Shown: piece after piece, positions 1 through 64,000 of the stretch
Numbering within the stretch: the stretch's first letter is position 1
How the letters are laid out: the number at the start of each line of letters is the position of its first letter
NCBI GenBank assembly: GCA_024278175.1
Contig: JAJRTS010000085.1
Coordinates: forward strand, 59,844-123,843
Origin: Gemmatimonadales bacterium
GTDB taxonomy: Bacteria > Gemmatimonadota > Glassbacteria > GWA2-58-10
Length of the DNA stretch: 64,000 bases
Reading direction: 5' to 3'
Translations under genes and position numbers: made by a program
Notes under the pieces: model-generated
Told to the model about the DNA's origin: nothing
Database searches by the model: none
The model's input: the letters and a program-made list of their open reading frames with translations, nothing else

Positions 1-392
1 CCTGAATCCCGGCACGGCGGTGGGCTCGCCATCGAATAAGACAAAAACATTAGCCCTGCCGGTTTCGGGTTTCACTGAACTCAACATGGTAGCAGCGCCC
101 GGATGGCGGGATCCATGCCAGGCGGCGCGAAGACTCATCCCTACCCGCGCACCCCAGTCCCCGGCCGGAGATTGGGCGGTCGCGCCGCGGGCAAATAATA
201 AAACGGCCGCCGTAATAAGAACAGCGACCGTAGTTACACTTGAACTTCTCATGCTATCTCGCTCTTTTTCCCGGAATTGCCCGGAATTGACCCTGCCGGG
301 TAGCAACCTGAAACCAGTTACAAGATAATATACCTCAGTAAAAACATTGTTCCGAGGTAATACATCAGCCAACCGGACGTCTTCCAGCACGT

Positions 393-1946
393 TCAGCGCC
401 GTCTGTTCCCGAACAGGCGTTCCAGCCGTTTCGGGTCCATTCTGACGCGGATGGTCTTGCGGTTGGCCATTGTCACCAGCCCGGGCGCTGAATTCGGCGG
501 GCGGCTGATATGCTTGCGCCGGGTGTAATTTACATCGGCCTGGGGCTCTCCCTTGAGCGAACTGTACTGCACGGCCAGGTGGGCGGCGTCCAGCAGGGCC
601 TCGTGGTTGATCTGATCCTGATCCGGGCTGCTGAGCACCACGTGAGAGCCGGAAGAATCGGCCACATGCAACCAGAGGTCACGTCCGCGGGCCACCTTGA
701 ACGTGAGCTCATCGTTGTCCCTGCCGCCCTTGCCCACCATGATCAGGCTCCCGTCGGCGGCCTCGAACCTGCGGTAGGGCGAATGCCGTTGCGGCCCCTG
801 TTTCCCTTTTTTCCCCGCCGCTCGTCCTCTGCTTTCAAGGCCGGCCCCGGCGGCGATCCGATCAAGACTTTCCAGTCCGGCGGCGGAATCGACCGCAGCC
901 AACTGCTGTTCGATTTGCCCGAGCTTTGTTTCGATCCCACCCAGGTTGGCGACGGCAAACCCGGCCCCGCCCCTGAGTTTCCTGCTCTTCTTGAAATAGC
1001 GTTCCATGTTCTGCTGCGGGGAGAGTTTCTCCTCCAGCGGGATCACGCGCAGCTGGTCGGGGGCGTCGGCATAATAGTCCGGCAGCCGGGCCTGAAACTG
1101 ACCCTTGCGGACGTTCCTGAAATTGGCCGCCAGAATGTCGCCGCACTCGCTGTACCAGCTAGCGTTCTCCGCCTCGGCGATAGTTTTGCGATAGCCGGAG
1201 ATCAGCCGCACCAACCGCTTGCGCTCACGATTGAGCTGGCGCCGAAGCTCCGCCCTGCGTCTGTCGAGCGCGCCCTGCGCGGCAAGGCGCGCACAGTAGA
1301 GCTCCGCCGCCCGGCTATAAGATGGAAGTTCCTCGCGTTCCATCAGTTGCGCCAGCGGATCGGATTTTTTATCAACTGCACCATCGATCTGATCCGGTGG
1401 CTTCGGGAAGGAGTATGCCGCCCCCGGAAGCAGACCCCGCGATGAGGCGGCTTTATGATTCATCACAGCGGCCACGTGCTCCTGCTCATCGAGCAGGAAC
1501 AGGTTCCCGCCCACTCCGAACAATTCGACCACCAGCGAACACCTGCCCGTTGCCGAGGAAAAGTCGAGCCGCAGCACCCTGTCGCCGGGAGCCTGAGCCG
1601 CGCGGGCACAGGCCGTGCCGCTAAGGCGCGAGCGCAACTTCATCGCCAGATCGCTGGCGGCCGCACCCTTCGTTCCCGTGCGGCTGTCGGCCAGGTACAG
1701 CGCCACCTGCCCGGTGCGGGTGCAGACCGTGAGGTAACGGGTCTGACCACCGGTGTACAGTTCGACCTGGACCGAGAAATCATCGGGCTGGAACACTTTC
1801 TGGGCGCGAGCACCCTCCAGTTGCGGGATAATCTCGTCCACTATTCTTTTAAACTGGTGGTATTTCACCTGGTTTTTTCCGTTCACATAAAAAAGTGTCA
1901 CACAGTTGACAACTGCAAAGGATTTTACCGTCGGCGCGTAACCCAA
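393..1946 (-). CDS. rqcH: RqcH/FbpA-family (NFACT domain) ribosome quality-control protein
   Basis: 517-aa ORF. NFACT-N-like N-terminus, coiled-coil middle, C-terminal NFACT-R/DUF814-like motif (HVADSSGSHVVL). TGA stop. Confidence 0.7.
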   Translation of the reverse strand: MGYAPTVKSFAVVNCVTLFYVNGKNQVKYHQFKRIVDEIIPQLEGARAQKVFQPDDFSVQVELYTGGQTRYLTVCTRTGQVALYLADSRTGTKGAAASDLAMKLRSRLSGTACARAAQAPGDRVLRLDFSSATGRCSLVVELFGVGGNLFLLDEQEHVAAVMNHKAASSRGLLPGAAYSFPKPPDQIDGAVDKKSDPLAQLMEREELPSYSRAAELYCARLAAQGALDRRRAELRRQLNRERKRLVRLISGYRKTIAEAENASWYSECGDILAANFRNVRKGQFQARLPDYYADAPDQLRVIPLEEKLSPQQNMERYFKKSRKLRGGAGFAVANLGGIETKLGQIEQQLAAVDSAAGLESLDRIAAGAGLESRGRAAGKKGKQGPQRHSPYRRFEAADGSLIMVGKGGRDNDELTFKVARGRDLWLHVADSSGSHVVLSSPDQDQINHEALLDAAHLAVQYSSLKGEPQADVNYTRRKHISRPPNSAPGLVTMANRKTIRVRMDPKRLERLFGNRRR

Positions 1947-1970
1947 TCGCCACCCGAACGGGAAAAAAAG

Positions 1971-2963
1971 TTAGAGTGCTTCGTAGATTTGTTCGAACTC
2001 CTCGACCTGCAGCAGGATCAACTGGGCGCGGGAGATGTCCCGGGAGCGGAAGACCACCGCCTTGTTCTGGACCTCCTCGCTGAACTTTTCCAGGCGGACA
2101 TGGCCGGACCCTGCCAGGTTCTGCAGGGTGATTATCACGTCTTTCACGCCCATTTTCAGCGTACTGGTGGCCTGCTTGACGTATTTATCGAAATCGTAGT
2201 GGCAATAGCCCGCTTTGTCTTCGGGCAGTTGCGCGGCCACGTTACGAAGGTGAAACAACACCTGCTGGGCTTTAGGGGAAAGGGTGGAGAATTTTTTCGA
2301 CGGGGGCGGAAAACCGGGGATATAGCTCATCTTTTCGGCCAGGAACCCGACAAACGCCTTCAGCATGGCGGGGTCATCCACAGTCAGGCGCTCATCACCA
2401 TTACTCTTGTCAAGATTGGCCAGGGAGGTTTGCGCCAGCGCCCGGTAGACTTCCCCCAGGCGTTCTCTGTCCACGGCCAGCACCCGGCAGCCCTCATATA
2501 CCACGTCTTCGAGCTTGATCGAGACGACATTTCCATTTTTCTCCCCTGCCTCGGCCTGCATCAGACTGAGCAGCGAACAGGCGCTGTAGATCAGGCGGCT
2601 GCGCTGGTTGAGCACGCTGACCAGTTTGTTCGTGTTGCGCAGCCGTTCGCTGAGCGAGGAGAACAGCGGCCGAACCTCGCGTGGGATGGCGTTGAGAATG
2701 ACCTGAAATCTCTTGCTGTCCACCAGGCTGAGGGTGGTGGCCTCCACGGCGGTTACAGTGGCCGAGCGCGGCCGCCCGTCGATCAGCGACATTTCCCCGA
2801 AAATACTGCCGGGCCCCAGGGTATCGAGCACTACCCGCTGGCCGTCGATCACCTTACTGACCTCCACACTGCCCCTGATGATGATATAGGCGCTGTCGCC
2901 GGGAGTGTTCTCCCGGATAATCAGGTCTCCGGCCCCATATGCTTTGTTCATGCCGCTTACCAT
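1971..2963 (-). CDS. cyclic nucleotide-binding (CAP-like) domain protein with an uncharacterised C-terminal domain
   Basis: The N-terminal ~120 aa match the cNMP-binding beta-roll (GDSAYIIIRGSVEV...FGEMSLIDGRPRSATVTA). The remaining ~200 aa have no recognisable domain. Confidence 0.7.
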   Translation of the reverse strand: MVSGMNKAYGAGDLIIRENTPGDSAYIIIRGSVEVSKVIDGQRVVLDTLGPGSIFGEMSLIDGRPRSATVTAVEATTLSLVDSKRFQVILNAIPREVRPLFSSLSERLRNTNKLVSVLNQRSRLIYSACSLLSLMQAEAGEKNGNVVSIKLEDVVYEGCRVLAVDRERLGEVYRALAQTSLANLDKSNGDERLTVDDPAMLKAFVGFLAEKMSYIPGFPPPSKKFSTLSPKAQQVLFHLRNVAAQLPEDKAGYCHYDFDKYVKQATSTLKMGVKDVIITLQNLAGSGHVRLEKFSEEVQNKAVVFRSRDISRAQLILLQVEEFEQIYEAL

Positions 2964-3162
2964 CCATCCGGTTGTTTATCGTCAGCTTACCATTACCGGG
3001 AACCTGATCCCGTGGCGGGACAGATCCGTTTGCGCCGTCAACAAAGCCGGCGCGCTATGCCCGGTACTCCTGAGCCGTTCATCCGCTGAAATTTATACAA
3101 GATGACGGTTTATGTCCACACCTGCGCCGGGGCTACTACGGGCGGGAGACTACCTGCGCCGA

Positions 3163-3207
3163 AGACAAAAAGGCGGCCAAACCCGGCGCTTGAGGGTTTG
3201 GCCGCCT
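3163..3207 (-). terminator. rho-independent terminator downstream of tRNA-Leu
   Basis: 14-bp perfect stem (aggcggccaaaccc / gggtttggccgcct) followed on the minus strand by TTTTGTCTTC. Confidence 0.6.
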
Positions 3208-3214
3208 GCTTATC

Positions 3215-3302
3215 TGGTGCCGGGGACGGGAATCGAACCCGTAAGGAGCTAAGCTCCGAGGGATTTTAAGTCCCTTGTGTCTGCCAATTTCACCACCCCG
3301 GC
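3215..3302 (-). tRNA. tRNA-Leu (anticodon UAA)
   Basis: 88-nt cloverleaf read on the minus strand: acceptor GCCGGGG/CCCCGGC, anticodon loop CUUAAAA, long variable arm, T-loop GGTTCGATTCC, encoded CCA. Confidence 0.9.
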
Positions 3303-3355
3303 TTTTTAAGCAGTGTCCGTTTTGACAATAAAAATATCTCCGATTTATCCCCCGG

Positions 3356-4495
3356 TCAATCAGTTTCATCCCCGCCGGTTTCGCCATCGCGCACCAGCTC
3401 GACCACCGCCTCGCTGTGGGGCGTGTGCGGAAAAAAGTCAAACAGGGCGGCCGAGGCGATTCTGTAGTCCTTGAACTTTTTTATATCTTTTGCCAGTTGC
3501 TTCACGTTGCAGCTCACGTAGACTATCAGCTCCGGGGCGATCCGCGTAAGCTCGGTGATCGTTTTCGGGTTCATCCCGCTGCGCGGCGGGTCGAGGATAA
3601 ATGTGAGCCGCCCCGGCAACCCGGCGTTTTTCAGCCGCTTGGCGTCCAGCTCCACGGCCGTCACGTTGTCCACGCCGTTGACCTCGATATTCCTGCGCGC
3701 GGAGACCACCGCCTGGGGAAAGCTCTCGATCACGCTCACCTGTTTGAACAGCTCGCCGTTGATAATCCCGAACGTGCCCACCCCACCGTAGAGGTCCACC
3801 AGATGGCCGCCCGCCGTGTCGTACTTCTTCAGCAGAGAACGCACATAGGTCTGCATCTGCTCGATCATCCGGTCGTTGTTCTGGAAAAATCCCTGGGCGT
3901 TGAACGAGAACTTCCGCCCCAGGATAGTCGACACCAGTTCATCCGTACCCTTGACCACGTAATAATCAGCGGAGATACTGATGTCCGTCTTGCGGGGCAC
4001 GTAGGTGACCAGCACGTTGGCCGCGCTGGTTTGCTGTGCGAACTCGGCGATATGCTCGCGGGCCGGCAGCAGCTTTGTCGAATCCGAGTTGAGCACGATC
4101 GAAACCGAGGAGTCGTCGCCGGGGGTACGCAAAACGGCGTAGCGGTATGTGCCGCAGGTCCTCTTGACATGGAAAAAATCGACTCCGCTAAAAAAGCCGC
4201 GCACTTCCCCGATCAGCGTATTGATTTTTTCGCCGGCGATATGGCAGTGATCGATATCGATAATCCGCTGCCAGCTTCCTTTGCGGCGAAGGCCGATGCC
4301 GCCGGGGTGAAACACCATGTCCATCCGGTTGCGGTAGTTGTACCGGTCACCGGTGAATACTTCGATATGCTCGTGCTCAAGCGCATTGACCAGTTGACGG
4401 CGCTTGCTTTCCACCTGCTGCTCGTAATCCACGTGCTGGAAGCTGCAACCGCCGCATTGGCCGAAAAATGGACAGCGTGGTTCCGCCATCGACAA
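3356..4495 (-). CDS. rlmD: 23S rRNA (uracil-C5)-methyltransferase, RlmD/RumA family
   Basis: N-terminal CPFFGQCGGCSFQH Fe-S motif, SAM-binding DLYGGVGTFG motif and C-terminal catalytic SCN motif typical of the TrmA/RumA family. TTG start. Confidence 0.8.
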   Translation of the reverse strand: MSMAEPRCPFFGQCGGCSFQHVDYEQQVESKRRQLVNALEHEHIEVFTGDRYNYRNRMDMVFHPGGIGLRRKGSWQRIIDIDHCHIAGEKINTLIGEVRGFFSGVDFFHVKRTCGTYRYAVLRTPGDDSSVSIVLNSDSTKLLPAREHIAEFAQQTSAANVLVTYVPRKTDISISADYYVVKGTDELVSTILGRKFSFNAQGFFQNNDRMIEQMQTYVRSLLKKYDTAGGHLVDLYGGVGTFGIINGELFKQVSVIESFPQAVVSARRNIEVNGVDNVTAVELDAKRLKNAGLPGRLTFILDPPRSGMNPKTITELTRIAPELIVYVSCNVKQLAKDIKKFKDYRIASAALFDFFPHTPHSEAVVELVRDGETGGDETD

Positions 4496-4541
4496 TACTC
4501 TCCCGCGTAATTCTGGCTTGATAAAAAGAGCTGAAATCGGC

Positions 4542-5834
4542 TTATTGTTCGCGTTGGGGCCGCCCGTTAACCAACCACTTCACACTCTCGCTGGCCAGGG
4601 AGGTTAAGGTGGAAGGCGAACCGACGATCCGGTGGATGATGTTACGGTAGGTGTCCTGGGCCGATACACTGTCAAACAGGGCCTGACTCAGTTGAGGACT
4701 CCTGCGCGCAGCCTCGAGCACAGGGTCCAGCAGCGAGAAGCGGGCCATCACTCCGGCCATCGCCCGGGCGGCCCGTCCATACCAGAGATCGCCGATCTGC
4801 TCGGCGAAGTCAATTTCCACGCGGCTTAACGCCTCCCGGCTCACTCCACGTTCGAGAATGCTTTTTGCGGCGTACCAGCCGCTAAGCAGCCCCGTGTTGA
4901 TTCCCTTACCCTTGAATGGCCTTAACAGCCCCGCGCTGTCACCGATAGTAATGTAGTTGTCGCCGTAAAAACGCTTGGCCGGGCAGATCGGAAAACTGCC
5001 CTTGTACAGGTCATCAATCTGGTACGGGAAATTCATCACCCGGCTGCAGAGCGATGAATCGAGAAACTCGCGCAGCGTTTTTCCAGTCACCCTCTGGCCT
5101 GCCACCAGGGCGGTAATATGGTTGCCCTTGGGCGTAAGCGCCGCGAACTCGATAGCCGGATCGGCGGGCAGGAAGGCGTGGATATTGTTTTTTTGAGCCT
5201 CGACATTGTGCTGTCCGGGATGAATCTTGGTGATAACCGTTTCCAGAAAATCCGGGGCGCGGTATCCTGTGCGGCGATGAAGGACGTCGCCAAGCTGACG
5301 GTCCAGGCCGAAAGCCCCCACCAGCATGTCGCCCTCGAAGCTGCCGCCCTCGGTATAGACACAGACCCCGCCGTCGCAGAACTCGACGTCGATAACCCGG
5401 TTGGGATAGACCTCCACACCTGCTTTGAGCGCCTGGGTAAGCAGGTAGCGGTCCAGCAGGACCCGGCGGGTAGCCATGGAGTGCTCCGAATGCTCGCCGG
5501 AGTGGTTGGTGAGATGAATGCTGTTATGCTCCGAGTGCAGCCAGTACCCCTCGATAGTGCGCTGCACGAGTTCAACCGGCAGACGAAGCCCCAGGTGCTC
5601 GCTCAGAATAGTCTCTATCGGTGGACTGAGCACTCCCATGCACTGGTTGTAGTGGATGCCGTATTGCTTGTGCTCAAACAGCACTATGCTTAGCTCGCGG
5701 CCCATCATGGCTCCCATGTGCGCCAGTGAAATAGCGCAGGCACACCCGGCCGGGCCTCCCCCGGCTATCAGCACCCGCAGGCTGTCCGGATTGTCCTTAC
5801 CTTTCATCCTCACTCTCCCCCATCCTGTTTCCAA
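4542..5834 (-). CDS. FAD-dependent oxidoreductase (geranylgeranyl reductase-like)
   Basis: N-terminal Rossmann VLIAGGGPAGCACA, internal GDSAG motif. The true start is probably at the MKGK residues. Confidence 0.65.
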   Translation of the reverse strand: METGWGRVRMKGKDNPDSLRVLIAGGGPAGCACAISLAHMGAMMGRELSIVLFEHKQYGIHYNQCMGVLSPPIETILSEHLGLRLPVELVQRTIEGYWLHSEHNSIHLTNHSGEHSEHSMATRRVLLDRYLLTQALKAGVEVYPNRVIDVEFCDGGVCVYTEGGSFEGDMLVGAFGLDRQLGDVLHRRTGYRAPDFLETVITKIHPGQHNVEAQKNNIHAFLPADPAIEFAALTPKGNHITALVAGQRVTGKTLREFLDSSLCSRVMNFPYQIDDLYKGSFPICPAKRFYGDNYITIGDSAGLLRPFKGKGINTGLLSGWYAAKSILERGVSREALSRVEIDFAEQIGDLWYGRAARAMAGVMARFSLLDPVLEAARRSPQLSQALFDSVSAQDTYRNIIHRIVGSPSTLTSLASESVKWLVNGRPQREQ

Positions 5835-7182
5835 ACAACATGATTTTAAGCGATACGGCCACGATTCTGGTCAGCAGGATCGGGTCTAGACAGTTGACGA
5901 ATATTTTACTGTAGCTGGCATCTCCGGTGAACATGTTCCACAGAATCCAGCGCAGCTTACGGCGGCTGTAACCCGTCATCCCGTGATCGCCCCGCGCAAT
6001 AGCCAGGTAGCCGGCCGCCACCGGTTTCAGACGGTAAATTCTGTCGTGGATGGCGAACAATAACCGACCCAGAATATTATCCAGACCAAACATTTTCTTC
6101 ACCCGCCGCGAGTAGTGCCGTTCCAGCCGTTCGCCACGCTCCGGCCCGTGTTCCACCAGTACTCGCGCCGCCAGCTCGGCGGAGCGCAGAGCGCTCTCGA
6201 TACCGTTCTTGTAGTAGCGCGAAACGGCGGCATCACCGATAACCAGCCAGTGACCGCCGGCCAGCACGCCCCCGTCGCCAATCGGCATCCGCGGGGCGCA
6301 GTTGCAACGCACCTTACCCTCGCCGCCGGATAGCTCCCTGATCCGGCCGGCCACAAGCGGGTGCTCCAGGAAGCGTTCCAGATGCTGTGAGCCAAGCCGC
6401 TCGCCGATCAGCGAAACCGTGGCATAACTGCGCTTGGGCGTTATTACCGCGAACCTCACCTGGGGCAGCCCCAGGGCGAATATGCTGATTTGCTGGCCGG
6501 TATTCTCCCCGGCGGCGCTGTCGTAGTGAAGTTCGGCCTGAATGGCGCTGTCGGTGTGCGGTATCCGGTATCCGCCCCCAAGCTTTTCGAACTGCTCGCC
6601 CAGGCTGGAGTTGACCCCGAACGCGCCCACAAGCATGTCGGCGTGGTGGGTATCGCCGTTATGGGCGGTGATCGTCACCGGGTCCGCCGCACCCGGCTCG
6701 ATCCGGACAGCCTCGATCCGCGCCTGAACACTGCGTGCGCCGCACTGGACAGCCTCGTCCAGCAGAAACTGGTCGAAACTGATTGCGCCGGCGCTCTCCT
6801 TCACCGGCCCGTGGCCCCTGAACACCGTGAATATACGCTGTCCTTCCGGTACCGGCATGCTGACCTCGCCACCCAGGGTTACCAGGCCGTAGCTCCTGAT
6901 TTTGGCCCTGATGACCTGGTCCGGGATCCAGAAGCCCAGCTTCTTCATCCCCGCCAGCAGCCCGTCGCTGATCACACCCTGGCAGTAGTTGCAGTGCGCG
7001 GCGCCGCGGCACTCGAAAGCTTTCGGCTCGAAAATAGTCACCCGTACCGCCCGGCCACCCCTGGCGGCTTCCCGGCACAGGCAATAAGCGAAAAAGGTCC
7101 CGGCCGGCCCACCTCCGGCCACCGCCACCCTCATCGGCCGGCTGCCGCTGACAGAATCTCTGGCGCTCAAGAGTCCTCCCAT
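5797..7182 (-). CDS. FAD-dependent oxidoreductase, paralog of the downstream gene
   Basis: VAVAGGGPAGTFFA Rossmann motif and GDAA motif. Tandem duplicate arrangement with the downstream gene. Confidence 0.65.
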   Translation of the reverse strand: MGGLLSARDSVSGSRPMRVAVAGGGPAGTFFAYCLCREAARGGRAVRVTIFEPKAFECRGAAHCNYCQGVISDGLLAGMKKLGFWIPDQVIRAKIRSYGLVTLGGEVSMPVPEGQRIFTVFRGHGPVKESAGAISFDQFLLDEAVQCGARSVQARIEAVRIEPGAADPVTITAHNGDTHHADMLVGAFGVNSSLGEQFEKLGGGYRIPHTDSAIQAELHYDSAAGENTGQQISIFALGLPQVRFAVITPKRSYATVSLIGERLGSQHLERFLEHPLVAGRIRELSGGEGKVRCNCAPRMPIGDGGVLAGGHWLVIGDAAVSRYYKNGIESALRSAELAARVLVEHGPERGERLERHYSRRVKKMFGLDNILGRLLFAIHDRIYRLKPVAAGYLAIARGDHGMTGYSRRKLRWILWNMFTGDASYSKIFVNCLDPILLTRIVAVSLKIMLFGNRMGESEDER

Positions 7183-7311
7183 GCCCGCCCGCAGATACAG
7201 GAACGGCTGGAGAATTGCGGGTGGTTACTGCTTAAACTTAATAAATTATACTATCTCCACGCTTATCAGGCCAGCAATTTTACTAACTTGCCCGCTTGCA
7301 ATAGTGCTACT

Positions 7312-8008
7312 ATGATGAAGCACCCGGACGTTAAGATGACGAATCAAATCAGCGTGGGAGATAAAATGTTGATGCGGCAATTTATAAAACCTCATCTGGT
7401 ATGGCTTTATTCGCTACTTTTTCTGATATGGCCGGTAAAAATTCTTTACTGTGCCGTTAACACCGTCAGCGTGCAGGGAGACAGATTTTTTCTGCATGGA
7501 GAATTGTTCGATATGTGGGGAGTACGGACCGCGAACGCAGTTAAAAACCAGAACACGACCGACAATCTGATTGGTATGCTGGACGATTATAAAGCTCATG
7601 GTATAAACACAATTACGGTGTTCTACCAGGGCAGCAGTGGAGGTAATACCGAGGGTGGCAACGATCCTTTTTCACCCGATGGCACGAGCATCGACTCAGC
7701 CTGCCACAACCGCATGGTACAGATAATAAATGCTTGCAAGGAACGATGAGAAGGGAGTCTTCCCTGATTCCAAAAAGCGGGAATACGCCGCAGAGGCGGA
7801 TGCTGCACTTTCGCGCACGGGCCTCTCGGTATTTTTTCACGCATCTACCTGGTTCCAGTCCGTGCCGCTGCGCTACGACCTGGCCGGAGAAGGTACGGAC
7901 GAAGACCAGGGTATTCACTGGTATTTCGATTATACAGCCCGGAAACCGGGACTCAATCCGCACAGCCTGAAAGAGTTTCCCTGGGAAAGCTGGAAAAATA
8001 CAGAGTGA
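7312..8008 (+). pseudogene. truncated and frameshifted glycoside-hydrolase-like remnant (GH5-superfamily / DUF4038-like N-terminus)
   Basis: Signal/TM followed by VSVQGDRFFLHGELFDMWGVRT and GINTITVFYQGSSGG. The frame breaks at 7747-7749 (…NACKER*) and continues in a +1 frame (7730-8008). Total about 230 aa, against the >400 aa expected. Lies in a lower-GC region. Confidence 0.4.
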
Positions 8009-8317
8009 TTTTTCCTCAAATGAATATTTTAGGCAGATTGAAAGGAAATCATACGCTTTAAAAGTTTTTGCTCCATAAACATAATCACGTCCATTTAGCC
8101 AGCTGGTTTGAAGTATCGAATATGATTCATGTTATAAACTCCTGCATTTAATAAAATTCTTGCAACCCACTTAAGCCATGCCTATATTTTTTGCCTTCGG
8201 GCGGAATTTACAGGTTGTAATATTTTATTGGATACTGTCCCATTACATATTACCGTCCCACCTTTCCAGCTTTGTCGTGGGTCGCCTTTTTCATTGTTGA
8301 AGGAGCCGGTTAACTAA

Positions 8318-9526
8318 ATGATAATCGGAATACCAAAGGAGACTTTTCCGGGTCAGCGCCAGGTGGCGATTATCCCGGACGGGGTGACCATGCTCAAAAA
8401 ATCCGGCCTCGATGCGATTGTCGAGTCCGGCGCCGGTGAGCAGGCCGGTTACCTCGACAAGGCCTACCAGGAGAAAGGGGCCGAGCTTGTTCAGTCCCGC
8501 TCCGAAGTGTTCGCCAGGGCTGACGTTGTCACCCAGGTCCAGGCGTTCGGGGCCAATCCCGAGCATGGGATGGACGACCTGGAGTTGCTGCGCGAGGGCC
8601 AGAGCGTGATCGCTTTCCTCGATCCGCTCTCCGCGCCTGATGCGGTTACAAAACTGGCCGAGCGCAAGGTGAACGCGTTTTCGATGGAGTTGATGCCCCG
8701 GATAACCAGGGCGCAGAGCATGGACGCGCTCAGTTCGCTGGCGTCGGTGGCGGGCTACAAGGCCGTGATCCTGGCCGCCGATACCCTGCCCAGGATGTTC
8801 CCGATGATGATGACCGCCGCCGGCACGGTGAGCGCCGCCAGGGTGTTCGTTATCGGCGCGGGCGTGGCGGGTCTGCAGGCGATAGCCACAGCCAAGCGCC
8901 TGGGCGCGATCGTAAGCGGCTACGACGTGAGGCCGGCGGTGAAAGAACAGGTTGAAAGCCTGGGCGGCAAGTTTGTCGAGATGGAACTGGAAACGGGAAG
9001 CTCCGAGGACAAGGGCGGATACGCCAAGGCGATGGACGAGGATTTCTACCGCAGGCAGCGCGAGATGATGACCCGCGTGGTGGCCGAGAACCAGGTGGTG
9101 ATCACCACCGCCGCCATCCCCGGCAAGAAAGCGCCGGTGCTGATCACCGCCGAAATGGTGGCCGGTATGCAGCCCGGCTCGGTGATTATCGATCTGGCTG
9201 CCGAACGTGGAGGCAACTGCGAGCTGACCAGGACCAACGAGACCGTTGTCGAGCACGGCGTGACCATTATCGGTACGGTCAACCTGCCGGCCATGGTTCC
9301 GTTCCACTCCAGCCAGATGTACTCGAAAAATATAATCACCTTCCTCCGGCACCTGGTCAGCGACGGCCAGTTAACAATCGACGGCTCGGACGAGATCACC
9401 TCCGAAACCCTGCTCACCACCGGCGGCCAGGTTGTCAACGGCCGTGTGCGTGAACTGCTGGGCCTGCAACCGCTGGCCCGGAGCGCACCGCCCGATGCGG
9501 CACAAGAACAGGAGAAGGGAGAGTAG
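8318..9526 (+). CDS. pntAA: NAD(P) transhydrogenase subunit alpha, part 1
   Basis: Alanine-dehydrogenase-like fold, GAGVAG NAD-binding motif. TAG stop. Confidence 0.9.
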   Translation: MIIGIPKETFPGQRQVAIIPDGVTMLKKSGLDAIVESGAGEQAGYLDKAYQEKGAELVQSRSEVFARADVVTQVQAFGANPEHGMDDLELLREGQSVIAFLDPLSAPDAVTKLAERKVNAFSMELMPRITRAQSMDALSSLASVAGYKAVILAADTLPRMFPMMMTAAGTVSAARVFVIGAGVAGLQAIATAKRLGAIVSGYDVRPAVKEQVESLGGKFVEMELETGSSEDKGGYAKAMDEDFYRRQREMMTRVVAENQVVITTAAIPGKKAPVLITAEMVAGMQPGSVIIDLAAERGGNCELTRTNETVVEHGVTIIGTVNLPAMVPFHSSQMYSKNIITFLRHLVSDGQLTIDGSDEITSETLLTTGGQVVNGRVRELLGLQPLARSAPPDAAQEQEKGE

Positions 9527-9528
9527 CC

Positions 9529-9807
9529 ATGGATATTTTCGTCATATCGTTAACCATCTTCGCACTGAGCATCTTCGTGGGCTTCGAGGTGATAACCAAG
9601 GTCCCGCCGACGTTGCACACGCCGTTGATGTCCGGCTCCAACGCCATCAGCGGCATCACCCTGATCGGCGCGTTGATTTCCGCCGGAGCACAGCACAGCA
9701 CCGTGACTACCGTCCTGGGGTTGTGCGCAGTCATTTTCGCCACGATCAACGTTGTGGGCGGCTTTCTGGTCACCCACCGCATGTTGAAGATGTTCCAAAG
9801 AAAATAG
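9529..9807 (+). CDS. pntAB: NAD(P) transhydrogenase subunit alpha, part 2 (membrane)
   Basis: 92-aa protein with 3 TM helices located between pntAA and pntB. TAG stop. Confidence 0.85.
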   Translation: MDIFVISLTIFALSIFVGFEVITKVPPTLHTPLMSGSNAISGITLIGALISAGAQHSTVTTVLGLCAVIFATINVVGGFLVTHRMLKMFQRK

Positions 9808-9815
9808 GGTAGGTC

Positions 9816-11213
9816 ATGAGAGAATCCATCATAAACATAGCGTATCTGGTCGCATCTATCCTGTTTATCTTCGGACTCAAGGGCCTGGCCCATCCCCGCA
9901 CCGCCGTCAGGGGCAACCTGATTGGCGCGGTGGGCATGCTGATTGCGGTCCTGGTAACGATGATCGACCAGAGTATTATCAGTTTCGAGATGATTATTAT
10001 CGGTATTGTGGTCGGATCGGCAATCGGCGCGATCATGGCGATCAAAATCCCGATGACCGGTATGCCGCAGCTGGTTGCCATTTTCAACGGCTTCGGCGGT
10101 GGCGCAAGTCTGTTCGTGGCTGGCGCGGCGCTACTGGAGGCCAATATCACAGGCAGCGCCACCGGCACACAGATGACTGTTGCCACCGCGATCAGCGGTA
10201 TTATCGGCGCGGTCACGTTCTGGGGCTCCCTGGTGGCTTTCTGCAAGCTCCAGGAAGTAGTTGTCAGCGGTAACCCGGTGCAGTTCCCGGGTCAGCACGT
10301 GCTGAATATCCTGGTCCTGCTGGCCGCCATCGGCCTTGGAGCGTGGATAGTTGTCGACCCCTCGGCTGTTTCCACCTACTGGTACATGGTGGCGGTGGCC
10401 AGCCTGCTGGGCATACTGCTGGTGATCCCGATCGGCGGGGCGGACATGCCCGTGGTGGTGGCCCTGCTCAACAGCTACTCCGGTCTGGCCGCGGCGGCCA
10501 CCGGTTTCGTGCTGAACAACAACGGCCTGATTATCGCCGGTTCGCTGGTGGGAGCCAGCGGGCTGATTCTGACCACTATCATGTGCAAGGCGATGAACCG
10601 CTCGCTGGCCAACGTGATGTTCGCCGGGGTGGGCGGCGAGGTTGTGGGCGGAGCGCAGAAGGGCGCGGAAATCTACGAGGGCAAGATCAAGTCCACCAGC
10701 GCCGAAGAGCTGGCGATGGTGCTCGAGGGCGCCCAGCGGGTGATGATCGTGCCGGGTTACGGCATGGCTGTCGCCCAGGCCCAGCACCCCGTACGCGATC
10801 TTTATAACCTGCTTGAAGAACGAGGGATTAAAGTGGAGTTCGCGGTCCACCCGGTGGCGGGACGGATGCCCGGCCACATGAACGTGCTGCTGGCCGAGGC
10901 GGACATCCCCTATGACAAGCTGCTGGAGATGGAACAGGCCAACTCCGAGATGGGCGACGTGGACGTGAGTATCGTGCTGGGGGCCAACGACGTGGTCAAC
11001 CCGGTGGCGCGCACGGACCCCACCAGCCCGATCGCCGGCATGCCGATTATCGACGTGGACAAGTCGAAAACCGTGGTGGTGATCAAGCGCTCGCTCAGCC
11101 CCGGTTTCGCCGGGATTCCCAACCCGCTTTTTGCCGCGGACAACACGCTGATGTATTTCGGCGACGGGAAAAAGGCGATTGTCGATCTGAACGCGGCGAT
11201 CAAGGAAGGCTGA
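9816..11213 (+). CDS. pntB: NAD(P) transhydrogenase subunit beta
   Basis: Multi-TM N-terminus plus C-terminal NADP(H)-binding dIII domain (MIVPGYGMAVAQAQH…GANDVVNP). Confidence 0.9.
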   Translation: MRESIINIAYLVASILFIFGLKGLAHPRTAVRGNLIGAVGMLIAVLVTMIDQSIISFEMIIIGIVVGSAIGAIMAIKIPMTGMPQLVAIFNGFGGGASLFVAGAALLEANITGSATGTQMTVATAISGIIGAVTFWGSLVAFCKLQEVVVSGNPVQFPGQHVLNILVLLAAIGLGAWIVVDPSAVSTYWYMVAVASLLGILLVIPIGGADMPVVVALLNSYSGLAAAATGFVLNNNGLIIAGSLVGASGLILTTIMCKAMNRSLANVMFAGVGGEVVGGAQKGAEIYEGKIKSTSAEELAMVLEGAQRVMIVPGYGMAVAQAQHPVRDLYNLLEERGIKVEFAVHPVAGRMPGHMNVLLAEADIPYDKLLEMEQANSEMGDVDVSIVLGANDVVNPVARTDPTSPIAGMPIIDVDKSKTVVVIKRSLSPGFAGIPNPLFAADNTLMYFGDGKKAIVDLNAAIKEG

Positions 11214-11280
11214 GCAGCCGGCAGCAAAGTAAGAAAATTTGTGAAAGCCCGCTGGCCTGATGGTCAGCGGGCTTTTTTAT

Positions 11281-11838
11281 TCACGTCCGGTTCAGCACCA
11301 GAATCTCGTCCAGTTCCCGGTAGCGCTCCCCCGCCCCCAGGCCGTAACCCACCAGAAACTCATCGCCCCGGTAGTGGAACCCGTGGAAATCCGGCGTGAA
11401 CCCAGCGCCGTCGCGCCGGATCAGCGCGCAACTGAGCAGCAGGGCCGGCGCGAAATCCCGCTTCAGGCACCCGGAAACCGCGCTGAACGTGGTTCCGCTG
11501 TCGCAGATGTCATCGACCAGAACCACCGGGCGCGAATCGATCAGGCTCCGCTCGGGCCGATAGAGGTAAAACTCCACCTTCCCGCTGGAGGAGAGTTCCT
11601 CGCCGTATGACGAAACCCCTACAAAGTCGTAATTAACCTTTCCCGGCAACGCGCGGATCAGGTCGCAGCCGAAGCGTGCTCCGCCCTTGAGCAGGATCAG
11701 CAAGGTCGGCGCCTCGCCGCCGAGGCGCGCGGCGATCCTGCTCGCCAGCTCACGCACCGCCCCGTTTACCGCTTCCGCGCTGTAAAGGACCCGGCCCGGC
11801 GCGCAGCCACTGTTTTTGCCCTGCCCGCTGAGCCCCAT
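11281..11838 (-). CDS. hpt: hypoxanthine-guanine phosphoribosyltransferase
   Basis: PRTase motif VLVDDICDSGTTF. The start is trimmed to the MGLSGQ residues so that it abuts the upstream gene, which ends at 11840. Confidence 0.8.
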   Translation of the reverse strand: MGLSGQGKNSGCAPGRVLYSAEAVNGAVRELASRIAARLGGEAPTLLILLKGGARFGCDLIRALPGKVNYDFVGVSSYGEELSSSGKVEFYLYRPERSLIDSRPVVLVDDICDSGTTFSAVSGCLKRDFAPALLLSCALIRRDGAGFTPDFHGFHYRGDEFLVGYGLGAGERYRELDEILVLNRT

Positions 11839-11839
11839 G

Positions 11840-12700
11840 CTATTGCTCCGGTCCCACGTATTCGGTGCTGATGACCAGGTCGTCCACCCAGTAAGTGCAG
11901 TCGTGCTCGCTGTAATGGATATAGAGCCCAAACTTGAACGTGTTGAGCATCAGGATCTCGCTGTCGCGCCAGCGGAAGCCTTGCTCGTGGATGATCTTCC
12001 GCCCGTCCACCCACAGCGCCTGCTCACCGTCGCGCTCCCCCGGTTCGTTCAACTTGACCATCATCTCGAAACAGTACCAGCGACCGCGCTCGATAAAGAA
12101 AGGCGGCTCGGCGTAAAAACGGTTACCCCAGTACTTACCGTCACCGGCCTGCTTCATCTCCGGCCAGTACGAGTATAAACACATCCGGCCCGGTGGCTCG
12201 TGGCCCTTGGTGAACGCCGGTTCGATACTGGTACCGAACCTGTCAGTACCGTTGGGGCGAATCCCCGCCTTGCCGAAACCGGAGCGGGGATTGTCCGTGC
12301 GATGGCCGCCCAGACCACACCAGTGCATCCCTTTGCCCTGCCGGAAGTCCTTGTCGAACCGGGCATACCAGCGCACGTACACCCGGTCGTAGCCGGGCAG
12401 GAACCAGGTCCTGATCCAACTATCCGATTCCCGGTACTGGTAGCCGTTGATCTCGTATGCCTCTCCCTCCGGAGTCGGTGAGGTGAGGCGGAAAGAGGCT
12501 TTGCCCGAGCGCACAAACCCGGCGTGCGTCTCGAATCCCGCGTGAACGGAATCATCGTGAAGGATTTCCCAGCTTTCCCCCAGGTCCATGTCCTCGAAAT
12601 CCTCACTGAATATCACCTCGGCCCTCAGGCCGGTAAACACCGCCAGGCATAGCGCCAGAATTATCATGATGGTTCCGCGATTAGAAACAACTGGCATCAT
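11840..12700 (-). CDS. secreted ConA-like lectin/glucanase-fold protein (possible polysaccharide lyase)
   Basis: N-terminal signal peptide (MIILALCLAVFTGLRA). Trp/Tyr-rich beta-sandwich-like sequence. Family not assignable by eye. Confidence 0.45.
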   Translation of the reverse strand: MMPVVSNRGTIMIILALCLAVFTGLRAEVIFSEDFEDMDLGESWEILHDDSVHAGFETHAGFVRSGKASFRLTSPTPEGEAYEINGYQYRESDSWIRTWFLPGYDRVYVRWYARFDKDFRQGKGMHWCGLGGHRTDNPRSGFGKAGIRPNGTDRFGTSIEPAFTKGHEPPGRMCLYSYWPEMKQAGDGKYWGNRFYAEPPFFIERGRWYCFEMMVKLNEPGERDGEQALWVDGRKIIHEQGFRWRDSEILMLNTFKFGLYIHYSEHDCTYWVDDLVISTEYVGPEQ

Positions 12701-12880
12701 TATAAACCTCCCGCCGATAGGTTTTTGCTGCCACGCGGGGTTGAACGTTCACCCAACAGCAAGCTGCAATCTAACATCGCCAACACAGGATATGCAACCT
12801 GGCGCTCACTGAAGGCGGGCTTAAACGATTTTACCGCCGGCTCAACCCGCTCCATTTTGACGCTGTCACCGTTTTCTCCC

Positions 12881-12929
12881 TTGACAGGCCGGGCATAATT
12901 GAGTATCACATTTGTGATTTTTGTCACAT
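12881..12929 (+). promoter_or_regulatory. candidate sigma70 promoter (TTGACA-N17-TATCAC) with overlapping Rex operator (TTGTGATTTTTGTCACAT)
   Basis: The 18-bp palindrome at 12912-12929 matches the Rex consensus TTGTGAA-N4-TTCACAA. It sits immediately upstream of rex. Confidence 0.45.
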
Positions 12930-12958
12930 AGTTATGATTTTCACCCTGGAGGCCCCGC

Positions 12959-13606
12959 ATGCCCTCGATTTCCGGCAAAACTATCGGCAGACTATGTGTC
13001 TATCGCCGCCAACTCCAACGTCTCAGGGACGAGGGCAAATCCAACGTCTATTCACACCAGCTGGCGGCCCTGACCGGCGGAAGCGCGGCGCAGGTCAGGC
13101 GGGACCTGATGGCGATCGGCTACAGGGGCACACCCTACCACGGCTACCGGATCGACGAGCTCTCCGGGAGCATCGCCAGCTTCCTGGACGATCCCGACGG
13201 GCAAGAGGTCGCCCTGGTCGGGCTGGGCAACCTGGGCCGGGCGATACTGGCTTACTTTGACGGGTGGCGGCCGCATCTGACTATCACCGCCGCGTTCGAT
13301 GTTGATCCCGGCAAGGTGGACAGGGTGATCCACGGCTGCAAGTGCTACGCTATCGCCAAACTGGAAAGTATCACTCGCCGGCGCAAAATCGCTGTCGGCG
13401 TAATCTGCGTTCCGGCCCGCGAGGCCCAGACCGTGGCGGAAAAACTGGCCGGCGGCGGGGTCAAGGCTATCGTCAATTTCGCCCCCCGGCGCCTGCACCT
13501 CCCGGACGACATCTATGTAGAAGATATTGACGTGACCACGGCCCTTGAAAAGGCGGCGTTTTTCGCCCTTGAACACAAACGGCAACCTGATTCAAAAGCT
13601 AAGTGA
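12959..13606 (+). CDS. rex: redox-sensing transcriptional repressor Rex
   Basis: Winged-helix N-terminus plus Rossmann motif VALVGLGNLGRAIL. About 215 aa, typical length. Confidence 0.85.
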   Translation: MPSISGKTIGRLCVYRRQLQRLRDEGKSNVYSHQLAALTGGSAAQVRRDLMAIGYRGTPYHGYRIDELSGSIASFLDDPDGQEVALVGLGNLGRAILAYFDGWRPHLTITAAFDVDPGKVDRVIHGCKCYAIAKLESITRRRKIAVGVICVPAREAQTVAEKLAGGGVKAIVNFAPRRLHLPDDIYVEDIDVTTALEKAAFFALEHKRQPDSKAK

Positions 13607-13848
13607 ATGAGCTAGCGCCCATCCTTCAAAAAGTCCAACGCATACAGGGCCAACTGCAGAATATGCGGAAAGTTGGGGAAGTGCTATCTTGATAGATTCC
13701 AAAGGACTACTTGACATAACATGCATTTCGGTATTATGAAAAGAACGAATGGTTTCGCTCAAAATCAAAAAAGAAGACTCTCGTTTCCTATTTCAATTTT
13801 GAAATGGTTAATGTCGGATGAATAAAGAAATAGTGAAGGAGGTCAATC

Positions 13849-14292
13849 ATGGAGTTGTCAACTTTTGTGATTACAATTATTGCCGGTTTAGTGATTGCCC
13901 TAATACTTAGGTTATGCAGTTATGCTCGCAATAAGTTCTTAGAGCGTAGGCATAAAAAACGAGTTTACAAATGGCTGAACGAGAATACGAGCAATAAGGT
14001 TAGTAATAGGCTTCGCTCGACCAAGGACATCGCCAGTGGGATTAATCTAACAGAAGATCGTGAACGGTACATATGTACCGTTCACAGGAAAATCTATCTT
14101 TCTACGAGAGGCGTGGCGGTGGGCGGGCCACAAATCCCCGGCTTTATATTTAAGGGTACATGGGCGGAAAATTTTATACCTTTCAAAACACAGGTGGGAT
14201 TGATTATACAGAGGTGCTCTCGTGGTAGGTTACTATGTCATTTTAGCATTGTTTTTTGCCTTTCTGATTATATCGCTGCCCAAATTGTTTAA
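13849..14292 (+). CDS. hypothetical small protein with N-terminal TM helix (AT-rich islet)
   Basis: Strong Shine-Dalgarno (GAAGGAGG) 7 nt upstream of the ATG. Low-GC codon usage unlike the flanks. Overlaps the next ORF by 71 nt in another frame. Confidence 0.4.
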   Translation: MELSTFVITIIAGLVIALILRLCSYARNKFLERRHKKRVYKWLNENTSNKVSNRLRSTKDIASGINLTEDRERYICTVHRKIYLSTRGVAVGGPQIPGFIFKGTWAENFIPFKTQVGLIIQRCSRGRLLCHFSIVFCLSDYIAAQIV

Positions 14293-14776
14293 AAGGTTAT
14301 TTAGTTCAATTCCACCTCGGTTGAGTCAAAATAGCGCACATGCTGATAAAATCCGCAATCGCACCAGAACTATCCTTCCATGGTATGACGGCACTCTGGA
14401 GTCGGAAATCTGTCATTACAAATATCCATGGGACGACCCCATAAAAAAAATTCATTGTGAAGCGGATTGTAAAATCGAAGGATATTATAAATTGAGAGAT
14501 AAATACCCGGAGGCCTTAGGCAAGGCTATTGAAGCCTGCAAAGAACAAATATCGGTTTCTAAAAAAATGGCTGAAAAGTATCGAGCCGAAGGAGGTGTAG
14601 ACAAGAATGGTAATCTTACGGTAGAACACTATGGTTTCAAGCAATTAGCGATAATATATGAAAAGCAGGGAAACTATGAAAAGGCAATAGAGGTTTTGCA
14701 GGAGGCCATGCAGCAAGGTTGGGCTGGCCCTTGGCAGTTTAGAATTGATCGCTGTAAAAGGAAAAAGTCTGATTAG
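14222..14776 (+). CDS. hypothetical membrane-anchored protein with C-terminal TPR-like helix pair (AT-rich islet)
   Basis: N-terminal TM (YYVILALFFAFLIISL), Cys/His-containing middle (CHYKYPWDD…HCEADC), TPR-like LAIIYEKQGNYEKAIEVLQEA. Confidence 0.4.
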   Translation: MVGYYVILALFFAFLIISLPKLFKRLFSSIPPRLSQNSAHADKIRNRTRTILPWYDGTLESEICHYKYPWDDPIKKIHCEADCKIEGYYKLRDKYPEALGKAIEACKEQISVSKKMAEKYRAEGGVDKNGNLTVEHYGFKQLAIIYEKQGNYEKAIEVLQEAMQQGWAGPWQFRIDRCKRKKSD

Positions 14777-14894
14777 AGACTTTTCGCCGCAGGAATGAAA
14801 CTAGTGGGGAGAGACCGCCCGGTTGCCGGGCGTTTGGAATCAAACGTAAAAACGCCGCACGTCCCTTGAAATAGCGGATATACGGCGCTTTAGC

Positions 14895-14970
14895 TGGAGC
14901 CACCACGCGGACTCGAACCGCGGACCTATTCATTACGAATGAATTGCTCTACCAACTGAGCTATGGTGGC
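14895..14970 (-). tRNA. tRNA-Thr (anticodon CGU)
   Basis: 76-nt cloverleaf on the minus strand: GCCACCA acceptor, anticodon loop UUCGUAA, T-loop GGTTCGAGTCC, encoded CCA. Candidate promoter TTGACT-N17-TAATAT lies upstream (plus coordinates ~15011-15036). Confidence 0.9.
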
Positions 14971-15200
14971 GTTTTTGCTCTTTTTAGCGATTATTTTGGA
15001 AGTGCCTAAAATATTAAGATATTCGCCGTTAGTCAAGTTCGCCGCGGCATATTTTTTCGCCCTCCCCCCGGCAACGCTTGAACTTATCTGCCGGGGCAAG
15101 CATATTGTTATCAGTTCGACCGCCATTATTTTAAAACGACCATATCCACAAGCATTTTACACTCTTTATTGAAGAGTTTCGAGAGGAAAAGCTGCAAAAG

Positions 15201-16199
15201 ATGCAAAAAATCAGGCTCGGCATCATCGGTACCGGCATCATCGTCAGCGAGGCCCATGCTCCGGCGCTTAAGCGGCTGACAGAGCGCTTCGAGGTCACCG
15301 CGCTCTGCAACCGTACACCGGCCAAGGCGGAAGCGCTGGCCAAAGACCTCAGAGTTGACAGCAATAATATATGGCGGGACTGGCGAAAATTCCTGGCCGA
15401 GGCTCCGGTGGACGCCGTGCTGCTGGCTCTGCCGATCGAGCTGAACTACCCCGTGAGCCGGGCCGCCGTCGAGGCGGGCAAGCACGTCCTGTGCGAGAAA
15501 CCCGTGGGCCAGAGCATGGAGGAAGCGCGGGGAGCCGCAGGTCTTGCGGCGGAGTTCGGAGTGACGTTCATGGTGGCCGAGGATATCGAGTTCGTTCCAC
15601 GGTTCGCCCGCGCCGCCGAGCTTGTGCACCGCGGAGAGATCGGCAAACCGACCCTGATCCAGTGGAACGTGTTTAATTTCATGGCGATGAGCAACAAGTA
15701 CGCCCAGACCCGCTGGCGCACCGAACACGTGTTTCCCGGCGGCTACGTGCTCGATGGCGGCGTGCATTTCGTCCACGTGCTGCAGATGCTGGCCGGGCGG
15801 ATCAGCGCGGTAAAAGCGGAAACGAGGACTATCGACTCCCGGCTGGGTAAGGTCGACAGCGCGTTCGCGCTGCTCACCCACGAGAACGGTGTGCTGAGCA
15901 GCCTGAACATGAGCTGGCAGACCCGGGCACCCCAGCCCACGCCGCTGCTGGTGTTCGGAGAAAGGGCGAGCCTGACGGTTTTCGAGGAAAAAATCCTCCG
16001 CACGGACAACGAGAGCGAGGCTGTGCGGGTGATCGCCTTGGAAGACGAGGACGACTACTACCTGCAGTTTGTCGAATTCCACGGGGCAGTTACCGGCAAC
16101 CGGCCCCCCTCGGTAAGCACCGAGGCCTGCGGCCACGACGTGGAAGTTATCCTGGCTATCCTGGAAGCGGCCCGGCGCGGGGGCATTGTCAGCTTGTGA
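15201..16199 (+). CDS. Gfo/Idh/MocA family NAD(P)-dependent oxidoreductase
   Basis: N-terminal Rossmann IRLGIIGTGIIVSEAH and the EKP motif (VLCEKPVGQS). Confidence 0.8.
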   Translation: MQKIRLGIIGTGIIVSEAHAPALKRLTERFEVTALCNRTPAKAEALAKDLRVDSNNIWRDWRKFLAEAPVDAVLLALPIELNYPVSRAAVEAGKHVLCEKPVGQSMEEARGAAGLAAEFGVTFMVAEDIEFVPRFARAAELVHRGEIGKPTLIQWNVFNFMAMSNKYAQTRWRTEHVFPGGYVLDGGVHFVHVLQMLAGRISAVKAETRTIDSRLGKVDSAFALLTHENGVLSSLNMSWQTRAPQPTPLLVFGERASLTVFEEKILRTDNESEAVRVIALEDEDDYYLQFVEFHGAVTGNRPPSVSTEACGHDVEVILAILEAARRGGIVSL

Positions 16200-16258
16200 T
16201 ATTTAAAGTACCGAATCAAACCCGGTTGCGGCAGGCAAGTAAAACCTGCCGGAGACGA

Positions 16259-16295
16259 GCAGGCCGCTTGGTGGAAAAAACCGGCCTGCTTTTGC
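16259..16295 (+). terminator. rho-independent terminator
   Basis: Stem gcaggccg/cggcctgc followed by TTTTGC, 60 nt after the oxidoreductase stop. Confidence 0.55.
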
Positions 16296-16387
16296 TGGCT
16301 GATCCGGAAATAGCCGGATCGCCTATGGGATTGCTCTTCCAATCTCTTAGCTGGGCACCTTAGCGGCACCCACCACCGCCGCCTCCC

Positions 16388-16999
16388 CTACCGCTGCTCT
16401 GGCTCCTGCTTGTCCGGCTCTTTTTCGTCCGGAACGATCGTGCCCTCATCCCGGGCTTCCCCGGCGGTTTGTACGGAGACGTCTGCATCGTTCATCTTAA
16501 CGCCTGGCGGCGTTACCGGCGGCGGGGCGGCCGCATGGCTGCCAGGATAATCCGCTACCGCCGGGGGAGCCTCACCCGCTGCGAAAGGCGAGCCATCCTG
16601 CGGTCCTACGCCCGCGCCGGACGGCCCAGCCGCGCCTTGGCCTGCCTGCCGCTCCTCCAACGGAGCCGGCATCAGCAACCACAACAACACATAGAGGATC
16701 GGCCCGAACATGTAGAAAATAATGCTGATGACGAAAAACACCCTCAGCCAGAGGATCAGCATCGGCGCATCCAACTGGTGGGCGATCCCCGTGCAGACAC
16801 CGGCGATCTTTTTTCCTTCGGCCACCCTGTGCCAGTAGCCATGTGGAGGCCCAAGCCCCCCCGGGCGATCCCCGGCAAGCATGCTGCCGCAATAGCGGCA
16901 TTTAACCGCTTCCGCCCTGATCATCTCAGCACAGTACGGGCATTTTTTCATTTCATTGGCGTCCATTTGATCAATCTCCCGCTGTTTGTTTTTATACAA
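16388..16999 (-). CDS. PspC-domain protein with N-terminal zinc-ribbon
   Basis: CPYC…CRYC zinc ribbon, PspC motif KKIAGVCTGIAHQLDAPMLILWLRVFFVI, TM helix, Pro/Ala-rich tail. Confidence 0.7.
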   Translation of the reverse strand: MYKNKQREIDQMDANEMKKCPYCAEMIRAEAVKCRYCGSMLAGDRPGGLGPPHGYWHRVAEGKKIAGVCTGIAHQLDAPMLILWLRVFFVISIIFYMFGPILYVLLWLLMPAPLEERQAGQGAAGPSGAGVGPQDGSPFAAGEAPPAVADYPGSHAAAPPPVTPPGVKMNDADVSVQTAGEARDEGTIVPDEKEPDKQEPEQR

Positions 17000-17042
17000 T
17001 AACCTGCATTCATTTCAAACCAACCCGGCAACACGCCCGCTC

Positions 17043-17459
17043 TCAGCGGACCACGGGCGCCTGAATCCGGCAACGCTGGGCCAGGAACACCTTGCCCACG
17101 GCGGTCATCACCATCCCGATCACCAGAGCCGCGCCCGCCACCGAGATCCCGATCAGGCTATGGGCCAGGTACACGTCCGCCCAACCGGGCAGCAACAGCC
17201 CCAGCACCGTGCCCACCGTAGCTGCGTAAAACAGGTTACAGCAAACCAGCAGCGCCAGCATCAGCACGCTCACGATCAGCCCCAGCGGACATTCGGCCTT
17301 GCGCACTACCGGGGCACCGGCGTACAGTGCCTCCCGGTGCGCGGCCAGCTCACGGTGCATTATCGTGCGCGTGCGCTCCAGCAGGTCCCCGCCCGGAGGA
17401 CTCACCCGGTATCCATCCAGCAGCTTGCCCAGCAGCTCGTCGTTGATCCTGTCCATCAT
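17043..17459 (-). CDS. putative membrane anti-sigma factor
   Basis: 138 aa, 3 TM helices. Its ATG overlaps the TGA of the upstream sigma reading frame (ATGA), which is classic sigma/anti-sigma coupling. Confidence 0.5.
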   Translation of the reverse strand: MMDRINDELLGKLLDGYRVSPPGGDLLERTRTIMHRELAAHREALYAGAPVVRKAECPLGLIVSVLMLALLVCCNLFYAATVGTVLGLLLPGWADVYLAHSLIGISVAGAALVIGMVMTAVGKVFLAQRCRIQAPVVR

Positions 17460-18124
17460 TCCACCTCCTCGGCCATCCCGGCCATGCCGGTTGCTTCTAT
17501 TTTGCCCTTCAATAATTTCATCCCTCTGAAAATCCTGCTCTTGACCGTCCCGGACGGCAACCCTGTAACCTCCGCTATTTCCACGTCCGTTTTCTAGTGA
17601 TAGAACCGCATCACGATCACTTCTTTCATTTTAACCGGCAGGCTGTCCACGAGTTTCTTCATCCTGTGCGCCTGCAGAATTTTTGCCGCGTCCGCGTCCG
17701 CGTCCTGTGACAAGTCTCTCACCTTGTCAAGCTCCACAAACTCGCGCCGCGAGGCGGAGCGGGCGATATTGCGGCACAGGTTAAGCGCAATCTGAAACAT
17801 CCAGCTCGAAAATTTACAGTCACCCCGGAAACCGTCAATATTGCGCACGATCCGCACCCATGTGTCCTGGAACACGTCCTCGGCGGTTGACTGCTCACCC
17901 ACCATCCGCATGATAAACGCATGCAGCGGCCTGCAGTAGCGATTGAACAACTCGTCCGCGGCAGCGGGATCGCCTTGCCTCAGGCCCTCCACCAAAGCGC
18001 TCTCGTCACTGCCGAACCGACTGTCCACGCGCTTTTCCATTGTATTCCATAAGATCATTATTGCGCTACCGGCGCTCCCGTCGTTGGCGTTCTCAACAGG
18101 TAGGACGCAGCCAGCCCGTTCCAC
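17456..18124 (-). CDS. ECF-type RNA polymerase sigma-70 factor, interrupted by an in-frame TAG at 17594-17596
   Basis: Regions 2 to 4.1 lie in ORF 17594-18124 (…LPVKMKEVIVMRFYH*). The same frame continues after the TAG as KTDV-EIAEVTGLPSGTVKSRIFRGMKLLK (region 4.2 HTH) up to a TGA overlapping the anti-sigma ATG. Frame identity was checked from ORF-track coordinates modulo 3. Confidence 0.7.
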
Positions 18125-18304
18125 GGTTCACTTTTTTCCAGCTTGAACCTGCCGTCCGCAAACCAGTATACAAATGCAGGGCCGCGCGCACAATCACTAC
18201 GGAAGGGCGATTGTCTTTGCCAACCGGAGCAATTATAATAACTCTGGACACGGCCTCCCGGCCCGTTTGCATACCATTTCAACTCAAATCAGCAGGGGTG
18301 CCCG

Positions 18305-19480
18305 ATGCAAATCAGTACAACCCGCTTCCTGATTCTGGCCACGGCGATAATCCTTGCATCCTCACTCACGGCACGCGCGGCGGAGCTGTTCGACCTGCCC
18401 GACGCAGTACATTCGCGCTGGATCTCGTTCGAGAATCCGAGCGGGGCCAAGGGGCAGGGCGGCCGGGAAAACGAGGGCCGCAAGGGCGCGCCCAGTCGGG
18501 TGATCAAGGCCGGTGAGCTTGTGCGCATCGCCGAGATTGAGGGTCCGGGAGTGATCCGTAGAATCTGGATGACCGTGCGGGCGGAACCGCAAATCCTGCG
18601 GGGGATGGTGATCAGGATCTACTGGGACGGCCAGCTGACACCTTCGGTCGAGGCTCCCCTGCAGGACTTTTTCGGAGTTCCGTTCGCCCGCCAGGTGCGG
18701 TTCGAGTCGGCGCTGTTCTCCAACCCGGAGGGGCGCTCGCTTAACTGCTTCATTCCGATGCCGTTTAAGGGCAAGGCCGTGGTGGAGGTGGAGAACCAGT
18801 CGCCGGTCGACTGCAACAGCCTCTTTTTCGACATCAACTACACTATCGGCGACAAGCTACCGGAGGACCTGCCCTATTTCCACGCCTACTGGAGCCGCCG
18901 GAACCCCACAGTGCCCAGGCAGGATTTCGAAATTCTGCCCCGCGTAACGGGCCGCGGGCGGTTCCTGGGCTGTAACGTGGGCATTCGCGCACTGGGTGAC
19001 TACCGAGCCGCGTGGTTCGGCGAGGGGGAGCTGAAAATCTACCTCGACGGCGACCGGGAACATCCCACCCTAGTCGGCACCGGCACGGAGGACCTGGTGG
19101 GCAGCGCCTGGGGCCTGGGACGGTTCGACCATCTTTACCAGGGTTGCCTGCTGGGGGATACCAAAAATGGACTCTGGGGGTTCTACCGCTACCACATCCC
19201 CGACCCGGTCTATTTTTACAGCGATATCCGGGTCACCCTGCAACAGATGTCCGGGGCGATGGCGGAGCGGATCAAGGAAAAAATCAAGCCGGAGAACTAC
19301 CCGGAACTGGTTGTGGGGCACGTCCGTTTCGATCCGGAAATCCACGAGGGCTGGCAGAATTTCGAGGCCCCGCAGGATCTCTGCGCCACCGCCTACTGGT
19401 ACCAGAGTCTGCCCTCGCCGGCCCTGGGACCGCTCCAGGGCTACGAGCAGAGAATGAAAGACCTGCTACTGGATGAATAA
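18305..19480 (+). CDS. secreted DUF2961-family protein (GH172-like)
   Basis: Signal peptide followed by a ~360-aa domain whose length and composition fit DUF2961. Assigned from memory of the family, not from a search. Confidence 0.5.
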   Translation: MQISTTRFLILATAIILASSLTARAAELFDLPDAVHSRWISFENPSGAKGQGGRENEGRKGAPSRVIKAGELVRIAEIEGPGVIRRIWMTVRAEPQILRGMVIRIYWDGQLTPSVEAPLQDFFGVPFARQVRFESALFSNPEGRSLNCFIPMPFKGKAVVEVENQSPVDCNSLFFDINYTIGDKLPEDLPYFHAYWSRRNPTVPRQDFEILPRVTGRGRFLGCNVGIRALGDYRAAWFGEGELKIYLDGDREHPTLVGTGTEDLVGSAWGLGRFDHLYQGCLLGDTKNGLWGFYRYHIPDPVYFYSDIRVTLQQMSGAMAERIKEKIKPENYPELVVGHVRFDPEIHEGWQNFEAPQDLCATAYWYQSLPSPALGPLQGYEQRMKDLLLDE

Positions 19481-19523
19481 ATTTTTCAGGCATTAGCAAA
19501 CGGAATGCCCCACCAATAGGTTG

Positions 19524-20051
19524 TTATTGCTTGCGATCTATATGTTGCTGTTTGGACGACTTCAGGAAGGTTTTTAGACCGGCTCGATATTCTTTGGGGG
19601 ACAGTCTTTTCCCGTTATGTGAATCAACAAAAATGGTCTGTGTTGGACCGCGCAAAAATTCAAATTTATAAGACCTATATAACAACGAGCAAAAAGAGAC
19701 ATCCATTTTATCAGCAAGCGCAAAAATGGTTTTGGGAGTATAGCCGGGGACATCGTATTCACCCCGTCTAACCTTAAAAACCATTGAGACTTTTCTCCCT
19801 TTTGGGGTATAGCCTTCTAAATAAATCTTTTGTTTAAGTGCGGTACCTTTGGGGCTTTTATTTGCGATCTCGAAGGTAATTCTTTGGTTGCGGTTGCTGT
19901 AGTCGGGGCTGGAGTGATCGGCTTCTTCCAAGATTCTAATTTCAAATTTTATTCTATTGCGGTATGAAACTACGGCATCACGAACGACTATAAAAATGGC
20001 ACCTGCTGCGGCAATGGCTGAAAAATAAAGCAACAAGCAATCATAACTCAT
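19524..20051 (-). CDS. hypothetical membrane-anchored protein (AT-rich islet)
   Basis: 175 aa, N-terminal TM helix, Lys-rich, low-GC codon usage, flanked by high-GC genes. Confidence 0.4.
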   Translation of the reverse strand: MSYDCLLLYFSAIAAAGAIFIVVRDAVVSYRNRIKFEIRILEEADHSSPDYSNRNQRITFEIANKSPKGTALKQKIYLEGYTPKGRKVSMVFKVRRGEYDVPGYTPKTIFALADKMDVSFCSLLYRSYKFEFLRGPTQTIFVDSHNGKRLSPKEYRAGLKTFLKSSKQQHIDRKQ

Positions 20052-20171
20052 TTACTGGCCCTATATTGTGTATAAAAAAGAGGGATGGTAGTAACTACCA
20101 CCCCAATTAACCAGACAGGTTGAACAAAGTCAAGAGTTGTTTATTACCATTTGCTATGACATTTCGTTAAC

Positions 20172-20214
20172 AAAAGCGGGGACAGCTGACCGGCCACTCC
20201 CGCTTTTGTTTTCT
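20172..20214. terminator. bidirectional rho-independent terminator
   Basis: Stem aagcggg/cccgctt with T-runs on both strands. Lies 14 nt beyond the stop of the 20228-21079 minus-strand gene. Confidence 0.55.
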
Positions 20215-20227
20215 TATAGGAAAAATA

Positions 20228-21079
20228 TCACTCTACGAACACGGGCGCATAGGCGAACAGTCCGGCGGTATTGAGAAACGCCCGCTCGGCCACGCCGGGA
20301 AGGTACGAGATCCCGAACGCACGCGAACCGACGATCAGCGAGACGGGCAGGGAGTCGTGACGCTGCCCGTCGAACAGGCGCTCCATGTCGCTGCGGGCCA
20401 GCAGCAGAGCACAGGCCACCGCGCCCAGGCTCTGCTCCACCCGCCGGACAACCGCCTCCAAGCTCTCCGCGCTGAACTCGACCTCCCCTATCATGGCGGG
20501 CCAGTGGTCGAAACTGCTCGCCCACTCTACCTGTCCACCGCTGAGCCTGACCACAAAACTGAAATACAGCTCCCGCCTGTCGAACACGCCCAGGATCACG
20601 TGCGAGGAGCCGGCTGCGTGGCCGGAAAAAAATCCGCTCACCTGTCCGTAGTCCAGCGGTCCCCTGTCCAGAGTGGGCTGCGGATAAATCGCGAACGATT
20701 CTCCGGCCAGGGTTCTCAACTCCTCGTTCAACCTGCTCTGGTAGCCGTATTTTTCTTCCCCGGACAGGGGCGTAAGGTTCAGCGTGTCGCACATGCGGAA
20801 ATAGCCCTGCCTGTCGGTGACAACCACCTGTTTCGCTTTGCCGCGCAGCATGGCGAAGAGTTGCCTGGCGCTCTGACGGGCATCGCGCACAGAGCGCACT
20901 TCCAAGCGCAAAGCCTCGCCGCCCAACGTCAGTTGCCGCACTATCCCCTGCTCGTGCCAGAGCACTGCCCGCGGCCGCGAGGGCGAGAGTTTTTCCAGCA
21001 GCGCCAGGAAATTCCCATATCCGGCCGGCTCGATATCGATGATTTCCATGCCCCGTGCTATCACGCGCTCACCTCCCAC
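20228..21079 (-). CDS. hypothetical protein
   Basis: 283-aa ORF with coding-like composition and no recognisable motif. Overlaps the end of the upstream GH gene. Confidence 0.45.
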   Translation of the reverse strand: MGGERVIARGMEIIDIEPAGYGNFLALLEKLSPSRPRAVLWHEQGIVRQLTLGGEALRLEVRSVRDARQSARQLFAMLRGKAKQVVVTDRQGYFRMCDTLNLTPLSGEEKYGYQSRLNEELRTLAGESFAIYPQPTLDRGPLDYGQVSGFFSGHAAGSSHVILGVFDRRELYFSFVVRLSGGQVEWASSFDHWPAMIGEVEFSAESLEAVVRRVEQSLGAVACALLLARSDMERLFDGQRHDSLPVSLIVGSRAFGISYLPGVAERAFLNTAGLFAYAPVFVE

Positions 21080-23178
21080 ACCTGCACCCGGCGGGCGGGG
21101 ATTTCGATCCTGATCTTACCCTCGCCGCTGAACGTGGAATGCTCCAGCACGTCGCGAAAATCAAACCGCCCCTGGAAAAAAATATCGGTGCGCTGCGCTC
21201 TGCCGGTGCTGTTGGCCGCGAACAACAGCATCCTGCCCGAGGAGTGAGTGTGGACGCTGAGCTCCACCCGTGGGTTGGTCCGGGTAAAGGGCAAAGCCAC
21301 CTCCAACTCTTTAAGCAGGTCACCGATCTTCAGCGGTGATTCCAGCCTGACCACTCTTTCTCTCGGCAGTGCCTGCCCGGCTTGCAGGGAATCGCCCGGC
21401 ACACCCCCGGCCCGCCCCGCCCTTTCAGCGGCTGTGGAGAACAGAGCGTCAACCCGCGGGTCCGGCTCCATCCGCTCGTTCAGCGCCGGCCGCCCCGGTC
21501 CATAGACCAGCGTGCCGCCGCAGTTCACGAACTCGCTCAACCAGGCCGCCTCATCGCTGAAAATAAAATCGACGGACGGCAGGACAGCCACCTTGTAGCG
21601 CATCAGCCTATCGGCGGCGGCTCCGGCGGTGGCGCGGTTCCAGTCGAATCCGGTATCTGCAAGCAAACCCTCCACCTGGGCGCTCCACAGCCGACAGGCA
21701 TGTACGCTTGTCTTGCCGCCCATCTCGGAGAGGCGGATAAAAGCGGCTTCCGGGCTCAGGGGAGGGCAAGCCGCGCTTGCCTCGCCGGCCGCGGCCAGCA
21801 TCGTATCGAGCGCCCTGCTGTTGAGCACTACCGCCTCGACCTTTCTGGTGAACTGCTCGAAATGGGACTCGCGAAGGAACCGGCAGACCCTGCGGCAGGC
21901 GTTGAAATAATCGCTCCGCACCCGGCCGTCGGCGCGCACGGGCGCAACCAGCCAGCCGTTGCTTTCCACCATGGACCGGCTGTCGAGTCCCTTGACCCCG
22001 TACATCAACGCCATCATCGCCACGAACTCGTTCTCCGCCGAAGATGCGATTCCCTCCAGGGCGGGAAACGCTTCCCCCCCTGTCAGAGCGCTTCCCAGCG
22101 GATAGTCGCAGCTTCCCGCGCTGACCCTGGCCACGTATTTCATCCGGGTGCGCGGGTTGTCGGCCGGAATCACACTCGGCCCGCGGGCGCTTTGCTGGCC
22201 GGGCCCGCCGGAGAGCGGCGCCGGTGCCTTGCGGATCACCGGCACTCCGGTTATCCCCCGCGCGGCCAGCATTTGCGCTACTCTGTCCAGGGCGTGGTTG
22301 TCCGCCCAGCGCCTGAAAGCAACCCATTCCAGATAGGCCGGCAGGTTGTCCAGCCTCCGCGCCATAAACTCCCGCGGGGGTTCCACCTGCTCAAAACTCT
22401 GATAGGCGGCGCCATAGACCCGGTTCAAGCTGTCGATTGACTCGTATTGCTCCGCCAGGCGGCTACGGTAGAGGGCCAGTGTGTCGGGATGGTAGTCCGT
22501 GGAGTAAGGATAATCGAGCGAGCCGAAAAAGCTCAGGGCGCTCTCGAGCATCACGGCCACAACCGGACCGCCGCCGGGGTGCAGCGTCGGCGTAAGCCGG
22601 AGGGCCAACTGGTCCAGCCAGAGGGTCAGCTCCCGGAGCAAGGCGGCGCTGTTAAGACTGGGCTGCGGATACTGCCCATCCGGCGTGTGCGCCACGGCCA
22701 CGGTATCCCGGGCGGTGCGGGCGGCCACCCGCTGGTCGAACAGCAGCCTGGCGGGAATGCCGCAGCCGGCAAGGGACGGCAGCAACGGCCCCAGGCGCAG
22801 CAACACGTTCAGTTGCCTGCCGGCCACCAGTTCGATAAACCTGATCACGTTCCGGCGAGCTTCGAGAGCGCCAAAATCGTATTGCCCGGGCGCCAGCTCA
22901 TGCTCCGACCACGGCACCGATACGCCCACCGTGTTGATCCCGATCCGGGACAATCGCTCCAGCAGGGTATCCCACAGTGACGGGTCGTAGCTCCAGTAAT
23001 CCAGCCCCGCGCTGTAGAGCGGAACGGTTTTACCGCCGATCAGCAAGCCGGACGCCGTGATGCCGACAACCGGCGGCTGGGCGGCGCCGCAATTTGCTCC
23101 GGCTCCCAGGGCCACTACCGTGCCCGCGCCGCCCAGCGCGAGCAGGAACTCTCGTCTGCTTAAACCTCGCGCGCTCAT
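21061..23178 (-). CDS. Tat-secreted GH35-like beta-galactosidase family glycoside hydrolase
   Basis: The real start is at MSARGLSRREFLLALGGAG (twin-arginine signal). GINTVGVSVPWSEHELAPGQYDFG matches the GH35 N-terminal signature (GLNxIxTYVxWNxHEPxPGxYDF). The upstream ~360 aa of the track ORF are read-through of the AEC gene region. Confidence 0.6.
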   Translation of the reverse strand: MSARGLSRREFLLALGGAGTVVALGAGANCGAAQPPVVGITASGLLIGGKTVPLYSAGLDYWSYDPSLWDTLLERLSRIGINTVGVSVPWSEHELAPGQYDFGALEARRNVIRFIELVAGRQLNVLLRLGPLLPSLAGCGIPARLLFDQRVAARTARDTVAVAHTPDGQYPQPSLNSAALLRELTLWLDQLALRLTPTLHPGGGPVVAVMLESALSFFGSLDYPYSTDYHPDTLALYRSRLAEQYESIDSLNRVYGAAYQSFEQVEPPREFMARRLDNLPAYLEWVAFRRWADNHALDRVAQMLAARGITGVPVIRKAPAPLSGGPGQQSARGPSVIPADNPRTRMKYVARVSAGSCDYPLGSALTGGEAFPALEGIASSAENEFVAMMALMYGVKGLDSRSMVESNGWLVAPVRADGRVRSDYFNACRRVCRFLRESHFEQFTRKVEAVVLNSRALDTMLAAAGEASAACPPLSPEAAFIRLSEMGGKTSVHACRLWSAQVEGLLADTGFDWNRATAGAAADRLMRYKVAVLPSVDFIFSDEAAWLSEFVNCGGTLVYGPGRPALNERMEPDPRVDALFSTAAERAGRAGGVPGDSLQAGQALPRERVVRLESPLKIGDLLKELEVALPFTRTNPRVELSVHTHSSGRMLLFAANSTGRAQRTDIFFQGRFDFRDVLEHSTFSGEGKIRIEIPARRVQVWEVSA

Positions 23179-23192
23179 CTTCCTCAACGCCT

Positions 23193-24149
23193 TCAGAGCA
23201 ACACCTCCACCAGACTGAAAAACAGCGGCATCACCAGCAGGGCGGCCAGATAGGAAATCACCAGCACGCCGCAGACCAGTTGCTCGTCGCCGCCGTAGTG
23301 GATAGCCTGCAGCGCCAGCGCCGTGGCCGGTGGAGAGGACGCTTCGAGAATCCAGAACGAGTTTTCCAGCGGCCCGCTGCTGAAGCCCGCATATTTCAGC
23401 GCCACGAACATCAACGCCGGGATCAGCACCAGCTTGAGCGCCACAACCCGCGTGGTGTCCCAAACCGACGGCAGGTGGCTCACCTTGAGCGCACCCATGG
23501 TCATGCCCAGGACAATCGTGGCCAGCGGCACGCAACTTCCTCCCACCAACTGGACCGCTCCCAGGCCGATTGCCGGCACGAACCTGTCCAGCCCGGTAAA
23601 CACCAGGCCAATCGCCAGCAGCGAGGAGTAGAACGGGGTGGTAAATACCTGGCTCAGGCTGATCCTTGTGCCTTTCCGGTGGGAGACAAGGAACTTGGCC
23701 ACGCTCCAGAGCAGCGGCATGTAACTGAGCAGCATCAGGAACAGGATCACGCTGAACTGGGTGAACCGCTCGGGAAAGAGCGCCTCGCCGATCGGCAGGA
23801 TCAGGTAGCCCGCGTTCTGGAAACTGGCCAGCGCGCTGAGCGTAAGACCACGCTCCCGGGAGCGCCAGAACACCAGCCGGGCCACCCCCAGGCTGCCCAG
23901 TGTAAGCGCGGCGCCCACCAGCGGATATTTCCACCAGTGGGGGTAGGCGGCAACGTTGAAATCCTGGATGATACTGCCGAAAATCAGGCAGGGCAGGGCC
24001 AGGTTCACCACCACCGCTGTCAGCGCCCGTGTATGACTCTCGTTGAAGACGCCGCGCCGCACCAGCCATGCCGCAACGATAATCACAATCGCGACCTTGC
24101 TCAGCGCCGTCAGCGAAGCCAGAAAAGAAGCAGCCAGCAATGAATACAA
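23193..24149 (-). CDS. AEC (auxin efflux carrier) family transporter
   Basis: 318 aa, about 10 TM helices, typical AEC/malate-permease-like composition. Confidence 0.75.
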   Translation of the reverse strand: MYSLLAASFLASLTALSKVAIVIIVAAWLVRRGVFNESHTRALTAVVVNLALPCLIFGSIIQDFNVAAYPHWWKYPLVGAALTLGSLGVARLVFWRSRERGLTLSALASFQNAGYLILPIGEALFPERFTQFSVILFLMLLSYMPLLWSVAKFLVSHRKGTRISLSQVFTTPFYSSLLAIGLVFTGLDRFVPAIGLGAVQLVGGSCVPLATIVLGMTMGALKVSHLPSVWDTTRVVALKLVLIPALMFVALKYAGFSSGPLENSFWILEASSPPATALALQAIHYGGDEQLVCGVLVISYLAALLVMPLFFSLVEVLL

Positions 24150-24370
24150 TCGTCTCTCCGCTAAGAAAAGTTATTTCACACTCCCCGGCCGTACAACTCA
24201 CCCGCCCCGCCGGATACCGGCCGCGGACACGGGCAAAGATAGTTTTTTTGCCCGCTCGATTCAAGTCATTCCCTCGCGCGAACCCCGGCTACGCTCCCCG
24301 GCGAGGGGTGAAAAACATGTTGACATCCGCCCCGGTCTGACCAATCTATAGCGACCGGGAGTTTTATCAG

Positions 24371-24462
24371 CCCGGATTATTCATAAAATATCTACTGCGG
24401 CATTGAATTCCTTGGTGTGCCACTTGTTTCACCTTGCGACGACAGTTTATGAATAATCCGGG
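24371..24462 (+). promoter_or_regulatory. 17-bp perfect inverted repeat (cccggattattcataaa … tttatgaataatccggg) with 58-nt spacer in the lpdA leader
   Basis: Read directly from the sequence. Arm 2 is followed by TTACCTGCTTTTTGTG, a U-rich tract, about 45 nt upstream of lpdA. Confidence 0.4.
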
Positions 24463-24509
24463 TTACCTGCTTTTTGTGCGGTGCGTGTGCGATTGTTGCA
24501 TAATCAAGC

Positions 24510-25919
24510 GTGGAGATTACCATGAGTGAGAGCAAAAAATTCGAGCTGATAGTGGTGGGCAGCGGACCCGGAGGCTACGTAGCCGCTATCCGCGCCAGCC
24601 AGTTGGGGCTGAAAACCGCAATCGTGGAACAGGAAAAGCTGGGGGGAGTGTGCGTGAACCGGGGTTGCATCCCCAGCAAGGCCCTGCTGCACAGCGCCGC
24701 TCTATACGAGCGGATCAAGGCTGCCGGCAAATTCGGAATAGTAGCCGGGGAGCCGTCGTACGACTGGCAAAAGGTGGTCAAGCACAGCCGTCAGAGCTCG
24801 GAGCGCACAATGCGCGGAGTGAAATTCCTGCTGAAAAAGAACGCCGTAGAGGTGTTCGAGGGCCACGCGGTGCTCCAGGGAGAAGGCCGGGTGCGCGTGG
24901 AGGGCGGGAACGAAACGACCCTGAACGCCGGCAACATTCTGCTGGCCCTGGGCGCGCGTCCCCGGATGCTGCCGGGCGTAACTGCCGACGGGGAGAAAGT
25001 GATCACCAGCCGCGAGGCCCTTCTCCTGCAACAAAGACCCGCCTCTGTCGTTATTGTGGGTGGCGGCGCGATAGGCATGGAATTCGCCTATCTGCTCTCG
25101 GCTTTCGGCACGGAAGTGACCGTGGTGGAACTGCTCGATCAGCTTCTCCCCCACGAGGACCATGAGCTGGCCGAGGAGTTGAGCATGATCTACAAAAAAC
25201 GCAGCGTGCGGATCCTGACTTCCACTGCCGTGCAGGCCGTGGACACCGGCGGCGAGGGCGTTACCGTTACGGTCCGCGCCATCGACACCGAGAGCGTGGA
25301 AAACATTGTCGCCGAGAAAGTCCTGCTCTCGGTGGGCGTTACCGGTAATATCGAGCACACCGGGCTGGCCGAGGCGGGGGTGGAGACCGACAGGGGTTTT
25401 ATCCGGGTGGACAGTTCATTCTGCACCAGCGCCGGTAACATCCGGGCTATCGGAGACTGCACGGGCGGGGTGCTGCTGGCCCACGCGGCCAGCAGCGAGG
25501 GTATTTTCGCAGTGGAGGCTATCGCCGGCAGAACACCGCAAGCGGTAACCCATGAGCAGATTCCAAGTTGCGTCTACTGCAAGCCGCAGGTGGCCAGCGT
25601 GGGGCTCACCGAGCGCGAGGCCCAAAAACGCGGGCTGGACTACTCGGTGGGACGCTTCCCGTTCAGACCACTGGGCAAGGCGGTTGCCAGCGGAGCGCAG
25701 GAGGGGTTTGTCAAGGTTATCGCCGCTAAGGGCGGTAACCTGCTGGGAGTGCATATTATCGGCGAGGAGGCCACGGAAATGATCCCCGAGGCAGCGCTGG
25801 CCGCCCGGCTCAATCTTGATGTGGCGGCCCTGGCCTCGACTGTTCATCCACACCCCACGTTCAGCGAGGCGCTGGGCGAGGCCGCCCTGGACTCGCTGGG
25901 ACGTGCGCTCCATCTATAG
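24510..25919 (+). CDS. lpdA: dihydrolipoyl dehydrogenase
   Basis: GSGPGGY FAD motif, redox-active CVNRGCIPSK, NAD-binding VVGGGAIGMEFA, C-terminal HPHPTFSE. TAG stop. Confidence 0.9.
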   Translation: MEITMSESKKFELIVVGSGPGGYVAAIRASQLGLKTAIVEQEKLGGVCVNRGCIPSKALLHSAALYERIKAAGKFGIVAGEPSYDWQKVVKHSRQSSERTMRGVKFLLKKNAVEVFEGHAVLQGEGRVRVEGGNETTLNAGNILLALGARPRMLPGVTADGEKVITSREALLLQQRPASVVIVGGGAIGMEFAYLLSAFGTEVTVVELLDQLLPHEDHELAEELSMIYKKRSVRILTSTAVQAVDTGGEGVTVTVRAIDTESVENIVAEKVLLSVGVTGNIEHTGLAEAGVETDRGFIRVDSSFCTSAGNIRAIGDCTGGVLLAHAASSEGIFAVEAIAGRTPQAVTHEQIPSCVYCKPQVASVGLTEREAQKRGLDYSVGRFPFRPLGKAVASGAQEGFVKVIAAKGGNLLGVHIIGEEATEMIPEAALAARLNLDVAALASTVHPHPTFSEALGEAALDSLGRALHL

Positions 25920-26074
25920 AGGGGCATTGATATCTTTTTTCAACGCCCTCTTGAAAATCAGTAAAAAAGACCTTTTCAAACTCAATTTTTACTGGACAAA
26001 GCAGTGGGACAATTATATTATCTTAGCCAGCTTCATTGCTAACCTCACACCGATATAGGAAAACCTCATCCCTC

Positions 26075-26431
26075 ATGCTCGATTACGTAGCGATATTCCT
26101 GACGATTATCGTAGCCGCCCTGATGGCTGGCGGTGCATTGTTGCTCAGTGCCCTGATCGGCCCCAGCCCCGCAAAAACCAAGGAAAAGGAACGTCCGTTC
26201 GAATGCGGCCTGGTCCCGATCGAGGAGCCGGGACGCCGCTTTCCGGTCCACTACTACGTTGTCGCGATTCTGTTTGTCGTTTTTGACATCGAGGTGATTT
26301 TTCTCTACCCCTGGATCGCCTCGTTCGACGAGGTGGGGCTTTACGGTTTTATCGGCGCGATGGCGTTTCTGCTGGTACTGACTTTCGGCCTGATTTACGA
26401 GTGGCTGCGCGGGGGACTCGAATGGCATTGA
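26075..26431 (+). CDS. nuoA: NADH-quinone oxidoreductase subunit A
   Basis: 3 TM helices, FECG motif. Confidence 0.85.
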   Translation: MLDYVAIFLTIIVAALMAGGALLLSALIGPSPAKTKEKERPFECGLVPIEEPGRRFPVHYYVVAILFVVFDIEVIFLYPWIASFDEVGLYGFIGAMAFLLVLTFGLIYEWLRGGLEWH

Positions 26432-26898
26432 AACCGTTACTGGGTGACGATAATTTCGTCACCACCCGACTGGACCAGGTTATCGGCTGGGCGCGCAAGT
26501 TCTCCATCTTCCCCTACCCGTTTGTCACAGCCTGCTGCGGCATGGAGTACATGTCGCTCTCGAGCAGCCACTACGATCTCGACCGTTTCGGCGCTGCGTT
26601 CCCGCGCTTCACGCCGCGCCAGGCGGACATGCTGTTCGTCGTGGGCACGATCAGCCACAAGATCGCCCCGTTGCTCAAGCGGGTTTACGAGCAGATGTGC
26701 GAGCCCAAGTGGGTAGTCGCCTTTGGCGTCTGTACCTGCACCGGCGGCTTCTACGATAATTACGCCACTGTCCAGGGAATCGATACGATTGTTCCCGTGG
26801 ACGTTTATATTCCCGGCTGTCCGCCCAGGCCCGAAACGGTGATTCAGGGCGTGATGATGCTCCAGGAGAAAATCGCCAACGGCAAACAGGATTGGTAA
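26422..26898 (+). CDS. nuoB: NADH-quinone oxidoreductase subunit B
   Basis: CCGMEY … GCPPRPE N2 Fe-S cluster motifs. Confidence 0.9.
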   Translation: MALKPLLGDDNFVTTRLDQVIGWARKFSIFPYPFVTACCGMEYMSLSSSHYDLDRFGAAFPRFTPRQADMLFVVGTISHKIAPLLKRVYEQMCEPKWVVAFGVCTCTGGFYDNYATVQGIDTIVPVDVYIPGCPPRPETVIQGVMMLQEKIANGKQDW

Positions 26899-26907
26899 CT
26901 GCACAGG

Positions 26908-27393
26908 ATGACACCAGATAACGACAACAAAACCCTGATCGCCCTGGCCGAGAAGTTCGGCGAGAGTGTGATCGAGAGCAAGATCGACCGGGGCGACGCC
27001 GTGGCGGTTATCGCTCCCGGGGCCGTGCATGATATTATCGCCTGGCTTCGCGACCAGCACGACTTCAAGATGCTCGCCGACCTGTGCGGTGTGGACTACC
27101 TGCCGCGCGAGCCCCGTTTCGAGGTGGTCTATCAGTTACACGCCATGGGCCGCGGCGAGCGGATCAGGCTGCGCGTGCAGTTAGGCGGCAAAGCTCCGGA
27201 AGTGGCCACGATCAGCGATCTCTACCCCGTGGCCGACTGGCTGGAGCGCGAGACCTGGGACATGTTCGGGATCGTGTTCGACGGGCATCCGAACCTGAAA
27301 AGAATCCTGATGTACGAGCCGTTCGAGGGCCATCCCCTGCGCCGCGACTATCCGATAGAGCGCCGTCAGCCCCTGATCGGGCCGCGCAACTGA
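26908..27393 (+). CDS. nuoC: NADH-quinone oxidoreductase subunit C
   Basis: 30-kDa subunit pattern (ERETWDMFGIVFDGHP). Confidence 0.85.
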   Translation: MTPDNDNKTLIALAEKFGESVIESKIDRGDAVAVIAPGAVHDIIAWLRDQHDFKMLADLCGVDYLPREPRFEVVYQLHAMGRGERIRLRVQLGGKAPEVATISDLYPVADWLERETWDMFGIVFDGHPNLKRILMYEPFEGHPLRRDYPIERRQPLIGPRN

Positions 27394-27424
27394 GACCGGC
27401 CTTAGCCGGAAATATGGGAAACCG

Positions 27425-28777
27425 ATGAGCGATACCACGAATAAAAAAACCAACCGGCGCACCGAGAACACGTTTCTCAACGTGGGCCCCTCCCATCCGG
27501 CCATGCACGGGGTGATCCACATCCTCACCGAGCTGGAAGGCGAGAAGGTGCTCGGCGCGGAAATCGAAATCGGCTACCTGCACCGCTGTTTCGAGAAAAA
27601 CTGCGAGCAGCTGGGCTACAACCAGGCGTTCCCCTACACCGACCGGCTGAATTACGTCAGCCCGCTGATCAACAACGTGGGCTGGGCCATGGCCGTGGAA
27701 AAGCTGTTCGGCGCCCAAGTTCCCGAACGCGCCCTGTATATCCGGGTGATCGCCTCCGAGCTGAGCCGGATAGTGGACCACCTGACCTGTGTGGGCGCGG
27801 CTGCGATGGAGGTGGGGGCGATGACCGCGTTTCTCTACTTCATGAAGGCCCGCGAATACCTCTACGACATAATCGAGTGGCTCACCGGCGCACGGATTAC
27901 AACCAATTACGTGCGCGTGGGCGGAGTTAAGGGCGATCTGCCGCACGGTTTCGAGCGCAAGCTGCGCGGGACGCTCAGGGAAATCCGTAAAATCATCGGC
28001 GAAGTGGACAAGCTGCTCACTCGCAACCGAATCTTTATAGACCGGATGAGCGGGATCGGCACGCTGGATCGCGAGAGTTCGATCGCCTATGGGATCACCG
28101 GCCCGCTGCTCAGGGCCACCGGCGAGGCCTACGACGTGCGTAAGGACATGCCTTATCTGGTTTACGACCGGTTCGATTTCGAGATTCCCGTGGCCGATAC
28201 CTGCGACGCCTACGCCCGCTATCTGGTGCGCATGGAAGAGATGCGCCAGAGCGCCAGAATTATCGAGCAAGCCATCAAGCAGATCCCGCCCGGCGCTATC
28301 GCGGTAGACCGCTACGGCAAACAGATCAGCGGCGCCGAGATGGTGGAGCTGGCCAAGCGCGGAAAGGTTAAGGAGTATATCGATTCCAAGGCCAAAGTGG
28401 ACCTGACGCTGGAGGGCACCGACGCGGCCAGCGCCTGTAATATCAACCTGACCGGCAACCGCTCCCTGCGCCTGCCGCCCAAGGAAGAGACCTACGGCAA
28501 CATCGAGGGCCTGATGTCCCATTTTATGCAGATCATGGATCATTGGGGAGTCAAGCCGCCCGTGGGCGAGACCTATCAGGCGGTGGAGGGCGCCAACGGC
28601 GAATTGGGGTTCTACCTGGTCTCCAACGGCGAGGGCCGTCCGATGCGCTCGCGCTGCCGCGGACCGTGCTTCTTCCCCATGGCCGCTCTTCACAAGATGA
28701 TTGTGGGCGACATGATTGCCGATATTATCCCCGCTTTCGGCTCGATCAACATGATTGCCGGCGAACTGGACCGTTAG
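27425..28777 (+). CDS. nuoD: NADH-quinone oxidoreductase subunit D
   Basis: 49-kDa subunit (NVGPSHPAMHGV…RVGG). Confidence 0.9.
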   Translation: MSDTTNKKTNRRTENTFLNVGPSHPAMHGVIHILTELEGEKVLGAEIEIGYLHRCFEKNCEQLGYNQAFPYTDRLNYVSPLINNVGWAMAVEKLFGAQVPERALYIRVIASELSRIVDHLTCVGAAAMEVGAMTAFLYFMKAREYLYDIIEWLTGARITTNYVRVGGVKGDLPHGFERKLRGTLREIRKIIGEVDKLLTRNRIFIDRMSGIGTLDRESSIAYGITGPLLRATGEAYDVRKDMPYLVYDRFDFEIPVADTCDAYARYLVRMEEMRQSARIIEQAIKQIPPGAIAVDRYGKQISGAEMVELAKRGKVKEYIDSKAKVDLTLEGTDAASACNINLTGNRSLRLPPKEETYGNIEGLMSHFMQIMDHWGVKPPVGETYQAVEGANGELGFYLVSNGEGRPMRSRCRGPCFFPMAALHKMIVGDMIADIIPAFGSINMIAGELDR

Positions 28778-28814
28778 CAGAGCGTACGCAGTTATACAGT
28801 TTTGTGGAGAAAAA

Positions 28815-29303
28815 ATGTCAGTACGCATGTCCGATGAAGATGAAAAAAAAATAACCGAGCTGATCGGGCACTACCCGCAAAAACGGGCCGCTATCGGTGA
28901 CGTGCTCTATATGGCCCAGCAGAATTTCGGCCATCTGGGCCCCGAGGTGGAGCTCTACGTGGCCGGCCTGCTCGATCTGCCGGTGACCTATGTCCACCAG
29001 GTGGTTTCGTTTTACAACATGTACCTGCAAAATCCCGTGGGCAGGAACCTGATCATGCTCTGCGACAACGTGAGTTGCACCCTCTGCGGCGCGTCGGGAC
29101 TCGTGGAGCATCTCGCAAAAAAACTGGGGATCGGCCCCGGCGAGACCACCAAAGACGATAAATTCACCCTCTGGACTGTCGAATGCCTGGGCGCCTGCGA
29201 GCTGGCCCCCTGCGTGATGATCGGCGAAAAACTGTACGGCCGGATGACCCCCGAAAAACTGGACGAGGCCCTGGACGCCGTGGAGCAAACAGACGATGCC
29301 TGA
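28815..29303 (+). CDS. nuoE: NADH-quinone oxidoreductase subunit E
   Basis: 2Fe-2S thioredoxin-like fold (CDNVSC…CLGAC). GGAG 7 nt upstream of the ATG at 28815. Confidence 0.85.
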   Translation: MSVRMSDEDEKKITELIGHYPQKRAAIGDVLYMAQQNFGHLGPEVELYVAGLLDLPVTYVHQVVSFYNMYLQNPVGRNLIMLCDNVSCTLCGASGLVEHLAKKLGIGPGETTKDDKFTLWTVECLGACELAPCVMIGEKLYGRMTPEKLDEALDAVEQTDDA

Positions 29304-30603
29304 AGTCAAGCTCATCAAGCGCTTTATCGAGACAGAGAATGGCCACCGGCTGCGGGAGTTCGAGTCCGCCGGCGGCTACGGCTCGTTGCGCAAGATCATC
29401 GGCGAGGGCTGGGACGCTCAGCAGGTTATCGACATCCTCAAGGCCAGCAACCTGCGCGGCCTGGGCGGCGCGGGCTTCCCCACCGGCCTGAAGTGGAGCT
29501 TCGTCCCCAAGGACATAGAGGGTCCCAAGTACCTGGTGGTCAACGCAGACGAGAGCGAGCCGGGCACGTTCAAGGACAGGCACATCATCAGCGGCGCGCC
29601 GCACCTGCTGATCGAGGGCGCTGTTATCGCCGCGTTCTGTATCGAGGCCGAGGACATCTATATCTACATCCGCGGCGAATATTACGAGCCGGCCCGGATC
29701 ATGGAGCAGGCAATTGAAGAGGCGGCCGAGGCAGGCTATATCGGCGAGGACTTTCTCGGCTCGGGCCACACCGTGCGCGTCCACCTTCACCGTGGCGCCG
29801 GCGCTTATATCTGCGGCGAGGAAACCGCCCTGCTCTCCAGCCTGGAGGGCGGCAAGGGCTGGCCCAAGCTCAAACCGCCGTTTCCGGCGATCAAGGGCCT
29901 GTTCGGCAAACCCACGATTGTGAACAACGTGGAAACGCTCTCCCAGGTGCCGATCATCCTGGACAAGGGGGCGGAGTATTTCGCCTCGCTGGGAATCGAG
30001 CGCAACGGCGGAACAAGGCTGTTCGGCGTAAGCGGGCACGTCAAGCGGACCGGCATCTACGAGCTGCCGCTCGGCACGCCGATGAAAGAACTGATCTACG
30101 AGCATTGCGGCGGCATCCGCAACGACCGCAAGCTCAAGGCGGTCATTCCCGGTGGCAGCAGTTGCCCCGTGCTCACCGCCGAGCAAGCCGCCAGCATCAA
30201 CATGGATTTTGACAGTCTGGCCGGGATCGGCAGTATGCTTGGCAGCGGCGGGTTGATCGTGATGGACGAGACCACCGACCTGGTGCAGATTTTATGGCGG
30301 ATCTGCCGCTTTTATGCATTCGAGTCCTGCGGCCAGTGTACGCCCTGCCGCGAGGGAACCGGCTGGATGACCCGGATCATGGAACGGATCGCAAAGGGCG
30401 AGGGGACAGTGCAGGATATCGACGACCTGAAGGAAGTGGCCGAGCAGATCATGGGCAACACCGTCTGCCCGCTGGGTGATGCCGCCGCGCTGCCCGTGGT
30501 CAGTTTCCTGAGCAAGTTCCGCGCTGATTTCGAGGCGCAGGTGGGGCCGCGCCGGGTGCATGCCGGGGCCGTGGTTACCCAGGCCGAAGCGGAGGAGAAT
30601 TGA
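29296..30603 (+). CDS. nuoF: NADH-quinone oxidoreductase subunit F
   Basis: FMN/NADH-binding GAGAYICGEETALL, 4Fe-4S CGQCTPCREG. Confidence 0.9.
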   Translation: MPEVKLIKRFIETENGHRLREFESAGGYGSLRKIIGEGWDAQQVIDILKASNLRGLGGAGFPTGLKWSFVPKDIEGPKYLVVNADESEPGTFKDRHIISGAPHLLIEGAVIAAFCIEAEDIYIYIRGEYYEPARIMEQAIEEAAEAGYIGEDFLGSGHTVRVHLHRGAGAYICGEETALLSSLEGGKGWPKLKPPFPAIKGLFGKPTIVNNVETLSQVPIILDKGAEYFASLGIERNGGTRLFGVSGHVKRTGIYELPLGTPMKELIYEHCGGIRNDRKLKAVIPGGSSCPVLTAEQAASINMDFDSLAGIGSMLGSGGLIVMDETTDLVQILWRICRFYAFESCGQCTPCREGTGWMTRIMERIAKGEGTVQDIDDLKEVAEQIMGNTVCPLGDAAALPVVSFLSKFRADFEAQVGPRRVHAGAVVTQAEAEEN

Positions 30604-32237
30604 GCGAAGAGCGGAAAATGGTAAAAGTTACTATCGACGGGAACCAGTATGAAGTCCCCGCCGGTACGACCATCCTCGAAGCCGCTAAAAGCGTGGGGAT
30701 CGAGATCCCCCACTACTGCTACCATCCGGGCCTGTCGATTGCCGGGGCGTGCAGGATGTGCCTGATCGAAGTCGAGAAAGTGCCCAAGCTCCAGATCGCC
30801 TGCTACATGACCGTGGGCGATGAGATGGTCATTTATACAACTAACGAGCGGGTCAAGCGGGCGCGCAAGGCGATGCTGGAGTTCCATCTGGTTAACCACC
30901 CGCTGGACTGCCCTGTCTGCGACCAGGCCGGTGAGTGCGGCCTGCAGAACTACTATATGCTGCACGGGCTCTACATCTCCCGCGTGCGCGAGAACAAGGT
31001 AAAAAAGGGCAAGAAGGCCACGCAGATCGGCCCGCACGTGATGCTGGACCAGGAGCGCTGCATCCTCTGCAGCCGTTGCGTCCGCTTCTGCAACGAAATT
31101 CCCAAGACCAGCGAACTGGGCATGTTCAACCGCGGCGACCGCGAGGTTGTCGACATTTTCCCCGGCCGTGAGTTGAACAATCCCTACTCCGCCAACGTGA
31201 TCAACCTCTGCCCCGTGGGCGCGCTGCTGAGCAAGGAGTTTCGCTTCAAGACCCGTGTCTGGTATCTTGAGACGGTAAAATCCGTCTGCATGCGCTGCTC
31301 CAGAGCCTGCAATATTCTGATCGACTACAATATCAGACGGCCGTGGAAAAACGATGGCCGCCGCCTCAGCCGCCTTCGCCCGCGCTACAATGCTCAGGTC
31401 AACGACTGGTGGATCTGCGACGAGGGCCGGTTCGGATTCGATTTCGTGGACGCCGCCGACAGGCTCACCGTCCCGCTTTCAGCCGCCGGGGGCGCGCAGG
31501 CCCATTCCGGCTGGGAGGCGGCGCTGGAAACCGCGGCGGCAAGGCTCAGGCAGGCAGCCAGCGAGATCGGCGACGTGGCCGTGCTGGTAAGTCCCCGGCT
31601 GGCCAACGAGGCACTCTACCTGCTCAAGCGTGTGCTGGCCGAGCAACTACCGGGCACTTCTGTCGCGTTCAGCAGCCTCAACGAACACGAGCCTACCCAG
31701 GACGATATTCTGCGCAAGGCGGACAAGAACCCCAATACCACCGGCGCCGAGTTCCTGAGTCTGACCACGGCCAACGCCGAGGTGAAAGACCATGCGTACC
31801 TGCTGCAGACCGCGAAGAAAGGCAATCTGAGCGCTCTGATCGTTATCGCCCACAACCCGGTGGGACTGCCCGAGCTCTACGGCCGGGGCTGGAGCGAGGC
31901 GCTGGACAAGGTGCCGTTCAAGGTCTTTATCGGCACCAACGAAAATGAAACCAGCCGCAAGGCCGACGTGGTCCTGCCGCTGGCGGCTTTTGCCGAGTAC
32001 GATGGCACTGTGACCAATTTCGCGGGCAGGGTCCAGTTACTTCGCCGCGCTTTCGACCCGCTGGGCGAGGCGCTTGCCGGTTGGGAGCTGCTCCGTCGGC
32101 TGGGTAACGCGCTTGGCGGTGAGTATGATTTCGGCTCAGCCGGAGAAGTGTTCGACGAGCTGGCGCAGAAAGAAGACAAGTTCGCCGGTCTGAGCTACGG
32201 AGATATCGGCGAGTTGGGCGTTAAGGTAAACGGTTAG
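30600..32237 (+). CDS. nuoG: NADH-quinone oxidoreductase subunit G (short form)
   Basis: N-terminal 2Fe-2S plus 4Fe-4S Cys clusters. 545 aa, shorter than the E. coli type. Translationally coupled to nuoF. Confidence 0.8.
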   Translation: MSEERKMVKVTIDGNQYEVPAGTTILEAAKSVGIEIPHYCYHPGLSIAGACRMCLIEVEKVPKLQIACYMTVGDEMVIYTTNERVKRARKAMLEFHLVNHPLDCPVCDQAGECGLQNYYMLHGLYISRVRENKVKKGKKATQIGPHVMLDQERCILCSRCVRFCNEIPKTSELGMFNRGDREVVDIFPGRELNNPYSANVINLCPVGALLSKEFRFKTRVWYLETVKSVCMRCSRACNILIDYNIRRPWKNDGRRLSRLRPRYNAQVNDWWICDEGRFGFDFVDAADRLTVPLSAAGGAQAHSGWEAALETAAARLRQAASEIGDVAVLVSPRLANEALYLLKRVLAEQLPGTSVAFSSLNEHEPTQDDILRKADKNPNTTGAEFLSLTTANAEVKDHAYLLQTAKKGNLSALIVIAHNPVGLPELYGRGWSEALDKVPFKVFIGTNENETSRKADVVLPLAAFAEYDGTVTNFAGRVQLLRRAFDPLGEALAGWELLRRLGNALGGEYDFGSAGEVFDELAQKEDKFAGLSYGDIGELGVKVNG

Positions 32238-32256
32238 GTTACTTCCTGCTTTACAG

Positions 32257-33354
32257 GTGGAACGAAATATGTGGATTGAACTGCTGACAAAAGTTTTGAT
32301 CGCCGGAGCGGTGCTGACCGGCATCCTGTCGTTCGGCGGCGTGCTGACCTGGGTGGAGCGCAAGCAGAGCGCGCTGATGCAGGACCGGATCGGGGCCAAC
32401 CGGGCCAGCATTCTGGGGTTCCGCCTGCTGGGCCTGTTCCATATCATGACCGATGGGATAAAGATGTTCGCCAAGGAGGAGTTCATCCCGCGCACGGACC
32501 ACCGGGTGCTGTTCCTGCTCGCGCCGTTCATTGCCTGGTTGTTCTCGCTGGCTGCTTTTGCAGTGATCCCGTTCTCCCCTGAGTTGACCGTTGCAGGCTA
32601 TCAGGTCACGCTCCAGGTGGCCAATCCGGAGATCGGCTTGCTGGTGGCGTTTGCGATGATGGGGATGGCAATCTACGGCGTGGTGCTCGGCGGCTGGGCC
32701 TCGAACAACAACTACGCGCTGCTGGGTTCGATGAGAGCCACGGCGCAGATGATATCCTACGAGGTGGCGCTGGCGGCGGCCGCGGTGGGGCCGTTGCTGA
32801 TCTACCGGACGCTCAACATGCAGGAAATCGTTATCCGGCAGGGCCAGCTCTATAACGGCTGGCTGCCGCTGTGGGGTATCGTGCTTCAGCCGCTGGCGTT
32901 CCTGCTGTTTCTGGTGGCTGGCGCCGCCGAGACCAAGCGCGTCCCGTTCGACCTTCCCGAGGGCGAGAGCGAGATTATCGGCTTCAACCTGGAATACAGC
33001 AGCATGCGGTTCGGCGCGTTCATGTTCACCGACTTTATCGAAAAAATCCTGGTCGCCTGTCTGACGACCACCATTTTTCTGGGCGGCTGGCAGGTGCCGT
33101 GGCTGGCCGATGACGGGTTCCGCCTCGGCGGCGCGCTGGCCTTGGAACTGGGCCCGATGGTGGTCTGGCTGCTGCGGCTTGCGGCTTTCGGAATCAAGGT
33201 CTGCGCGTTGATCTACGTGCTGATGCTGGTGCGCTGGACCCTGCCGCGTTTCCGTTATGACCAGTTGATGAGTTTCGGCTGGAAGTTCCTGCTGCCGCTC
33301 GCGTTCCTGAACATCATCGTAACCGCGGCGGTTGTGCTGGTGTTAAACCTCTAG
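32257..33354 (+). CDS. nuoH: NADH-quinone oxidoreductase subunit H
   Basis: 8 TM helices, conserved EGESE (LPEGESEIIGFNLEYS). Confidence 0.9.
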   Translation: MERNMWIELLTKVLIAGAVLTGILSFGGVLTWVERKQSALMQDRIGANRASILGFRLLGLFHIMTDGIKMFAKEEFIPRTDHRVLFLLAPFIAWLFSLAAFAVIPFSPELTVAGYQVTLQVANPEIGLLVAFAMMGMAIYGVVLGGWASNNNYALLGSMRATAQMISYEVALAAAAVGPLLIYRTLNMQEIVIRQGQLYNGWLPLWGIVLQPLAFLLFLVAGAAETKRVPFDLPEGESEIIGFNLEYSSMRFGAFMFTDFIEKILVACLTTTIFLGGWQVPWLADDGFRLGGALALELGPMVVWLLRLAAFGIKVCALIYVLMLVRWTLPRFRYDQLMSFGWKFLLPLAFLNIIVTAAVVLVLNL

Positions 33355-33461
33355 GAGCATGTTAAAGTCTCCATGGGAACTAAGTTTCTCATGGCTCGGC
33401 CAAAGGCAGGTTTACATGCCTTTGACAACGAAAGAAACAATAAAAATTCCCGAGGATTGCA

Positions 33462-34034
33462 GTGGCTATCACGGTCAAGAAAATAGACGCAAGCCCGAAG
33501 ATGAACCTGCTGGAGCGGACCTATCTCCGGGAGATTCTCCGGGGGTTGTGGATCACCAACCGTCATTTCGTGGTCAACCTGACCCGTCACATCCTGAACC
33601 TGTTCAGGATAAAAGCCAAACCCGGCGCGGTGACTATCCAGTATCCAGAGCAGCACCGGGGCTACCACAAGCGCCTGCGCACGGCCCACTACCTAGCTCA
33701 TCGCGAGAACGACGACGGCCCGCGTTGCGTGGGCTGCATGATGTGCGAGACGATCTGCCCGGCCAAATGTATCTATATCGTGCCCACCGAGCACCCCGAC
33801 CCCAACGTGGAAAAGCAGGCGGTTAAATTCACGATCGACATGGGCAGGTGCGTGTACTGCGGGTTCTGCGTTGAAGCCTGCCCGGAGGACGCGATCCGGA
33901 TGGACAGCGGCCGGCTGGATATCTGCTCATATTCCCGCGAAGGCATGCTCTGGGACATGGACCGCCTGCTGGCCAACCATCACGACCCGGCCCCCTACAA
34001 AGACGAAGAAAAATGGCTGGACGAGGAGTTCTGA
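33462..34034 (+). CDS. nuoI: NADH-quinone oxidoreductase subunit I
   Basis: Two CxxCxxCxxxCP ferredoxin motifs. Confidence 0.85.
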   Translation: MAITVKKIDASPKMNLLERTYLREILRGLWITNRHFVVNLTRHILNLFRIKAKPGAVTIQYPEQHRGYHKRLRTAHYLAHRENDDGPRCVGCMMCETICPAKCIYIVPTEHPDPNVEKQAVKFTIDMGRCVYCGFCVEACPEDAIRMDSGRLDICSYSREGMLWDMDRLLANHHDPAPYKDEEKWLDEEF

Positions 34035-34122
34035 GCAGGAGGCTTATTTTATAAAGATTGATTTCACAGGCGGTTCCCGGACCGCTTTTTTTATTAACAA
34101 AACCTTGCGAAGAGTTGTCACC

Positions 34123-34452
34123 GTGCTAAAAACCAAAGAGCAGTCCGTAGTCCAGGATTTGGGCGAGGGAGTCACCCGCCGGCTGCTGATCCACGGCGGA
34201 GCGCTGATGGCCGTGGAGTTCAGTTTCGAGGCCGGAGCGGAGGGCAAGCCCCACAGCCACCCCCACGAGCAGGTGGGCGTATTTTGCTCAGGCCGGTTCG
34301 AGGTCACGATTGACGGAGTTGGCAAAACAGCCGGGCCGGGCGACAGCTACTACGTGGCCCCCAACGTGGTCCACGGGGTCAAGTGCCTTCAGGCCGGGGC
34401 CATCCTGGACGTATTCACTCCGGTCCGCGAAGATTTTTTGCCGGATCAGTGA
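34123..34452 (+). CDS. cupin-domain protein
   Basis: HSHPHEQVGV … VHGV cupin motifs. GTG start inferred, start uncertain. Confidence 0.45.
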   Translation: MLKTKEQSVVQDLGEGVTRRLLIHGGALMAVEFSFEAGAEGKPHSHPHEQVGVFCSGRFEVTIDGVGKTAGPGDSYYVAPNVVHGVKCLQAGAILDVFTPVREDFLPDQ

Positions 34453-34536
34453 GCATTTACTACTGGAATGGATAGTAAAAAAGGCCGCCCCACACCGGAG
34501 CGGCCCTTAAAACACTCGGTTTTGTCGGCAAAATTA

Positions 34537-35748
34537 CTACTTGACCGGTTTGTAGGCCAGATCGGCAAACTCGGGTAATTTGCCCACCAGCGGGCGGAGG
34601 TAGTCGATAAACTTATCAGTTACCCACATCCCCGACTCGTCGATATACTCATCGGGCATGGGCTTGGCCCGCACCGCCACGTCCTTAAGCTCGGCGGTGC
34701 CCAGCTCCGTACGGTAGTGGCCGTGCCCGTCGCTGCCGCGCACGATAGAAACCATCAGGCCGTCCCTGCCCTCTTCGGCCAGTTCCACGGCCCGCAGGCC
34801 GCAGGCGTAGGCCTCGGCTACATCCAGCGCGCTGGCGCGGTCGGAGGCACACATCTGCAGGCTCTCGACCACCTGGAACTCACCGCGCCAGCTTTCGTAG
34901 CGCCCGGCGATCATCTTGTGGAGCATCATCGCCGCACTGGTGCCGCCCATGGCGCCGAACTCCACGTTACCGAACTTGTCGGCGGTCTGGCTGGCGGAGA
35001 TCGGGGTGCCGTCGGCGTAGCTCACGCCCTCGCCCACCGAGATGGAGCAGAAGCCGTACTTGCCCTGCACCTCGCCCACCTTGTCCAGGAATTTCCCCTT
35101 GTCGAACGCGCGCTCCGGGATCAGCAGAATGTGCGGCGGATCGGCTTCATCTTTCTTGGCGGCCACAGCGGCTGCGGCCAGCCAACCTGCGTCGCGGCCC
35201 ACGGCCTGGTAGACCGAGTACTGGTCCACTTTCTGCATGTCGCGGGCCAGCCGTCCCCCCTGCTGGACCGAGAGCGCCACGTAGCGCGCCGCGCTGCCGT
35301 AACCGGGCGTGTGGTCGGTGCCGAACAGGTCGTTGTCCACTGTTTTCGGCACACCGATCCCGTTTAGCTCGTAGCCCTCGCCGCGACAGTAGGCCGCCAC
35401 GCGGTTGATCGTATCCATCGAGTCGTTTCCGCCGATCATGAAGAAATAGCGGATGTCGTACTTCTTGAGCACTGCCAGAATTTTGGGAAAATCCTCGTCC
35501 TGCAGCTTGTGACGGCTGGAGCCCAGCGCGCTCGACGGCGTGCTTTTGAGCAGGGCCACCTGACGGGGGTCCTCGGCCTTGAGGTCCACCAGCATCTCCT
35601 GCATGAAACCCTCGATCCCCCAGCGCATGCCGTACACGCCGGTGATCGCCCCGCTACGGATCGCGCCCTCGATAACACCCGCCAGGCTGGCGTTGATCAC
35701 CGAGGTCGGCCCGCCGGACTGTCCGACTACCGCGTTTCCTGTTTGCAT
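34537..35748 (-). CDS. pfp: pyrophosphate-dependent 6-phosphofructokinase (PPi-PFK)
   Basis: GGPTSVINASL, MIGGNDS and PKTVDNDL motifs. Start chosen at MQTGNAVVGQSGG, with GGAG 8 nt upstream. Confidence 0.8.
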   Translation of the reverse strand: MQTGNAVVGQSGGPTSVINASLAGVIEGAIRSGAITGVYGMRWGIEGFMQEMLVDLKAEDPRQVALLKSTPSSALGSSRHKLQDEDFPKILAVLKKYDIRYFFMIGGNDSMDTINRVAAYCRGEGYELNGIGVPKTVDNDLFGTDHTPGYGSAARYVALSVQQGGRLARDMQKVDQYSVYQAVGRDAGWLAAAAVAAKKDEADPPHILLIPERAFDKGKFLDKVGEVQGKYGFCSISVGEGVSYADGTPISASQTADKFGNVEFGAMGGTSAAMMLHKMIAGRYESWRGEFQVVESLQMCASDRASALDVAEAYACGLRAVELAEEGRDGLMVSIVRGSDGHGHYRTELGTAELKDVAVRAKPMPDEYIDESGMWVTDKFIDYLRPLVGKLPEFADLAYKPVK

Positions 35749-35801
35749 CGTTGAACTCCGTATGGTTCTATTGATGAACTGCTTGCTATATTCACAATCA
35801 C

Positions 35802-35866
35802 GGGCGAACACAAGGTTCGCCCCTACGAGATTTCCCGGCGGGCGACGCAGGCGTCGCCCCTACAAA
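35802..35866. repeat. REP-like tandem palindromes (gggcgaac…gttcgccc CTAC; gggcgacgc…gcgtcgccc CTACAA)
   Basis: Two adjacent GC-rich hairpins sharing the TCGCCCCTAC motif. The same palindrome recurs at 62650-62678. Confidence 0.45.
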
Positions 35867-35912
35867 TAACCGGATTCAATTCAAAACAATAATGCTATCC
35901 ATCCAACACAGA

Positions 35913-37139
35913 TCAGCCGGCGACAACTTTCAGGCTGCCGTCGGCGCGGAAGGCCGGGTGGTCGTAGATTTTCACACCCTGGACCACGCGGGAGATCACG
36001 CCCGACTCGGACGGACTGTCGGGCTTGAGGCCGTAGTACAAAGATTTGAACACGCCCAGGGTCTGACCCAGGACCACGTAGGCCGGGCTCTGGTAGTCGT
36101 CGGGAAGGTCGCAGCCGTGCTCGATCACCACATCGGCAGCCGCCCTGGTATCAGCGTCGGCCTGCTTACAGAGGGCCACCTTCACCAGGCCGATACCCTT
36201 TTTCTTCACACCGTTCATCAGGTCGAGCTCGTAGCGATGGACCAGCGGGTCCTCGCTCATCAGGAACACCACCAGCGTATCATCGTGGATAACCGCCTCG
36301 GGTCCGTGACGCAGGCCCAGGAAGGTGTCGAACTTACCAACCACCTTGCCGTCGGTCTCTTCCTGAAGTTTGAGGTGGCATTCCTTGGCGCAACCGTAGA
36401 GCGTGTTGGAGCCCAGAAACACGACCCGCTTGAAATCGGCCTGACAGACATCGGCCAGCGCGCCGGAGTAATCGGCCATGATCTTCTCTGCCGCCCCGGC
36501 CATCTGATCGACAACACCGGCGAACGCGGCGGTATCGCCCAGCGATGCCAGGTACTGTCCGGCCACCACCATGGAGCTGAACGAGCTGGTCATCGCCAGC
36601 GACTTGTCGTTGGTCTTCTCCGGCAGCAGGACAATCAGACTGCGGTCCTGTTTCTCGCGGCCCATCACGGCCAGCTTGCCGTCCTTGTTGCAGGTGATCA
36701 CGATATGCTTGATATCGGCCTTGCTCTGCTCACCCAGCACGAACGTACCCACGCTCTCCGGGCTGTTGCCGGAGCGCGCAAAGTGAACCAGAAAATACTT
36801 TTTGCCTGCCAGAAAAGTGGCGTCCGGGTCGGTGATAATCTCGGTGGTGCCCACCGCGCGGGCTTCGTAGCCGCTGTTCTTGTTGAACAGGTTCTCCAGG
36901 CACATACCGATAAAAGCGCTGGTACCGGCACCGGTGAGCAGAAACTTGCGGTCGGTTTCGCCACCGAGGAATTTTGTGATTTCATCTTTTTGCGATTCAA
37001 GGATTGCGAGGGTCTGGCGCCACATCTCCGGCTGCTGGTAGATTTCAGCGGGCGTGTACCGGGTACCCTTCTGCTGCTGCTCCTCAGCGGAGGCCTGGAT
37101 CAGTTCAAGCAAAGCGTCCGGCATTTTTAAATCCTCCAT
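35913..37139 (-). CDS. SIS-domain sugar isomerase (AgaS / GlmS-C-like)
   Basis: Two SIS domains (FLLTGAGTSAFIG…; VVFLGSNTLYGCA…). Confidence 0.7.
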   Translation of the reverse strand: MEDLKMPDALLELIQASAEEQQQKGTRYTPAEIYQQPEMWRQTLAILESQKDEITKFLGGETDRKFLLTGAGTSAFIGMCLENLFNKNSGYEARAVGTTEIITDPDATFLAGKKYFLVHFARSGNSPESVGTFVLGEQSKADIKHIVITCNKDGKLAVMGREKQDRSLIVLLPEKTNDKSLAMTSSFSSMVVAGQYLASLGDTAAFAGVVDQMAGAAEKIMADYSGALADVCQADFKRVVFLGSNTLYGCAKECHLKLQEETDGKVVGKFDTFLGLRHGPEAVIHDDTLVVFLMSEDPLVHRYELDLMNGVKKKGIGLVKVALCKQADADTRAAADVVIEHGCDLPDDYQSPAYVVLGQTLGVFKSLYYGLKPDSPSESGVISRVVQGVKIYDHPAFRADGSLKVVAG

Positions 37140-37199
37140 CGGTAACTGTTCTGTACGATTTGGATAAAGAATTAATACACTTCCCCGCCGCTTTGCACC

Positions 37200-38357
37200 T
37201 TACGCGCCGACGGCGAGGCGGTGCGCCTCGGCCATCGCGAGTGCGAAATCACGCACGTCGAGCGGGTTGAACGACGGGATCCCCTCGTCGTTGGCGATCT
37301 GCTCCGCCTGTGAGCCTTTCTGGGCGGCCATCAGGGTTTTATCCAGCGTCTTGGGAATATCGCTGCGCTTATCGCCGATAATGATCGAGAGAAAATCATC
37401 GTTGCCGAACGCATCGCGGCCAAAAGCCCGCAGTCCGGAGTCCTTGCCGTAGTTGCCTTTCTCCACCGCCGGAGCGATCAGGTCGACACCGAAATCCTCG
37501 TAGATCAGCGCCTTGCGCCCGCAGCGTTTCTCGAACACCGGGGCGACCTGCTTGAGCTTCTCGAAATCGAAACCCGGCGCGTCCTGATCGTCGATCCAGA
37601 TGCTGAACTTGCCGCCCTCGCGCTCCACGCGCACCGAGATCAGTGGGTGCTCCTTGACCAGCGCCTGGTAAACACCCCTCATGTTGGGCACGCCCTCGCC
37701 GAAAATTATTTTGCCGTCAACTAACTCCGCCTCACTGCCGTTCTCAACCATAGCCCGGCAGAGCTGTTCCATGCCGGGGCGGCGTCCCTTGACCAGCGGG
37801 TGCTCCAGCACGTTGCCGTTAACGTCGCCCTCAATATAGGTGGCTCCCGCCCCCGTGCTGAAATTGCCCTGGAGGGCCACTTTAACGCCGGTTTCGGCAG
37901 CCGCGGAGAGCACGTCGCGCACAAACGTAAACGCCTCTTGCTCGTTGTAGGGATAGAGGTAATTGAACTTGCCCCCGCGCTCGAACACCATGCCGTACTC
38001 GCCCACCGTACCCAGGGCATCGATCTTGAGCCGGTGTTCCTTGAAGAACTCCATCGAGTTCAGGTCCCAGCCGGTGCAGAGCGTGACCTCGATGTCCGGC
38101 TGACCGATCAGATAGCTGATCGCCTCGGCGGCGCCGGGGTACGGGGTCAGCTCGCTGTCGTCGCAATCGACAATGGGGCCGTTCACATCCAGTCCGCAGA
38201 CAATCTGCCCGGCCAGGTTACGGTTGTGTTTCTCGCCAACCGCCAGAATGTCGGCGATCAACCGTTTCAGCTTGTCCTTATCCAGCTTCAGCTTGTCCGC
38301 CATCCGCACCGCCGGAGCGGAAAGCTCAATATTCGTCGCCGCCATATTTACCAACAC
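37200..38357 (-). CDS. HAD-like hydrolase (HAD-IIB-like, large cap), function unknown
   Basis: Weak HAD motifs: CGLDVNGPIV (motif I-like) and IIIGDKRSDI (motif IV). Confidence 0.35.
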   Translation of the reverse strand: MLVNMAATNIELSAPAVRMADKLKLDKDKLKRLIADILAVGEKHNRNLAGQIVCGLDVNGPIVDCDDSELTPYPGAAEAISYLIGQPDIEVTLCTGWDLNSMEFFKEHRLKIDALGTVGEYGMVFERGGKFNYLYPYNEQEAFTFVRDVLSAAAETGVKVALQGNFSTGAGATYIEGDVNGNVLEHPLVKGRRPGMEQLCRAMVENGSEAELVDGKIIFGEGVPNMRGVYQALVKEHPLISVRVEREGGKFSIWIDDQDAPGFDFEKLKQVAPVFEKRCGRKALIYEDFGVDLIAPAVEKGNYGKDSGLRAFGRDAFGNDDFLSIIIGDKRSDIPKTLDKTLMAAQKGSQAEQIANDEGIPSFNPLDVRDFALAMAEAHRLAVGA

Positions 38358-38417
38358 CTCCGCTTCAGATCATTATGATTTAAATCAAAAGTACTGCATC
38401 CGCTGAAAAGCCCTACT

Positions 38418-39380
38418 TTACAGCAACTCCGGTGTCACCGTAACCTTGCTCGTTTTCTTCTCACCGGGGTCGATAGCCGTCATGCCGACTTTCCTGTCGA
38501 ACGGCTCCTGTTCCTCGTGGTCGTCCATACCCTGCCACGGCTCGATACAGATAAACTCATCACCCGGCTCGGACCAGAAGCCCAGATGCGGCATGTCGGG
38601 GAAATCCACCCGCACGGCTATTCCGGCGTTGGGGTCTTCCAGACTCACGTGGCGCATGGCCGGATCGTCGATAGCGTACATCAGCGTGGCCTCCAACTCG
38701 TCCTCGGTCCACTCAATCGCCCCGTCCACTTCCAGCTCCGTGGTCTCGCCGGTAAGACGGCAGTGTTCGTTGTTGTGGTACTTTGTGATCTTACCCGCAC
38801 CGAACACGAGCTTGCAGTCCTGTTTGGCGCCTTGGCCGGGCACGAGCGGCGCGCGGAAACCGGGATGCCAGCCCCAGCAGGCGTGCATGGTTTCCGTGCC
38901 GGTGTTGGTCAGCTCGAACAGTACCGAAAGGCTGTTACCCACCAGCTCTAAAGTCAGTTCAAGGCGGAACTCGAACGGGTAGTATTCGCGCGTATAGCTG
39001 TTTGAATCAAGGCGGTACTTGATCCTGGCGCTATTCTCATGGCTGGTCTCCACAAGCGCGAACTCACTGTGGCGGGCCACGCCGTGGTTACCCGGCGAGG
39101 TGATAACCTTCTCGCCCAGCCGGCTTTCATTATTTTTGATTCCGCCGACAATGGGAAAAAGAACCGTGGCGTGGTTTTTCCAACCGTTTTCGGGCGGCTC
39201 AATCTGGGAATCACGGTACATCAGGCCAACCACGTTATCTTCCTTTTTACGACGGTCGGTGATCCGGTAGCCGATCACCTCGCAGCCCTGGCGATTAATC
39301 ATCACCGAAGCGCCATCGCCCTGTGCGCACAGCATGTCGATTTTACGGATGTTGTCGATCCTGACGGTAAATGCACTCAT
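38418..39380 (-). CDS. aldose 1-epimerase family protein
   Basis: Galactose-mutarotase-like motifs HPGF, GFWSEPGDEFICIEPW. Confidence 0.7.
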   Translation of the reverse strand: MSAFTVRIDNIRKIDMLCAQGDGASVMINRQGCEVIGYRITDRRKKEDNVVGLMYRDSQIEPPENGWKNHATVLFPIVGGIKNNESRLGEKVITSPGNHGVARHSEFALVETSHENSARIKYRLDSNSYTREYYPFEFRLELTLELVGNSLSVLFELTNTGTETMHACWGWHPGFRAPLVPGQGAKQDCKLVFGAGKITKYHNNEHCRLTGETTELEVDGAIEWTEDELEATLMYAIDDPAMRHVSLEDPNAGIAVRVDFPDMPHLGFWSEPGDEFICIEPWQGMDDHEEQEPFDRKVGMTAIDPGEKKTSKVTVTPELL

Positions 39381-39586
39381 CGATACCGGCTCCCTTAGAA
39401 AAAAACGCTCTTCGCTCTAGATCTTTCGCTCATCATGCGGATTTTAACAGGCAGGAATCAGCCCATTTTGGGTAAAAGATGGAAATTAGAAATATAACCT
39501 CATTGTCATTTCAAGTCAAAAATAAATCCTCCACACCCTCCCGCCGTCCTTGACATGCGCAATCGCTGCCGTGTAGCTTTGCGGCA

Positions 39587-40294
39587 ATGGATATCCGGAG
39601 AAAAAGCCTGTTGGCCGGGGCCGCCCAGGCAAGCGGCTGCGCGGTTATTGTCGATGTGTTCCGGGCCTTCACCTGCGCCAGTATCATGCTGCACTATCGC
39701 CCGGCGCAGCTAAGGCTGGAGCAGGCCCCCCGGCAGTGTCTGCTTCTTAAGCGCGGGCAAGGATACCTGGCTGTCGGTGAAAATGAGGGTGTGCCGCTAG
39801 AGGGGTTCGACCTGGGTAACTCGCCCGGCGAGATCGCCGCCAGAGGCAGGGAGTTTTTTGCCGGGCGCAAAGTGGTCCTGCGCACCTCGGCTGGGGTGCG
39901 GGGTATTTTTGCCGCCAGAGAGCACGCAAAGTCCATCTGGGCCGGTTCGTATACCACCGCCGGCGCGCTGGCGAGGGCGATCACCCGCGAGTCCCCCCGC
40001 CAGGTGCAGATTGTGGCGATGGGCTGGGGCGGCCGGGAACAAACTCCGGAGGATGAGCAGTGTGCGCGCTACCTGCACTCCCTGCTGGACCCCGACCTCA
40101 GCTACGACCACGCGGCCGCGCTGGAGGAGATCATGGCCCACGAGAGCGCACGCAAATTCCTGCGGGCGGACAAGCAGCATTTTCCGCCCGGCGATCTGAC
40201 GTGGTGCCTGCAGCGCGACCTGTTCGATTTTGCGATGAAAGTGGACAACTCAGCGGGAACGTTGCGCTTGATCCGGGTAGATTCCGCCGGCTAA
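39587..40294 (+). CDS. 2-phosphosulfolactate phosphatase (ComB) family protein
   Basis: About 235 aa. The IVDVFRAFT N-terminus is typical of the ComB family. Confidence 0.6.
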   Translation: MDIRRKSLLAGAAQASGCAVIVDVFRAFTCASIMLHYRPAQLRLEQAPRQCLLLKRGQGYLAVGENEGVPLEGFDLGNSPGEIAARGREFFAGRKVVLRTSAGVRGIFAAREHAKSIWAGSYTTAGALARAITRESPRQVQIVAMGWGGREQTPEDEQCARYLHSLLDPDLSYDHAAALEEIMAHESARKFLRADKQHFPPGDLTWCLQRDLFDFAMKVDNSAGTLRLIRVDSAG

Positions 40295-41928
40295 CCCTGC
40301 TGCTCCGGCGGCGAACCGGACTCGTCCTGAGTGCCGGCGGGCTCCTGCTCCTCCTGCCCGTTGTCGGGAGGGTTTAAATCAAGGCTCTGGGTGGTGGCTG
40401 TCACCTTGCCGTCCTTGCGGGAGAGATACGAGGGGATTTTCTGATGGTCCAGCGGGTTAATTTCTTCCTCGTAGCCGCTCTTGGCCGCTATCAGTGAACC
40501 GATCAGCAATAACCCCGCTCCGATCAGTATCGACTCCCCCATCGCGGAAAAAACGATATAGTACAGGATCGAAATCAGCACGGCCAGACTGACCACGACC
40601 GGCGAGGCGAACAACACCTTGCGGATCGCCTGCATGGTCCTGATCCCGCCGGAGTTAAGCTCCAGGTAATCATTGATCAGCCGGGCAACAGCCTTCCGCG
40701 GCTTTCCGTGCAGGTAGAAATTAGCCAGCATCCTGATGTTGAACAGATCCTGATCCTGCCTGGAACTCTGCTTGCAAATCAGATAATGCTCCTCGCCGTC
40801 CACCGCTCTCAGCAGTGCCAGCATGTAGTTGCCGGGCAGGCGGTGGCAGGCGCCGGAGGCGATAAAGGGACGAAGGTTGTAGAGCACCTCGGAGCGAAGG
40901 TAGAAGCGGCCCTTTTTAGAGTTGCGGGACTGGTTGAAAAAACTTCCGGCTATCGAAGCTCCCGCCGGGGCAAGATCAGATTCAAGCGCGCCGGGACAGA
41001 CAAACTCGTAGCGCAGGGCGATCGCCCTGGCCCCGGTAACGGAGTTGGCGCGCACGTAATCGGCCAGTACCTCGATCCCCGCTTTCTGGATATTGCTGAT
41101 CTCAAGCTCCATCCCGGCGTCATTCATCGCCCGCTCCAGCTTTTCGAAATCGATCTCCCCGGAGTTTAACAAGCGGAAAACAGTGCTGATTTTCGTCAGG
41201 GCCTCCGCCTTGATAACACTCTCGTGAGCCAGTTGGTCGCGGATACCGCCCCCCTCGCTGTTCTGTTTATCGCTCTGATCGCTAAAGCGCTGAATCAACA
41301 TCGCCTCGTCGAAAATGGCGGGCAAACCGATCTGGCCGATTATTTCCCGAATCCCGAGGTCCTCCTCCAGCGGCCCTTTCAGCACACGGTAGCGCAGCTC
41401 CAGGTACTTTTGCATCCCCCGGCTCCAGATAAAGCGGAACAGCGGTTCCAGTTCAAGAGTGTGGACAAACTCCATCACCGTACCGGGATTAGCCGCTCCC
41501 GTGATCAGAAAATAGAGTCGGCGCACCTGGCTGTCGCTTACCTCTTTCGCTGAGCCGAGCTGTTCCAGCTGAAGTTTCCCGGCATCCGGGCTGAGCAGAA
41601 TCCGCAGGGTTTCCAGCTCACAACTGAGCGGCATCCTGTCGAACCGGTAAACCCTGCGGGCCAACGTATCAAGCGCCTTGTTGAGCGGTCCCAGGCTGAT
41701 CCCGAACTCGAAAGAGATAGTCAGCAGGGCGCTGTAATTACCGGCGGCTATCGCCTCGATTATCCGGGAAAAATAAACAACCTCCTCGCCCTGCTCGATC
41801 AGGCGGTTGTAGCGTGCTATTTTTATTTGATCACGAATTTGCGCCTTGGTGTGCATCGCTGTATTCCCGCTCGTGTGCTGTGATTTGCCTGCTGTCCGTG
41901 GGGCGGTGCTTACCGCCTCAATTATCAC
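40291..41928 (-). CDS. hypothetical protein with C-terminal TM helices
   Basis: 545-aa ORF, no recognisable catalytic motif. Two C-terminal TM helices and an acidic Pro/Gln-rich tail. Start uncertain (MHTKAQ at 41856 is possible). Confidence 0.4.
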   Translation of the reverse strand: MIIEAVSTAPRTAGKSQHTSGNTAMHTKAQIRDQIKIARYNRLIEQGEEVVYFSRIIEAIAAGNYSALLTISFEFGISLGPLNKALDTLARRVYRFDRMPLSCELETLRILLSPDAGKLQLEQLGSAKEVSDSQVRRLYFLITGAANPGTVMEFVHTLELEPLFRFIWSRGMQKYLELRYRVLKGPLEEDLGIREIIGQIGLPAIFDEAMLIQRFSDQSDKQNSEGGGIRDQLAHESVIKAEALTKISTVFRLLNSGEIDFEKLERAMNDAGMELEISNIQKAGIEVLADYVRANSVTGARAIALRYEFVCPGALESDLAPAGASIAGSFFNQSRNSKKGRFYLRSEVLYNLRPFIASGACHRLPGNYMLALLRAVDGEEHYLICKQSSRQDQDLFNIRMLANFYLHGKPRKAVARLINDYLELNSGGIRTMQAIRKVLFASPVVVSLAVLISILYYIVFSAMGESILIGAGLLLIGSLIAAKSGYEEEINPLDHQKIPSYLSRKDGKVTATTQSLDLNPPDNGQEEQEPAGTQDESGSPPEQQG

Positions 41929-42967
41929 TTTTGGTTGTATCAGTCACGCCGGCAGCGGTATCCACCGGGCAACCAGCCGCCGTTATTGCCGTATCGGATT
42001 CACCACGGGCGCTCTCCGCTTGATCCAGGTAGCTCTCAAACAGGTTTTCGACCTGGGCGAGACTGACGGCCTCGAACAGGCGACGGCGAAGAGCCGCGCC
42101 CCCTGCCAGCCCCTTCGTATAACTGGCGAAATGCTTGCGCATGAATACCACCCCGTGCCGCTCTCCCCGCTGGGCCACTGTCAGCCGGGCGTGCTCCAGG
42201 GCCAGCGCCAGCCGCTCGCGCTCGGCCGGAGCGCCCGGGTCAGGATTGCCGTCGAGCACACAGCGGGTGCGCTTAAACAGCCACGGGTTGCCCATGATTC
42301 CCCTGCCGATCATCACCGCGGCGCAGCCTGTCTGGGCAAACATCCTCACGGCGTCCTCCGGCTCGAAAATATCTCCACTGCCGATTACCGGCACGGGCAA
42401 TTCGTCGGCCAGGTGCGCGATATGCTCCCAGTTGCTCTTCCCGGAAAAAGCCTGGACCCTGGTGCGGGGATGAATGCACACCGCGCGCGCGCCCGCCTCC
42501 ACCAGGATCCTGCCGACCTGAGCGTAGTTGAGTTCCCGCTCGCTCCAGCCGCTGCGGATTTTAGCCGTCACTGGAACCTCTCCGCTGCTTTTCACCACCG
42601 CCTCGGTTATCCTGCCGATCAGCTCCGGGGTGCGCAGCAGTGACGACCCGCCGTTGCGGCGGACCACTTTTTTGACCGGGCAACCGAAATTGATATCGAT
42701 AAAGTCCGGGGCCAACCGCGCCACGTTGGCCGCCGCCCGGCCCATCACCCCGGGCTCGGAGCCGAACAACTGGATTCCCAGCGGGCGCTCCCCGTCGCTG
42801 AAGTCGAGCAGGAACCGGTTCTTCTCCCAGCAGTACACCAGTCCGTCGGCGCTGACCATCTCGCTCCAGGTGATGTCCGCGCCCAGCCGACGGCAGATCA
42901 GCCGGTAATTCGAGTCGCTCACACCGGCCAGCGGGGCCAGCACAAGCTTGCCGCTGAAATCTATCAT
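41918..42967 (-). CDS. dusB: tRNA-dihydrouridine synthase
   Basis: LAPLAGVSD, FGCP and the TIM-barrel Dus signature. Confidence 0.85.
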   Translation of the reverse strand: MIDFSGKLVLAPLAGVSDSNYRLICRRLGADITWSEMVSADGLVYCWEKNRFLLDFSDGERPLGIQLFGSEPGVMGRAAANVARLAPDFIDINFGCPVKKVVRRNGGSSLLRTPELIGRITEAVVKSSGEVPVTAKIRSGWSERELNYAQVGRILVEAGARAVCIHPRTRVQAFSGKSNWEHIAHLADELPVPVIGSGDIFEPEDAVRMFAQTGCAAVMIGRGIMGNPWLFKRTRCVLDGNPDPGAPAERERLALALEHARLTVAQRGERHGVVFMRKHFASYTKGLAGGAALRRRLFEAVSLAQVENLFESYLDQAESARGESDTAITAAGCPVDTAAGVTDTTKSDN

Positions 42968-43135
42968 TTATTTTCGCCCCGCCGTTATTTTAAATTTCAG
43001 CAATATCGCCGCCAACAGGCTATTACCCGGCCGCGGCGCGGGTGTCACACTTTCACGGCCCTTGCCCGGCAGGCGCGTCCCGTGTAGTTTTGCCAATAAA
43101 CCACCCATACTTCAACCCCTGCGCGGGCCCAAGCC

Positions 43136-43792
43136 ATGCAAGACCACCAGATCCACGAGGTAATCGAAAAACTGACCACAGCCGCGCGCGCCTGGAACGT
43201 GCCGATTGTTACCGAGATGACCCGCCGCACGCGCGACCCGTTCAAAGTGCTGATCACCACCGTGCTGAGCCTTCGCACCAAGGACGAGACCACCGGCGCG
43301 GCCAGCGAGCGGCTTTACGCCGAGGCCGACACCCCGGCGGCGCTCCTGAAACTGAGCGCCGAACGGATCGAAGAACTGATCTATCCGGTCGGGTTCTACC
43401 GCACCAAGGCACAGAGCATTCTGCAAATCTGCCGGATCCTGCTCGACAAGTACGGCGGCGCGGTTCCCGCTGAGCTGGACCCTCTGCTGGAGCTGCCCGG
43501 CGTGGGCCGCAAAACCGCCAACCTGGTGCTGACTCTCGGCTATGGCAAGCCCGGCATCTGCGTGGACACTCACGTCCACAGAATTTCCAACCGGCTGGGC
43601 TACCTCTCCACCAAAACTCCGGACAAAACCGAGTTCGCCCTGCGCGATAAGCTGCCACAACAATACTGGATCATCATCAACGACCTGCTGGTGGCGTTCG
43701 GCCAGAACCTCTGCAAGCCCGTTTCCCCGTTCTGCTCCCGCTGTCCCCTGGCCCATCTCTGCCCGCGCACCGGGGTCAGGCATTCGCGCTGA
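43136..43792 (+). CDS. nth: endonuclease III
   Basis: HhH-GPD motif LPGVGRKTANLVL and C-terminal C-x6-C-x2-C-x5-C 4Fe-4S loop. Confidence 0.85.
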   Translation: MQDHQIHEVIEKLTTAARAWNVPIVTEMTRRTRDPFKVLITTVLSLRTKDETTGAASERLYAEADTPAALLKLSAERIEELIYPVGFYRTKAQSILQICRILLDKYGGAVPAELDPLLELPGVGRKTANLVLTLGYGKPGICVDTHVHRISNRLGYLSTKTPDKTEFALRDKLPQQYWIIINDLLVAFGQNLCKPVSPFCSRCPLAHLCPRTGVRHSR

Positions 43793-43855
43793 AGCAGCCG
43801 CCAACGACATCCTTCATCCTGCCGCTGTATCAAGATCAGTGCAAGGGCGGTTCCT

Positions 43856-44998
43856 TCAGCTCCGGTTGAACTCCTCGATAAACTTCATCGTCTTCTCCAC
43901 CTCTGCCTTTAGTTTCAGCGGGGCGCTCTCCAGGGCGGCCGCCCGGGCACCGATTACCGGCGAGAGGTCAACGTCAAGGCTTAGGGGCTCGGCCAGCGGA
44001 TTGGCGAAACCCAACCCGGCGCTGAGCTGCTCGGCCCGGGAGATAACGCAGGCCCCCAGCGCCAATCCCTGTCCGACGTTGCTCTCGAGACCGAAAGCGG
44101 CACAGTGGTGTAGTTCGATCATCTCGCACACCGAACGGGGTATCTCCCAATGCTCGGCCAGCAGCCTGCCCACGATCAGATGGTTGAAACCGAACAGTTC
44201 CTGCTCCACCCGCATCGGTTCCGGCTCCGGCTCATCGCCGCTCAGTCTTTGGTGCAGCACGGCGGCCCGGTCGCTGTCATAGCGCTCGAAAACCACCCAG
44301 CCGATGTCGTGCAGCAGCGCGGCTGTGGTGACCACGCCGATCTGCCCCGGTTGACCGATCACATCGCGCAACAGGTACTCCGCGCAGATACTAACCACGT
44401 GCGAGTGCATCCAGAACCTCAGCAGGTCGAACCGCTCGCCGAGCTGTTCCTGCCGCGAGTCCAGCCCTTTGTCCACCATCTGCTGGAAAATTATGTTTTT
44501 CACCTGGTTGTATCCCAGGTAGGTTATCGCCCTGGGCAACGAATCGATCCGGGTGCGAAGGCCGACGGCGGCCGCATTGACAGTCTTGAGTATTTTCCCG
44601 GCGTAAAACGGGTTCGAGGCCAGTACGTCGGCCAGCTCTTTCGGCTCCAGGTTGAAATCCAGCCGCACCATCCGCTCCCGGCCGATCTCCGGCATGAGAC
44701 GGATCGCGTGCTCCAGACGCCAGAGAGTCTCGGCCTCTATCTCCTCGCGCCCCAACGGCTTCCAGCCAGCGCCGGTGGCCGGCGCGGGAGCGCCCTCACC
44801 CCTGGAGTCCGCCTGCCTGCGCTCCACGATACCGTCAACCGGGTTACCGCTCCCATTCGTCGCGGCCCGGGTGTGCCTGCGCGGCTGACGGATCACCCTT
44901 TCGATCTTGGGCGGAGGCTTATTGCTTCCGCCGCGCAGCAGAACATATGCTGTCAGCAGCAGCACTGCGAACAGGATTAGAAAGGTCTGGGGGGCCAT
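43856..44998 (-). CDS. membrane-anchored HDOD-domain signalling protein
   Basis: N-terminal TM. HD-related output domain pattern (LLHDIG…, H…HH). Confidence 0.6.
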   Translation of the reverse strand: MAPQTFLILFAVLLLTAYVLLRGGSNKPPPKIERVIRQPRRHTRAATNGSGNPVDGIVERRQADSRGEGAPAPATGAGWKPLGREEIEAETLWRLEHAIRLMPEIGRERMVRLDFNLEPKELADVLASNPFYAGKILKTVNAAAVGLRTRIDSLPRAITYLGYNQVKNIIFQQMVDKGLDSRQEQLGERFDLLRFWMHSHVVSICAEYLLRDVIGQPGQIGVVTTAALLHDIGWVVFERYDSDRAAVLHQRLSGDEPEPEPMRVEQELFGFNHLIVGRLLAEHWEIPRSVCEMIELHHCAAFGLESNVGQGLALGACVISRAEQLSAGLGFANPLAEPLSLDVDLSPVIGARAAALESAPLKLKAEVEKTMKFIEEFNRS

Positions 44999-45236
44999 TG
45001 TTTGGATTCCCGGCGAGCGCGAGGATGAATTATTCGGCGGGGTTGATCAATATTAAATCCCGCGGCTAGCGGAAGTCAAGTTAATTACCCCGCGCGGGCC
45101 GCACCGCGCGTTGCCGGGCAGACTGGCAGAATAGTTATTTGAACTTGACTCATAAGCGGAAAATAGGGTACACTGTTACTTTGCCATCAGATATTGTGAA
45201 AATATTATCCGATGATTTCTTCCGGAGATCTCAGTT

Positions 45237-48200
45237 TTGATAAGTACTGTCAGGAAAATCCCCCCCGTTCTCCTGATTATTTTTTGCACGCTGTGCCAGT
45301 CAGTCTCCGGGCAGGCCGGCGGTGTGGACCGGGACTCCCTGCTGCGTGAAAACCGCCTGCTGCGCGAGCAGCTCGAACATCTCCAGGCACGCCGGGAGGC
45401 GTTTCGCTGGCGGCGTTTCCCCGACGGCCCCCTGCTCAGAAGCGGCACCGTGATGCAAATCGCCCCCGGCCCCGGCTCCAGGCTCGCCTTCGCAACCGAC
45501 AGCCAGGGTCTGGTGCTGTTCGACGGGACCTGGCTGGAGGTGTACGACAGCGAAAACTCATCCCTGCCGGACAATTTCGTTACCGCAACAGCTCTCTTTG
45601 GCGACAAGCTCTGGATCGGCACCGCCGCCGGGCTGGCGGTGCTGGACGCCGACGGCTCGATCCACCGGCCCGCTCCCCTGCCCGGGGAGCTTGCGGGCGG
45701 CACTGTCAGTTGCCTGCTGGCTGCGGGCGATTCCTCGCTCTGGGTGGGAACCCAGGGGGCCGGTCTGTGGCGTTTCGATGGCGAGCGCTGGCAGCAGTTC
45801 ACCTCGCCGGACACCGCCGCCGCCGGGCCGGGAGACATTAACGCGCTGGCACCCAGCGCACCGGGCGACGGAGTATGGGCAGCCACCGCCGGTGAGGGTA
45901 TCTGGCGGGTAACCGGCGGCGCCCTGAAGTGCTTTGGCCAGCCGCTTGGGCCGGGCAGCGAAGAAATCTACAGCGTGATAACCGACAGCGACGCCCTGGT
46001 CTGGATTGGCGCCGCGGGAGCGGGAGCGGGCTTCTGGGACGGGTTCGGCTGGCAGCGCGCTCCGTTGCCCGTGTCCGGCGGCGCGGGCGTGATCTGTATC
46101 GCCGAACTAACGGGCGGCGATCTCTTTTTCGGTACAACCGAAGGGGCCTGGTTCTACGTCCGGCAGGGCAACTCCTGGGAAAAGCTGCCGCTACCCGAGG
46201 AAATCGCCGCCGCGCCGATTGTCGCTGCCGCCGGGCGGAATGGCCGACTGTGGCTGGCCCCCAGCGGAAGCGGCGTCTATTTCCACGACCGTGGCCTGGC
46301 CACGCGCTTCGCCGCCGCCTCCGACCTGCCGTCTGAATCCGTGTATCAGATCAACCAGTCCGCCGATGGCCGCATCTGGTTTTCCACGTTCGGGGGCGTG
46401 GCCATATACGACGGGCGCCGCTGGAGCCGCCTCGACAGACGAAACGGCCTGCCGGACAACCTGGTCACGTTTACCCTGTTCGGGCCGGGAGACACTGTCG
46501 CGTTCGCCACCCACAGGGGAGCGGGCATCCTCTCCGGCGGCCGCTGGAAATACCTGAACAGAGACCTCGGCCTGCGCAGCAACACGATCAACCATCTCGC
46601 CCTGGACAGCCGCGACGGCCTGTGGCTCAGCACAGAGGGTGGTGGACTTACCCTTTCATACAAGGACTCCCTGCTGACATACACAACCGCTGAAGGCCTT
46701 CCCGCCAACCAGGTGCAAGCCGCCCTGCCCGCTGTCGGCGACAGCGTCTGGGTGGCCACCAAGCGGGGGCTGGCCCTGATCACGGGGGGGATGGTTTTGG
46801 GTCCGGCGGCTGATAACGCAACGGATGAGCCCGGGCCACCGGCCGTTCATTACACCGCCCTTGCGATGGACAGCCGGGGCGCGCTGTGGGCGGCCAGTGC
46901 GGGCGACGGGGCCTGGAGAAGAGACGCGGCCGGGCACTGGGAAAAGTTCGGCGTGGAAAACGGCCTGGGCTCCAACGAGGTCTATGCCGTGGCGACCCAC
47001 AGCGATGGGCGGCTGTTTTTCGGCACGCGGGCGGGACTGAGCATCTTCGACGGTTTAAGCTGGCGCAACCTGAGCGGGAAGGACGGGCTCAATCCCGGCG
47101 CTGTCAGGAGCGTGTTTGTCGATTCCGGCGGTGCGCTGTGGCTCTCCGGTGACCGTAACGGCGTGCTCAGGTTCGATACCGGCCGGCTGAAGCTGCCGGA
47201 AACCTATCTCGAAACACCATCCGGTGTGCTGTGCGCGCTCGGCCCCGCTGGAGAACCGCTCCGGCTCGCCCGCGCCGACTCCTCGGGCGAAGGCAGGCTG
47301 ATGCTGGGCAACAGCCGGTACGCTGCTCTGGCCGGCCCGGCCGGAGCCGATACGGTGCGTAGCAACCGGATCAATCTGAGCGTACACGCCGTCACGCCGT
47401 GGTGGAACACGCCCCGGTCCGATTTCACTTTCCAGTGGCGGCTGGACAACGACCCCTGGAGCAGCCACTTGGCGGGCGGTCATCTTACGGTTTTCGACCT
47501 TTCACGCGGCTCTCACGTGCTGGAAGTGCGCGCTCGCGACCCCTATCTCAGGCTGGACCCCACCCCGGCATCGTACAGTTTCTACGTGGACATCCCCACC
47601 CTGCTGGGCGACTGGCGTTTCTGGGCGGCCACGTTTGTGCTCGTCGGCGGTGCGCTTGGCCTCTGGCAGCGCCGCCGCCTGCAATGGTGGCTCAGCATAG
47701 TCCGGCACCGCCGTTTCCGGCCCGTTACGCCCAATCCGTTCAACCCCAACGCGCCCCAGAGCGAACAGGAGCGTTTCCGTGGCAGGGACGAACTGCTGGA
47801 GCGGCTGGCGGGCCTGTTTGACGGCAAGGACCACGGCTCGGTGATAATCCACGGCGGCGAGCGGATCGGCATGACCAGCTTCCTGTTGCAGTGCCGCAAC
47901 CTGGCTGGGCACACGGGAGCGCAAACCGTTTATCTCGACCTGGCCGCGGAAGCGTTTACCGGCGTGGACCGACTGGCAACGCGCCTGGCTGCAAAAATAG
48001 CGCATGATGAGACGGCGGCCGAACACGGCAAAAATAATCCGCTGGATACTCTTGCCGCCCTGCTGGAAACCGGTACCGAGCCGATGGTGCTGATATTCGA
48101 TAACGCGGAGTTGCTCGGCCGCCTGCTTCAGCGTGACAGCGAGCAGGGCAAACGCCTGGTGGCCCTTTTCAGGGCCGCCGTGCTCAAGGACCGCGCGGCG

Positions 48201-50033
48201 GCGTTCGTGTTCGGCACCGCTGAGCTGGATTCTTTCCGCGAGGGCGCGAAAACCCTGTTCGAGATGAGCAGGCTCTACCGCTTGGGGCCGGTCAATATGG
48301 ATGAAGCGGCCGCGATCCTAGCCCATCCCCTGCAAGGCCGCGCGGTGATCCACGCCAGGGCGCTGGAGATGCTGGCCACTCTTTCCGGCGGACAACCCTA
48401 CCTTCTGCAATGGCTGGGACGCGAGCTGGTGGAGGTGATCAACGCGGGGCAGAGCTCACTGGTTACGCTGGAACTGGCCGGACGCGCTGTGGCCAGGCTG
48501 GTGGCCGATCCCCCGCTGCCGCTGCTTGACAGCTGGGAGGAGCTGCCCCGGCGCGAAAAACTGGTGCTGGCCGCGATGTACAAAATCAGGGCGGAAGGCG
48601 ACGGCGGCTCGATGGCGGTGGGCGATATCCGCGCCGTGCTGGCCGGCCACGGAATCGAGATGCTGGCCGAGGAACTGGCCAAGGCCGCGGCCGACCTGTC
48701 GGAGCGCAATCTGGTAAAACTGGACACGCCCTCCGCCGCGCTGACCGCGCCCGATACCCTGCTCGGCCGCTGGATCGCCTCGGCCACCAGTATCCCGGCA
48801 ATCGCCGCGCGGCAGGAGTACGATATCGGCGAGGCGCTGCACCGCTTCTCCGACGAACTCAGCCGCTCGTTCCGTCTCGATGAGCTGGCCGGGCGGGTAC
48901 TGAGCTTTTTTGAATCGATTCTGCACCCGGAGTACTCCGCGTTTCTCACCGCGCGGCCCGCCGATAACGACGGGGAAGAACCGCTGTTAGTGCTCGAAAG
49001 CGTGGGTGGCAGCGGAACCGTCGCCAATCTGCCGGAAAAAATTCCGGCGGCCGCTCTGGAGCGCCTTTCGCTGATAGTGGAAAAAACAACGGAAAGCGCC
49101 GCGGAGACCTCCGGCTTCCCCGCCGGCTGCGTACTCGCTCCCCTGCTGGCCCGTGGCGAACCGGTGGGGCTGGTGGTGCTGGGACCCCGCCGCGACGGCG
49201 AGCGTTACAACAGCCGCGACAGGATGCTGCTGGAGACCTGCGCCGAGCAGACGGCGGTGGCGATGGAGAACTCGCGGCTCTACGAGGAAGAGACTGAAAA
49301 AGAGCGGCTCAAGCAGGAACTCGATACCGCGCGCCGGATGCAGATGGCGATCCTTCCCGAGCGCAAGCCGGATATTCCCGGACTGGACTTTTGCGCCTAT
49401 CTGTCGCCGGCCACCGAGGTCGGCGGGGACTACTACGACTACAAGCTGCTCGATTCGGGCCAACTGGTGTTCGTCATCGGCGATGTGAGCGGGCACGGGG
49501 TCAGCGCCGGGACATTGGTTACAATGTCCAAAAGCTGTATATTTAATCAACTGCGCACGAGCCACGCCGTGGAGCAGGTGATGAGCGCGATGAACGAGAT
49601 GGTTTACGGGGCGCTGGCCGAAAAGTTACTGATGACGCTCTGCTACGCCATTATCGACCCGGCCGCCGGCAAGCTGGTTTACTCGATAGCCGGCCACCCG
49701 TTCCCCTACCACGTGCACGCGGCCGACGGTACGCTGAGCGAGCTCGATATCAGCGCTTATCCGCTGGGGGTTACCCGTAAGGCCCGCTTCAGGACCGCCG
49801 AGGTAAATTTCGCCCCCGGTGATTCGTTCGTGTTTTTCTCCGACGGGATAGTGGAGGCCCAAAACCCGGAGAACGAGCAGTGGGGGTTCGAGCGATTCGA
49901 ACAGGTGGTGACCGGCAACGCAGGCCTGGACGCCGAGTCGCTCACCGGCAAGATTCTGAGCGAGTTTGACGACTTCCGCCGGGGCGTGCCCCAGGACGAT
50001 GACGTTACTTTAGTGACTATCAAGGTGCGATGA
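45237..50033 (+). CDS. giant envelope sensor: signal peptide, Reg_prop beta-propeller + Y_Y_Y, TM, AAA-like ATPase, GAF, PP2C/SpoIIE phosphatase
   Basis: About 13 repeats of the L(W/F)(I/V)GTxxG(L/A)xxxDG type (two-component regulator propeller), TM at about aa 790, Walker-A-like HGGERIGMTSFL, GAF core, C-terminal SpoIIE motifs (GDVSGHGVSAG … FSDGIVEA … DDVTLV). Confidence 0.75.
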   Translation: MISTVRKIPPVLLIIFCTLCQSVSGQAGGVDRDSLLRENRLLREQLEHLQARREAFRWRRFPDGPLLRSGTVMQIAPGPGSRLAFATDSQGLVLFDGTWLEVYDSENSSLPDNFVTATALFGDKLWIGTAAGLAVLDADGSIHRPAPLPGELAGGTVSCLLAAGDSSLWVGTQGAGLWRFDGERWQQFTSPDTAAAGPGDINALAPSAPGDGVWAATAGEGIWRVTGGALKCFGQPLGPGSEEIYSVITDSDALVWIGAAGAGAGFWDGFGWQRAPLPVSGGAGVICIAELTGGDLFFGTTEGAWFYVRQGNSWEKLPLPEEIAAAPIVAAAGRNGRLWLAPSGSGVYFHDRGLATRFAAASDLPSESVYQINQSADGRIWFSTFGGVAIYDGRRWSRLDRRNGLPDNLVTFTLFGPGDTVAFATHRGAGILSGGRWKYLNRDLGLRSNTINHLALDSRDGLWLSTEGGGLTLSYKDSLLTYTTAEGLPANQVQAALPAVGDSVWVATKRGLALITGGMVLGPAADNATDEPGPPAVHYTALAMDSRGALWAASAGDGAWRRDAAGHWEKFGVENGLGSNEVYAVATHSDGRLFFGTRAGLSIFDGLSWRNLSGKDGLNPGAVRSVFVDSGGALWLSGDRNGVLRFDTGRLKLPETYLETPSGVLCALGPAGEPLRLARADSSGEGRLMLGNSRYAALAGPAGADTVRSNRINLSVHAVTPWWNTPRSDFTFQWRLDNDPWSSHLAGGHLTVFDLSRGSHVLEVRARDPYLRLDPTPASYSFYVDIPTLLGDWRFWAATFVLVGGALGLWQRRRLQWWLSIVRHRRFRPVTPNPFNPNAPQSEQERFRGRDELLERLAGLFDGKDHGSVIIHGGERIGMTSFLLQCRNLAGHTGAQTVYLDLAAEAFTGVDRLATRLAAKIAHDETAAEHGKNNPLDTLAALLETGTEPMVLIFDNAELLGRLLQRDSEQGKRLVALFRAAVLKDRAAAFVFGTAELDSFREGAKTLFEMSRLYRLGPVNMDEAAAILAHPLQGRAVIHARALEMLATLSGGQPYLLQWLGRELVEVINAGQSSLVTLELAGRAVARLVADPPLPLLDSWEELPRREKLVLAAMYKIRAEGDGGSMAVGDIRAVLAGHGIEMLAEELAKAAADLSERNLVKLDTPSAALTAPDTLLGRWIASATSIPAIAARQEYDIGEALHRFSDELSRSFRLDELAGRVLSFFESILHPEYSAFLTARPADNDGEEPLLVLESVGGSGTVANLPEKIPAAALERLSLIVEKTTESAAETSGFPAGCVLAPLLARGEPVGLVVLGPRRDGERYNSRDRMLLETCAEQTAVAMENSRLYEEETEKERLKQELDTARRMQMAILPERKPDIPGLDFCAYLSPATEVGGDYYDYKLLDSGQLVFVIGDVSGHGVSAGTLVTMSKSCIFNQLRTSHAVEQVMSAMNEMVYGALAEKLLMTLCYAIIDPAAGKLVYSIAGHPFPYHVHAADGTLSELDISAYPLGVTRKARFRTAEVNFAPGDSFVFFSDGIVEAQNPENEQWGFERFEQVVTGNAGLDAESLTGKILSEFDDFRRGVPQDDDVTLVTIKVR

Positions 50034-52147
50034 ACCAGCAAAAATCCATAGCCGCCCTTCCGGAGCTGGCCGCGGCACTCGAAGAGCTGGACGGGCTCTG
50101 CCGCTCGTTCGACCGCGTACCCGGAGCTCAGGCGGTTTTCCCGCAAGTACTGGAAACGGTTGGTCGGATCTGCGGCGGGGTGGAGTTGCAGGGCTACCTG
50201 TATGACAAGGCCAGGGCCGTGTTCGAACCATTCGGCGGCCCGGCGGAGCAGGGTCTCACTAGGCTGGCCATGCCAAACCATCTGTTTGAAATCCTCTCCG
50301 GGGCCAGGGGACGGATCGCGGACGAGCCATTCGAACTGGAAGCCCTGAGCCAGTCCCACCCGTGGTGGAATTTCCATGAGTGCAACAACGTGGCGATCAA
50401 GCGCAACCGGATCGTGGCCATTTACCCGCTGGTCTCCGCGCGCGAGGTGCTGGGCCTGATCGCCCTGGACGCGGGCGGACTGGAGCAGGTGAGCGAGGCC
50501 GGTTCGGTTAACCTGTTGAGACTGGCGGCCGCCCAGATCGCACTGGGACTGAGCCACCTGAGCCTGGTGTCCACAATCCGCCGGACCAGCTTCCAGAGCA
50601 GGCTCAAGGCCCTGGAGCTGGAAACGCTTCAGGATGTGGGCATGGCGTTCGCCGGCAGCCTGGACCTTAAGCAACTCACCGGCGACCTGCTGATGCGGGT
50701 GATCTCGATCCTGAATGTCAACCGCGCCGCCGTACTGCTCGACAACGCGCCGGGCCGCGACAATCTGGCAGGCGAATTCCGCCCGGAGGTGGTGGAAAGT
50801 TTCGGGCTGGAAGAGCTGGAGGAAACGTTGGTGGACTCGCTGGCAGGTTGCCCACAGGCCGCGGCCAACCTGCTGGAGAACTCTCCCACCGTGATCAATG
50901 ATCCCGCCCTGGCCGCGGAGCTGGGCTGCCGCAACCTGATGGTCGTGCCGATCCAGTACAAGGGGCAGTTGCTGGGCGCGATCCTGGTGGGCGACAAAGA
51001 AAGCCGCAGCGAGCCTGAGCCAACCTTCGGCGACGACGACCTTCGCCTGCTGAGCGCGATGGCGGGTCAGGCGGGCGCGGCTATTTCCAATGCGCGGCTC
51101 TACAGCGACGTGCTGCGGATGAAGAATTTCAACGAAAATATCCTGACCAGTATCGCCAGCGGGGTGATTACCACCGGCGGCGACAACCGGGTGGTGAGTT
51201 TCAACGACTCCGCCGCCCGCATATTCGGGATTTCTCCCACCCGTGCGGTGGGCATGAGCGTGGAGGCACTGTTCTCCCAACTGGAGCTGAGTGAGCTGGC
51301 CGGTAAGATTACCGCGATAAAAAAATCAGGCGAGCATTTCCAGGAGATGAACGTAACGGCTTCCGGCCCCGGCGGCGATGAACTTTCGCTCAACGTGAGC
51401 GTCACCCCGTTCAGCGGCGGGCAGGATCCCGGCGGCCTGGAAACCGACAGCGGGGCCGGACTGGTGATTTCGCTGGAAAACGTGAGCGAGGGGGCCAGAA
51501 TCAAGGACACGCTGCGGCGCTATGTGAGCGCCAACGTGGCCGACATGGTGCTCGCGGAAGGCCATCAGCTTGTGCTGGGCGGCAAGCTCAGCGAGGTCAC
51601 TGTGCTGTTTGCCGATATCCGCGGTTTCACCTCGCTCAGTGAACGTCGCTCACCCCAGGAAGTGGTCGAATTGCTGAACAGTTACTTTGACTTGATCATC
51701 GACGTGGTTTTCCGCTACAATGGTACAGTGGATAAAATTGTCGGCGATGAGATCATGGTCCTGTTCGGCGCTCCCTTCCCGCTGGAAGACGACACCGAGA
51801 GGGCAGTGCGTTGCGCCATGGAGATGCTTGCCGAGCTTGAAAAATACAACGCCGCGCGAACCGGCAGCGGACAGGATCCGCTTAAGATCGGGATCGGGCT
51901 TAATCGCGGCAACGTAATCAGTGGCAATATCGGCTCGGCCAAGCACATGGACTACACGGTGATCGGCGATGCGGTCAACCTGGCCAGCCGCCTGGTGGAC
52001 AACGCCGCTCCCGGACAGATTCTGCTCACCCGCAGCGTGGCCGGCCAGTTGGGAGAGGAATTCCCCTGCCGCCGGATCGGCGAGATCATGGTTAAGGGCA
52101 AGCGAAAACCTGTCGAAATCTTTGAAATAGCGAGTGAAGCGCAATGA
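50030..52147 (+). CDS. GAF/PAS-regulated class III adenylate (nucleotidyl) cyclase
   Basis: C-terminal CHD: VTVLFADIRGFTSLSE…KIVGDEIMVLFGAP…GLNRGNVISGNIGS. ATGA overlap with the upstream sensor gene. Confidence 0.8.
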   Translation: MNQQKSIAALPELAAALEELDGLCRSFDRVPGAQAVFPQVLETVGRICGGVELQGYLYDKARAVFEPFGGPAEQGLTRLAMPNHLFEILSGARGRIADEPFELEALSQSHPWWNFHECNNVAIKRNRIVAIYPLVSAREVLGLIALDAGGLEQVSEAGSVNLLRLAAAQIALGLSHLSLVSTIRRTSFQSRLKALELETLQDVGMAFAGSLDLKQLTGDLLMRVISILNVNRAAVLLDNAPGRDNLAGEFRPEVVESFGLEELEETLVDSLAGCPQAAANLLENSPTVINDPALAAELGCRNLMVVPIQYKGQLLGAILVGDKESRSEPEPTFGDDDLRLLSAMAGQAGAAISNARLYSDVLRMKNFNENILTSIASGVITTGGDNRVVSFNDSAARIFGISPTRAVGMSVEALFSQLELSELAGKITAIKKSGEHFQEMNVTASGPGGDELSLNVSVTPFSGGQDPGGLETDSGAGLVISLENVSEGARIKDTLRRYVSANVADMVLAEGHQLVLGGKLSEVTVLFADIRGFTSLSERRSPQEVVELLNSYFDLIIDVVFRYNGTVDKIVGDEIMVLFGAPFPLEDDTERAVRCAMEMLAELEKYNAARTGSGQDPLKIGIGLNRGNVISGNIGSAKHMDYTVIGDAVNLASRLVDNAAPGQILLTRSVAGQLGEEFPCRRIGEIMVKGKRKPVEIFEIASEAQ

Positions 52148-52611
52148 GCCCGAACGACGCCGGAGAATACACGTTCGACCGGGTGGAGCACATGAGTATC
52201 CCCGCCGAGCCGAACCGGGAACTGGAGGTGGCCGAGCGGGCGTTCGAGCTGGCGCGCGGCGTGGGCCTTGGCGCCGACGAGGCCGACGAGGTGCGGCTGG
52301 CGGTGATCGAGGCGGTGATCAACGCGATCGAACACGGCCGCAACGAGCAGGGCCGGGTGCAGGTCTCTTTCTCCACCGGCAGCAGACCCGCCAGGCTGGC
52401 GGTAACCGTGGGCGACAGCGGCCGCGGGTTCGACCCCTCGCGGGTTGCTGCGCCCAACATTGCAGAGAAGATCGGTACAAATCAACGCAAAAGGGGCTGG
52501 GGACTTAAGTTGATGCGCAGCCTGATGGACGAGGTGATAGTCGACAGCAGCGCCAAAGGCACCCGGGTGACCCTGATCAAACAGGCTAAAGTACTGCCCG
52601 GCCTGGGGTAA
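52144..52611 (+). CDS. RsbW/SpoIIAB-like anti-sigma factor (HATPase_c serine kinase)
   Basis: 155 aa, N-box-like EAVINAIEHG, G-box DSGRGF. ATGA overlap with the cyclase gene. Confidence 0.75.
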   Translation: MSPNDAGEYTFDRVEHMSIPAEPNRELEVAERAFELARGVGLGADEADEVRLAVIEAVINAIEHGRNEQGRVQVSFSTGSRPARLAVTVGDSGRGFDPSRVAAPNIAEKIGTNQRKRGWGLKLMRSLMDEVIVDSSAKGTRVTLIKQAKVLPGLG

Positions 52612-52690
52612 GATTTTTCCCATGACGATGGATAAGCAATTATTTACCATTGAGTTATTAATCCGCCCCCGGCCGCAGGGGCGGGAACGA

Positions 52691-52719
52691 TTGACATCTG
52701 GCTGAGGCCGCTCTACATT
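52691..52719 (+). promoter_or_regulatory. candidate sigma70 promoter TTGACA-N17-TACATT upstream of the STAS gene
   Basis: Read from the sequence. Preceded by the GC hairpin ccgcccccggccgcaggggcgg, a possible terminator of the upstream operon. Confidence 0.4.
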
Positions 52720-52828
52720 ATTTTCCATAGATTCCGGCCGCGCCGCCACGGGAATACTTAAGTCCAGCCGCACTGGACAGCTTCTCCCGGCGAGGCGTCC
52801 GCTTAACCGTCACCGACGGAGTGAAGCA

Positions 52829-53179
52829 ATGCCCGACAATTTCGAAGTAATCGTACAGCGGGAGGCCACCTACGCGATCCTTCGCACCGAAGGCTACATC
52901 AACAACACGGGCGGGGAAAAAATCGCCCGGGAATGCTACAAGATGCTCGACGACGGGATCGGGGTATTTATCCTCAACCTGGCCAAATCCCCGATTGTCA
53001 ACAGTGTCGGCATCGCCGTGCTGATCGAGTTGATCGAGCGGGTGCGGGAAGACGGCGACAAGGTGATCTTTTGCAACTGCACTCCTGTTATCGCGAAAAC
53101 TTTCAAAATCATGGGCCTGACCCAGTACGCCGAGTTATACGAAAATGAAAAAGAAGCTCTGGCAAATATCCGCTCGTAG
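52829..53179 (+). CDS. STAS-domain anti-sigma-factor antagonist (RsbV/SpoIIAA-like)
   Basis: 116 aa. The conserved phospho-Ser region LAKSPIVNSVGIAVLIEL. Confidence 0.75.
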   Translation: MPDNFEVIVQREATYAILRTEGYINNTGGEKIARECYKMLDDGIGVFILNLAKSPIVNSVGIAVLIELIERVREDGDKVIFCNCTPVIAKTFKIMGLTQYAELYENEKEALANIRS

Positions 53180-54311
53180 CCTGCTGGCCGCGCTGCTGAT
53201 GCTGACGGCGACAACTTCGCCGGTACGCGCCGTGTTCGACAGCAGCACGCTGGACGGGCGGCAGTACATCAATATCATCTTCATTCTCGACTGCTCTGCC
53301 AGCATGAACAAAATCATCGGCCCGGTGCGCAAGATTGACATCGCCAAGAGAACTGTCGATACGATCCTGAAGAACCTGGCGATCGAGAGCCACCAGGCCG
53401 GATCGATGGATACGGGTCTTCGCGTGTTCGGCTCCAAGTTCTACAAGTGGAAAAAAAACTGCGACGATACCACGCTGGAAATCCCGCTCGGTGATATCGA
53501 GGACACGATGACCCCAATCCTGCTGGCGGTCCAGGGAGTAACCGCCAAGGGCCAGAGCTCGCTGGCGCTGACCATGGACGCGTTGACAGGAGATTTTCCC
53601 GTTGCCGATGACCAGTGCAGTTTTATCATCGTTGTCTCGGACGGCGACGAATCCTGCGGCGGCAACCCCTGCATGGCGGTGGAGCAACTGGCCAGCGCAT
53701 CCCAGGGCATTTCCGTCAACACGCTGGGTGTTGAAACCGACCCCGCCGGTTATGACAACCTGAACTGCATGGCCGAGGCCGGTAACGGGCTCTATTTCGA
53801 CTCCAAGGACGTGGACGAGTTTATCCTGTTCCTCAAGGACTGTAACGAGAAAATCCAGCAAAACAGGCAGAAACTGGCCGACTCCGTGATTGATACGACA
53901 GTAATCACCCGGCGCGACATTACCGAAAGCATGACCGAGTACAAGGTCGAAAGCCCGGTCCCGCTCTATCCCGATCACGACGACAGGTTCGCTCCGGTGG
54001 ACACTCTTACTCCCGATGACAAGGTTTTCATGCTTTCCAGCCGCGGTTTGTGGATCGAGGTGTTTGCGCCGGATAAACAGATCCAGGGCTGGATTCTGGC
54101 AAAGCGGGGCGGCTCGGAGTATTCGGTTACCGTTACCGACGACAAAACCCCGCTTTACGTGGAAAAGAGCCCATCGAGCGAGGTTGTGACTTACCTGGAC
54201 GCGGGCACCCAGCTAACAGTCCTCAAACGCGAGGGGGCGTGGTACAATGTTATCGACACCAACACGAATGTCCGCGGCTGGGTGATCGCTTTCAACGTGG
54301 CCGAGAACTGA
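53145..54311 (+). CDS. secreted von Willebrand factor A (VWA) domain protein with C-terminal SH3b-like repeats
   Basis: Signal peptide. MIDAS-like DCSASM. Two C-terminal segments of the LYVEKSPSSEVVTYLDAGTQLTVL…GWV type. Confidence 0.6.
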   Translation: MKKKLWQISARSLLAALLMLTATTSPVRAVFDSSTLDGRQYINIIFILDCSASMNKIIGPVRKIDIAKRTVDTILKNLAIESHQAGSMDTGLRVFGSKFYKWKKNCDDTTLEIPLGDIEDTMTPILLAVQGVTAKGQSSLALTMDALTGDFPVADDQCSFIIVVSDGDESCGGNPCMAVEQLASASQGISVNTLGVETDPAGYDNLNCMAEAGNGLYFDSKDVDEFILFLKDCNEKIQQNRQKLADSVIDTTVITRRDITESMTEYKVESPVPLYPDHDDRFAPVDTLTPDDKVFMLSSRGLWIEVFAPDKQIQGWILAKRGGSEYSVTVTDDKTPLYVEKSPSSEVVTYLDAGTQLTVLKREGAWYNVIDTNTNVRGWVIAFNVAEN

Positions 54312-54358
54312 TCGGCCGCCATACCACGGCCGGACCACTTAACCAACGGCAGTTTAAC

Positions 54359-55339
54359 ATGGCCGGAGTACTGAAAAAATTCACCCGTGGTGAGGTGATA
54401 ATCGCCGAGGGTTCGGTAGGGACAAATGTCTATATCGTCCGCTCCGGCCGGGTGGAGGTTTTCAAAAACAGTTCCACCGGCGCGCTGCAACTGGCCACCC
54501 TGGGGGCCAACGAAGTGTTCGGCGAGATGAGCCAGATCGACGAGCGTTTCAGCCGCCGCACGGCCAGTGTGAGGGCTATCGAGGACTGCGAAATCATCAT
54601 TCTCGACCGCGAGGGTTTCGACAACTACCTCAAGGGTACCTCGGCCGGTATCTCCAACCTGATCAAGCGCCTCTCGAACCGCCTTCGCGAGACCAACGAT
54701 ATCATCTCCCACGCGGGCCTGGACCCGCGGAACCTGCCCAAAGCGATCAAGCTGACCAAAGCCGATAACGGCGAGGGCAGGCTTACAGACGACCAGTTGG
54801 CCGAGTCGGTGAACGCGGCCGTGGATCTTCAACTGCTGCCCAAAAAATTCAGCAAGGGACAGACGCTGATCCGTGAAAACGCCGAGGCGATGAGCCTGTT
54901 CATGCTGAAAAGCGGCACTGTGCGCGTGTTCAAAACGGTGGCCGGCGAAGAAGTGGAGATCGACGACCTGACGGTGAACGAGGTGTTCGGCGAGATCAGC
55001 GCGTTCGACGAGGGCGTGAGGTTTTTTACGGTCAAGGCGCTCGATGACGGCGAGGCGGTGGTATTCAGCAAGAGGCAGATGGACGAAATGTTGCGCAAGG
55101 CGCCCCTGGAGCTGTTCCTGATCCTGGACTGTGTCGTGATGAAGCTGAAACGCACTTCGCTCAGATACCTGGAATCGCTGGAAAAGGAAGTTATTCACAA
55201 GCGGGAAATTACCAGCAAGGACGAGGAAATCTCCCGGCTGAGCAGTGAAAAAGAGGAACTGGCCCGGCAGGTAAAGGAACTAACCGGCAAGGTTGAGCAA
55301 CTGAACGATCAAATCCGAAAACTTCAGCCGCAGCAGTAA
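54359..55339 (+). CDS. tandem cyclic-nucleotide-binding domain protein with C-terminal coiled coil
   Basis: Two cNMP beta-roll domains (FGEMSQIDERFSRRTASVRA; FGEISAFDEGVRFFTVKA), then a coiled coil. Confidence 0.7.
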   Translation: MAGVLKKFTRGEVIIAEGSVGTNVYIVRSGRVEVFKNSSTGALQLATLGANEVFGEMSQIDERFSRRTASVRAIEDCEIIILDREGFDNYLKGTSAGISNLIKRLSNRLRETNDIISHAGLDPRNLPKAIKLTKADNGEGRLTDDQLAESVNAAVDLQLLPKKFSKGQTLIRENAEAMSLFMLKSGTVRVFKTVAGEEVEIDDLTVNEVFGEISAFDEGVRFFTVKALDDGEAVVFSKRQMDEMLRKAPLELFLILDCVVMKLKRTSLRYLESLEKEVIHKREITSKDEEISRLSSEKEELARQVKELTGKVEQLNDQIRKLQPQQ

Positions 55340-55386
55340 GGCGGCATTTGATTCTACCTGCCACCATCCTCCCATAATATCTATCA

Positions 55387-56379
55387 ATGAATAAAAAAAA
55401 TTATCAGCCCCTTCGTCCCCCGGCCATTCGCCCGGGCGATACAATCGGTCTTGTTGCTCCGGCCAGCCCGCTGATCGATCTGCGCGACATCGGCCGGGCG
55501 CGCAAGGTACTCGCCTCGCTTGGATTTCAGGTGCTCGAGGGCGAGAACGTCCGCCGCCGCCACGGGTTCCTGGCCGGAAGCGACAGCCAGCGCGCCGACG
55601 ACATCCACCGCATGTTCTCCGACCGCTCGGTGCGGGCCGTGATGGCCCTGCGCGGGGGCTACGGCAGCGGACGGCTGCTGGAACTGCTGGACTGGGACCT
55701 GCTGCGCGCCAACCCCAAGGTGCTGCTCGGCCACAGCGACCTGACCGCCCTGCTCAACGCCGTGCACCAGCGCAGCGGGATGGTCACTTTCTGGGGCCCG
55801 ATGGCCGGTTACGACCTGGGCCGGTCGCTCACATCGTTTAAAATCCGGCACCTGCTCTCTGTTATCAGCGCAACCGCCGCAACGCAACGCTTGCCCTGCT
55901 CCGCGCCCTCGCCGCGCAGAAAGCTGCGGGTAATTTGCCCCGGAGTGGCCGAGGGCCGCCTGGTGGGAGGCAACCTGAGCATAATCGCCAGCCTGATCGG
56001 CACGCCTTACGAGCTCCGGACCGCGGACCGCCTGTTTTTTTTCGAGGACGTGGACGAGGAGCCCTACAAAATAGACCGGATGCTCAACCAACTCGCTCTG
56101 GCCGGAAAACTGCGGGAGGTGGCCGGGATCATTGTCGGCAGGTGTGTGGACTGCAAGCGCGGCGGCAGGATGAAACGCTCGTTCGCCCTGGCCGAAGTGT
56201 TCGAGCACTGGCTCTCCCCGCTGGGAGTTCCGGTGATCTACGGCCTGCCAATCGGCCACGAGACAGAAAAACTGACCCTGCCGATCGGGGTCAAGGCCCG
56301 TCTGGAAGCCGGCAGCAGCCCGGCCGTAACCCTGCTGGAGCCCGCGGTGGAAGAACCGGATACCGGTTTCGTTGCATAA
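55387..56379 (+). CDS. ldcA: LD-carboxypeptidase (peptidase S66)
   Basis: GDTIGLVAPAS … GHSDLTALL catalytic Ser region, C-terminal GHET-like motif. Confidence 0.8.
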   Translation: MNKKNYQPLRPPAIRPGDTIGLVAPASPLIDLRDIGRARKVLASLGFQVLEGENVRRRHGFLAGSDSQRADDIHRMFSDRSVRAVMALRGGYGSGRLLELLDWDLLRANPKVLLGHSDLTALLNAVHQRSGMVTFWGPMAGYDLGRSLTSFKIRHLLSVISATAATQRLPCSAPSPRRKLRVICPGVAEGRLVGGNLSIIASLIGTPYELRTADRLFFFEDVDEEPYKIDRMLNQLALAGKLREVAGIIVGRCVDCKRGGRMKRSFALAEVFEHWLSPLGVPVIYGLPIGHETEKLTLPIGVKARLEAGSSPAVTLLEPAVEEPDTGFVA

Positions 56380-56399
56380 TCGGGTACAGCGGTGAGAAA

Positions 56400-58514
56400 T
56401 CAGACATAGGGTTTGACCTTTTCCCGTACCTGCTCGTAGTTGCACGGCTTGATCAGGTAATCGTTGGCCCCGCTGCGCTCGATCTGCCGCAGCAGGACCG
56501 CGCTGTTCACATCGCTCATCACGATCACCGGGGTCTCGGCTGTCGCCTCGGCCGAGCGCAACTGTTTGAGCGCCTCCAGCCCGTTGACCAGCGGCATTCG
56601 TAAATCCAGCATCACCAGGTCCGGAGCTTCGCGGGCCACCGCCGAGAGCAGCGCCTTTCCGTTGAAAACCGCTGTCGCCTTGAACCCCTCGTGGTTTAAC
56701 CTGGCGCAAATATCCTTGCAGAACCTGATATCGTCGTCGGCCACCAGGATTTTGATCCCCTCTTCCCGGCGGGCGATTTTCTTCCTCGCAACCTTCAGAT
56801 TGCGCTGCACAATTTCCTCGCTGTCCTTTTCCGGCACCTTGAGCAGGCTTTTCAGCTCCGGTTGATGTTGTCCTATTTCTCCGATCAGCCAGACGCCGCT
56901 GGCTCTCATTTTTCCGTCCTTGGAGAGCAGCATGTCCTCCAGCGAGTCCCGGATATCCCTGTGCCCGAAATTCCAGATTGCTTTTAGCGTATTGGCCCGC
57001 ACCCGGTTGTCCTTATCGTACTTGTATTTCATCAGGATTCCCATCACGTTGCGGTTGCCGATTGCCTCCAGCGATTCGATCACGTTGGCGCGCACACGGG
57101 CGTTCTTATCGTTGAGCATCTTCATCAACAGGCTGCTCTCGTGCTGATCCAGCATCTCGGCGATCAGTTTGACCGTGGTTGCCCGCACCTTGTCGTCCTC
57201 GTCCACGATAATATCGGCCAGTGTCCTGGCCGTGAAATCCTTATCCTCGCGGATCAGGATATCCAGTATCTTCCGGATCGTGACCGGGTTGGGAATCTCC
57301 ATGTTTTGCAGATAAGAAAAGCGGCTGTCCAGACCGACCACGAAATCGATCAGCTTCTTTTTCTGCCGGATACCCAGAATCGGCGTTTCCTCGTTTTCCC
57401 GCAGCAGGCGCAGGACAATCTTGATCGTAGTGCCCCGCGCCAGGTTGCGAAGAAATACGCTCTTGTACTGCGCCAGCGGCAGAATGTGCTTCAGCGCATC
57501 GAGCCCGCCGGTATTCGCCAGTTCCTTCAGTGGTTTGATCTTGTTGCTGTCCGGCATGTCCTTGAGTTGGGAGGCCAGAACCTCGGCGCGCTTTACGGGG
57601 TCCTTTATCGTCGATGGGTCTATTTGTTTCTGTTTCACATCCCTTGCCTGCGCTGCCTCCCTGTCCTCGTCGGTGGCGCTTTCGCCCGGCTGCCCGCCCC
57701 CCTGAGGCGTGCTCTCGCCCGCCAGCTCATTTTCGTCCCCGCCACCGGTACCGCCGTCGCCGCCCAGCTCCCGCACCAGTTCCTCCACTTCCCGCCTTAC
57801 TTTTTCGAACACTTCTCCGGCCCGGTTCTCCACCGCCTTGTTTCTCAACGCGCCGATCTCGATATAGTAGTACAGGCATTGGCTGAGTCTCTTGATATTC
57901 TCGCCATATGTCTTAACCATATTGTTCTGCGAATCCAGCTTCTGCTCCCGGCGGGACTCCTCCAGTGTGGCCTGGACTTTCTCGATCTGCGCCTCCAGCA
58001 ACGTGGGATTAGCCAGCCGGAGAATCAGCAGGTTCAACATACCCTCATCAAGCCCAGCGGGCATGGCTTGTTCGCCCTGCTCGCTTTCGCCGTTTTCCTG
58101 TTCTTGCTCAAGCTCATCGATTTGCCCACGAAGTTTCTGATACAGTTCCTGCTGTTCCTGCTGCTCTTTGGAAAGACTTCCGTTGCCGGTAGCAGGTACC
58201 TGCAGCAACTCCACCAGTTTGCCGGCGGTGGCGATATCGATCTCCCCGAGCCACTGCGTTCTGTTAACGGCGGCTTCCTTGTGCCCGGCGTTCATGAACA
58301 GGATCCGCTTAAACACAAGGGCCTCGCGGATTTTTTCGATCTCCAGCCGGTAATACTGCTGAAATCTGTCCAGTACTCCCCACCCCTGCTCGTGAGCGCC
58401 ATTGCTGTCGAAAACCTCGTCCAGAACGCGCTTGACCCGATCCAGCGGCTGATGGTCGCCGGCAATCTCCACCAGAGTGCGCAAGATTTTTTTCAGTATC
58501 GCGCAGAGCAACAC
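56400..58514 (-). CDS. HEAT-repeat (PBS-lyase type) protein with C-terminal receiver (REC) domain
   Basis: Multiple D(K/D)xxRVRAxxxxAL repeats. C-terminal ILVADDD…DLRMP…KP receiver. Same frame as ORF 58560-59213, separated by one TAG. Confidence 0.7.
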   Translation of the reverse strand: MLLCAILKKILRTLVEIAGDHQPLDRVKRVLDEVFDSNGAHEQGWGVLDRFQQYYRLEIEKIREALVFKRILFMNAGHKEAAVNRTQWLGEIDIATAGKLVELLQVPATGNGSLSKEQQEQQELYQKLRGQIDELEQEQENGESEQGEQAMPAGLDEGMLNLLILRLANPTLLEAQIEKVQATLEESRREQKLDSQNNMVKTYGENIKRLSQCLYYYIEIGALRNKAVENRAGEVFEKVRREVEELVRELGGDGGTGGGDENELAGESTPQGGGQPGESATDEDREAAQARDVKQKQIDPSTIKDPVKRAEVLASQLKDMPDSNKIKPLKELANTGGLDALKHILPLAQYKSVFLRNLARGTTIKIVLRLLRENEETPILGIRQKKKLIDFVVGLDSRFSYLQNMEIPNPVTIRKILDILIREDKDFTARTLADIIVDEDDKVRATTVKLIAEMLDQHESSLLMKMLNDKNARVRANVIESLEAIGNRNVMGILMKYKYDKDNRVRANTLKAIWNFGHRDIRDSLEDMLLSKDGKMRASGVWLIGEIGQHQPELKSLLKVPEKDSEEIVQRNLKVARKKIARREEGIKILVADDDIRFCKDICARLNHEGFKATAVFNGKALLSAVAREAPDLVMLDLRMPLVNGLEALKQLRSAEATAETPVIVMSDVNSAVLLRQIERSGANDYLIKPCNYEQVREKVKPYV

Positions 58515-58559
58515 CTGCCGGCGCAGGCTCGCCAGCGGCTCACCGTGGTTGATCTGGTC

Positions 58560-59213
58560 CTACAGCCGCTGCGAGAGCGAGGACTTCTTCTTCAGGTCCA
58601 GGCTGATGCGCTCCTGATTAAGCAGGTTGAACTGGTGGAGCCAGCAGAAAAAGCTCACCAGGACGCCCTGCTCGCCCAAAAACTCCTCGAACCGTTCCAG
58701 GGCCTGGTCCAGCTTATCTTTCCCGAGCTTCTCCGCATGGAACGTGCTGAGCATGAACAACCGGACGAAATACCTGCTGAAAACGTTCGTGTCGGCGGCG
58801 AACACCCCTTCCAGCGCGGCGAGCTTGTCGCTGAAAAAAATCTCCAGTTCGTTCTGCTTTGCGCTCTTGTCCGGGGCGTTCTTCGCGCTGTCGCTGTAGA
58901 CAATGGCCATCATCTCGAACGCGCCGGTTAGCGTGGCGCCGCGGCTGGCCTTTTCGCCCTGAAGGTTTTTACGGGGGGTGAGAAAATAGGAATTGAACCG
59001 CGAGTCCTTTTGCAGCTTGTCGAAATGCCCGCCGAATATCAAGCTGATCTCCTCGTCCAGCTTGGTCAGGCTGGTGGCCGGATCAAGCTTTTTCAACGAG
59101 GCGATCTTGCTCTCCAGAAAACTCTGGGCATCCTTACCCGGATTAACTCGTAACGCGAATTGCATATTTTTCTCTTGTGGCTGAATGTTGACTGAAGAAA
59201 AGAAATTATACAA
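58560..59213 (-). CDS. hypothetical protein (possibly the N-terminal part of the downstream HEAT/REC gene)
   Basis: 217-aa ORF. Only 15 sense codons and one TAG separate it in-frame from the 704-aa ORF. Confidence 0.4.
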   Translation of the reverse strand: MYNFFSSVNIQPQEKNMQFALRVNPGKDAQSFLESKIASLKKLDPATSLTKLDEEISLIFGGHFDKLQKDSRFNSYFLTPRKNLQGEKASRGATLTGAFEMMAIVYSDSAKNAPDKSAKQNELEIFFSDKLAALEGVFAADTNVFSRYFVRLFMLSTFHAEKLGKDKLDQALERFEEFLGEQGVLVSFFCWLHQFNLLNQERISLDLKKKSSLSQRL

Positions 59214-59379
59214 AAAACCATGAAAAAGGGCAAATCATTTCAAAAGATAACCCGCGGAAAATCGATCTGTCGAAAATATTGACAGGAAAACATACTTGCT
59301 ATAATATGTGGTGGTATTGGTATGAAGTTTGCTTTAGTTGGTTATTGCGGGTATAATCGCGGGTATAATGGAGAAAACG

Positions 59380-59481
59380 ATGTCCATGGCTAGCAGAATA
59401 TTCCCCGATTTGATTCATTGGGCCTGGCACTGGCGTGGTGCACACCACCACGCATATGGATATCTACGCCCGCAGAGATAG
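59380..59481 (+). CDS. trpL: trp operon leader peptide (33 aa, MSMASRIFPDLIHWAWHWRGAHHHAYGYLRPQR)
   Basis: GGAG 6 nt upstream of the ATG. Three Trp codons in a 5-codon stretch. Followed by a terminator hairpin and U-run, then trpE. Promoter-like TTGACA and three TATAAT boxes lie upstream, including the tandem GCGGGTATAAT GCGGGTATAAT. Confidence 0.6.
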   Translation: MSMASRIFPDLIHWAWHWRGAHHHAYGYLRPQR

Positions 59482-59503
59482 TATCTGACTACGACCTCAT
59501 TTT

Positions 59504-59545
59504 AAGCCGCGGGCACTGCTGAAGTGACCGCGGTTTTTTGTTTTT
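59504..59545 (+). terminator. attenuator terminator of the trp leader
   Basis: GC stem (gccgcggg…ccgcgg) followed by TTTTTTGTTTTTG, 48 nt before the trpE start. Confidence 0.55.
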
Positions 59546-59593
59546 GCCCATCCGGGTCAGGCCTGGCCTTGCCGATGGACGAAAGGAAATACG

Positions 59594-61084
59594 ATGCCCA
59601 ATATCAGACCGACCCAGCAGGAGTTTCTTGCCAAGGCCCGGCCCGGAACAATCGTGCCGGTCTATGCCGAGCTTTATACCGATACGGAAACTCCGATCAG
59701 CGTGTTCAAGAAGCTTTGCGAACCGAACGAGTACGCATTTCTGCTCGAAAGCGTGGAGATGGAGGAAAAAATCGGCCGCTACAGCTTCCTGGGACTGGCC
59801 ACCTGTACGGTTATCCGCGCCCGCGGTAACAAGATTGAGCAGATAACCGACGGGGAGCTGACCACCAGCACGGGCAATCCGATCGAGTACATCAGGGACT
59901 TTATCGGACGCTACGAACTGGCGCCGATTCCGGGCCTGCCGCCATTGCAGAGCGGGGTGGTGGGTTATTTCTCCTATGATACGATCCGCTGTTTCGAGCA
60001 GATTCCCCGCACCAAACCCGACCCGCTGGGGCTGCCTGATTGCTACCTGATGGTGGCCGACCAGTTGATCGTTTTCGACCACGTCAAGCACACGCTCACC
60101 GTGATCAAGAACGTGTTTGTCGAGCAGGGCGAGGACCCGCTCCAGCAGTACCGCCGGGCCCGCGCCAAGGTGGAATGGCTGGTGCGAAGGCTCAACGAGA
60201 TAGTACTGGCGCCGCAAAATATCGGCTCGGCAGCCGATGGCGGCGAAAACCCCGTGACCACCTCCAACACCACCCGCGAGCAGTATGAACAGATGGTGGT
60301 CAAGGCCAAGGACTATATCCACGCGGGTGATATTTTCCAGGTGGTGCTTTCCCAGCGGCTGTCGACCAAACTCTCCGGCGACCCGTTCGACCTCTACCGC
60401 GCCCTGCGACGGGTCAACCCCTCGCCCTACATGTTCTACCTCAAGTTCGGCGACCTCAAGGTGGCCGGATCGAGCCCGGAGGTGCTGGTGCGGGTGGAGA
60501 ACGCAGTGGTGACCAACCGTCCGCTGGCCGGTACGCGGCCCCGCGGAGCCGATGAGGCCGAGGACCGTCGCCTGGAGCGCGAGCTGCTGGCCGACCCCAA
60601 GGAGCGGGCCGAGCACGTGATGCTGGTCGACCTGGGACGTAACGACCTGGGGCGCGTCTGCCGCTACGGCAGCGTTAAGGTGACCGAGCAGATGAAAATC
60701 GAGCGCTACAGCCACGTGATGCACATCGTGAGCAACGTGGAGGGAGTCGCCCGCCCCGACGCCAACGCGCTCGATATTCTGGGCGCGTGTTTCCCGGCCG
60801 GCACGGTGAGCGGCGCTCCCAAGGTACGGGCGATGGAGATTATCGACGAGCTGGAAACAGAGGAGCGCGGAATTTACGCCGGGGCCGTGGGTTATATCGA
60901 TTTCAGCGGTAACCTGGACACCTGTATCGCTATCCGCACGATCGTGATCAAGGACGACACGGCTTACATCCAGGCCGGGGCCGGAATAGTGGCCGACAGC
61001 GATCCGGGACGCGAGTACCAGGAAACGCTTAACAAAGCCACCGCCCTGCTCAAGGCGGTCCAGCAGAGCGGAGAGTTCCTATGA
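59594..61084 (+). CDS. trpE: anthranilate synthase component I
   Basis: Chorismate-binding family motifs (LESVE…, GAVGY, IRTI). The TGA overlaps the trpG ATG. Confidence 0.9.
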
Positions 61085-61662
61085 TTCTCGTTATTGACAA
61101 CTATGACAGCTTTACCTATAATCTCGTCCAGTACATGGGCGAGCTTGGGGCGACTCTGGAAGTCTATCGCAACGACAAAATTACGGTGGATCAGGTCGAG
61201 GCCACGGAGCCGGCCGGGATCATCATCTCCCCCGGTCCCGGCACGCCGGATGATGCAGGTGTCTCGCTCGATCTGCTCGCGCGGCTGGGACCGAAAGTCC
61301 CGTTTCTGGGCGTCTGCCTGGGACATCAGTGTATCGGACAGGTCTACGGCGGCCGGGTGGTTGGGGCGCCCTCGCTGATGCACGGCAAAACCAGCATGAT
61401 CCACCACGACGGGTCGGAGCTCTACCGTGATGTGCCAAGCCCGTTCGAAGCCACCCGGTACCATAGTCTCGTCGTTGAGCAGCACAGCCTGCCGGATTGC
61501 CTGGAGGTGACCTCCCGCACGGACGACGGTGTGATCATGGGGCTTCGCCACCGCCGGTTTCCTGTCGAGGGCGTGCAGTTCCACCCCGAATCGATCCTCA
61601 CTTTCGAGGGCAAGAAACTGCTCGGCAATTTCCTCCGGCGCACTCGACGGGAGAGTGAATGA
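61081..61662 (+). CDS. trpG: anthranilate synthase component II (glutamine amidotransferase)
   Basis: GATase class I: GVCLGHQ … HPES. Confidence 0.9.
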
Positions 61663-62255
61663 CCGGCCTGCCCGATTTCGAACAGATCAGAAAAACTGTC
61701 GGGCCGCCGGGAGCGCGCTGGGTCTGCGTGTTCGGCACCAGCGACAGCGCGGACAGAGCCAGCACGGACCAGGCCGAGCAACTTGGCAAGCTGCTGGCCG
61801 GACGGGGCTGGGTAGTTGTCACGGGTGGATATACGGCCGTAATGGAAGGCGCAAGCCGGGGCGCCAGGGCCGCCGGGGGCTTCAGCGTGGGCGTGGCCTG
61901 CCGCCTGTTCAGCAGGCAGCCCAACGCCTACCTCGACAAAGTGATCTGGACCGACACCCTGCTGGTGCGCCTGGAAACCCTGCTTCGCCTGGGCGACGGT
62001 TACGTGACCTGCAAGGGCGGCACCGGCACGCTGGCCGAGATCGCAATGGCTTGGGAGTACGTCAATAAGAAAATCGTCCCCCGCCGCCCGCTGGTGCTGC
62101 TGGGCGATTTCTGGCGGAAGCTGCCGGGGATTCTCTGCGATCAGGCCGCCGCGCCGGGAGTGAGTCTGGGACGTGCTGGTGATTTTATCTCCACCGCTAC
62201 AACGGTGGAACGAGCCGTAAAAATTCTGGCCGAGGGTTTCGAGCGGCTGGATTAG
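61659..62255 (+). CDS. LOG-family (TIGR00730) Rossmann-fold nucleotide-binding protein
   Basis: The GGYTAVMEG … GGTGTLAEI motif pair is typical of LOG / lysine-decarboxylase-like proteins. ATGA overlap with trpG. Confidence 0.65.
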
Positions 62256-62360
62256 TTTTTTTTGCTTATAAAGTTTTGAGGGCTTTTATTAGTTTGCAGC
62301 ATCGTCCGGTTAGTTTTTGCATCATCGGCGATCCAGCGATAAGTTTGCACAATAACAGCA
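62254..62360 (+). repeat. five tandem imperfect direct repeats T(T/A)AGTTT(T)TGCA at 18-30 bp spacing
   Basis: Read from the sequence at about 62254, 62272, 62291, 62312 and 62342. Confidence 0.35.
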
Positions 62361-62649
62361 TTAAGGCAACACACCCCTGTCTTCCCTCTTTTTAGAGGGG
62401 ACCCGGCACGGCAGCCACCCTCCCGCGGTTTTGGGGTGTGGTTGAGGAGCGAAAATTCCCCTCTACTTAACTTAAGAGGGGTATCCGCCACCGGCGGACG
62501 GGGGTTGTAACAGCGGGCGGGGTGTGTAATGTAATCAGCTAACCTTCGACAATGCCTGTTATAGTGGTTCTCAAAAGTTTTGTCCTTAATGCAAAGGAAA
62601 GCGAATCCTGATAACGGTACGGAGAGACTTCCGTTGTCCGTAGAAAGTC

Positions 62650-62678
62650 GTAGGGGCGAACCTTGTGTTCGCCCCTAC
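62650..62678. repeat. REP-like palindrome gtaggggcgaac-cttgt-gttcgcccctac
   Basis: 12-bp perfect stem. Same element as at 35802-35822 in opposite orientation. Confidence 0.45.
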
Positions 62679-62819
62679 AAGGCAAGGAACGGCTCTTCGA
62701 AGAAAAATCAAGCGGACATTTCTTTCGAGAAACGCTCTAGCATAAAGTTTTGTATTTGCATTTTTGTCAAGATCGTACTTTTCTATTTTAGTGATACCCC
62801 CGCCACGGGAGTGACAACG

Positions 62820-63842
62820 ATGATTGTCGATGCAATCCGCCGGCTTGTGGACGGAAAAGACCTCAGCGCCGGGCAGGCCGAAGAGGCGATGACCGAGATC
62901 ATGGAAGGCCGCGCCCTGCCCGCGCAGATCGGCGCATTCCTGACCGCTCTGCGCATGAAAGGCGAAACCGTCCGGGAGATAACCGCGTTCGCCGGGGTGA
63001 TGCGCGCCAAGGTCCGCCGTGTTTCGCCCGGCCGTCACAGCGAGTTGCTCGACACCTGCGGCACCGGTGGCGACAGTTCCGGGACGTTCAATATCAGCAC
63101 CGCCGCCGCGCTTGTGGCCGCCGGGGCCGGTGTGCCCGTGGCCAAGCACGGCAACCGCTCGGTCTCCAGCCGCTGCGGCAGCGCGGACGTGCTCAGGGAG
63201 CTGGGGGTTAATATCGAGGCCGCCCCGGAAGTTGTAGAACTCTGCCTCGACCGGGCGGGGATCTGTTTCATTTTCGCGCCCCTGTTCCACCCGGCGATGA
63301 AACACGCTATCGGACCCCGTCGCGAGATGGGTATCCGCACTGTTTTCAACGTGTTGGGGCCGCTGACCAACCCCGCCGGCGCGCGATATCAACTGCTGGG
63401 CGTTTTTGCCGGGTCGCTCACGGAAACACTGGCCGGAGTGCTGGCAGCTCTGGGCAGCCGCAGGGCCTGTGTGGTCCACGGCCACGGTGGGCTGGACGAG
63501 ATTTCGCTGGCCGGACCGACAACGTTGAGCGAACTGGACGGCGGGCGGGTAACGACACGCGTAATCCGGCCCGAACAGTTCGGGTTCGAACCCCGGCCCC
63601 TTCAGGCGATAGCCGGCGGAGACGCCCCGGCCAACGCAGCGATCATCCGTGATATCCTGGGCGGCAAGCCGGGCGCTTACCGCGACGCCGTGCTGCTCAA
63701 TGCGGGGGCCGCTGTCAGCGCGTTTCATCAGGGAATGACTATCGGCCGGGGAGTTGAACTCGCCGCCGAAGCTATCGACAGCGGCGGAGCGCGGCAAAAA
63801 CTCGCGGCCCTCGTGGAACTGACCAACCCGGAGGCGCAATGA
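62820..63842 (+). CDS. trpD: anthranilate phosphoribosyltransferase
   Basis: GTGGD … KHGNR motifs. The start is set at MIVDAIRRL; the upstream 80 codons of the track ORF are non-coding leader. Confidence 0.85.
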   Translation: MIVDAIRRLVDGKDLSAGQAEEAMTEIMEGRALPAQIGAFLTALRMKGETVREITAFAGVMRAKVRRVSPGRHSELLDTCGTGGDSSGTFNISTAAALVAAGAGVPVAKHGNRSVSSRCGSADVLRELGVNIEAAPEVVELCLDRAGICFIFAPLFHPAMKHAIGPRREMGIRTVFNVLGPLTNPAGARYQLLGVFAGSLTETLAGVLAALGSRRACVVHGHGGLDEISLAGPTTLSELDGGRVTTRVIRPEQFGFEPRPLQAIAGGDAPANAAIIRDILGGKPGAYRDAVLLNAGAAVSAFHQGMTIGRGVELAAEAIDSGGARQKLAALVELTNPEAQ

Positions 63843-64000
63843 ACGTGCTGAAACGCATTATCAGCGATAAGCGCGAAGAGCTTGACGACGAGATGCGCAG
63901 ACACCCGCTCGACGTACTAAGGGGCCGGATCAACAGCGAACCACTGCCCGAGCTGTTCGATTTCGCCGCCGCGCTGACCGGCAAAAAACCCGCCGCGCTG
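63839..64000 (+). CDS. trpC: indole-3-glycerol phosphate synthase (5' partial, runs off the window)
   Basis: MNVLKRIISDKREEL is a TrpC-like N-terminus. The ATGA overlaps the trpD stop. Confidence 0.65.
   Translation, partial: MNVLKRIISDKREELDDEMRRHPLDVLRGRINSEPLPELFDFAAALTGKKPAAL

Follow-up and report, generated by a model that had tools for sequence, protein, structure and literature searches.

What is to be made of a single in-frame TAG within an ECF sigma factor gene whose reading frame simply continues on the far side of the stop? The gene lies on the minus strand of the window (the whole 64,000-nucleotide stretch of DNA that was analysed), and a sequence-only reading of this DNA had offered three options: a recent nonsense mutation, a sequence error, or regulated amber read-through that yields a truncated sigma. 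The nonsense mutation and the sequence error both fit all of the evidence considered below, while regulated read-through found no support in it.

Translation of minus-strand positions 17456-18124 gives ...VIVMRFYH, the TAG, KTDVEIAEVTGLPSGTVKSRIFRGMKLLKGKIEATGMAGMAEEVE and then a second stop. It had been claimed that the frame past the TAG encodes a region-4 HTH and ends in a TGA overlapping the next gene, and this is borne out both by Pfam and by the sequence. Positions 4-54 of the 54 in PF08281 (Sigma70_r4_2) form one unbroken match, but in the read-through protein only. Pfam finds no region 4 in the product up to the TAG, and the 45 residues past it match Sigma70_r4_2 on their own (30.2 bits versus a gathering threshold of 25.7, E 3.5e-7, positions 31-54). 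When the stop is bridged, the protein clears the NCBIfam model TIGR02937 (sigma70-ECF) with 95.7 bits against a cut-off of 42.9; it is 31-38% identical to labelled ECF sigma factors, with a SigW match at E 3e-18, and with 194 aa and neither region 1.1 nor region 3 it has the size of an ECF sigma. Judged by these matches, the gene is a member of the ECF group by descent, and its product as encoded would be an incomplete ECF sigma.

The position of the stop within the protein is precise. In ECF sigma factors, sigma-2 is responsible for binding core RNA polymerase and for -10 recognition, and sigma-4 for -35 recognition. In alignments with ECF sigma factors of known structure, the TAG falls on the E of SigW 'YIDELSLIEIG' (5wuq) and on the G of the AlgU/RpoE-type sequence 'REFEGLSYEDIA' (chain 6in7). 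This is a short loop that precedes the first HTH helix of sigma-4, so the proposed location at the region 4.1/4.2 junction stands, and the entire HTH lies downstream of the stop. The further claim that the TAG replaces one sense codon, with no indel, also holds, since the gene has the same length as its orthologs and the 603-nt alignment with them is gap-free.

One part of the earlier description needs correction, namely the extent of the ORF to GTG 18124. The likely start is instead ATG 18040 (MEKRVDS...) or the upstream in-frame ATG 18058. The latter gives a 200-codon form, as called in some orthologs, and a gene of 603 nt, equal in length to the orthologs. In L005, a relative with ~92% nucleotide identity to the window, positions 5971-5995 (window 18035-18058) contain one extra nucleotide, which shifts the upstream ATG (MILWNT...) into another frame; the ATG of MGKR/MEKR is in frame in both sequences despite this insertion. 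Because the insertion unseats the upstream ATG, the MEKR/MGKR start is favoured. This comparison suggests that the gene really has 194 codons and that the 200-aa calls are over-extended. The features of the locus are collected in Table 1.

Table 1. Features of the interrupted sigma factor gene and its surroundings, in window coordinates
Feature	Positions	Strand	Details
ECF (group 4) sigma-70 family gene	17456..18040	-	194 sense-codon positions, one now TAG
Sigma-2 domain, residues 31-99, intact	17744..17950	-	PF04542, E 2e-15, profile positions 1-71 of 71
Sigma-4 domain, residues 127-177, split by TAG	17510..17662	-	PF08281
In-frame TAG, codon 149 from MEKR start	17594..17596	-	CAG (Gln) in the DNA of five relatives
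45 codons past TAG, untranslated	17459..17593	-	In frame, conserved, no further stops or indels
137-aa (137/138) membrane protein, putative anti-sigma factor	17043..17456	-	ATG overlaps sigma TGA
Zinc-ribbon and PspC-domain membrane protein, third cluster gene	16388..16999	-	PF04024 (E 1e-13), PF13248
Upstream motif AAGTGAACC-N19-GTCnTACCTGTTGAGAAC	18089..18133	-	Candidate ECF-type (AAC...GTC) autoregulated promoter, intact

What stood at this position before the TAG can be read from its relatives. A search of ~5.8 billion protein clusters yielded ~40 orthologs with 55-85% identity, one of them labelled 'Gemmatimonadota bacterium'. The window's NuoH shares 86-88% identity with proteins whose sources label them 'Candidatus Glassbacteria' or 'Gemmatimonadota', and the DNA is taken to come from an uncultured bacterium of this kind. 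The orthologs are proteins of 193-209 aa with precomputed region-4 domains, save for two truncated entries, P0007 and P0041. The first is the window's own truncated product (176 aa). Its 90% cluster has one other member, P0121, which is 93% identical and full length ('...RFYHQRTDVEIAEITG...'). The sequence-only reading had proposed comparing orthologs at this residue, and had noted that they might all end here and lack region 4. That is not so: the ~40 orthologs are full length with region 4, a sense codon occupies the site throughout, and none has a stop there. The residue is Q in the five closest proteins, P0121 (93%) and P0001-P0004 (85%), and E, N, R or S in the more distant ones. At the level of DNA, the window has CAC TAG AAA where L005, L001, L002, L003 and L004 have CAC/CAT CAG AAA/AGG in gap-free alignments. 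Since CAG is found in all five relatives and no gaps intervene, the lesion is one C-to-T transition, CAG to TAG.

The second truncated entry, P0041, was considered as an independent case of truncation and rejected. It lies on L055 (ENA ctg47591l), where, within positions 1-5000, the GH172, sigma, PspC and GFO/IDH/MocA genes are each split into two to four short calls. Because all of the L055 genes are fragmented, this is a noisy long-read contig, and P0041 is an assembly artefact that provides no evidence of repeated loss.

The sequence beyond the stop bears on the age of the lesion. Relative to four relatives, dN/dS (Nei-Gojobori) is 0.09-0.21 before the TAG and 0.08-0.14 after it. Given this equality, together with the lack of decay, the region past the stop has been constrained as strongly as the region before it for essentially all of the time since divergence, and consequently the stop is either very recent, or not real, or read through. 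A minimal lesion relative to intact orthologs, with no later decay, is the signature of a recent unitary pseudogene or nonsense allele, and it is the pattern found here; the full absence of decay past the stop is also what a consensus error would produce. Taken together, these results point to a single C-to-T change, CAG to TAG, in an ordinary, conserved ECF sigma gene, and this change is probably a real and very recent allele of the strain or population.

The surroundings of the gene are intact. The sigma TGA (17458-17456) overlaps the downstream 137-aa gene by 4 nt if that gene starts at ATG 17459 and by 1 nt if it starts at ATG 17456, the latter being the start used in orthologs of that gene. 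The two genes also overlap in L001, L002, L004 and L005. It had been stated that the sigma gene stays coupled to an anti-sigma gene. The overlap is indeed intact; the 137-aa protein, however, has no match of any kind in either Pfam or NCBIfam, and its putative anti-sigma function is assigned only from position, overlap and conserved synteny. This gene has its own GGAGG (17464-17468), 7 nt ahead of its ATG, and therefore need not rely on ribosomes arriving from the sigma gene. The third gene of the cluster, which encodes the zinc-ribbon/PspC-domain protein, has a partial match to TIGR02978 and itself ends in TAG. In all of the relatives with enough sequence, the same order is found: a divergent GH172 gene, the sigma gene, the overlapping 137-aa gene and the PspC-domain gene. 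The neighbours (GH172, the 137-aa protein, PspC and GH35) are intact and syntenic with the relatives, which argues that the locus does not lie in a badly assembled or decaying stretch.

Upstream of the sigma gene, the two blocks of the motif listed in Table 1 show no variation across six aligned upstream regions, whereas the rest of these regions is ~80% identical. The motif resembles an ECF-type autoregulated promoter and is a candidate for that function. A scan of the minus strand for sigma-70 promoters gave no site that would be acceptable for this gene. On the plus strand, a strong TTGTCT-17-TATAAT (18211-18239) is conserved and promoter-like, and fits the divergent GH172 gene. In the same GH172/sigma spacer, L005 carries an insertion of ~255 bp relative to the window (L005 ~5540-5795, alignment columns 80-335), which holds a long hairpin-like sequence, GAGAGGGAGAGA...TCTCTCCCCCTC, and may be a miniature mobile element.

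Two other stretches of the window were noted in passing. At 19500-20235, ~750 bp are absent from both relatives compared, L005 and L001, whose flanks align with only 27-76 nt between them. This segment holds an orphan 175-aa ORF (19524-20051, minus strand) with no Pfam match and could be a small strain-specific insertion. At 7300-8317, an AT-rich stretch lies between two G+C-rich genes. It contains a 145-aa ORF (7313-7749, plus strand) and then a frame-shifted 92-aa ORF (7730-8008), neither with a Pfam match, followed by a very AT-rich spacer of ~300 nt, and it may be the remnant of a degraded or foreign gene.

Is the T itself real? The strongest competing explanation is that the organism has CAG and that the T entered the contig through a consensus error or from a minor variant in the population that the assembler picked up. 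The lesion is a lone base substitution accompanied by no other damage, selection is the same on both sides of it, and gene fragments created by assembly error do occur within the data for this sigma family, as L055 demonstrates. Furthermore, the sequence comes from one assembly only, with P0007 on one NCBI contig of 126,395 bp. No second sequence closer than ~92% nucleotide identity was found in the protein databases or contig collections, so that the T has a single assembly behind it. When the truncated product and the adjoining GH172 protein were looked up exactly, neither had a recorded contig, and the search of the 90% cluster gave only P0121, from the relative that is ~92% identical in DNA and has CAG. 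A degenerate 39-nt DNA pattern spanning the site matched nothing in the metagenome collection, and protein-guided scans of genome and metagenome collections recovered only distant paralogs and one 85% ortholog; the collection of species-representative genomes does not include this lineage. A scan of the window for other ORF pairs parted by one in-frame stop returned mostly spurious ORFs, as the sequence is G+C-rich.

Against an error stands the kind of damage seen. On L055 all of the genes are hit, whereas the neighbours of the window's sigma gene show no damage. Moreover, for bacterial genomes in general, substitution errors in a consensus are rare compared with real nonsense alleles: a polished assembly is expected to contain far fewer such errors than the genome has real nonsense pseudogenes. 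Because the neighbours are intact and the change is a substitution, unlike the indel damage on L055, a real allele is favoured, and we infer that the organism does carry the T. The artefact is accordingly regarded as unlikely, although it carries appreciable weight.

A quite different explanation is that the T is real and the TAG is decoded to give some full-length sigma, either through basal near-cognate read-through, for instance by tRNA-Gln with the ancestral residue restored, or through an amber suppressor tRNA encoded elsewhere in the genome. The stop would then act as an attenuator, keeping the level of sigma low and producing an excess of a sigma-2-only fragment. In favour of this model, the frame past the TAG is perfectly kept and still overlaps the next gene. 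In addition, the base after the stop is A, according to older work on suppression in E. coli a relatively permissive context. However, the stop is present in none of the ~40 orthologs, and thus there is no visible selection for it.

The use of TAG in this DNA also speaks against decoding. The claim that TAG is a real stop elsewhere is well founded: it closes 13 of the 50 non-overlapping long ORFs in the window. These include nuoH-, nuoG-, lpdA-, pntA- and PFK-like genes as well as the cluster's own PspC gene, and Pfam matches run to the ends of the profiles (position 298 of 298 for the nuoH-like protein and 110 of 110 for the dimerisation domain of the lpdA-like protein). Reassignment of TAG, whether as a sense codon or for pyrrolysine, was therefore rejected, since many well-matched genes end in it. 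With TAG ending about a quarter of the genes, respiratory-complex genes among them, an efficient suppressor would be costly. The earlier reading had also suggested a check for suppressor tRNAs in the genome; within the 64-kb window, neither a suppressor nor a pyrrolysine tRNA was found, and no tRNA has a CUA anticodon, the only tRNAs being tRNA-Leu(taa) and tRNA-Thr(cgt). No Rfam family matches positions 16000-19000 even at E <= 1, and the fold of the 100 nt of RNA past the TAG is no more stable than that of shuffled sequences (z = -0.07). Given the absence of the stop from orthologs, the null results for tRNA, Rfam and fold, and the ordinary use of TAG, no positive evidence is left for reassignment, pyrrolysine, a suppressor or programmed read-through, and a read-through element was rejected on the basis of the Rfam and fold results. 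Decoding of the TAG in any form is thus considered improbable. More improbable still is the specific version in which the amber is partly decoded to give a trickle of full sigma while the sigma-2 fragment titrates core polymerase or the partner membrane protein. If it were true, partial decoding would attenuate an envelope-stress sigma factor at the level of translation, from within its own gene.

The least credible proposal is a split sigma, in which the sigma-2 fragment would act together, in trans, with a 42-aa HTH peptide restarted at GTG 17584: this in-frame GTG lies 10 nt past the TAG, termination-reinitiation is conceivable, and reinitiating ribosomes would also reach the overlap with the next gene, but the break falls within the sigma-4 fold rather than between domains, all of the orthologs are single genes with none split, and, because the GTG has no Shine-Dalgarno ahead of it and the peptide lacks half of sigma-4 (without its first two helices, neither folding nor beta-flap binding would be likely), the weight given to this model is very low. 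Even taken jointly, all of the scenarios in which the stop is functionally decoded or the sigma works in two pieces are left with only a slender share of the probability.

The preferred explanation, a real and recent nonsense allele, would have simple consequences. Translation would end after the first part of sigma-4, giving a product of ~148 aa in which sigma-2 is kept and the whole HTH is lost. A product without the sigma-4 HTH cannot read -35 elements, so the truncated sigma should be unable to direct transcription of its regulon, and the allele should be null or, at most, encode a weak competitor for core polymerase; the domain architecture, in other words, predicts loss of function. The downstream membrane protein could still be made, since its gene has a strong ribosome-binding site of its own. 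In the normal course, ECF sigma factors are kept inactive and come into use only under particular envelope stress, and thus such a knockout can persist without cost. No dedicated mechanism would be needed.

If the change is real, the strain has lost one envelope-stress sigma factor, which is a routine event; if it is an error, one base of the assembly has to be corrected. In neither case does anything new arise for the study of decoding or of sigma factors. There is a practical caution for annotation: the right flag for the gene is pseudogene or 'internal stop', and it should not be listed as a short sigma-2-only protein.

Three known systems bear comparison with the locus. In Bacillus subtilis, SigO-RsoA (YvrI-YvrHa) carries sigma-2-like and sigma-4-like functions on two polypeptides. 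There the split lies between the domains, and each of the two parts is encoded by a conserved gene with translation signals of its own. In the window, by contrast, the break is inside sigma-4, it is found in one genome only, and the second part has no ribosome-binding site. A closer resemblance is to RpoE-RseA and SigW-RsiW (PDB 1or7, 5wuq). As in those systems, the window gene specifies a two-domain sigma (sigma-2 plus sigma-4) of ~190 aa, and, as in ECF operons generally, it overlaps a following gene for a small membrane protein and has a conserved AAC...GTC motif upstream. The window differs from RpoE-RseA and SigW-RsiW in that its sigma is interrupted, its partner has no anti-sigma domain recognisable in Pfam or NCBIfam, and its third gene encodes a zinc-ribbon/PspC-domain protein.

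For the lesion itself, the nearest parallel is rpoS of E. coli, one of the alternative sigma genes for which natural nonsense alleles are well documented, and such records count in favour of a real change here. K-12 stocks carry a TAG at codon 33 of rpoS, a codon that is CAG, GAG or TAG depending on the strain, and the wild isolate N99-4390 has a premature stop at codon 243 that truncates the C-terminus, with loss of RpoS activity (PMC2700278). The two cases are not identical: rpoS encodes a group 2 sigma and the window gene an ECF sigma, and the rpoS alleles were confirmed in cultured strains with measured phenotypes, whereas here a single uncultured assembly supplies sequence alone. In both, however, a non-essential alternative sigma gene has gained a stop through one base change. 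In rpoS, activity is lost when the C-terminus is truncated so as to remove region 4, and such alleles arise and persist readily. The TAG in the window is likewise a routine nonsense change of one base in an otherwise unremarkable ECF sigma gene.

What the first reader, a model, noticed from the sequence alone, without database searches (positions are those of the whole stretch)
45237..53179. Partner-switching module wired to an adenylate cyclase rather than a sigma factor
Four genes in order: a 1598-aa PP2C/SpoIIE phosphatase sensor, a GAF-PAS class III adenylate cyclase, an RsbW-like HATPase kinase and a STAS antagonist. The first three are translationally coupled by ATGA overlaps at 50030-50033 and 52144-52147. 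The STAS gene has its own TTGACA-N17-TACATT promoter. No sigma factor is encoded in the locus. Classical RsbU-RsbV-RsbW circuits control SigB. Here the only plausible output is the cyclase, together with the nearby cNMP-binding proteins at 54359-55339 and 1971-2963 and the HDOD protein at 43856-44998. The inference is a partner-switch that gates cAMP synthesis. That coupling has not, to my knowledge, been described as a fixed operon.
Basis: partly seen in the sequence, partly recalled or inferred. Interest (0 to 1): 0.75.

Follow-up and report, generated by a model that had tools for sequence, protein, structure and literature searches.

The report
Partner-switch module coupled to adenylate cyclase
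A phosphatase/kinase/STAS "partner-switch", the kind of circuit that normally controls a sigma factor, sits here in a fixed gene cluster with a cAMP-making enzyme, and the same pairing recurs in several bacterial phyla, so the switch most likely controls cAMP synthesis.

Summary
All four genes are present with the stated domains. Both ATGA overlaps exist. The TTGACA-N17-TACATT promoter lies before the STAS gene and is conserved in nine related loci.

The window comes from a Candidatus Glassbacteria (Gemmatimonadota) genome. The order PP2C-cyclase-kinase-STAS-VWA/SH3-cNMP is conserved across that lineage, down to 48% kinase identity.

The coupling also holds outside the lineage, in other gene orders. 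Examples are Marinimicrobia, Prosthecochloris, a Bacteroidetes MAG, abundant marine metagenome contigs and a "Deltaproteobacteria" MAG. Seen from the cyclase side, 27 of 29 orthologous cyclases have the STAS gene beside them; 0 of 36 paralogous GAF-cyclases do. No sigma-70-family gene lies in any cyclase-linked locus.

In one relative, a diguanylate cyclase carrying the same tandem-GAF N-terminus occupies the cyclase slot. This marks that position as the output.

The logic is not new. SiaABCD, BgrUWV-BgrR, HsbA-HsbD and Moorella MtT-MtG are partner switches that gate diguanylate cyclases. I found no description of a version that gates an adenylate cyclase.

Verdict: a real, widespread, undescribed variant of a known kind. 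Direction of signalling and the contact partner (STAS or kinase) remain inferred.

The parts
45145..45208 (+). Two overlapping sigma-70-like promoter candidates upstream of the phosphatase gene: TTGACT-N18-TACACT (45145-45174) and TTGCCA-N16-TATTAT (45181-45208).
   Evidence: Consensus scan. I did not test conservation, so this is a candidate only.
45237..50033 (+). Sensor PP2C phosphatase, 1598 aa. From N- to C-terminus: signal peptide; periplasmic Reg_prop beta-propeller repeats plus a Y_Y_Y-like module; a hydrophobic segment near aa 791-810 followed by RRR; a weak P-loop (AAA_16/AAA_22-like) domain whose Walker A lacks the lysine (GGERIGMTS); GAF (about aa 1258-1345); SpoIIE/PP2C (aa 1407-1597).
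   Evidence: Pfam. PP2C motifs GGDYYD (1396), GDVSGHG (1415), SDGI (1535) and DDDVT (1587) are all present. Orthologues of 1603-1644 aa occupy the same position in related loci.
50030..52147 (+). Class III adenylate cyclase, 705 aa: divergent GAF (aa 1-190), GAF (212-354), PAS (368-465), catalytic domain (520-696). Its start overlaps the phosphatase stop (ATGA).
52144..52611 (+). RsbW/SpoIIAB-like serine kinase, 155 aa (HATPase_c_2). Its start overlaps the cyclase stop (ATGA).
   Evidence: Pfam. Best solved relatives are RsbW (6M36) and SpoIIAB. N-box E56/N60/H64, G1 D91/G93 and G2 G118/G120 are invariant across 15 relatives.
52691..52719 (+). Promoter of the STAS operon: TTGACA-N17-TACATT.
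   Evidence: 10 of 12 positions match. The element is conserved in all 9 related loci inside a spacer that otherwise does not align.
52829..53179 (+). Single-domain STAS protein, 116 aa, with the phospho-acceptor Ser59 in the motif VNSVG.
   Evidence: Pfam. Ser59 aligns with SpoIIAA Ser58. Asn58, Ser59 and Gly61 are invariant in 46 of 46 STAS proteins from cyclase-linked loci.
53145..54311 (+). Secreted VWA + SH3 protein, 388 aa. It overlaps the STAS gene end by 35 nt. It is conserved only in Glassbacteria-type loci. Its role is unknown.
   Evidence: Pfam. Same position in L001-L006 and L091. Absent from the cyclase-linked loci of other phyla.
54359..55339 (+). Tandem cNMP-binding protein with a C-terminal coiled coil and no DNA-binding domain. 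It is the candidate cAMP receptor of the locus, in this lineage only.
   Evidence: Pfam. NCBIfam matches only the cNMP-binding part of CRP. Conserved in all Glassbacteria-type loci.
43856..44998 (-). Divergently transcribed membrane-anchored HDOD protein. It is a lineage-specific neighbour, and whether it belongs to the system is uncertain.
   Evidence: Pfam. N-terminal hydrophobic anchor. Present in L001-L005 and L091 but absent in L006 and in the other phyla.

Best explanation
The locus encodes a partner-switching system whose output is a class III (IIIb-type, Lys/Thr) adenylate cyclase instead of a sigma factor.

**Proposed flow**
1. The 1598-aa membrane phosphatase senses a periplasmic ligand through its beta-propeller/Y_Y_Y domain. 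It dephosphorylates the STAS protein at Ser59.
2. The RsbW-like kinase re-phosphorylates Ser59.
3. The phosphorylation state of STAS decides which partner is bound, and that sets the activity of the GAF-GAF-PAS cyclase.
4. I favour direct binding of unphosphorylated STAS to the cyclase's N-terminal GAF/helix module, as SiaC binds SiaD and as BgrV and HsbA act on their diguanylate cyclases. The close second is that the kinase binds and restrains the cyclase until STAS titrates it away, as Moorella MtT does with MtG.
5. The cAMP made is read, in this lineage, by the co-transcribed tandem-cNMP coiled-coil protein.

**Shown:** the parts; their catalytic and phospho-acceptor residues; two transcription units; cross-phylum linkage; absence of a sigma gene.

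**Inferred:** every protein contact, the direction of signalling, the sign of regulation and the ligand.
For: **Parts are intact**
- PP2C metal-binding motifs are present.
- Kinase N, G1 and G2 boxes are conserved.
- STAS Ser59 aligns to SpoIIAA Ser58 and is invariant in 46 of 46 relatives.
- The cyclase has the Lys/Thr specificity pair, both metal Asp residues and the Asn/Arg pair.

**Expression is tightly coupled**
- ATGA overlaps link phosphatase to cyclase and cyclase to kinase. Equivalent overlaps occur in L001, L003 and L014.
- In other phyla the kinase, STAS and cyclase genes are separated by 0-20 nt or overlap.

**Linkage survives rearrangement across phyla**
- Window: PP2C-cyc-K-S.
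- L055 and marine contigs: PP2C-K-S-cyc.
- L076 and L087: K-S-cyc-PP2C.
- L010: PP2C-K-S-cyc.

**Linkage is specific to one cyclase clade**
- 27 of 29 orthologous cyclases have STAS adjacent, against 0 of 36 paralogues.

**Kinases co-cluster with neighbour type**
- Cyclase-linked kinases fall in two clusters, apart from the Acidobacteriota ones.

**The output slot can be swapped**
- In L058 the slot after STAS holds a GAF-GAF-GGDEF enzyme.
- Its 340-aa tandem-GAF N-terminus aligns only with partner-switch-linked cyclases: E 1e-31 to 1e-22, and all 12 top hits are linked ones.

**No competing target nearby**
- No sigma gene was found in any linked locus.
- No other gene family is shared by all linked loci.

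**Precedent**
- Both contact modes are documented for diguanylate cyclases (PMC7647112, PMC8457831, PMC5085249).
Against: - All evidence is genomic. No interaction, phosphorylation or cAMP measurement exists.
- Synteny cannot give direction. cAMP could instead feed back on the GAF domain of the phosphatase. That GAF is absent from the phosphatases of the other phyla.
- Only 64 kb of the genome was seen, so an unlinked sigma or other target cannot be excluded.
- Within Glassbacteria the whole neighbourhood (Dus, HhH-GPD, S66 peptidase, trpE) is syntenic. Conservation inside that lineage therefore carries little weight by itself.
- L099 keeps phosphatase and cyclase without kinase or STAS between them.
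- Closely related kinase/STAS pairs in Acidobacteriota and some FCB-group loci (Bacteroidetes-type L007-L009, Calditrichaceae L053, Flavobacteria L056) have no cyclase nearby.
- No natural STAS-cyclase fusion appeared among the top 120 STAS relatives.
Confidence: 0.62

Rival explanations
1. **Reverse wiring.** The cyclase is the input. Its GAF/PAS domains sense a signal, and the cAMP produced acts on the GAF domain of the phosphatase (or on the cNMP protein). This sets STAS phosphorylation. STAS or the kinase then controls an unlinked target.
For: - The window phosphatase has a GAF domain directly before its PP2C domain.
- GAF domains of CyaB1/CyaB2-type cyclases bind cAMP (established knowledge; 1YKD appears among the fold matches).
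- Synteny alone does not give direction.
Against: - The phosphatases in the Marinimicrobia, Bacteroidetes and marine loci are Reg_prop/Y_Y_Y-PP2C proteins without GAF. A cAMP-to-phosphatase link therefore cannot be the conserved feature.
- The phosphatase GAF is not specifically similar to the cyclase GAF.
- The GGDEF swap in the same slot matches known switch-to-cyclase systems.
- This reading leaves the system with no output in any locus.
Confidence: 0.12
2. **Unlinked conventional target.** The switch controls a sigma factor or other regulator encoded elsewhere in the genome. The cyclase is only a co-expressed neighbour with its own GAF/PAS inputs.
For: - Partner-switch modules with unlinked or unknown targets are common, for example Nostoc HcyA-D and HmpWUV (PMC9127174).
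- Related kinase/STAS pairs occur with no cyclase nearby.
- Only 64 kb of this genome was inspected.
Against: - Adjacency is retained through at least three different gene orders in at least four phyla.
- It is restricted to one cyclase clade: 27 of 29 against 0 of 36.
- Gene starts and stops overlap.
- No sigma gene lies in any linked locus.
- The kinase and STAS score far below the NCBIfam thresholds for RsbW, SpoIIAB and SpoIIAA orthologues.
Confidence: 0.15
3. **Direct phosphorylation.** The kinase phosphorylates the cyclase itself on a Ser or Thr in its GAF/PAS region and the PP2C reverses this. STAS acts only as a competing pseudo-substrate.
For: - The cyclase and kinase genes are translationally coupled, while STAS has its own promoter in this lineage.
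Against: - RsbW-type kinases are known to phosphorylate STAS-fold substrates. The cyclase has no STAS-like region: its N-terminus is a GAF fold.
- The STAS Ser59 is invariant in 46 of 46, as expected of the true substrate.
Confidence: 0.06
4. **Anti-phage defence.** The cluster is a Pycsar-like cyclic-nucleotide defence system with a regulatory add-on.
For: - The cyclase matches PADLOC PycC models (82 bits), and the cNMP protein matches the cNMP-binding part of PycTIR effectors.
- A PycTM-like two-TM protein lies next to the cyclase in 8 marine relatives.
Against: - These matches are generic class III cyclase and cNMP-domain homology. Pfam Guanylate_cyc scores higher (110 bits).
- The specificity residues are Lys/Thr, the adenylate type.
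- The window has no TIR or TM effector.
- The locus sits in stable housekeeping synteny across deep divergence, unlike defence islands.
Confidence: 0.03

Closest known systems
SiaABCD of Pseudomonas aeruginosa (PMC7647112, PMC8457831)
   Same: - One operon encodes a membrane PP2C phosphatase (SiaA), an RsbW-like kinase (SiaB), a small phospho-switch protein with an anti-sigma-antagonist fold (SiaC) and a nucleotide cyclase (SiaD).
- The unphosphorylated switch protein binds and activates the cyclase.
- No sigma factor is involved.
   Different: - The output there is a GGDEF diguanylate cyclase; here it is a class III adenylate cyclase.
- SiaC is a DUF1987 protein phosphorylated on Thr68; here it is a canonical PF01740 STAS with the SpoIIAA-type Ser.
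- The phosphatase matches the SiaA model at only 60 bits against a 700-bit threshold.
- SiaC binds the coiled-coil stalk of SiaD. The docking site here is unknown.
BgrU/BgrW/BgrV-BgrR of Sinorhizobium meliloti and HsbR/HsbA-HsbD of P. aeruginosa (as summarised in PMC7647112 and PMC8457831; PMC5085249)
   Same: - A PP2C phosphatase/kinase pair sets the phosphorylation state of a true STAS protein.
- That STAS protein controls a second-messenger cyclase by direct interaction.
   Different: - The output is c-di-GMP, not cAMP.
- The inputs differ: HsbR is driven by a His-phosphorelay.
- HsbA also has a sigma-related partner.
Moorella thermoacetica stressosome output MtT-MtG (as summarised in PMC7647112)
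   Same: The RsbT/RsbW-type switch kinase itself binds and attenuates a nucleotide cyclase. This is the precedent for the 'kinase as anti-cyclase' reading.
   Different: - It is a stressosome (RsbR/RsbS scaffold) system with a diguanylate cyclase.
- No stressosome genes are present here.
RsbU-RsbV-RsbW-SigB and SpoIIE-SpoIIAA-SpoIIAB-SigF of Bacillus subtilis
   Same: - The same three protein families are used.
- The phospho-Ser position is the same.
- The best solved relatives are RsbW, SpoIIAB and SpoIIAA.
- The presumed target gene is tightly coupled to the switch genes.
   Different: - There is no sigma gene.
- The kinase and STAS fall far below the orthologue thresholds.
- The phosphatase is a 1598-aa periplasmic-sensor protein.
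Anabaena CyaB1/CyaB2 adenylate cyclases (GAF-GAF-PAS-catalytic; established knowledge; CyaB2 tandem GAF 1YKD appears)
   Same: - The domain order is the same: GAF-GAF-PAS-class III catalytic domain.
- The specificity pair is the Lys/Thr (class IIIb) type.
   Different: - CyaB1 is known to be auto-activated by cAMP through GAF-B and has no described partner-switch neighbours.
- The first GAF here is highly divergent: Pfam E 0.003 only.

Membership tests
Partner-switching system (PP2C phosphatase + RsbW-type kinase + STAS antagonist) | All three protein families are encoded together. | tested here: met
   Pfam SpoIIE 153 bits, HATPase_c_2 94 bits and STAS 49 bits, all above the gathering thresholds.
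Partner-switching system (PP2C phosphatase + RsbW-type kinase + STAS antagonist) | A conserved phospho-acceptor Ser/Thr on the STAS protein, at the SpoIIAA Ser58 position. | tested here: met
   Ser59 aligns with SpoIIAA Ser58 and is invariant in 46 of 46 relatives.
Partner-switching system (PP2C phosphatase + RsbW-type kinase + STAS antagonist) | Catalytically competent kinase and phosphatase. | tested here: met
   Kinase N, G1 and G2 box residues are invariant. PP2C motifs GGDYYD, GDVSGHG, SDGI and DDDVT are present. This is sequence evidence only.
Partner-switching system (PP2C phosphatase + RsbW-type kinase + STAS antagonist) | Mutually exclusive, phosphorylation-dependent binding of the kinase or STAS to a target. 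| not testable with these tools
   This needs binding assays or multimer modelling.
SigB/SigF-type anti-sigma module (RsbW/SpoIIAB orthologue) | Orthology of the kinase and STAS to RsbW/SpoIIAB and RsbV/SpoIIAA. | tested here: not met
   NCBIfam scores against cut-offs: spIIAB 57 vs 135, RsbW 54 vs 145, spore_II_AA 36 vs 115, ant_ant_sig 41.5 vs 53.45.
SigB/SigF-type anti-sigma module (RsbW/SpoIIAB orthologue) | A cognate sigma-70-family gene in the operon. | tested here: not met
   None in the locus or in any cyclase-linked relative. The only sigma in the window is an ECF type 27 kb away.
Class III adenylate cyclase | Catalytic domain with two metal-binding Asp residues, the transition-state Asn/Arg pair, and an adenine-specifying Lys plus Asp/Thr. 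| tested here: met
   Guanylate_cyc 110 bits. FADIRGFT, DKIVGDE, DYTVIGDAVNLASR are present. Lys stands where the guanylate cyclase Cya2 has Glu.
CyaB1-like GAF-GAF-PAS cyclase architecture | Tandem GAF, then PAS, then the catalytic domain. | tested here: met
CyaB1-like GAF-GAF-PAS cyclase architecture | cAMP binding by a GAF domain. | not tested
   Only a partial NKFDE-like pattern (DKE...F...D) is visible in the alignment.
SiaABCD system | A DUF1987 switch protein and a GGDEF cyclase. | tested here: not met
   The switch protein is PF01740 STAS and the cyclase is PF00211. SiaA model: 60 bits against a 700-bit threshold. The system works like SiaABCD but is not a member.
Pycsar anti-phage system | A pyrimidine cyclase plus a TIR or TM cNMP effector in a defence context. 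| tested here: not met
   Only generic domain matches in PADLOC. The specificity residues are purine (adenine) type. The locus sits in housekeeping synteny.

The most novel reading that the evidence does not exclude
This kinase/STAS clade is a general, portable regulator of enzymes and activators that carry a particular N-terminal GAF module.
- The same switch drives an adenylate cyclase in Glassbacteria, Marinimicrobia, Chlorobi and Bacteroidetes.
- It drives a diguanylate cyclase in a Sericytochromatia genome.
- It possibly drives a GAF-sigma54 activator in Thermoanaerobaculia.
- In each case STAS or the kinase would dock on the GAF module.

That would make it a widespread, undescribed route from periplasmic sensing to cAMP in abundant uncultured marine and sediment bacteria.
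Probability: 0.3. Interest if true: 0.78.

Novelty: new variant of a known kind. Interest (0 to 1): 0.62.

Why it matters
- **A new regulatory input for class III adenylate cyclases.** Bacterial class III cyclases are usually thought to be regulated by domains fused to them. Control by a trans-acting phospho-switch has been shown only for diguanylate cyclases. A conserved adenylate-cyclase version would extend partner switching to cAMP signalling.
- **A new way to switch these enzymes.** It would give class III cyclases a protein-protein mode of regulation.
- **A function for orphan genes.** Thousands of 'anti-sigma factor' and 'anti-sigma antagonist' genes in genomes that lack a matching sigma factor would gain a function. 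The STAS subfamily alone has more than 4000 sequence clusters, and one member was seen on at least 281 marine contigs.
- **It is easy to test.** The cyclase can be reconstituted in an E. coli strain lacking its own cyclase, with and without the switch proteins.

Tried and rejected
- **A hidden STAS-like or sigma-like domain in the unassigned first 200 residues of the cyclase.** This would have wired the cyclase directly to the kinase. Rejected: the region is a GAF fold.
- **A sigma factor in the orthologous loci.** None was found with RpoD, SigF or ECF seeds. I therefore repeated the search with the window's own Pfam-verified ECF sigma.
- **Anti-phage (Pycsar) reading.** Only generic domain homology was found.
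- **Rosetta-stone fusions of STAS with a cyclase.** None appeared among the best 120 of 4289 STAS relatives. Only the top of the list was visible.
- **A GAF subfamily specific to the partner switch and shared by phosphatase and cyclase.** Not supported for the phosphatase, because unlinked cyclases match equally well. It is supported only for the L058 GGDEF protein.
- **A structured RNA in the 217-nt kinase-STAS spacer.** There is no Rfam match anywhere in the locus. The only conserved element in the spacer is the promoter.
- **Literature search for a described partner-switch-to-adenylate-cyclase system.** The 'adenylate cyclase' hits were all bacterial two-hybrid methods sections.
- **Cyclase word-index search.** It returned almost only Glassbacteria relatives and did not broaden the sample. 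The pattern scans of genomes and metagenomes did.
- **Multimer structure prediction.** The structure tool takes single chains only, so I did not attempt it.


Full report
**1. The observation**

The four ORFs exist as described.
- 45237-50033 (TTG start, 1598 aa) carries a C-terminal SpoIIE/PP2C domain (E 1e-44), Reg_prop propeller repeats, and weak GAF and AAA_16 matches.
- 50030-52147 (705 aa) carries GAF, PAS and a class III cyclase domain (E 1e-31).
- 52144-52611 (155 aa) is an HATPase_c_2 protein.
- 52829-53179 (116 aa) is a STAS protein.
- ATGA overlaps are present at 50030-50033 and 52144-52147.
- TTGACA-N17-TACATT lies at 52691-52719.
- Downstream, a signal-peptide VWA-SH3 protein (53145-54311) overlaps the STAS gene by 35 nt. 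A protein with two cNMP-binding domains and a C-terminal coiled coil follows.
- Upstream, a membrane-anchored HDOD protein is transcribed divergently.

**2. The parts look functional**

- The PP2C domain keeps the motifs GGDYYD, GDVSGHG, SDGI and DDDVT.
- The kinase keeps its N, G1 and G2 boxes. Its closest solved relatives are RsbW (6M36) and SpoIIAB.
- STAS Ser59 aligns with the phospho-acceptor Ser58 of SpoIIAA. Together with Asn58 and Gly61 it is invariant in 46 of 46 STAS proteins from cyclase-linked loci.
- The cyclase has both metal-binding Asp residues, the Asn/Arg pair, and Lys (DKIVGD) plus Thr (DYTVIGD) at the base-specifying positions. In the alignment with the guanylate cyclase Cya2 (2W01), the Lys stands where Cya2 has Glu. 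It matches the Lys of the engineered adenylate-cyclase version, 6FHT. It is therefore an adenylate cyclase of the Lys/Thr type.
- The enzyme is thus GAF-GAF-PAS-CHD, the CyaB1/CyaB2 architecture. It contains nothing STAS-like or sigma-like.
- The phosphatase has a signal peptide, then about 770 periplasmic residues of propeller repeats with a Y_Y_Y-like module, then a hydrophobic segment followed by RRR. On the cytoplasmic side it has a weak P-loop domain whose Walker A lacks the lysine, a GAF, and the PP2C domain.

**3. Origin and transcription units**

- The closest relatives of the kinase and the cyclase come from Candidatus Glassbacteria / Gemmatimonadota MAGs.
- The TTGAC(A/T)-N17-TA(C/A/G)ATT element occurs in the kinase-STAS spacer of all nine related loci examined. 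The surrounding spacer varies from 92 to 338 nt and does not align. This is good footprint evidence for a real promoter.
- The locus is therefore two units: phosphatase-cyclase-kinase, and STAS-VWA/SH3-cNMP.
- Rfam finds no RNA element in the locus.

**4. Is the cyclase the conserved partner?**

*Within the Glassbacteria-type lineage.*
- The order is identical in every locus, with kinase identity from 100% down to 48%.
- The whole neighbourhood (Dus, HhH-GPD, S66 peptidase, HEAT/response regulator, trpE) is conserved too. This alone therefore proves little.

*A genome-wide scan seeded with the kinase, annotated with local HMMs and Pfam.*
- Marinimicrobia (L055): PP2C-PP2C-kinase-STAS-cyclase.
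- Prosthecochloris (L076): kinase-STAS-cyclase-PP2C-PP2C.
- Bacteroidetes MAG (L087): kinase-STAS-cyclase-PP2C.
- 'Deltaproteobacteria' MAG (L010): PP2C-kinase-STAS-cyclase.

*The reciprocal test.*
- I scanned metagenomes with a cyclase alignment headed by the Prosthecochloris enzyme and annotated the hits.
- The 34 best loci match over the full length at 34-46% identity. Of those with at least 400 nt upstream, 27 of 29 have STAS adjacent. Of those with at least 900 nt upstream, 20 of 23 have both kinase and STAS.
- The 46 lower-ranked loci are paralogous GAF-GAF cyclases that match only in the PAS and catalytic part. None of the 36 with enough upstream sequence has either gene.
- The exceptions are L099 (phosphatase-cyclase only), L119 (Glassbacteria order, contig ends at the cyclase) and L120 (a different STAS type, no kinase).

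*Further support.*
- Two abundant marine STAS proteins, one seen on at least 281 contigs, sit in the same module on Mb-scale contigs.
- Apart from the four core genes, no gene family is shared across the linked loci.
- No sigma-70-family gene was found in any linked locus with RpoD, SigF or ECF seeds.
- The window's only sigma is an ECF type at 17594-18124, 27 kb away, with its own putative anti-sigma neighbour.

**5. Evidence that the cyclase position is the output**

- Kinases cluster by neighbour type. There is one Glassbacteria cluster and one cluster of 26 cyclase-linked kinases from the FCB superphylum (Fibrobacterota-Chlorobiota-Bacteroidota and allies, including Marinimicrobia). Both are separate from 68 Acidobacteriota kinases.
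- Inside the FCB cluster lies L058 (Sericytochromatia). There the gene after STAS encodes GAF-GAF-GGDEF.
- That protein's whole tandem-GAF region (aa 22-361) aligns to the N-termini of partner-switch-linked cyclases at E 1e-31 to 1e-22. All 12 best hits are linked ones, out of a database with 45 unlinked and 43 linked sequences.
- A catalytic domain has therefore been exchanged on the same regulatory module, downstream of the same switch. This is what one expects if the module receives the switch signal.
- The corresponding claim for the phosphatase GAF is not supported, because unlinked cyclases match it equally well.

**6. Mechanism**

The known cases of partner switches with enzyme outputs all concern diguanylate cyclases.
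- In SiaABCD, unphosphorylated SiaC binds the stalk of SiaD and activates it. SiaB phosphorylation of Thr68 prevents this, and SiaA reverses the phosphorylation (PMC8457831, PMC7647112).
- BgrU and BgrW set the state of the STAS protein BgrV, which controls the cyclase BgrR. HsbA interacts with HsbD (PMC7647112, PMC5085249).
- In Moorella it is the switch kinase MtT that binds and attenuates the cyclase MtG (PMC7647112).

By analogy I propose the following.
1. The periplasmic sensor phosphatase dephosphorylates STAS-P.
2. Unphosphorylated STAS then either binds the cyclase's GAF/helix module directly (favoured, about 45% of the weight within this model), or removes an inhibitory kinase from it (about 30%).
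3. cAMP is then read by the co-transcribed tandem-cNMP coiled-coil protein.

Two observations point in different directions.
- The ATGA coupling of cyclase and kinase in this lineage slightly favours a stoichiometric kinase-cyclase complex.
- The second STAS gene flanking the cyclase in L093 and L095, and the three STAS-type precedents, favour direct STAS contact.

None of these contacts has been shown. My confidence that the switch controls the cyclase is about 0.6.

**7. Rivals**

- *Reverse wiring (cAMP acting on the phosphatase GAF).* This cannot be the conserved logic, because the phosphatases of the other phyla lack GAF.
- *An unlinked sigma target.* This cannot be excluded from 64 kb. 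It is disfavoured by the clade-specific, rearrangement-proof linkage and by the absence of orthology to RsbW, SpoIIAB and SpoIIAA.
- *Direct phosphorylation of the cyclase.* This lacks a STAS-like substrate domain.
- *A Pycsar-like defence role.* This rests only on generic homology and conflicts with the adenine-type residues and the stable housekeeping context.

**8. Comparison with what is known, and novelty**

- The system is a member of the partner-switching class by composition and by its phospho-site.
- It is not a SigB/SigF module: there is no sigma gene, and scores fall below the orthologue thresholds.
- It is not a SiaABCD member: both the switch-protein family and the cyclase family differ.
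- It works like SiaABCD and BgrUWV-BgrR, but the second messenger is cAMP.
- Five full-text searches found no description of a partner switch coupled to an adenylate cyclase. The apparent hits were two-hybrid methods sections. The library does not cover all journals, so an earlier description cannot be ruled out.
- I rate it a new variant of a known kind: real, conserved and widespread. Interest is about 0.6.

Noticed in passing
window 16388-18124 (-): An ECF-type sigma factor (Sigma70_r2, 17594-18124) is followed by an unassigned 138-aa ORF (17043-17459, a possible anti-sigma) and a zinc-ribbon/PspC-domain protein (16388-16999). This is the only sigma gene in the window. It lies 27 kb from the locus.
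   Followed up: partly
window 58560-58562 (-), within 56400-59165: The HEAT-repeat/response-regulator-like gene is interrupted by an in-frame TAG. The Glassbacteria orthologues L001 and L003 have Glu (GAG) at that position. The cause is a nonsense mutation or a one-base assembly error.
   Followed up: partly
window 47697-48300 (+), phosphatase aa 846-979: The cytoplasmic part of the sensor phosphatase contains a weak STAND-like P-loop domain (AAA_16/AAA_22, E about 3e-4). Its Walker A reads GGERIGMTS, with Met in place of the catalytic Lys. It is probably a non-hydrolysing scaffold.
   Followed up: partly
L015-L090 (Acidobacteriota/Thermoanaerobaculia loci), e.g. L019:8037-9530: The sister clade of kinase/STAS pairs has no cyclase. 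In 47 of 57 loci with enough upstream sequence, a GAF-sigma54-activator (bEBP) gene lies on the same strand, a median of 463 nt upstream of the kinase. A GAF-PP2C gene lies directly after STAS. This may be a partner switch acting on a sigma54 activator.
   Followed up: partly
L058:9980-12452 (Candidatus Sericytochromatia): The order is kinase-STAS-GAF-GAF-GGDEF. A diguanylate cyclase sits in the slot that the adenylate cyclase occupies elsewhere, and its tandem-GAF N-terminus is homologous to those of the linked cyclases.
   Followed up: yes
L112, L113, L117, L118, L121, L124-L126, e.g. L113:8515-9057 (-): In eight marine loci, a 180-aa protein lies next to the partner-switch-linked cyclase. 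It matches Pycsar two-TM effector models (Pfam PycTM 35 bits; PADLOC PycTM 57 bits over the full profile). It may be a cyclic-nucleotide-gated membrane effector.
   Followed up: partly
L087:988-3126; L107:7974-10783: In the Bacteroidetes-type loci the cyclase carries a C-terminal HD phosphohydrolase domain (GAF-PAS-CHD-HD). A TMEM175-like potassium-channel homologue follows it in five loci.
   Followed up: no
L010:10882-12537 ('Deltaproteobacteria' MAG GCA_016197285.1): The cyclase after kinase-STAS has Glu (INEFIGD) and Gly (KYGIVG) at the base-specifying positions, like the guanylate cyclase Cya2. This relative may make cGMP.
   Followed up: no
L093:9536-9886; L095:2928-3281: A second STAS gene lies directly downstream of the cyclase, giving the order kinase-STAS-cyclase-STAS.
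   Followed up: no
window 1971-2963 (-): This is a CRP-like protein of 330 aa. NCBIfam CRP matches positions 26-200 of 214, and there is one cNMP domain. It could be a transcriptional cAMP receptor, but it lies 43 kb from the locus and is not in the conserved neighbourhood.
   Followed up: partly
window 50600-51100 (+), cyclase aa 330-350: The second GAF of the cyclase keeps an invariant DKE...F...D pattern across phyla. This resembles the NKFDE motif of cyclic-nucleotide-binding GAF domains and hints at cAMP feedback as in CyaB1. The resemblance is judged from memory of the motif.
   Followed up: no
window 26036-34034 (+); 3218-3302 (-); 14898-14970 (-): A NADH dehydrogenase (nuo) gene run starts at 26036; subunits 3, 20 kDa and 30 kDa were verified. 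There are two tRNA genes. This is ordinary housekeeping context.
   Followed up: no

Follow-up and report, generated by a model that had tools for sequence, protein, structure and literature searches.

Classical partner-switching modules, RsbU/V/W and SpoIIE/AA/AB, work on sigma factors, and dimer control of PPM phosphatases through a GAF domain and a coiled-coil linker is an established model (PMC12143880). The SiaABCD operon of Pseudomonas aeruginosa encodes a membrane-anchored PP2C phosphatase (SiaA), a kinase, a phosphorylatable partner and a nucleotide cyclase, and the unphosphorylated partner activates the cyclase (PMC8457831, PMC7647112); SiaD is a diguanylate cyclase. Periplasmic beta-propellers of the Reg_prop type are found in the HTCS sensors of Bacteroides thetaiotaomicron, such as the heparin-sensing BT4663, and conflict systems often contain modules of the nSTAND type (PMC7159879, PMC8195603). 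Here we describe a gene whose product combines parts related to all of these. It lies in a 64,000-nucleotide stretch of contig JAJRTS010000085.1 from a Gemmatimonadales bacterium, the whole of which we refer to as the window.

The gene (45237..50033, plus strand, as are all other features of the sensor and its operon unless indicated otherwise) encodes a protein of 1598 aa from a TTG start codon that has a GGAG motif 9-12 nt on its 5' side. A sigma-70-like promoter candidate further upstream (TTGCCA-16-TATTAT, 45181..45208) matches the consensus at 10 of 12 positions in a scan and is a pattern match only. The open reading frame claimed in the preliminary description is genuine: Pfam domains cover it, full-length versions form approximately 17 protein clusters with 43-76% identity, and the N-termini of the orthologues begin at the same position in the alignment. 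The 1598-aa product is a membrane sensor that really exists and is conserved in Candidatus Glassbacteria. In the collections searched, all clusters came from MAGs labelled Candidatus Glassbacteria or Gemmatimonadales/Gemmatimonadota, apart from one bin labelled 'archaeon'. In one genome the gene is split, with products of 1193 and 463 aa (P0005 and P0121). Pfam, AlphaFold and Foldseek agree in outline with the order of parts proposed earlier, namely a propeller outside the cell followed by a transmembrane (TM) segment and, inside, an AAA-like module, a GAF domain and a PP2C domain; no description of this architecture was found in the literature searched. Our main reading, to which we assign a probability of about 0.7, is that the protein provides the phosphatase through which a signal from across the membrane enters a partner-switching module that is limited, in the collections searched, to MAGs with the Glassbacteria, Gemmatimonadales or Gemmatimonadota labels.

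The SpoIIE/PP2C (PPM) phosphatase domain (49365..50030) is recognized by Pfam (PF07228, aa 1407-1597, E 1e-44, 153 bits against a cut-off of 25), and the protein has no HisKA or HATPase_c Pfam domain, so that the replacement of the histidine kinase by a phosphatase was described correctly. Sequence matches of this domain in the PDB include Rv1364c, RssB and SiaA (6K4E). The GGDYYD, DVSGHG, SDG and DDDVT motifs are invariant in 15 orthologues, as are D1398, D1416, D1536, D1588 and D1589, which we take to be the metal-binding Asp residues of PPM, and judging from these residues the domain should be catalytically complete. It is preceded by a GAF domain (aa ~1200-1345, 48834..49271), for which PF01590 scores 25.1 bits against a cut-off of 22.4, with GAF_2 and GAF_3 just under their cut-offs; GAF is recorded in the orthologues too, and its sole PDB match (5W10) spans just the last third of the domain. 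Between the two lies a helical linker (aa 1346-1376, 49272..49364, LYEEETEKERLKQELDTARRMQMAILPE) that is nearly invariant in alignment A1 and is interpreted by analogy with the coiled-coil linkers of RsbU/RsbZ-type PPM phosphatases (PMC12143880).

The genes that accompany the sensor gene indicate what this phosphatase might act upon. In the conserved operon it is followed by genes for a GAF-PAS class III adenylate/guanylate cyclase (50030..52147; Pfam Guanylate_cyc E 1e-31, with GAF and PAS), an RsbW/SpoIIAB-like serine kinase of 155 aa (52144..52611; HATPase_c_2 E 7e-27), a single-domain STAS protein of 116 aa that is the candidate substrate (52829..53179; Pfam STAS E 5e-13), a secreted VWA + SH3_3 protein assigned by Pfam and synteny (53145..54311) and a tandem cNMP-binding protein with a C-terminal coiled coil (54359..55339; cNMP_binding E 6e-40, the profile matching in two stretches). 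The last of these, whose start codon was picked by orthologue lengths, is a candidate reader of the cyclase product. On the other side, a divergent gene for an HDOD/HD-domain protein (43856..44998, minus strand; Pfam HDOD E 3e-33) adjoins the sensor gene in most loci, as judged by synteny. The kinase matches RsbW (6M36, E 2e-10) and SpoIIAB in the PDB, and its N, G1 and G2 boxes are intact and conserved in the orthologues, while Ser59 of the STAS protein, part of a SPIVNSVGIA motif that is invariant in 10 orthologues, is aligned opposite Ser58 of SpoIIAA. The nearest homologues of the STAS protein beyond Glassbacteria (47-56% identity) are always found in a kinase-STAS-(GAF-GAF-)SpoIIE trio, with kinases 36-43% and PP2C domains 27-33% identical to those in the window, so that the three proteins make up a recurrent unit. 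The trios of Acidobacteriota and Ignavibacteria come without a cyclase, so the cyclase link appears to be specific to the Glassbacteria lineage. Synteny was assessed at orthologous loci, an exact look-up of the identical protein P0001 having given no contig on record. Within that lineage, the gene order is identical in all 10 loci that span the operon, over a range of 43-72% sensor identity, and the position of the cyclase is conserved in 11 of the 14 loci examined. Housekeeping genes that flank the locus (Dus, HhH-GPD, aldose epimerase) show synteny across these MAGs as well, which makes a conserved gene order, taken alone, a less strong sign of functional linkage than it might seem.

This arrangement could also be read as a partner switch acting on a sigma factor encoded elsewhere or on another distant target, with the cyclase and cNMP-binding genes as a separate unit that happens to be co-located. 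Such a reading would bring the locus into line with the classical modules, and it agrees with the lack of a cyclase in the nearest homologous trios and with the generally high synteny of the Glassbacteria lineage. It fits less well with the position of the cyclase gene between the phosphatase and kinase genes, to both of which it is joined by 4-nt ATGA start/stop overlaps and whose arrangement is retained in all ten loci spanning the operon (the kinase and STAS genes, for their part, are separated by a 217-bp gap with a promoter-like site, which counts against the main reading). Furthermore, no sigma factor gene was found within 25 kb, the sole sigma-70 r2 ORF being located at 17594-18124; the operon itself contains neither a sigma factor nor any other classical target of partner switches, a point that also weighs against the main reading. 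An unlinked target strikes us as unlikely, if far from negligible.

The extracytoplasmic half begins with a signal peptide or N-terminal hydrophobic segment (aa 1-25, 45237..45311) that has the highest hydropathy of the protein and a putative cleavage site, read from the sequence, between CQSVSG and QAGG. A conserved periplasmic helix (aa ~31-55, 45327..45401, ENxxLxERLxxLEARRExFRW in alignment A1) precedes the first blade, with F56, R57 and W58 invariant at the junction. The AlphaFold (AF2) model of aa 55-795 (pLDDT 87.3) contains 14 four-stranded blades that make up two seven-bladed propellers (aa ~58-646, 45408..47174), followed by a C-terminal beta-sandwich. In Foldseek it comes closest to the periplasmic parts of BT4663, BT3049 and BT4673 (E 1e-34 to 1e-28, with E 1e-34 for BT4663, over ~790 alignment columns), and the next match is PorZ; the sensor also matches 4A2L in a phmmer search (E 2e-22), and Pfam assigns the N-terminal repeats to Reg_prop (E 7e-25). 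The Bacteroides-type propeller that had been recognized earlier is accordingly present, with BT4663 as its best structural match, but in 14 blades (two times seven) in the model rather than the approximately 13 that had been counted. The membrane-proximal beta-sandwich (aa ~655-784, 47199..47588; strands at model residues 601-730) is included in the full-length structural alignment to the HTCS periplasmic domains; it has the Y_Y_Y-like fold that had been proposed, whereas no Pfam match to Y_Y_Y was obtained for the protein at E<=1. A single TM segment is predicted at aa ~793-812 (47613..47672, WRFWAATFVLVGGALGLWQ followed by RRR). It stays below 1.5 in a 19-residue Kyte-Doolittle hydropathy window, and the call is based on its short hydrophobic core, flanking charges, conservation in the alignment and the topology of the protein; the positive cluster and an invariant FRPVTPNPFNP motif come directly after it.

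The resemblance to BT4663 raises the question of whether the protein is a glycan-sensing phosphatase, i.e. whether its propeller binds an oligosaccharide and the protein regulates polysaccharide utilisation genes. The periplasmic domain has the same fold as, and is homologous to, that of BT4663 and other Bacteroides HTCS sensors, the relative PorZ belongs to the type IX secretion system, where it is located at the cell surface, and a few CAZyme-like genes are present in the window. The identity to BT4663, however, is 17-18%, too low to assess the conservation of the ligand site, and Reg_prop sensors have many outputs in many phyla. The preliminary description based its suggestion of polysaccharide sensing on many glycoside hydrolases in the window. 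Only three CAZyme-like genes were found, a GH35/42-like gene (21061-24264), a DUF2961 gene (18305-19480) and a PL-like gene (11840-12700), all of them 21-33 kb upstream of the sensor gene, beyond the nuo operon, PFK, Dus and others. None was found in the +/-10 kb examined around any orthologous sensor locus, and no SusC/SusD-type PUL genes were found among those annotated. The conserved neighbours are instead signalling genes (cyclase, RsbW-like kinase, STAS, cNMP-binding protein and HDOD). Given that its fold matches BT4663, the propeller may conceivably bind a glycan, but we consider a glycan-sensing phosphatase of this kind improbable.

Behind the membrane, aa 825-1191 (47709..48809) form a degenerate ORC/Cdc6-like (ATPase_2/AAA_16/nSTAND-type) P-loop domain with a lid and a winged helix. 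In the AF2 model of aa 825-1200 (pLDDT 87.4), a P-loop alpha/beta core is followed by a helical lid and a winged helix, and Foldseek places it closest to archaeal Orc1/Cdc6, ORC subunits and RuvB (E 1e-10); AAA_16 scores 19 bits at aa 846-979, below the Pfam cut-off of 32.6. A word-indexed homologue search with this module alone recovered nothing but the fragment P0121, not even the known orthologues, and an exhaustive profile search was used instead, which yielded 9197 related representatives. The module had been described as an ATPase with GERIGMTS and DNAELL boxes, inserted between the TM segment and the GAF domain. The motifs and the position are as described, and the ATPase assignment is not supported, since comparison with orthologues and relatives reveals the fold without the canonical GxxxxGK[ST] Walker A and hhhhDE Walker B motifs. 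In the Walker A remnant (GGERIGMTS, 47853..47879) the Lys is replaced by Met879, and by M, L, V or I in 17/17 family members, while 100% of 129 canonical relatives have K. In the Walker B remnant (VLIFDNAE, 48087..48110) the Glu is replaced by Asn956, as in 82% of the family (D, R or G in three orthologues), while 99% of the canonical relatives have E. An RR pair that is present in 98% of the 129 canonical relatives is changed to E/K in 17/17 family members, and a conserved Gln of the relatives is lost as well. The losses are restricted to nucleotide-site positions, and the scaffold residues G849, R850, G878, S881, D901, D955, P1054, W1100 and W1179 are kept.

On the basis of these residues, the module is best called a pseudo-ATPase scaffold that lacks the residues on which nucleotide hydrolysis, and probably nucleotide binding too, depends, and the pattern of loss suggests that it is probably a nucleotide-independent oligomerisation or coupling scaffold, not a motor or a switch. 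Even in the absence of the Lys, a P-loop could retain the capacity to bind nucleotides or other phosphate ligands. The module might then be a working STAND switch in which ATP/ADP exchange gates oligomerisation despite the odd motifs; the fold is intact in a model of high confidence, the glycine-rich loop, the Ser/Thr after it, the Walker B Asp and a downstream Glu (D955...E958) persist, and a sister clade retains the Lys while also having a DNAE motif. Given that hydrophobic residues replace the Walker A Lys throughout the family, and that the RR pair, the Walker B Glu and the conserved Gln have gone from a scaffold that is otherwise preserved, a functioning switch is improbable.

Two further readings can be set aside. 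The combination of a module of nSTAND type with a cyclase and a cNMP-binding protein is reminiscent of an anti-phage or conflict system, STAND-based or Pycsar-like, and the Pycsar cyclase and effector profiles of PADLOC did match these two proteins. We rejected this candidate since the matches are to generic cyclase and cNMP-binding domains only; the sensor, the kinase and the STAS protein have no PADLOC match, effector domains such as TIR are absent (Pycsar pairs a stand-alone pyrimidine cyclase with a cNMP-binding effector that kills through a TIR or TM domain), the sensor domain is on the periplasmic side and the locus is surrounded in every MAG by housekeeping genes in conserved synteny, which is not what a mobile defence island would show, all of which makes a role in defence very improbable. 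As for a chimeric assembly in which a gene for a propeller sensor was fused to one for an ATPase-GAF-PP2C protein, nothing beyond the unusual length of the ORF and the one split gene would suggest it, and it is refuted with near certainty by at least 15 full-length orthologues from independent assemblies (NCBI, ENA, JGI, Logan) that encode the same colinear ~1600-aa protein, also across the TM region with its conserved TM and juxtamembrane motifs, and by the uniform base composition along the whole gene. No Rfam RNA elements were detected at gathering thresholds between 43 and 60 kb.

Taking the protein as the input phosphatase of a partner switch, we infer each functional step as follows. The HTCS-type double propeller and beta-sandwich, a fold supported by the structural model, would bind an extracytoplasmic ligand, and the signal would pass through the one TM helix into the ORC/Cdc6-like P-loop and winged-helix module. 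This module, probably acting as a nucleotide-independent oligomerisation or coupling scaffold, would position the GAF domain and helical linker, which in turn would determine whether the PPM domain is dimeric and active (PMC12143880). When active, the PPM domain would dephosphorylate phospho-Ser59 of the STAS protein, the residue that the RsbW-like kinase is expected to phosphorylate, as suggested for both enzymes by homology and conserved co-location. The switch would then likely be coupled to the co-translated GAF-PAS class III cyclase and the tandem cNMP-binding protein, in the manner of SiaABCD and SiaD; this least certain step is put forward by analogy and only tentatively. The complete scenario, in which a nucleotide-independent ORC/STAND-derived scaffold relays an extracytoplasmic (possibly glycan) signal to the PP2C domain, the dephosphorylated STAS protein or the freed kinase directly switches the cyclase and cAMP is read by the tandem-cNMP protein, is distinctly unlikely to be correct in all its parts. 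The literature searched yielded neither a partner switch controlling an adenylate cyclase nor a pseudo-STAND module serving as a transmembrane relay.

If the model holds, an AAA+/STAND-type module without a nucleotide site has been reused as a passive coupler that connects a receptor in the membrane to a GAF-PPM phosphatase, and the output of a partner switch may be a cAMP circuit rather than a sigma factor, which would extend the view of bacterial signalling as a modular toolkit. For the candidate lineage Candidatus Glassbacteria, of which only MAG-derived sequences are included here, the locus also provides a first concrete hypothesis on signalling. No new glycan-sensing pathway is revealed by the present evidence. 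Because the PP2C domain most likely switches the neighbouring kinase/STAS pair, the sensor represents a familiar signalling scheme in an unusual, lineage-specific form, and a new glycan pathway has not been demonstrated.

The sensor shares with the B. thetaiotaomicron HTCS (BT4663, BT3049, BT4673), whose periplasmic domain is its best sequence and structure match in the PDB, the two seven-bladed propellers and the membrane-proximal beta-sandwich followed by a single TM segment. In contrast to these proteins, it lacks HisKA, HATPase_c, receiver and AraC HTH domains in Pfam, has no significant Pfam Y_Y_Y match, is found in no PUL and has a PP2C output that is reached via a pseudo-ATPase and a GAF domain. 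With the RsbU/RsbP/RsbZ/SpoIIE-type phosphatases it has in common a SpoIIE-family domain with intact metal ligands and an N-terminal sensory domain (here GAF) on a helical linker (PMC12143880). As in RsbU-RsbV-RsbW and SpoIIE-SpoIIAA-SpoIIAB, an RsbW-like kinase and a STAS protein with a conserved phospho-Ser are co-located. The differences are the input, an extracytoplasmic double propeller with a TM anchor and an inserted ORC/Cdc6-like pseudo-ATPase, and the operon, which has no sigma factor and has a class III cyclase between the phosphatase and kinase genes. The gene content of the operon (PP2C, kinase, partner and cyclase) is analogous to that of SiaABCD. However, its cyclase is a class III adenylate cyclase and not a GGDEF protein, its partner is a classical STAS protein, its kinase is RsbW-like and its sensor portion is unrelated. 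The NCBIfam SiaA model gives a sub-threshold match, with a score of 60 against a cut-off of 700.

The fusion of a propeller to a PP2C domain is not new in principle, since Reg_prop(+Y_Y_Y)-SpoIIE proteins in Acidobacteriota and others (P0017, P0024, P0027, P0031) have the propeller fused directly to SpoIIE. Their existence, together with a downstream logic that resembles ordinary partner switching, is at odds with the earlier view of the protein as a new way of transducing glycan signals. Unlike the sensor in the window, proteins of the P0017 type are ~1100-1250 aa long, lack the P-loop/winged-helix insert and have a recognisable Pfam Y_Y_Y match. The insert itself is matched over its full length, starting at the NPF/NPY motif and including the winged helix (E to 1e-46), by ATPase_2/AAA_16/nSTAND modules on extracytoplasmic sensors, where it often follows FG-GAP, PD40, BNR, dCache-HAMP or 7TMR-DISM sensor regions, and in the sister clade (P0126 and relatives) it is part of a Reg_prop-ATPase-Pkinase-GAF-HisKA-HATPase architecture. 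The canonical relatives retain GK[TS] and DE, whereas the family in the window has neither and is the only group found here with a GAF-PP2C C-terminus behind the P-loop module.

The sensor is encoded by a TTG-initiated open reading frame of 1598 aa on the + strand (45237–50033), with a GGAG motif 9–12 nt upstream of the TTG and, according to a consensus scan, a promoter-like site at 45181–45208. A protein database search returned one identical protein and ∼15 further clusters of full-length proteins (∼1600 aa, 43–76% identity) that start at the same position; one of these clusters carries the NCBI annotation SpoIIE family phosphatase, from a Gemmatimonadota bacterium. The preliminary description had allowed for an assembly chimera around the transmembrane (TM) segment, a possibility that we reject because colinearity among the orthologues extends through this segment and the base composition of the gene is even. 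When a single genome was scanned for each GTDB species, only nine contigs contained the family; they are labelled as Candidatus Glassbacteria MAGs (four), 'uncultured Gemmatimonadales' (three), an 'archaeon' and an unclassified bacterium, the last being a distant match. On the 'archaeon' contig (DATKXY010000274.1, 'MAG TPA_asm: archaeon', locus L010) the Glassbacteria-type cluster is complete and comprises the bacterial partner-switch genes; the bin probably bears a wrong label or is contaminated. A related genome apparently encodes the sensor as two products, a propeller–TM–P-loop protein (cluster P0005, 1193 aa) and a GAF–SpoIIE protein (P0121, 463 aa), which reflects either a frameshift or a natural two-gene version.

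The periplasmic half had been described as a Reg_prop/Y_Y_Y propeller of about 13 blades. Pfam matches the Reg_prop repeats (E 7e-25) and shows no Y_Y_Y match at E ≤ 1, and the AlphaFold2 model of aa 55–795, built on 17 sequences (mean pLDDT 87.3), has 14 four-stranded blades, forming two seven-bladed propellers followed by a C-terminal beta-sandwich. In Foldseek searches against the PDB, the top matches were the complete periplasmic domains of the Bacteroides hybrid two-component sensors (HTCS) BT4663, which senses heparin/heparan sulphate, BT3049 and BT4673 (E 1e-34 to 1e-28, about 790 aligned columns, 16–18% identity), followed by the type IX secretion protein PorZ. A sequence search alone also matched 4A2L, 3V9F and 3OTT. 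The assignment to the HTCS-type propellers is therefore correct. A strongly conserved helix, ENxxLxERLxxLEARRExFRW (aa ∼31–55; 45327–45401, + strand), separates the signal peptide from the first blade and is possibly a dimerisation element; we know of no such helix described for HTCS sensors. A short hydrophobic core at aa ∼793–812, lying between DWR and QRRR and followed by an invariant FRPVTPNPFNP motif, points to a single TM segment, as proposed earlier.

The AAA_16 profile matches aa 846–979 only below the Pfam threshold. The model of aa 825–1200 (pLDDT 87.4) consists of a P-loop alpha/beta domain, a helical lid and a winged helix, and its closest PDB structures are archaeal Orc1/Cdc6, eukaryotic ORC subunits and RuvB. 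Exhaustive searching with a profile gave 9197 representative proteins related to this module (3411 at E ≤ 1e-10), which Pfam names ATPase_2, AAA_16, AAA_22 or nSTAND1/2 and many of which carry it after FG-GAP, PD40 or BNR propellers, dCache-HAMP or 7TMR-DISM regions. We consider the column-by-column comparison of nucleotide-site residues to be decisive on whether this is an ATPase. Walker A reads GK[TS] in 129 canonical relatives (K in 100%) but G[M/L/V/I][TS]S in the 17 members of the sensor family, Walker B changes from DE (E in 99%) to DN (N in 82%), and the preceding pair from RR (98%) to E/K, whereas the scaffold positions G849, R850, G878, S881, D901, D955, P1054, W1100 and W1179 are retained. 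Replacement of the nucleotide-site residues on a preserved scaffold is what one would expect of a pseudo-enzyme kept for its shape. The domain placed between the TM segment and GAF in the preliminary description is a P-loop fold indeed but, with the Walker-A Lys and Walker-B Glu replaced, probably not a functional enzyme; judged from these alignments, it is a conserved pseudo-ATPase. The nearest clade consists of ∼2100–2200-aa proteins in which Reg_prop, ATPase, Ser/Thr kinase, GAF, HisKA and HATPase follow one another. This is the domain order of the giant proteins (1200–2200 aa; clusters P0126, P0129, P0130, P0131, P0133, P0140 and P0198) that contain the sister clade of the module; they keep the Walker-A Lys and share the DNAE variant of Walker B with the sensor. 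In clusters P0132, P0136, P0141, P0148, P0150, P0165 and others, a canonical (GKT/DE) NPY...P-loop...winged-helix module forms the C-terminus of ∼1000–1150-aa proteins, with FG-GAP, PD40 or BNR propellers, dCache-HAMP or 7TMR-DISM in their N-terminal parts. No further output domain was detected in them, and the architecture looks like a widespread receptor-ATPase type, as yet uncharacterised.

The GAF and PP2C domains are as originally described. GAF scores just over the Pfam cut-off (25.1 versus 22.4 bits), and a nearly invariant helix, LYEEETEKERLKQELDTARRMQMAILPE, comes next; the SpoIIE/PP2C phosphatase (PPM) domain at aa 1407–1597 (E 1e-44) has the motifs GGDYYD, DVSGHG, SDG and DDDVT, all invariant among the orthologues, and its PDB sequence matches include Rv1364c, Pseudomonas aeruginosa RssB and SiaA. 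RsbU becomes active when its linker adopts a crossed coiled coil and thereby dimerises the PPM domains, a mechanism argued to be shared by GAF-, PAS-, REC- and HAMP-linked PPMs (PMC12143880). By analogy, the sensor phosphatase would be under RsbU-type control, its linker forming the crossed coiled coil that brings the PPM domains together.

The ATG of a GAF-PAS class III cyclase gene (50030–52147, +) overlaps the stop codon of the sensor, and the ATG of the gene for a 155-aa HATPase_c_2 kinase (52144–52611, +) overlaps that of the cyclase gene; the kinase has PDB matches to RsbW (6M36) and SpoIIAB. Genes for a 116-aa STAS protein matching SpoIIAA (52829–53179, +), a secreted VWA/SH3 protein (53145–54311, +) and a tandem cNMP-binding protein (∼54359–55339, +) follow, with an LD-carboxypeptidase gene 3′ of the last; a divergently transcribed HDOD protein gene lies 5′ of the sensor. 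STAS Ser59 aligns opposite Ser58 of SpoIIAA, the phosphorylated residue, ten orthologues share the STAS motif SPIVNSVGIA without change, and the kinase has conserved N, G1 and G2 boxes. The cyclase has, as we read its sequence, the metal Asp pair, the adenine-specifying Lys/Asp pair and the Asn/Arg transition-state residues of class III enzymes; adenylate cyclase is its probable activity. All 10 loci that span the operon have the same gene order from sensor to cNMP-binding protein, even where sensor identity is as low as 43%, although the flanking housekeeping genes are syntenic as well. Rfam found no RNA element at 43–60 kb. In the 217 bp that separate the kinase gene from the STAS gene (52611–52829) there is a good sigma-70-like match (TTGACA-17-TACATT, 52691–52719), so an internal promoter may serve the STAS, VWA and cNMP genes.

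Beyond the LD-carboxypeptidase, a HEAT-repeat receiver gene (56400–59165, −) has an in-frame TAG at 58560–58562 and is read as ORFs of 217 and 704 aa; its orthologues have 911–918 aa, and a single continuous 928-column tblastn HSP spans the TAG, for which a nonsense mutation, a sequencing error and recoding are all conceivable. A second cNMP-binding protein (1971–2963, −) and a small sigma-70 region-2 (ECF-like) ORF (17594–18124, −) could belong to the regulatory network of the operon.

The preliminary observation stands, and its interpretation holds in part. The best-supported reading, to which we assign a probability of about 0.7, is that of a transmembrane HTCS-like sensor phosphatase feeding a partner-switching pair. 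A lineage-specific link from this switch to cAMP synthesis is a more tentative proposition; were the switch to act on the adenylate cyclase, interest in the system would rise. The preliminary description argued for polysaccharide sensing from many glycoside hydrolases in the window. Pfam annotation reveals only three CAZyme-like genes in the window, a 1067-aa GH35/42-like ORF (21061–24264, −), a DUF2961 protein (18305–19480, +) and a weak polysaccharide-lyase match (11840–12700, −). They lie 21–33 kb upstream of the sensor, beyond lipoamide dehydrogenase-like, nuo, PFK, SIS, aldose epimerase, ComB-like phosphatase, Dus and HhH-GPD genes, and the ±10 kb examined at the orthologous loci holds no CAZyme gene, so the argument from context fails; a carbohydrate ligand is possible purely on account of the modelled propeller fold. 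The extent of the GH35/42-like ORF is uncertain, since its GC3 (0.68) is below that of an overlapping 318-aa ORF (0.82). No Pfam family matches four sizeable ORFs of coding-like GC3 (40291–41928, 37200–38357, 5797–7182 and 20228–21079, all −); the first two have syntenic counterparts in related loci, likewise without Pfam matches. A defence system is argued against by PADLOC, which gave no match for the sensor, kinase or STAS proteins and Pycsar profile matches only to generic cyclase and cNMP-binding domains, and by the housekeeping synteny.

Outside the lineage, the closest STAS homologues (47–56% identity; Acidobacteriota, Chloracidobacterium, Ignavibacteria) always sit in kinase–STAS–(GAF-GAF-)SpoIIE trios, with kinases 36–43% and PP2C domains 27–33% identical to those in the window; kinase, STAS and phosphatase are therefore a recurrent unit. 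Neither a sigma factor nor a cyclase was found in these trios, whereas the Glassbacteria version is a derived form, with a propeller–TM–pseudo-ATPase front end on the phosphatase and a cyclase gene within the operon. Propeller–PP2C fusions lacking the P-loop insert occur elsewhere, so the principle, which the preliminary description suggested would be a new way of transducing glycan signals, is not new; a literature search found no published description of this sensor architecture. The system is a new variant, confined to a candidate lineage, of PPM input phosphatases, Reg_prop sensors and STAND-type modules.
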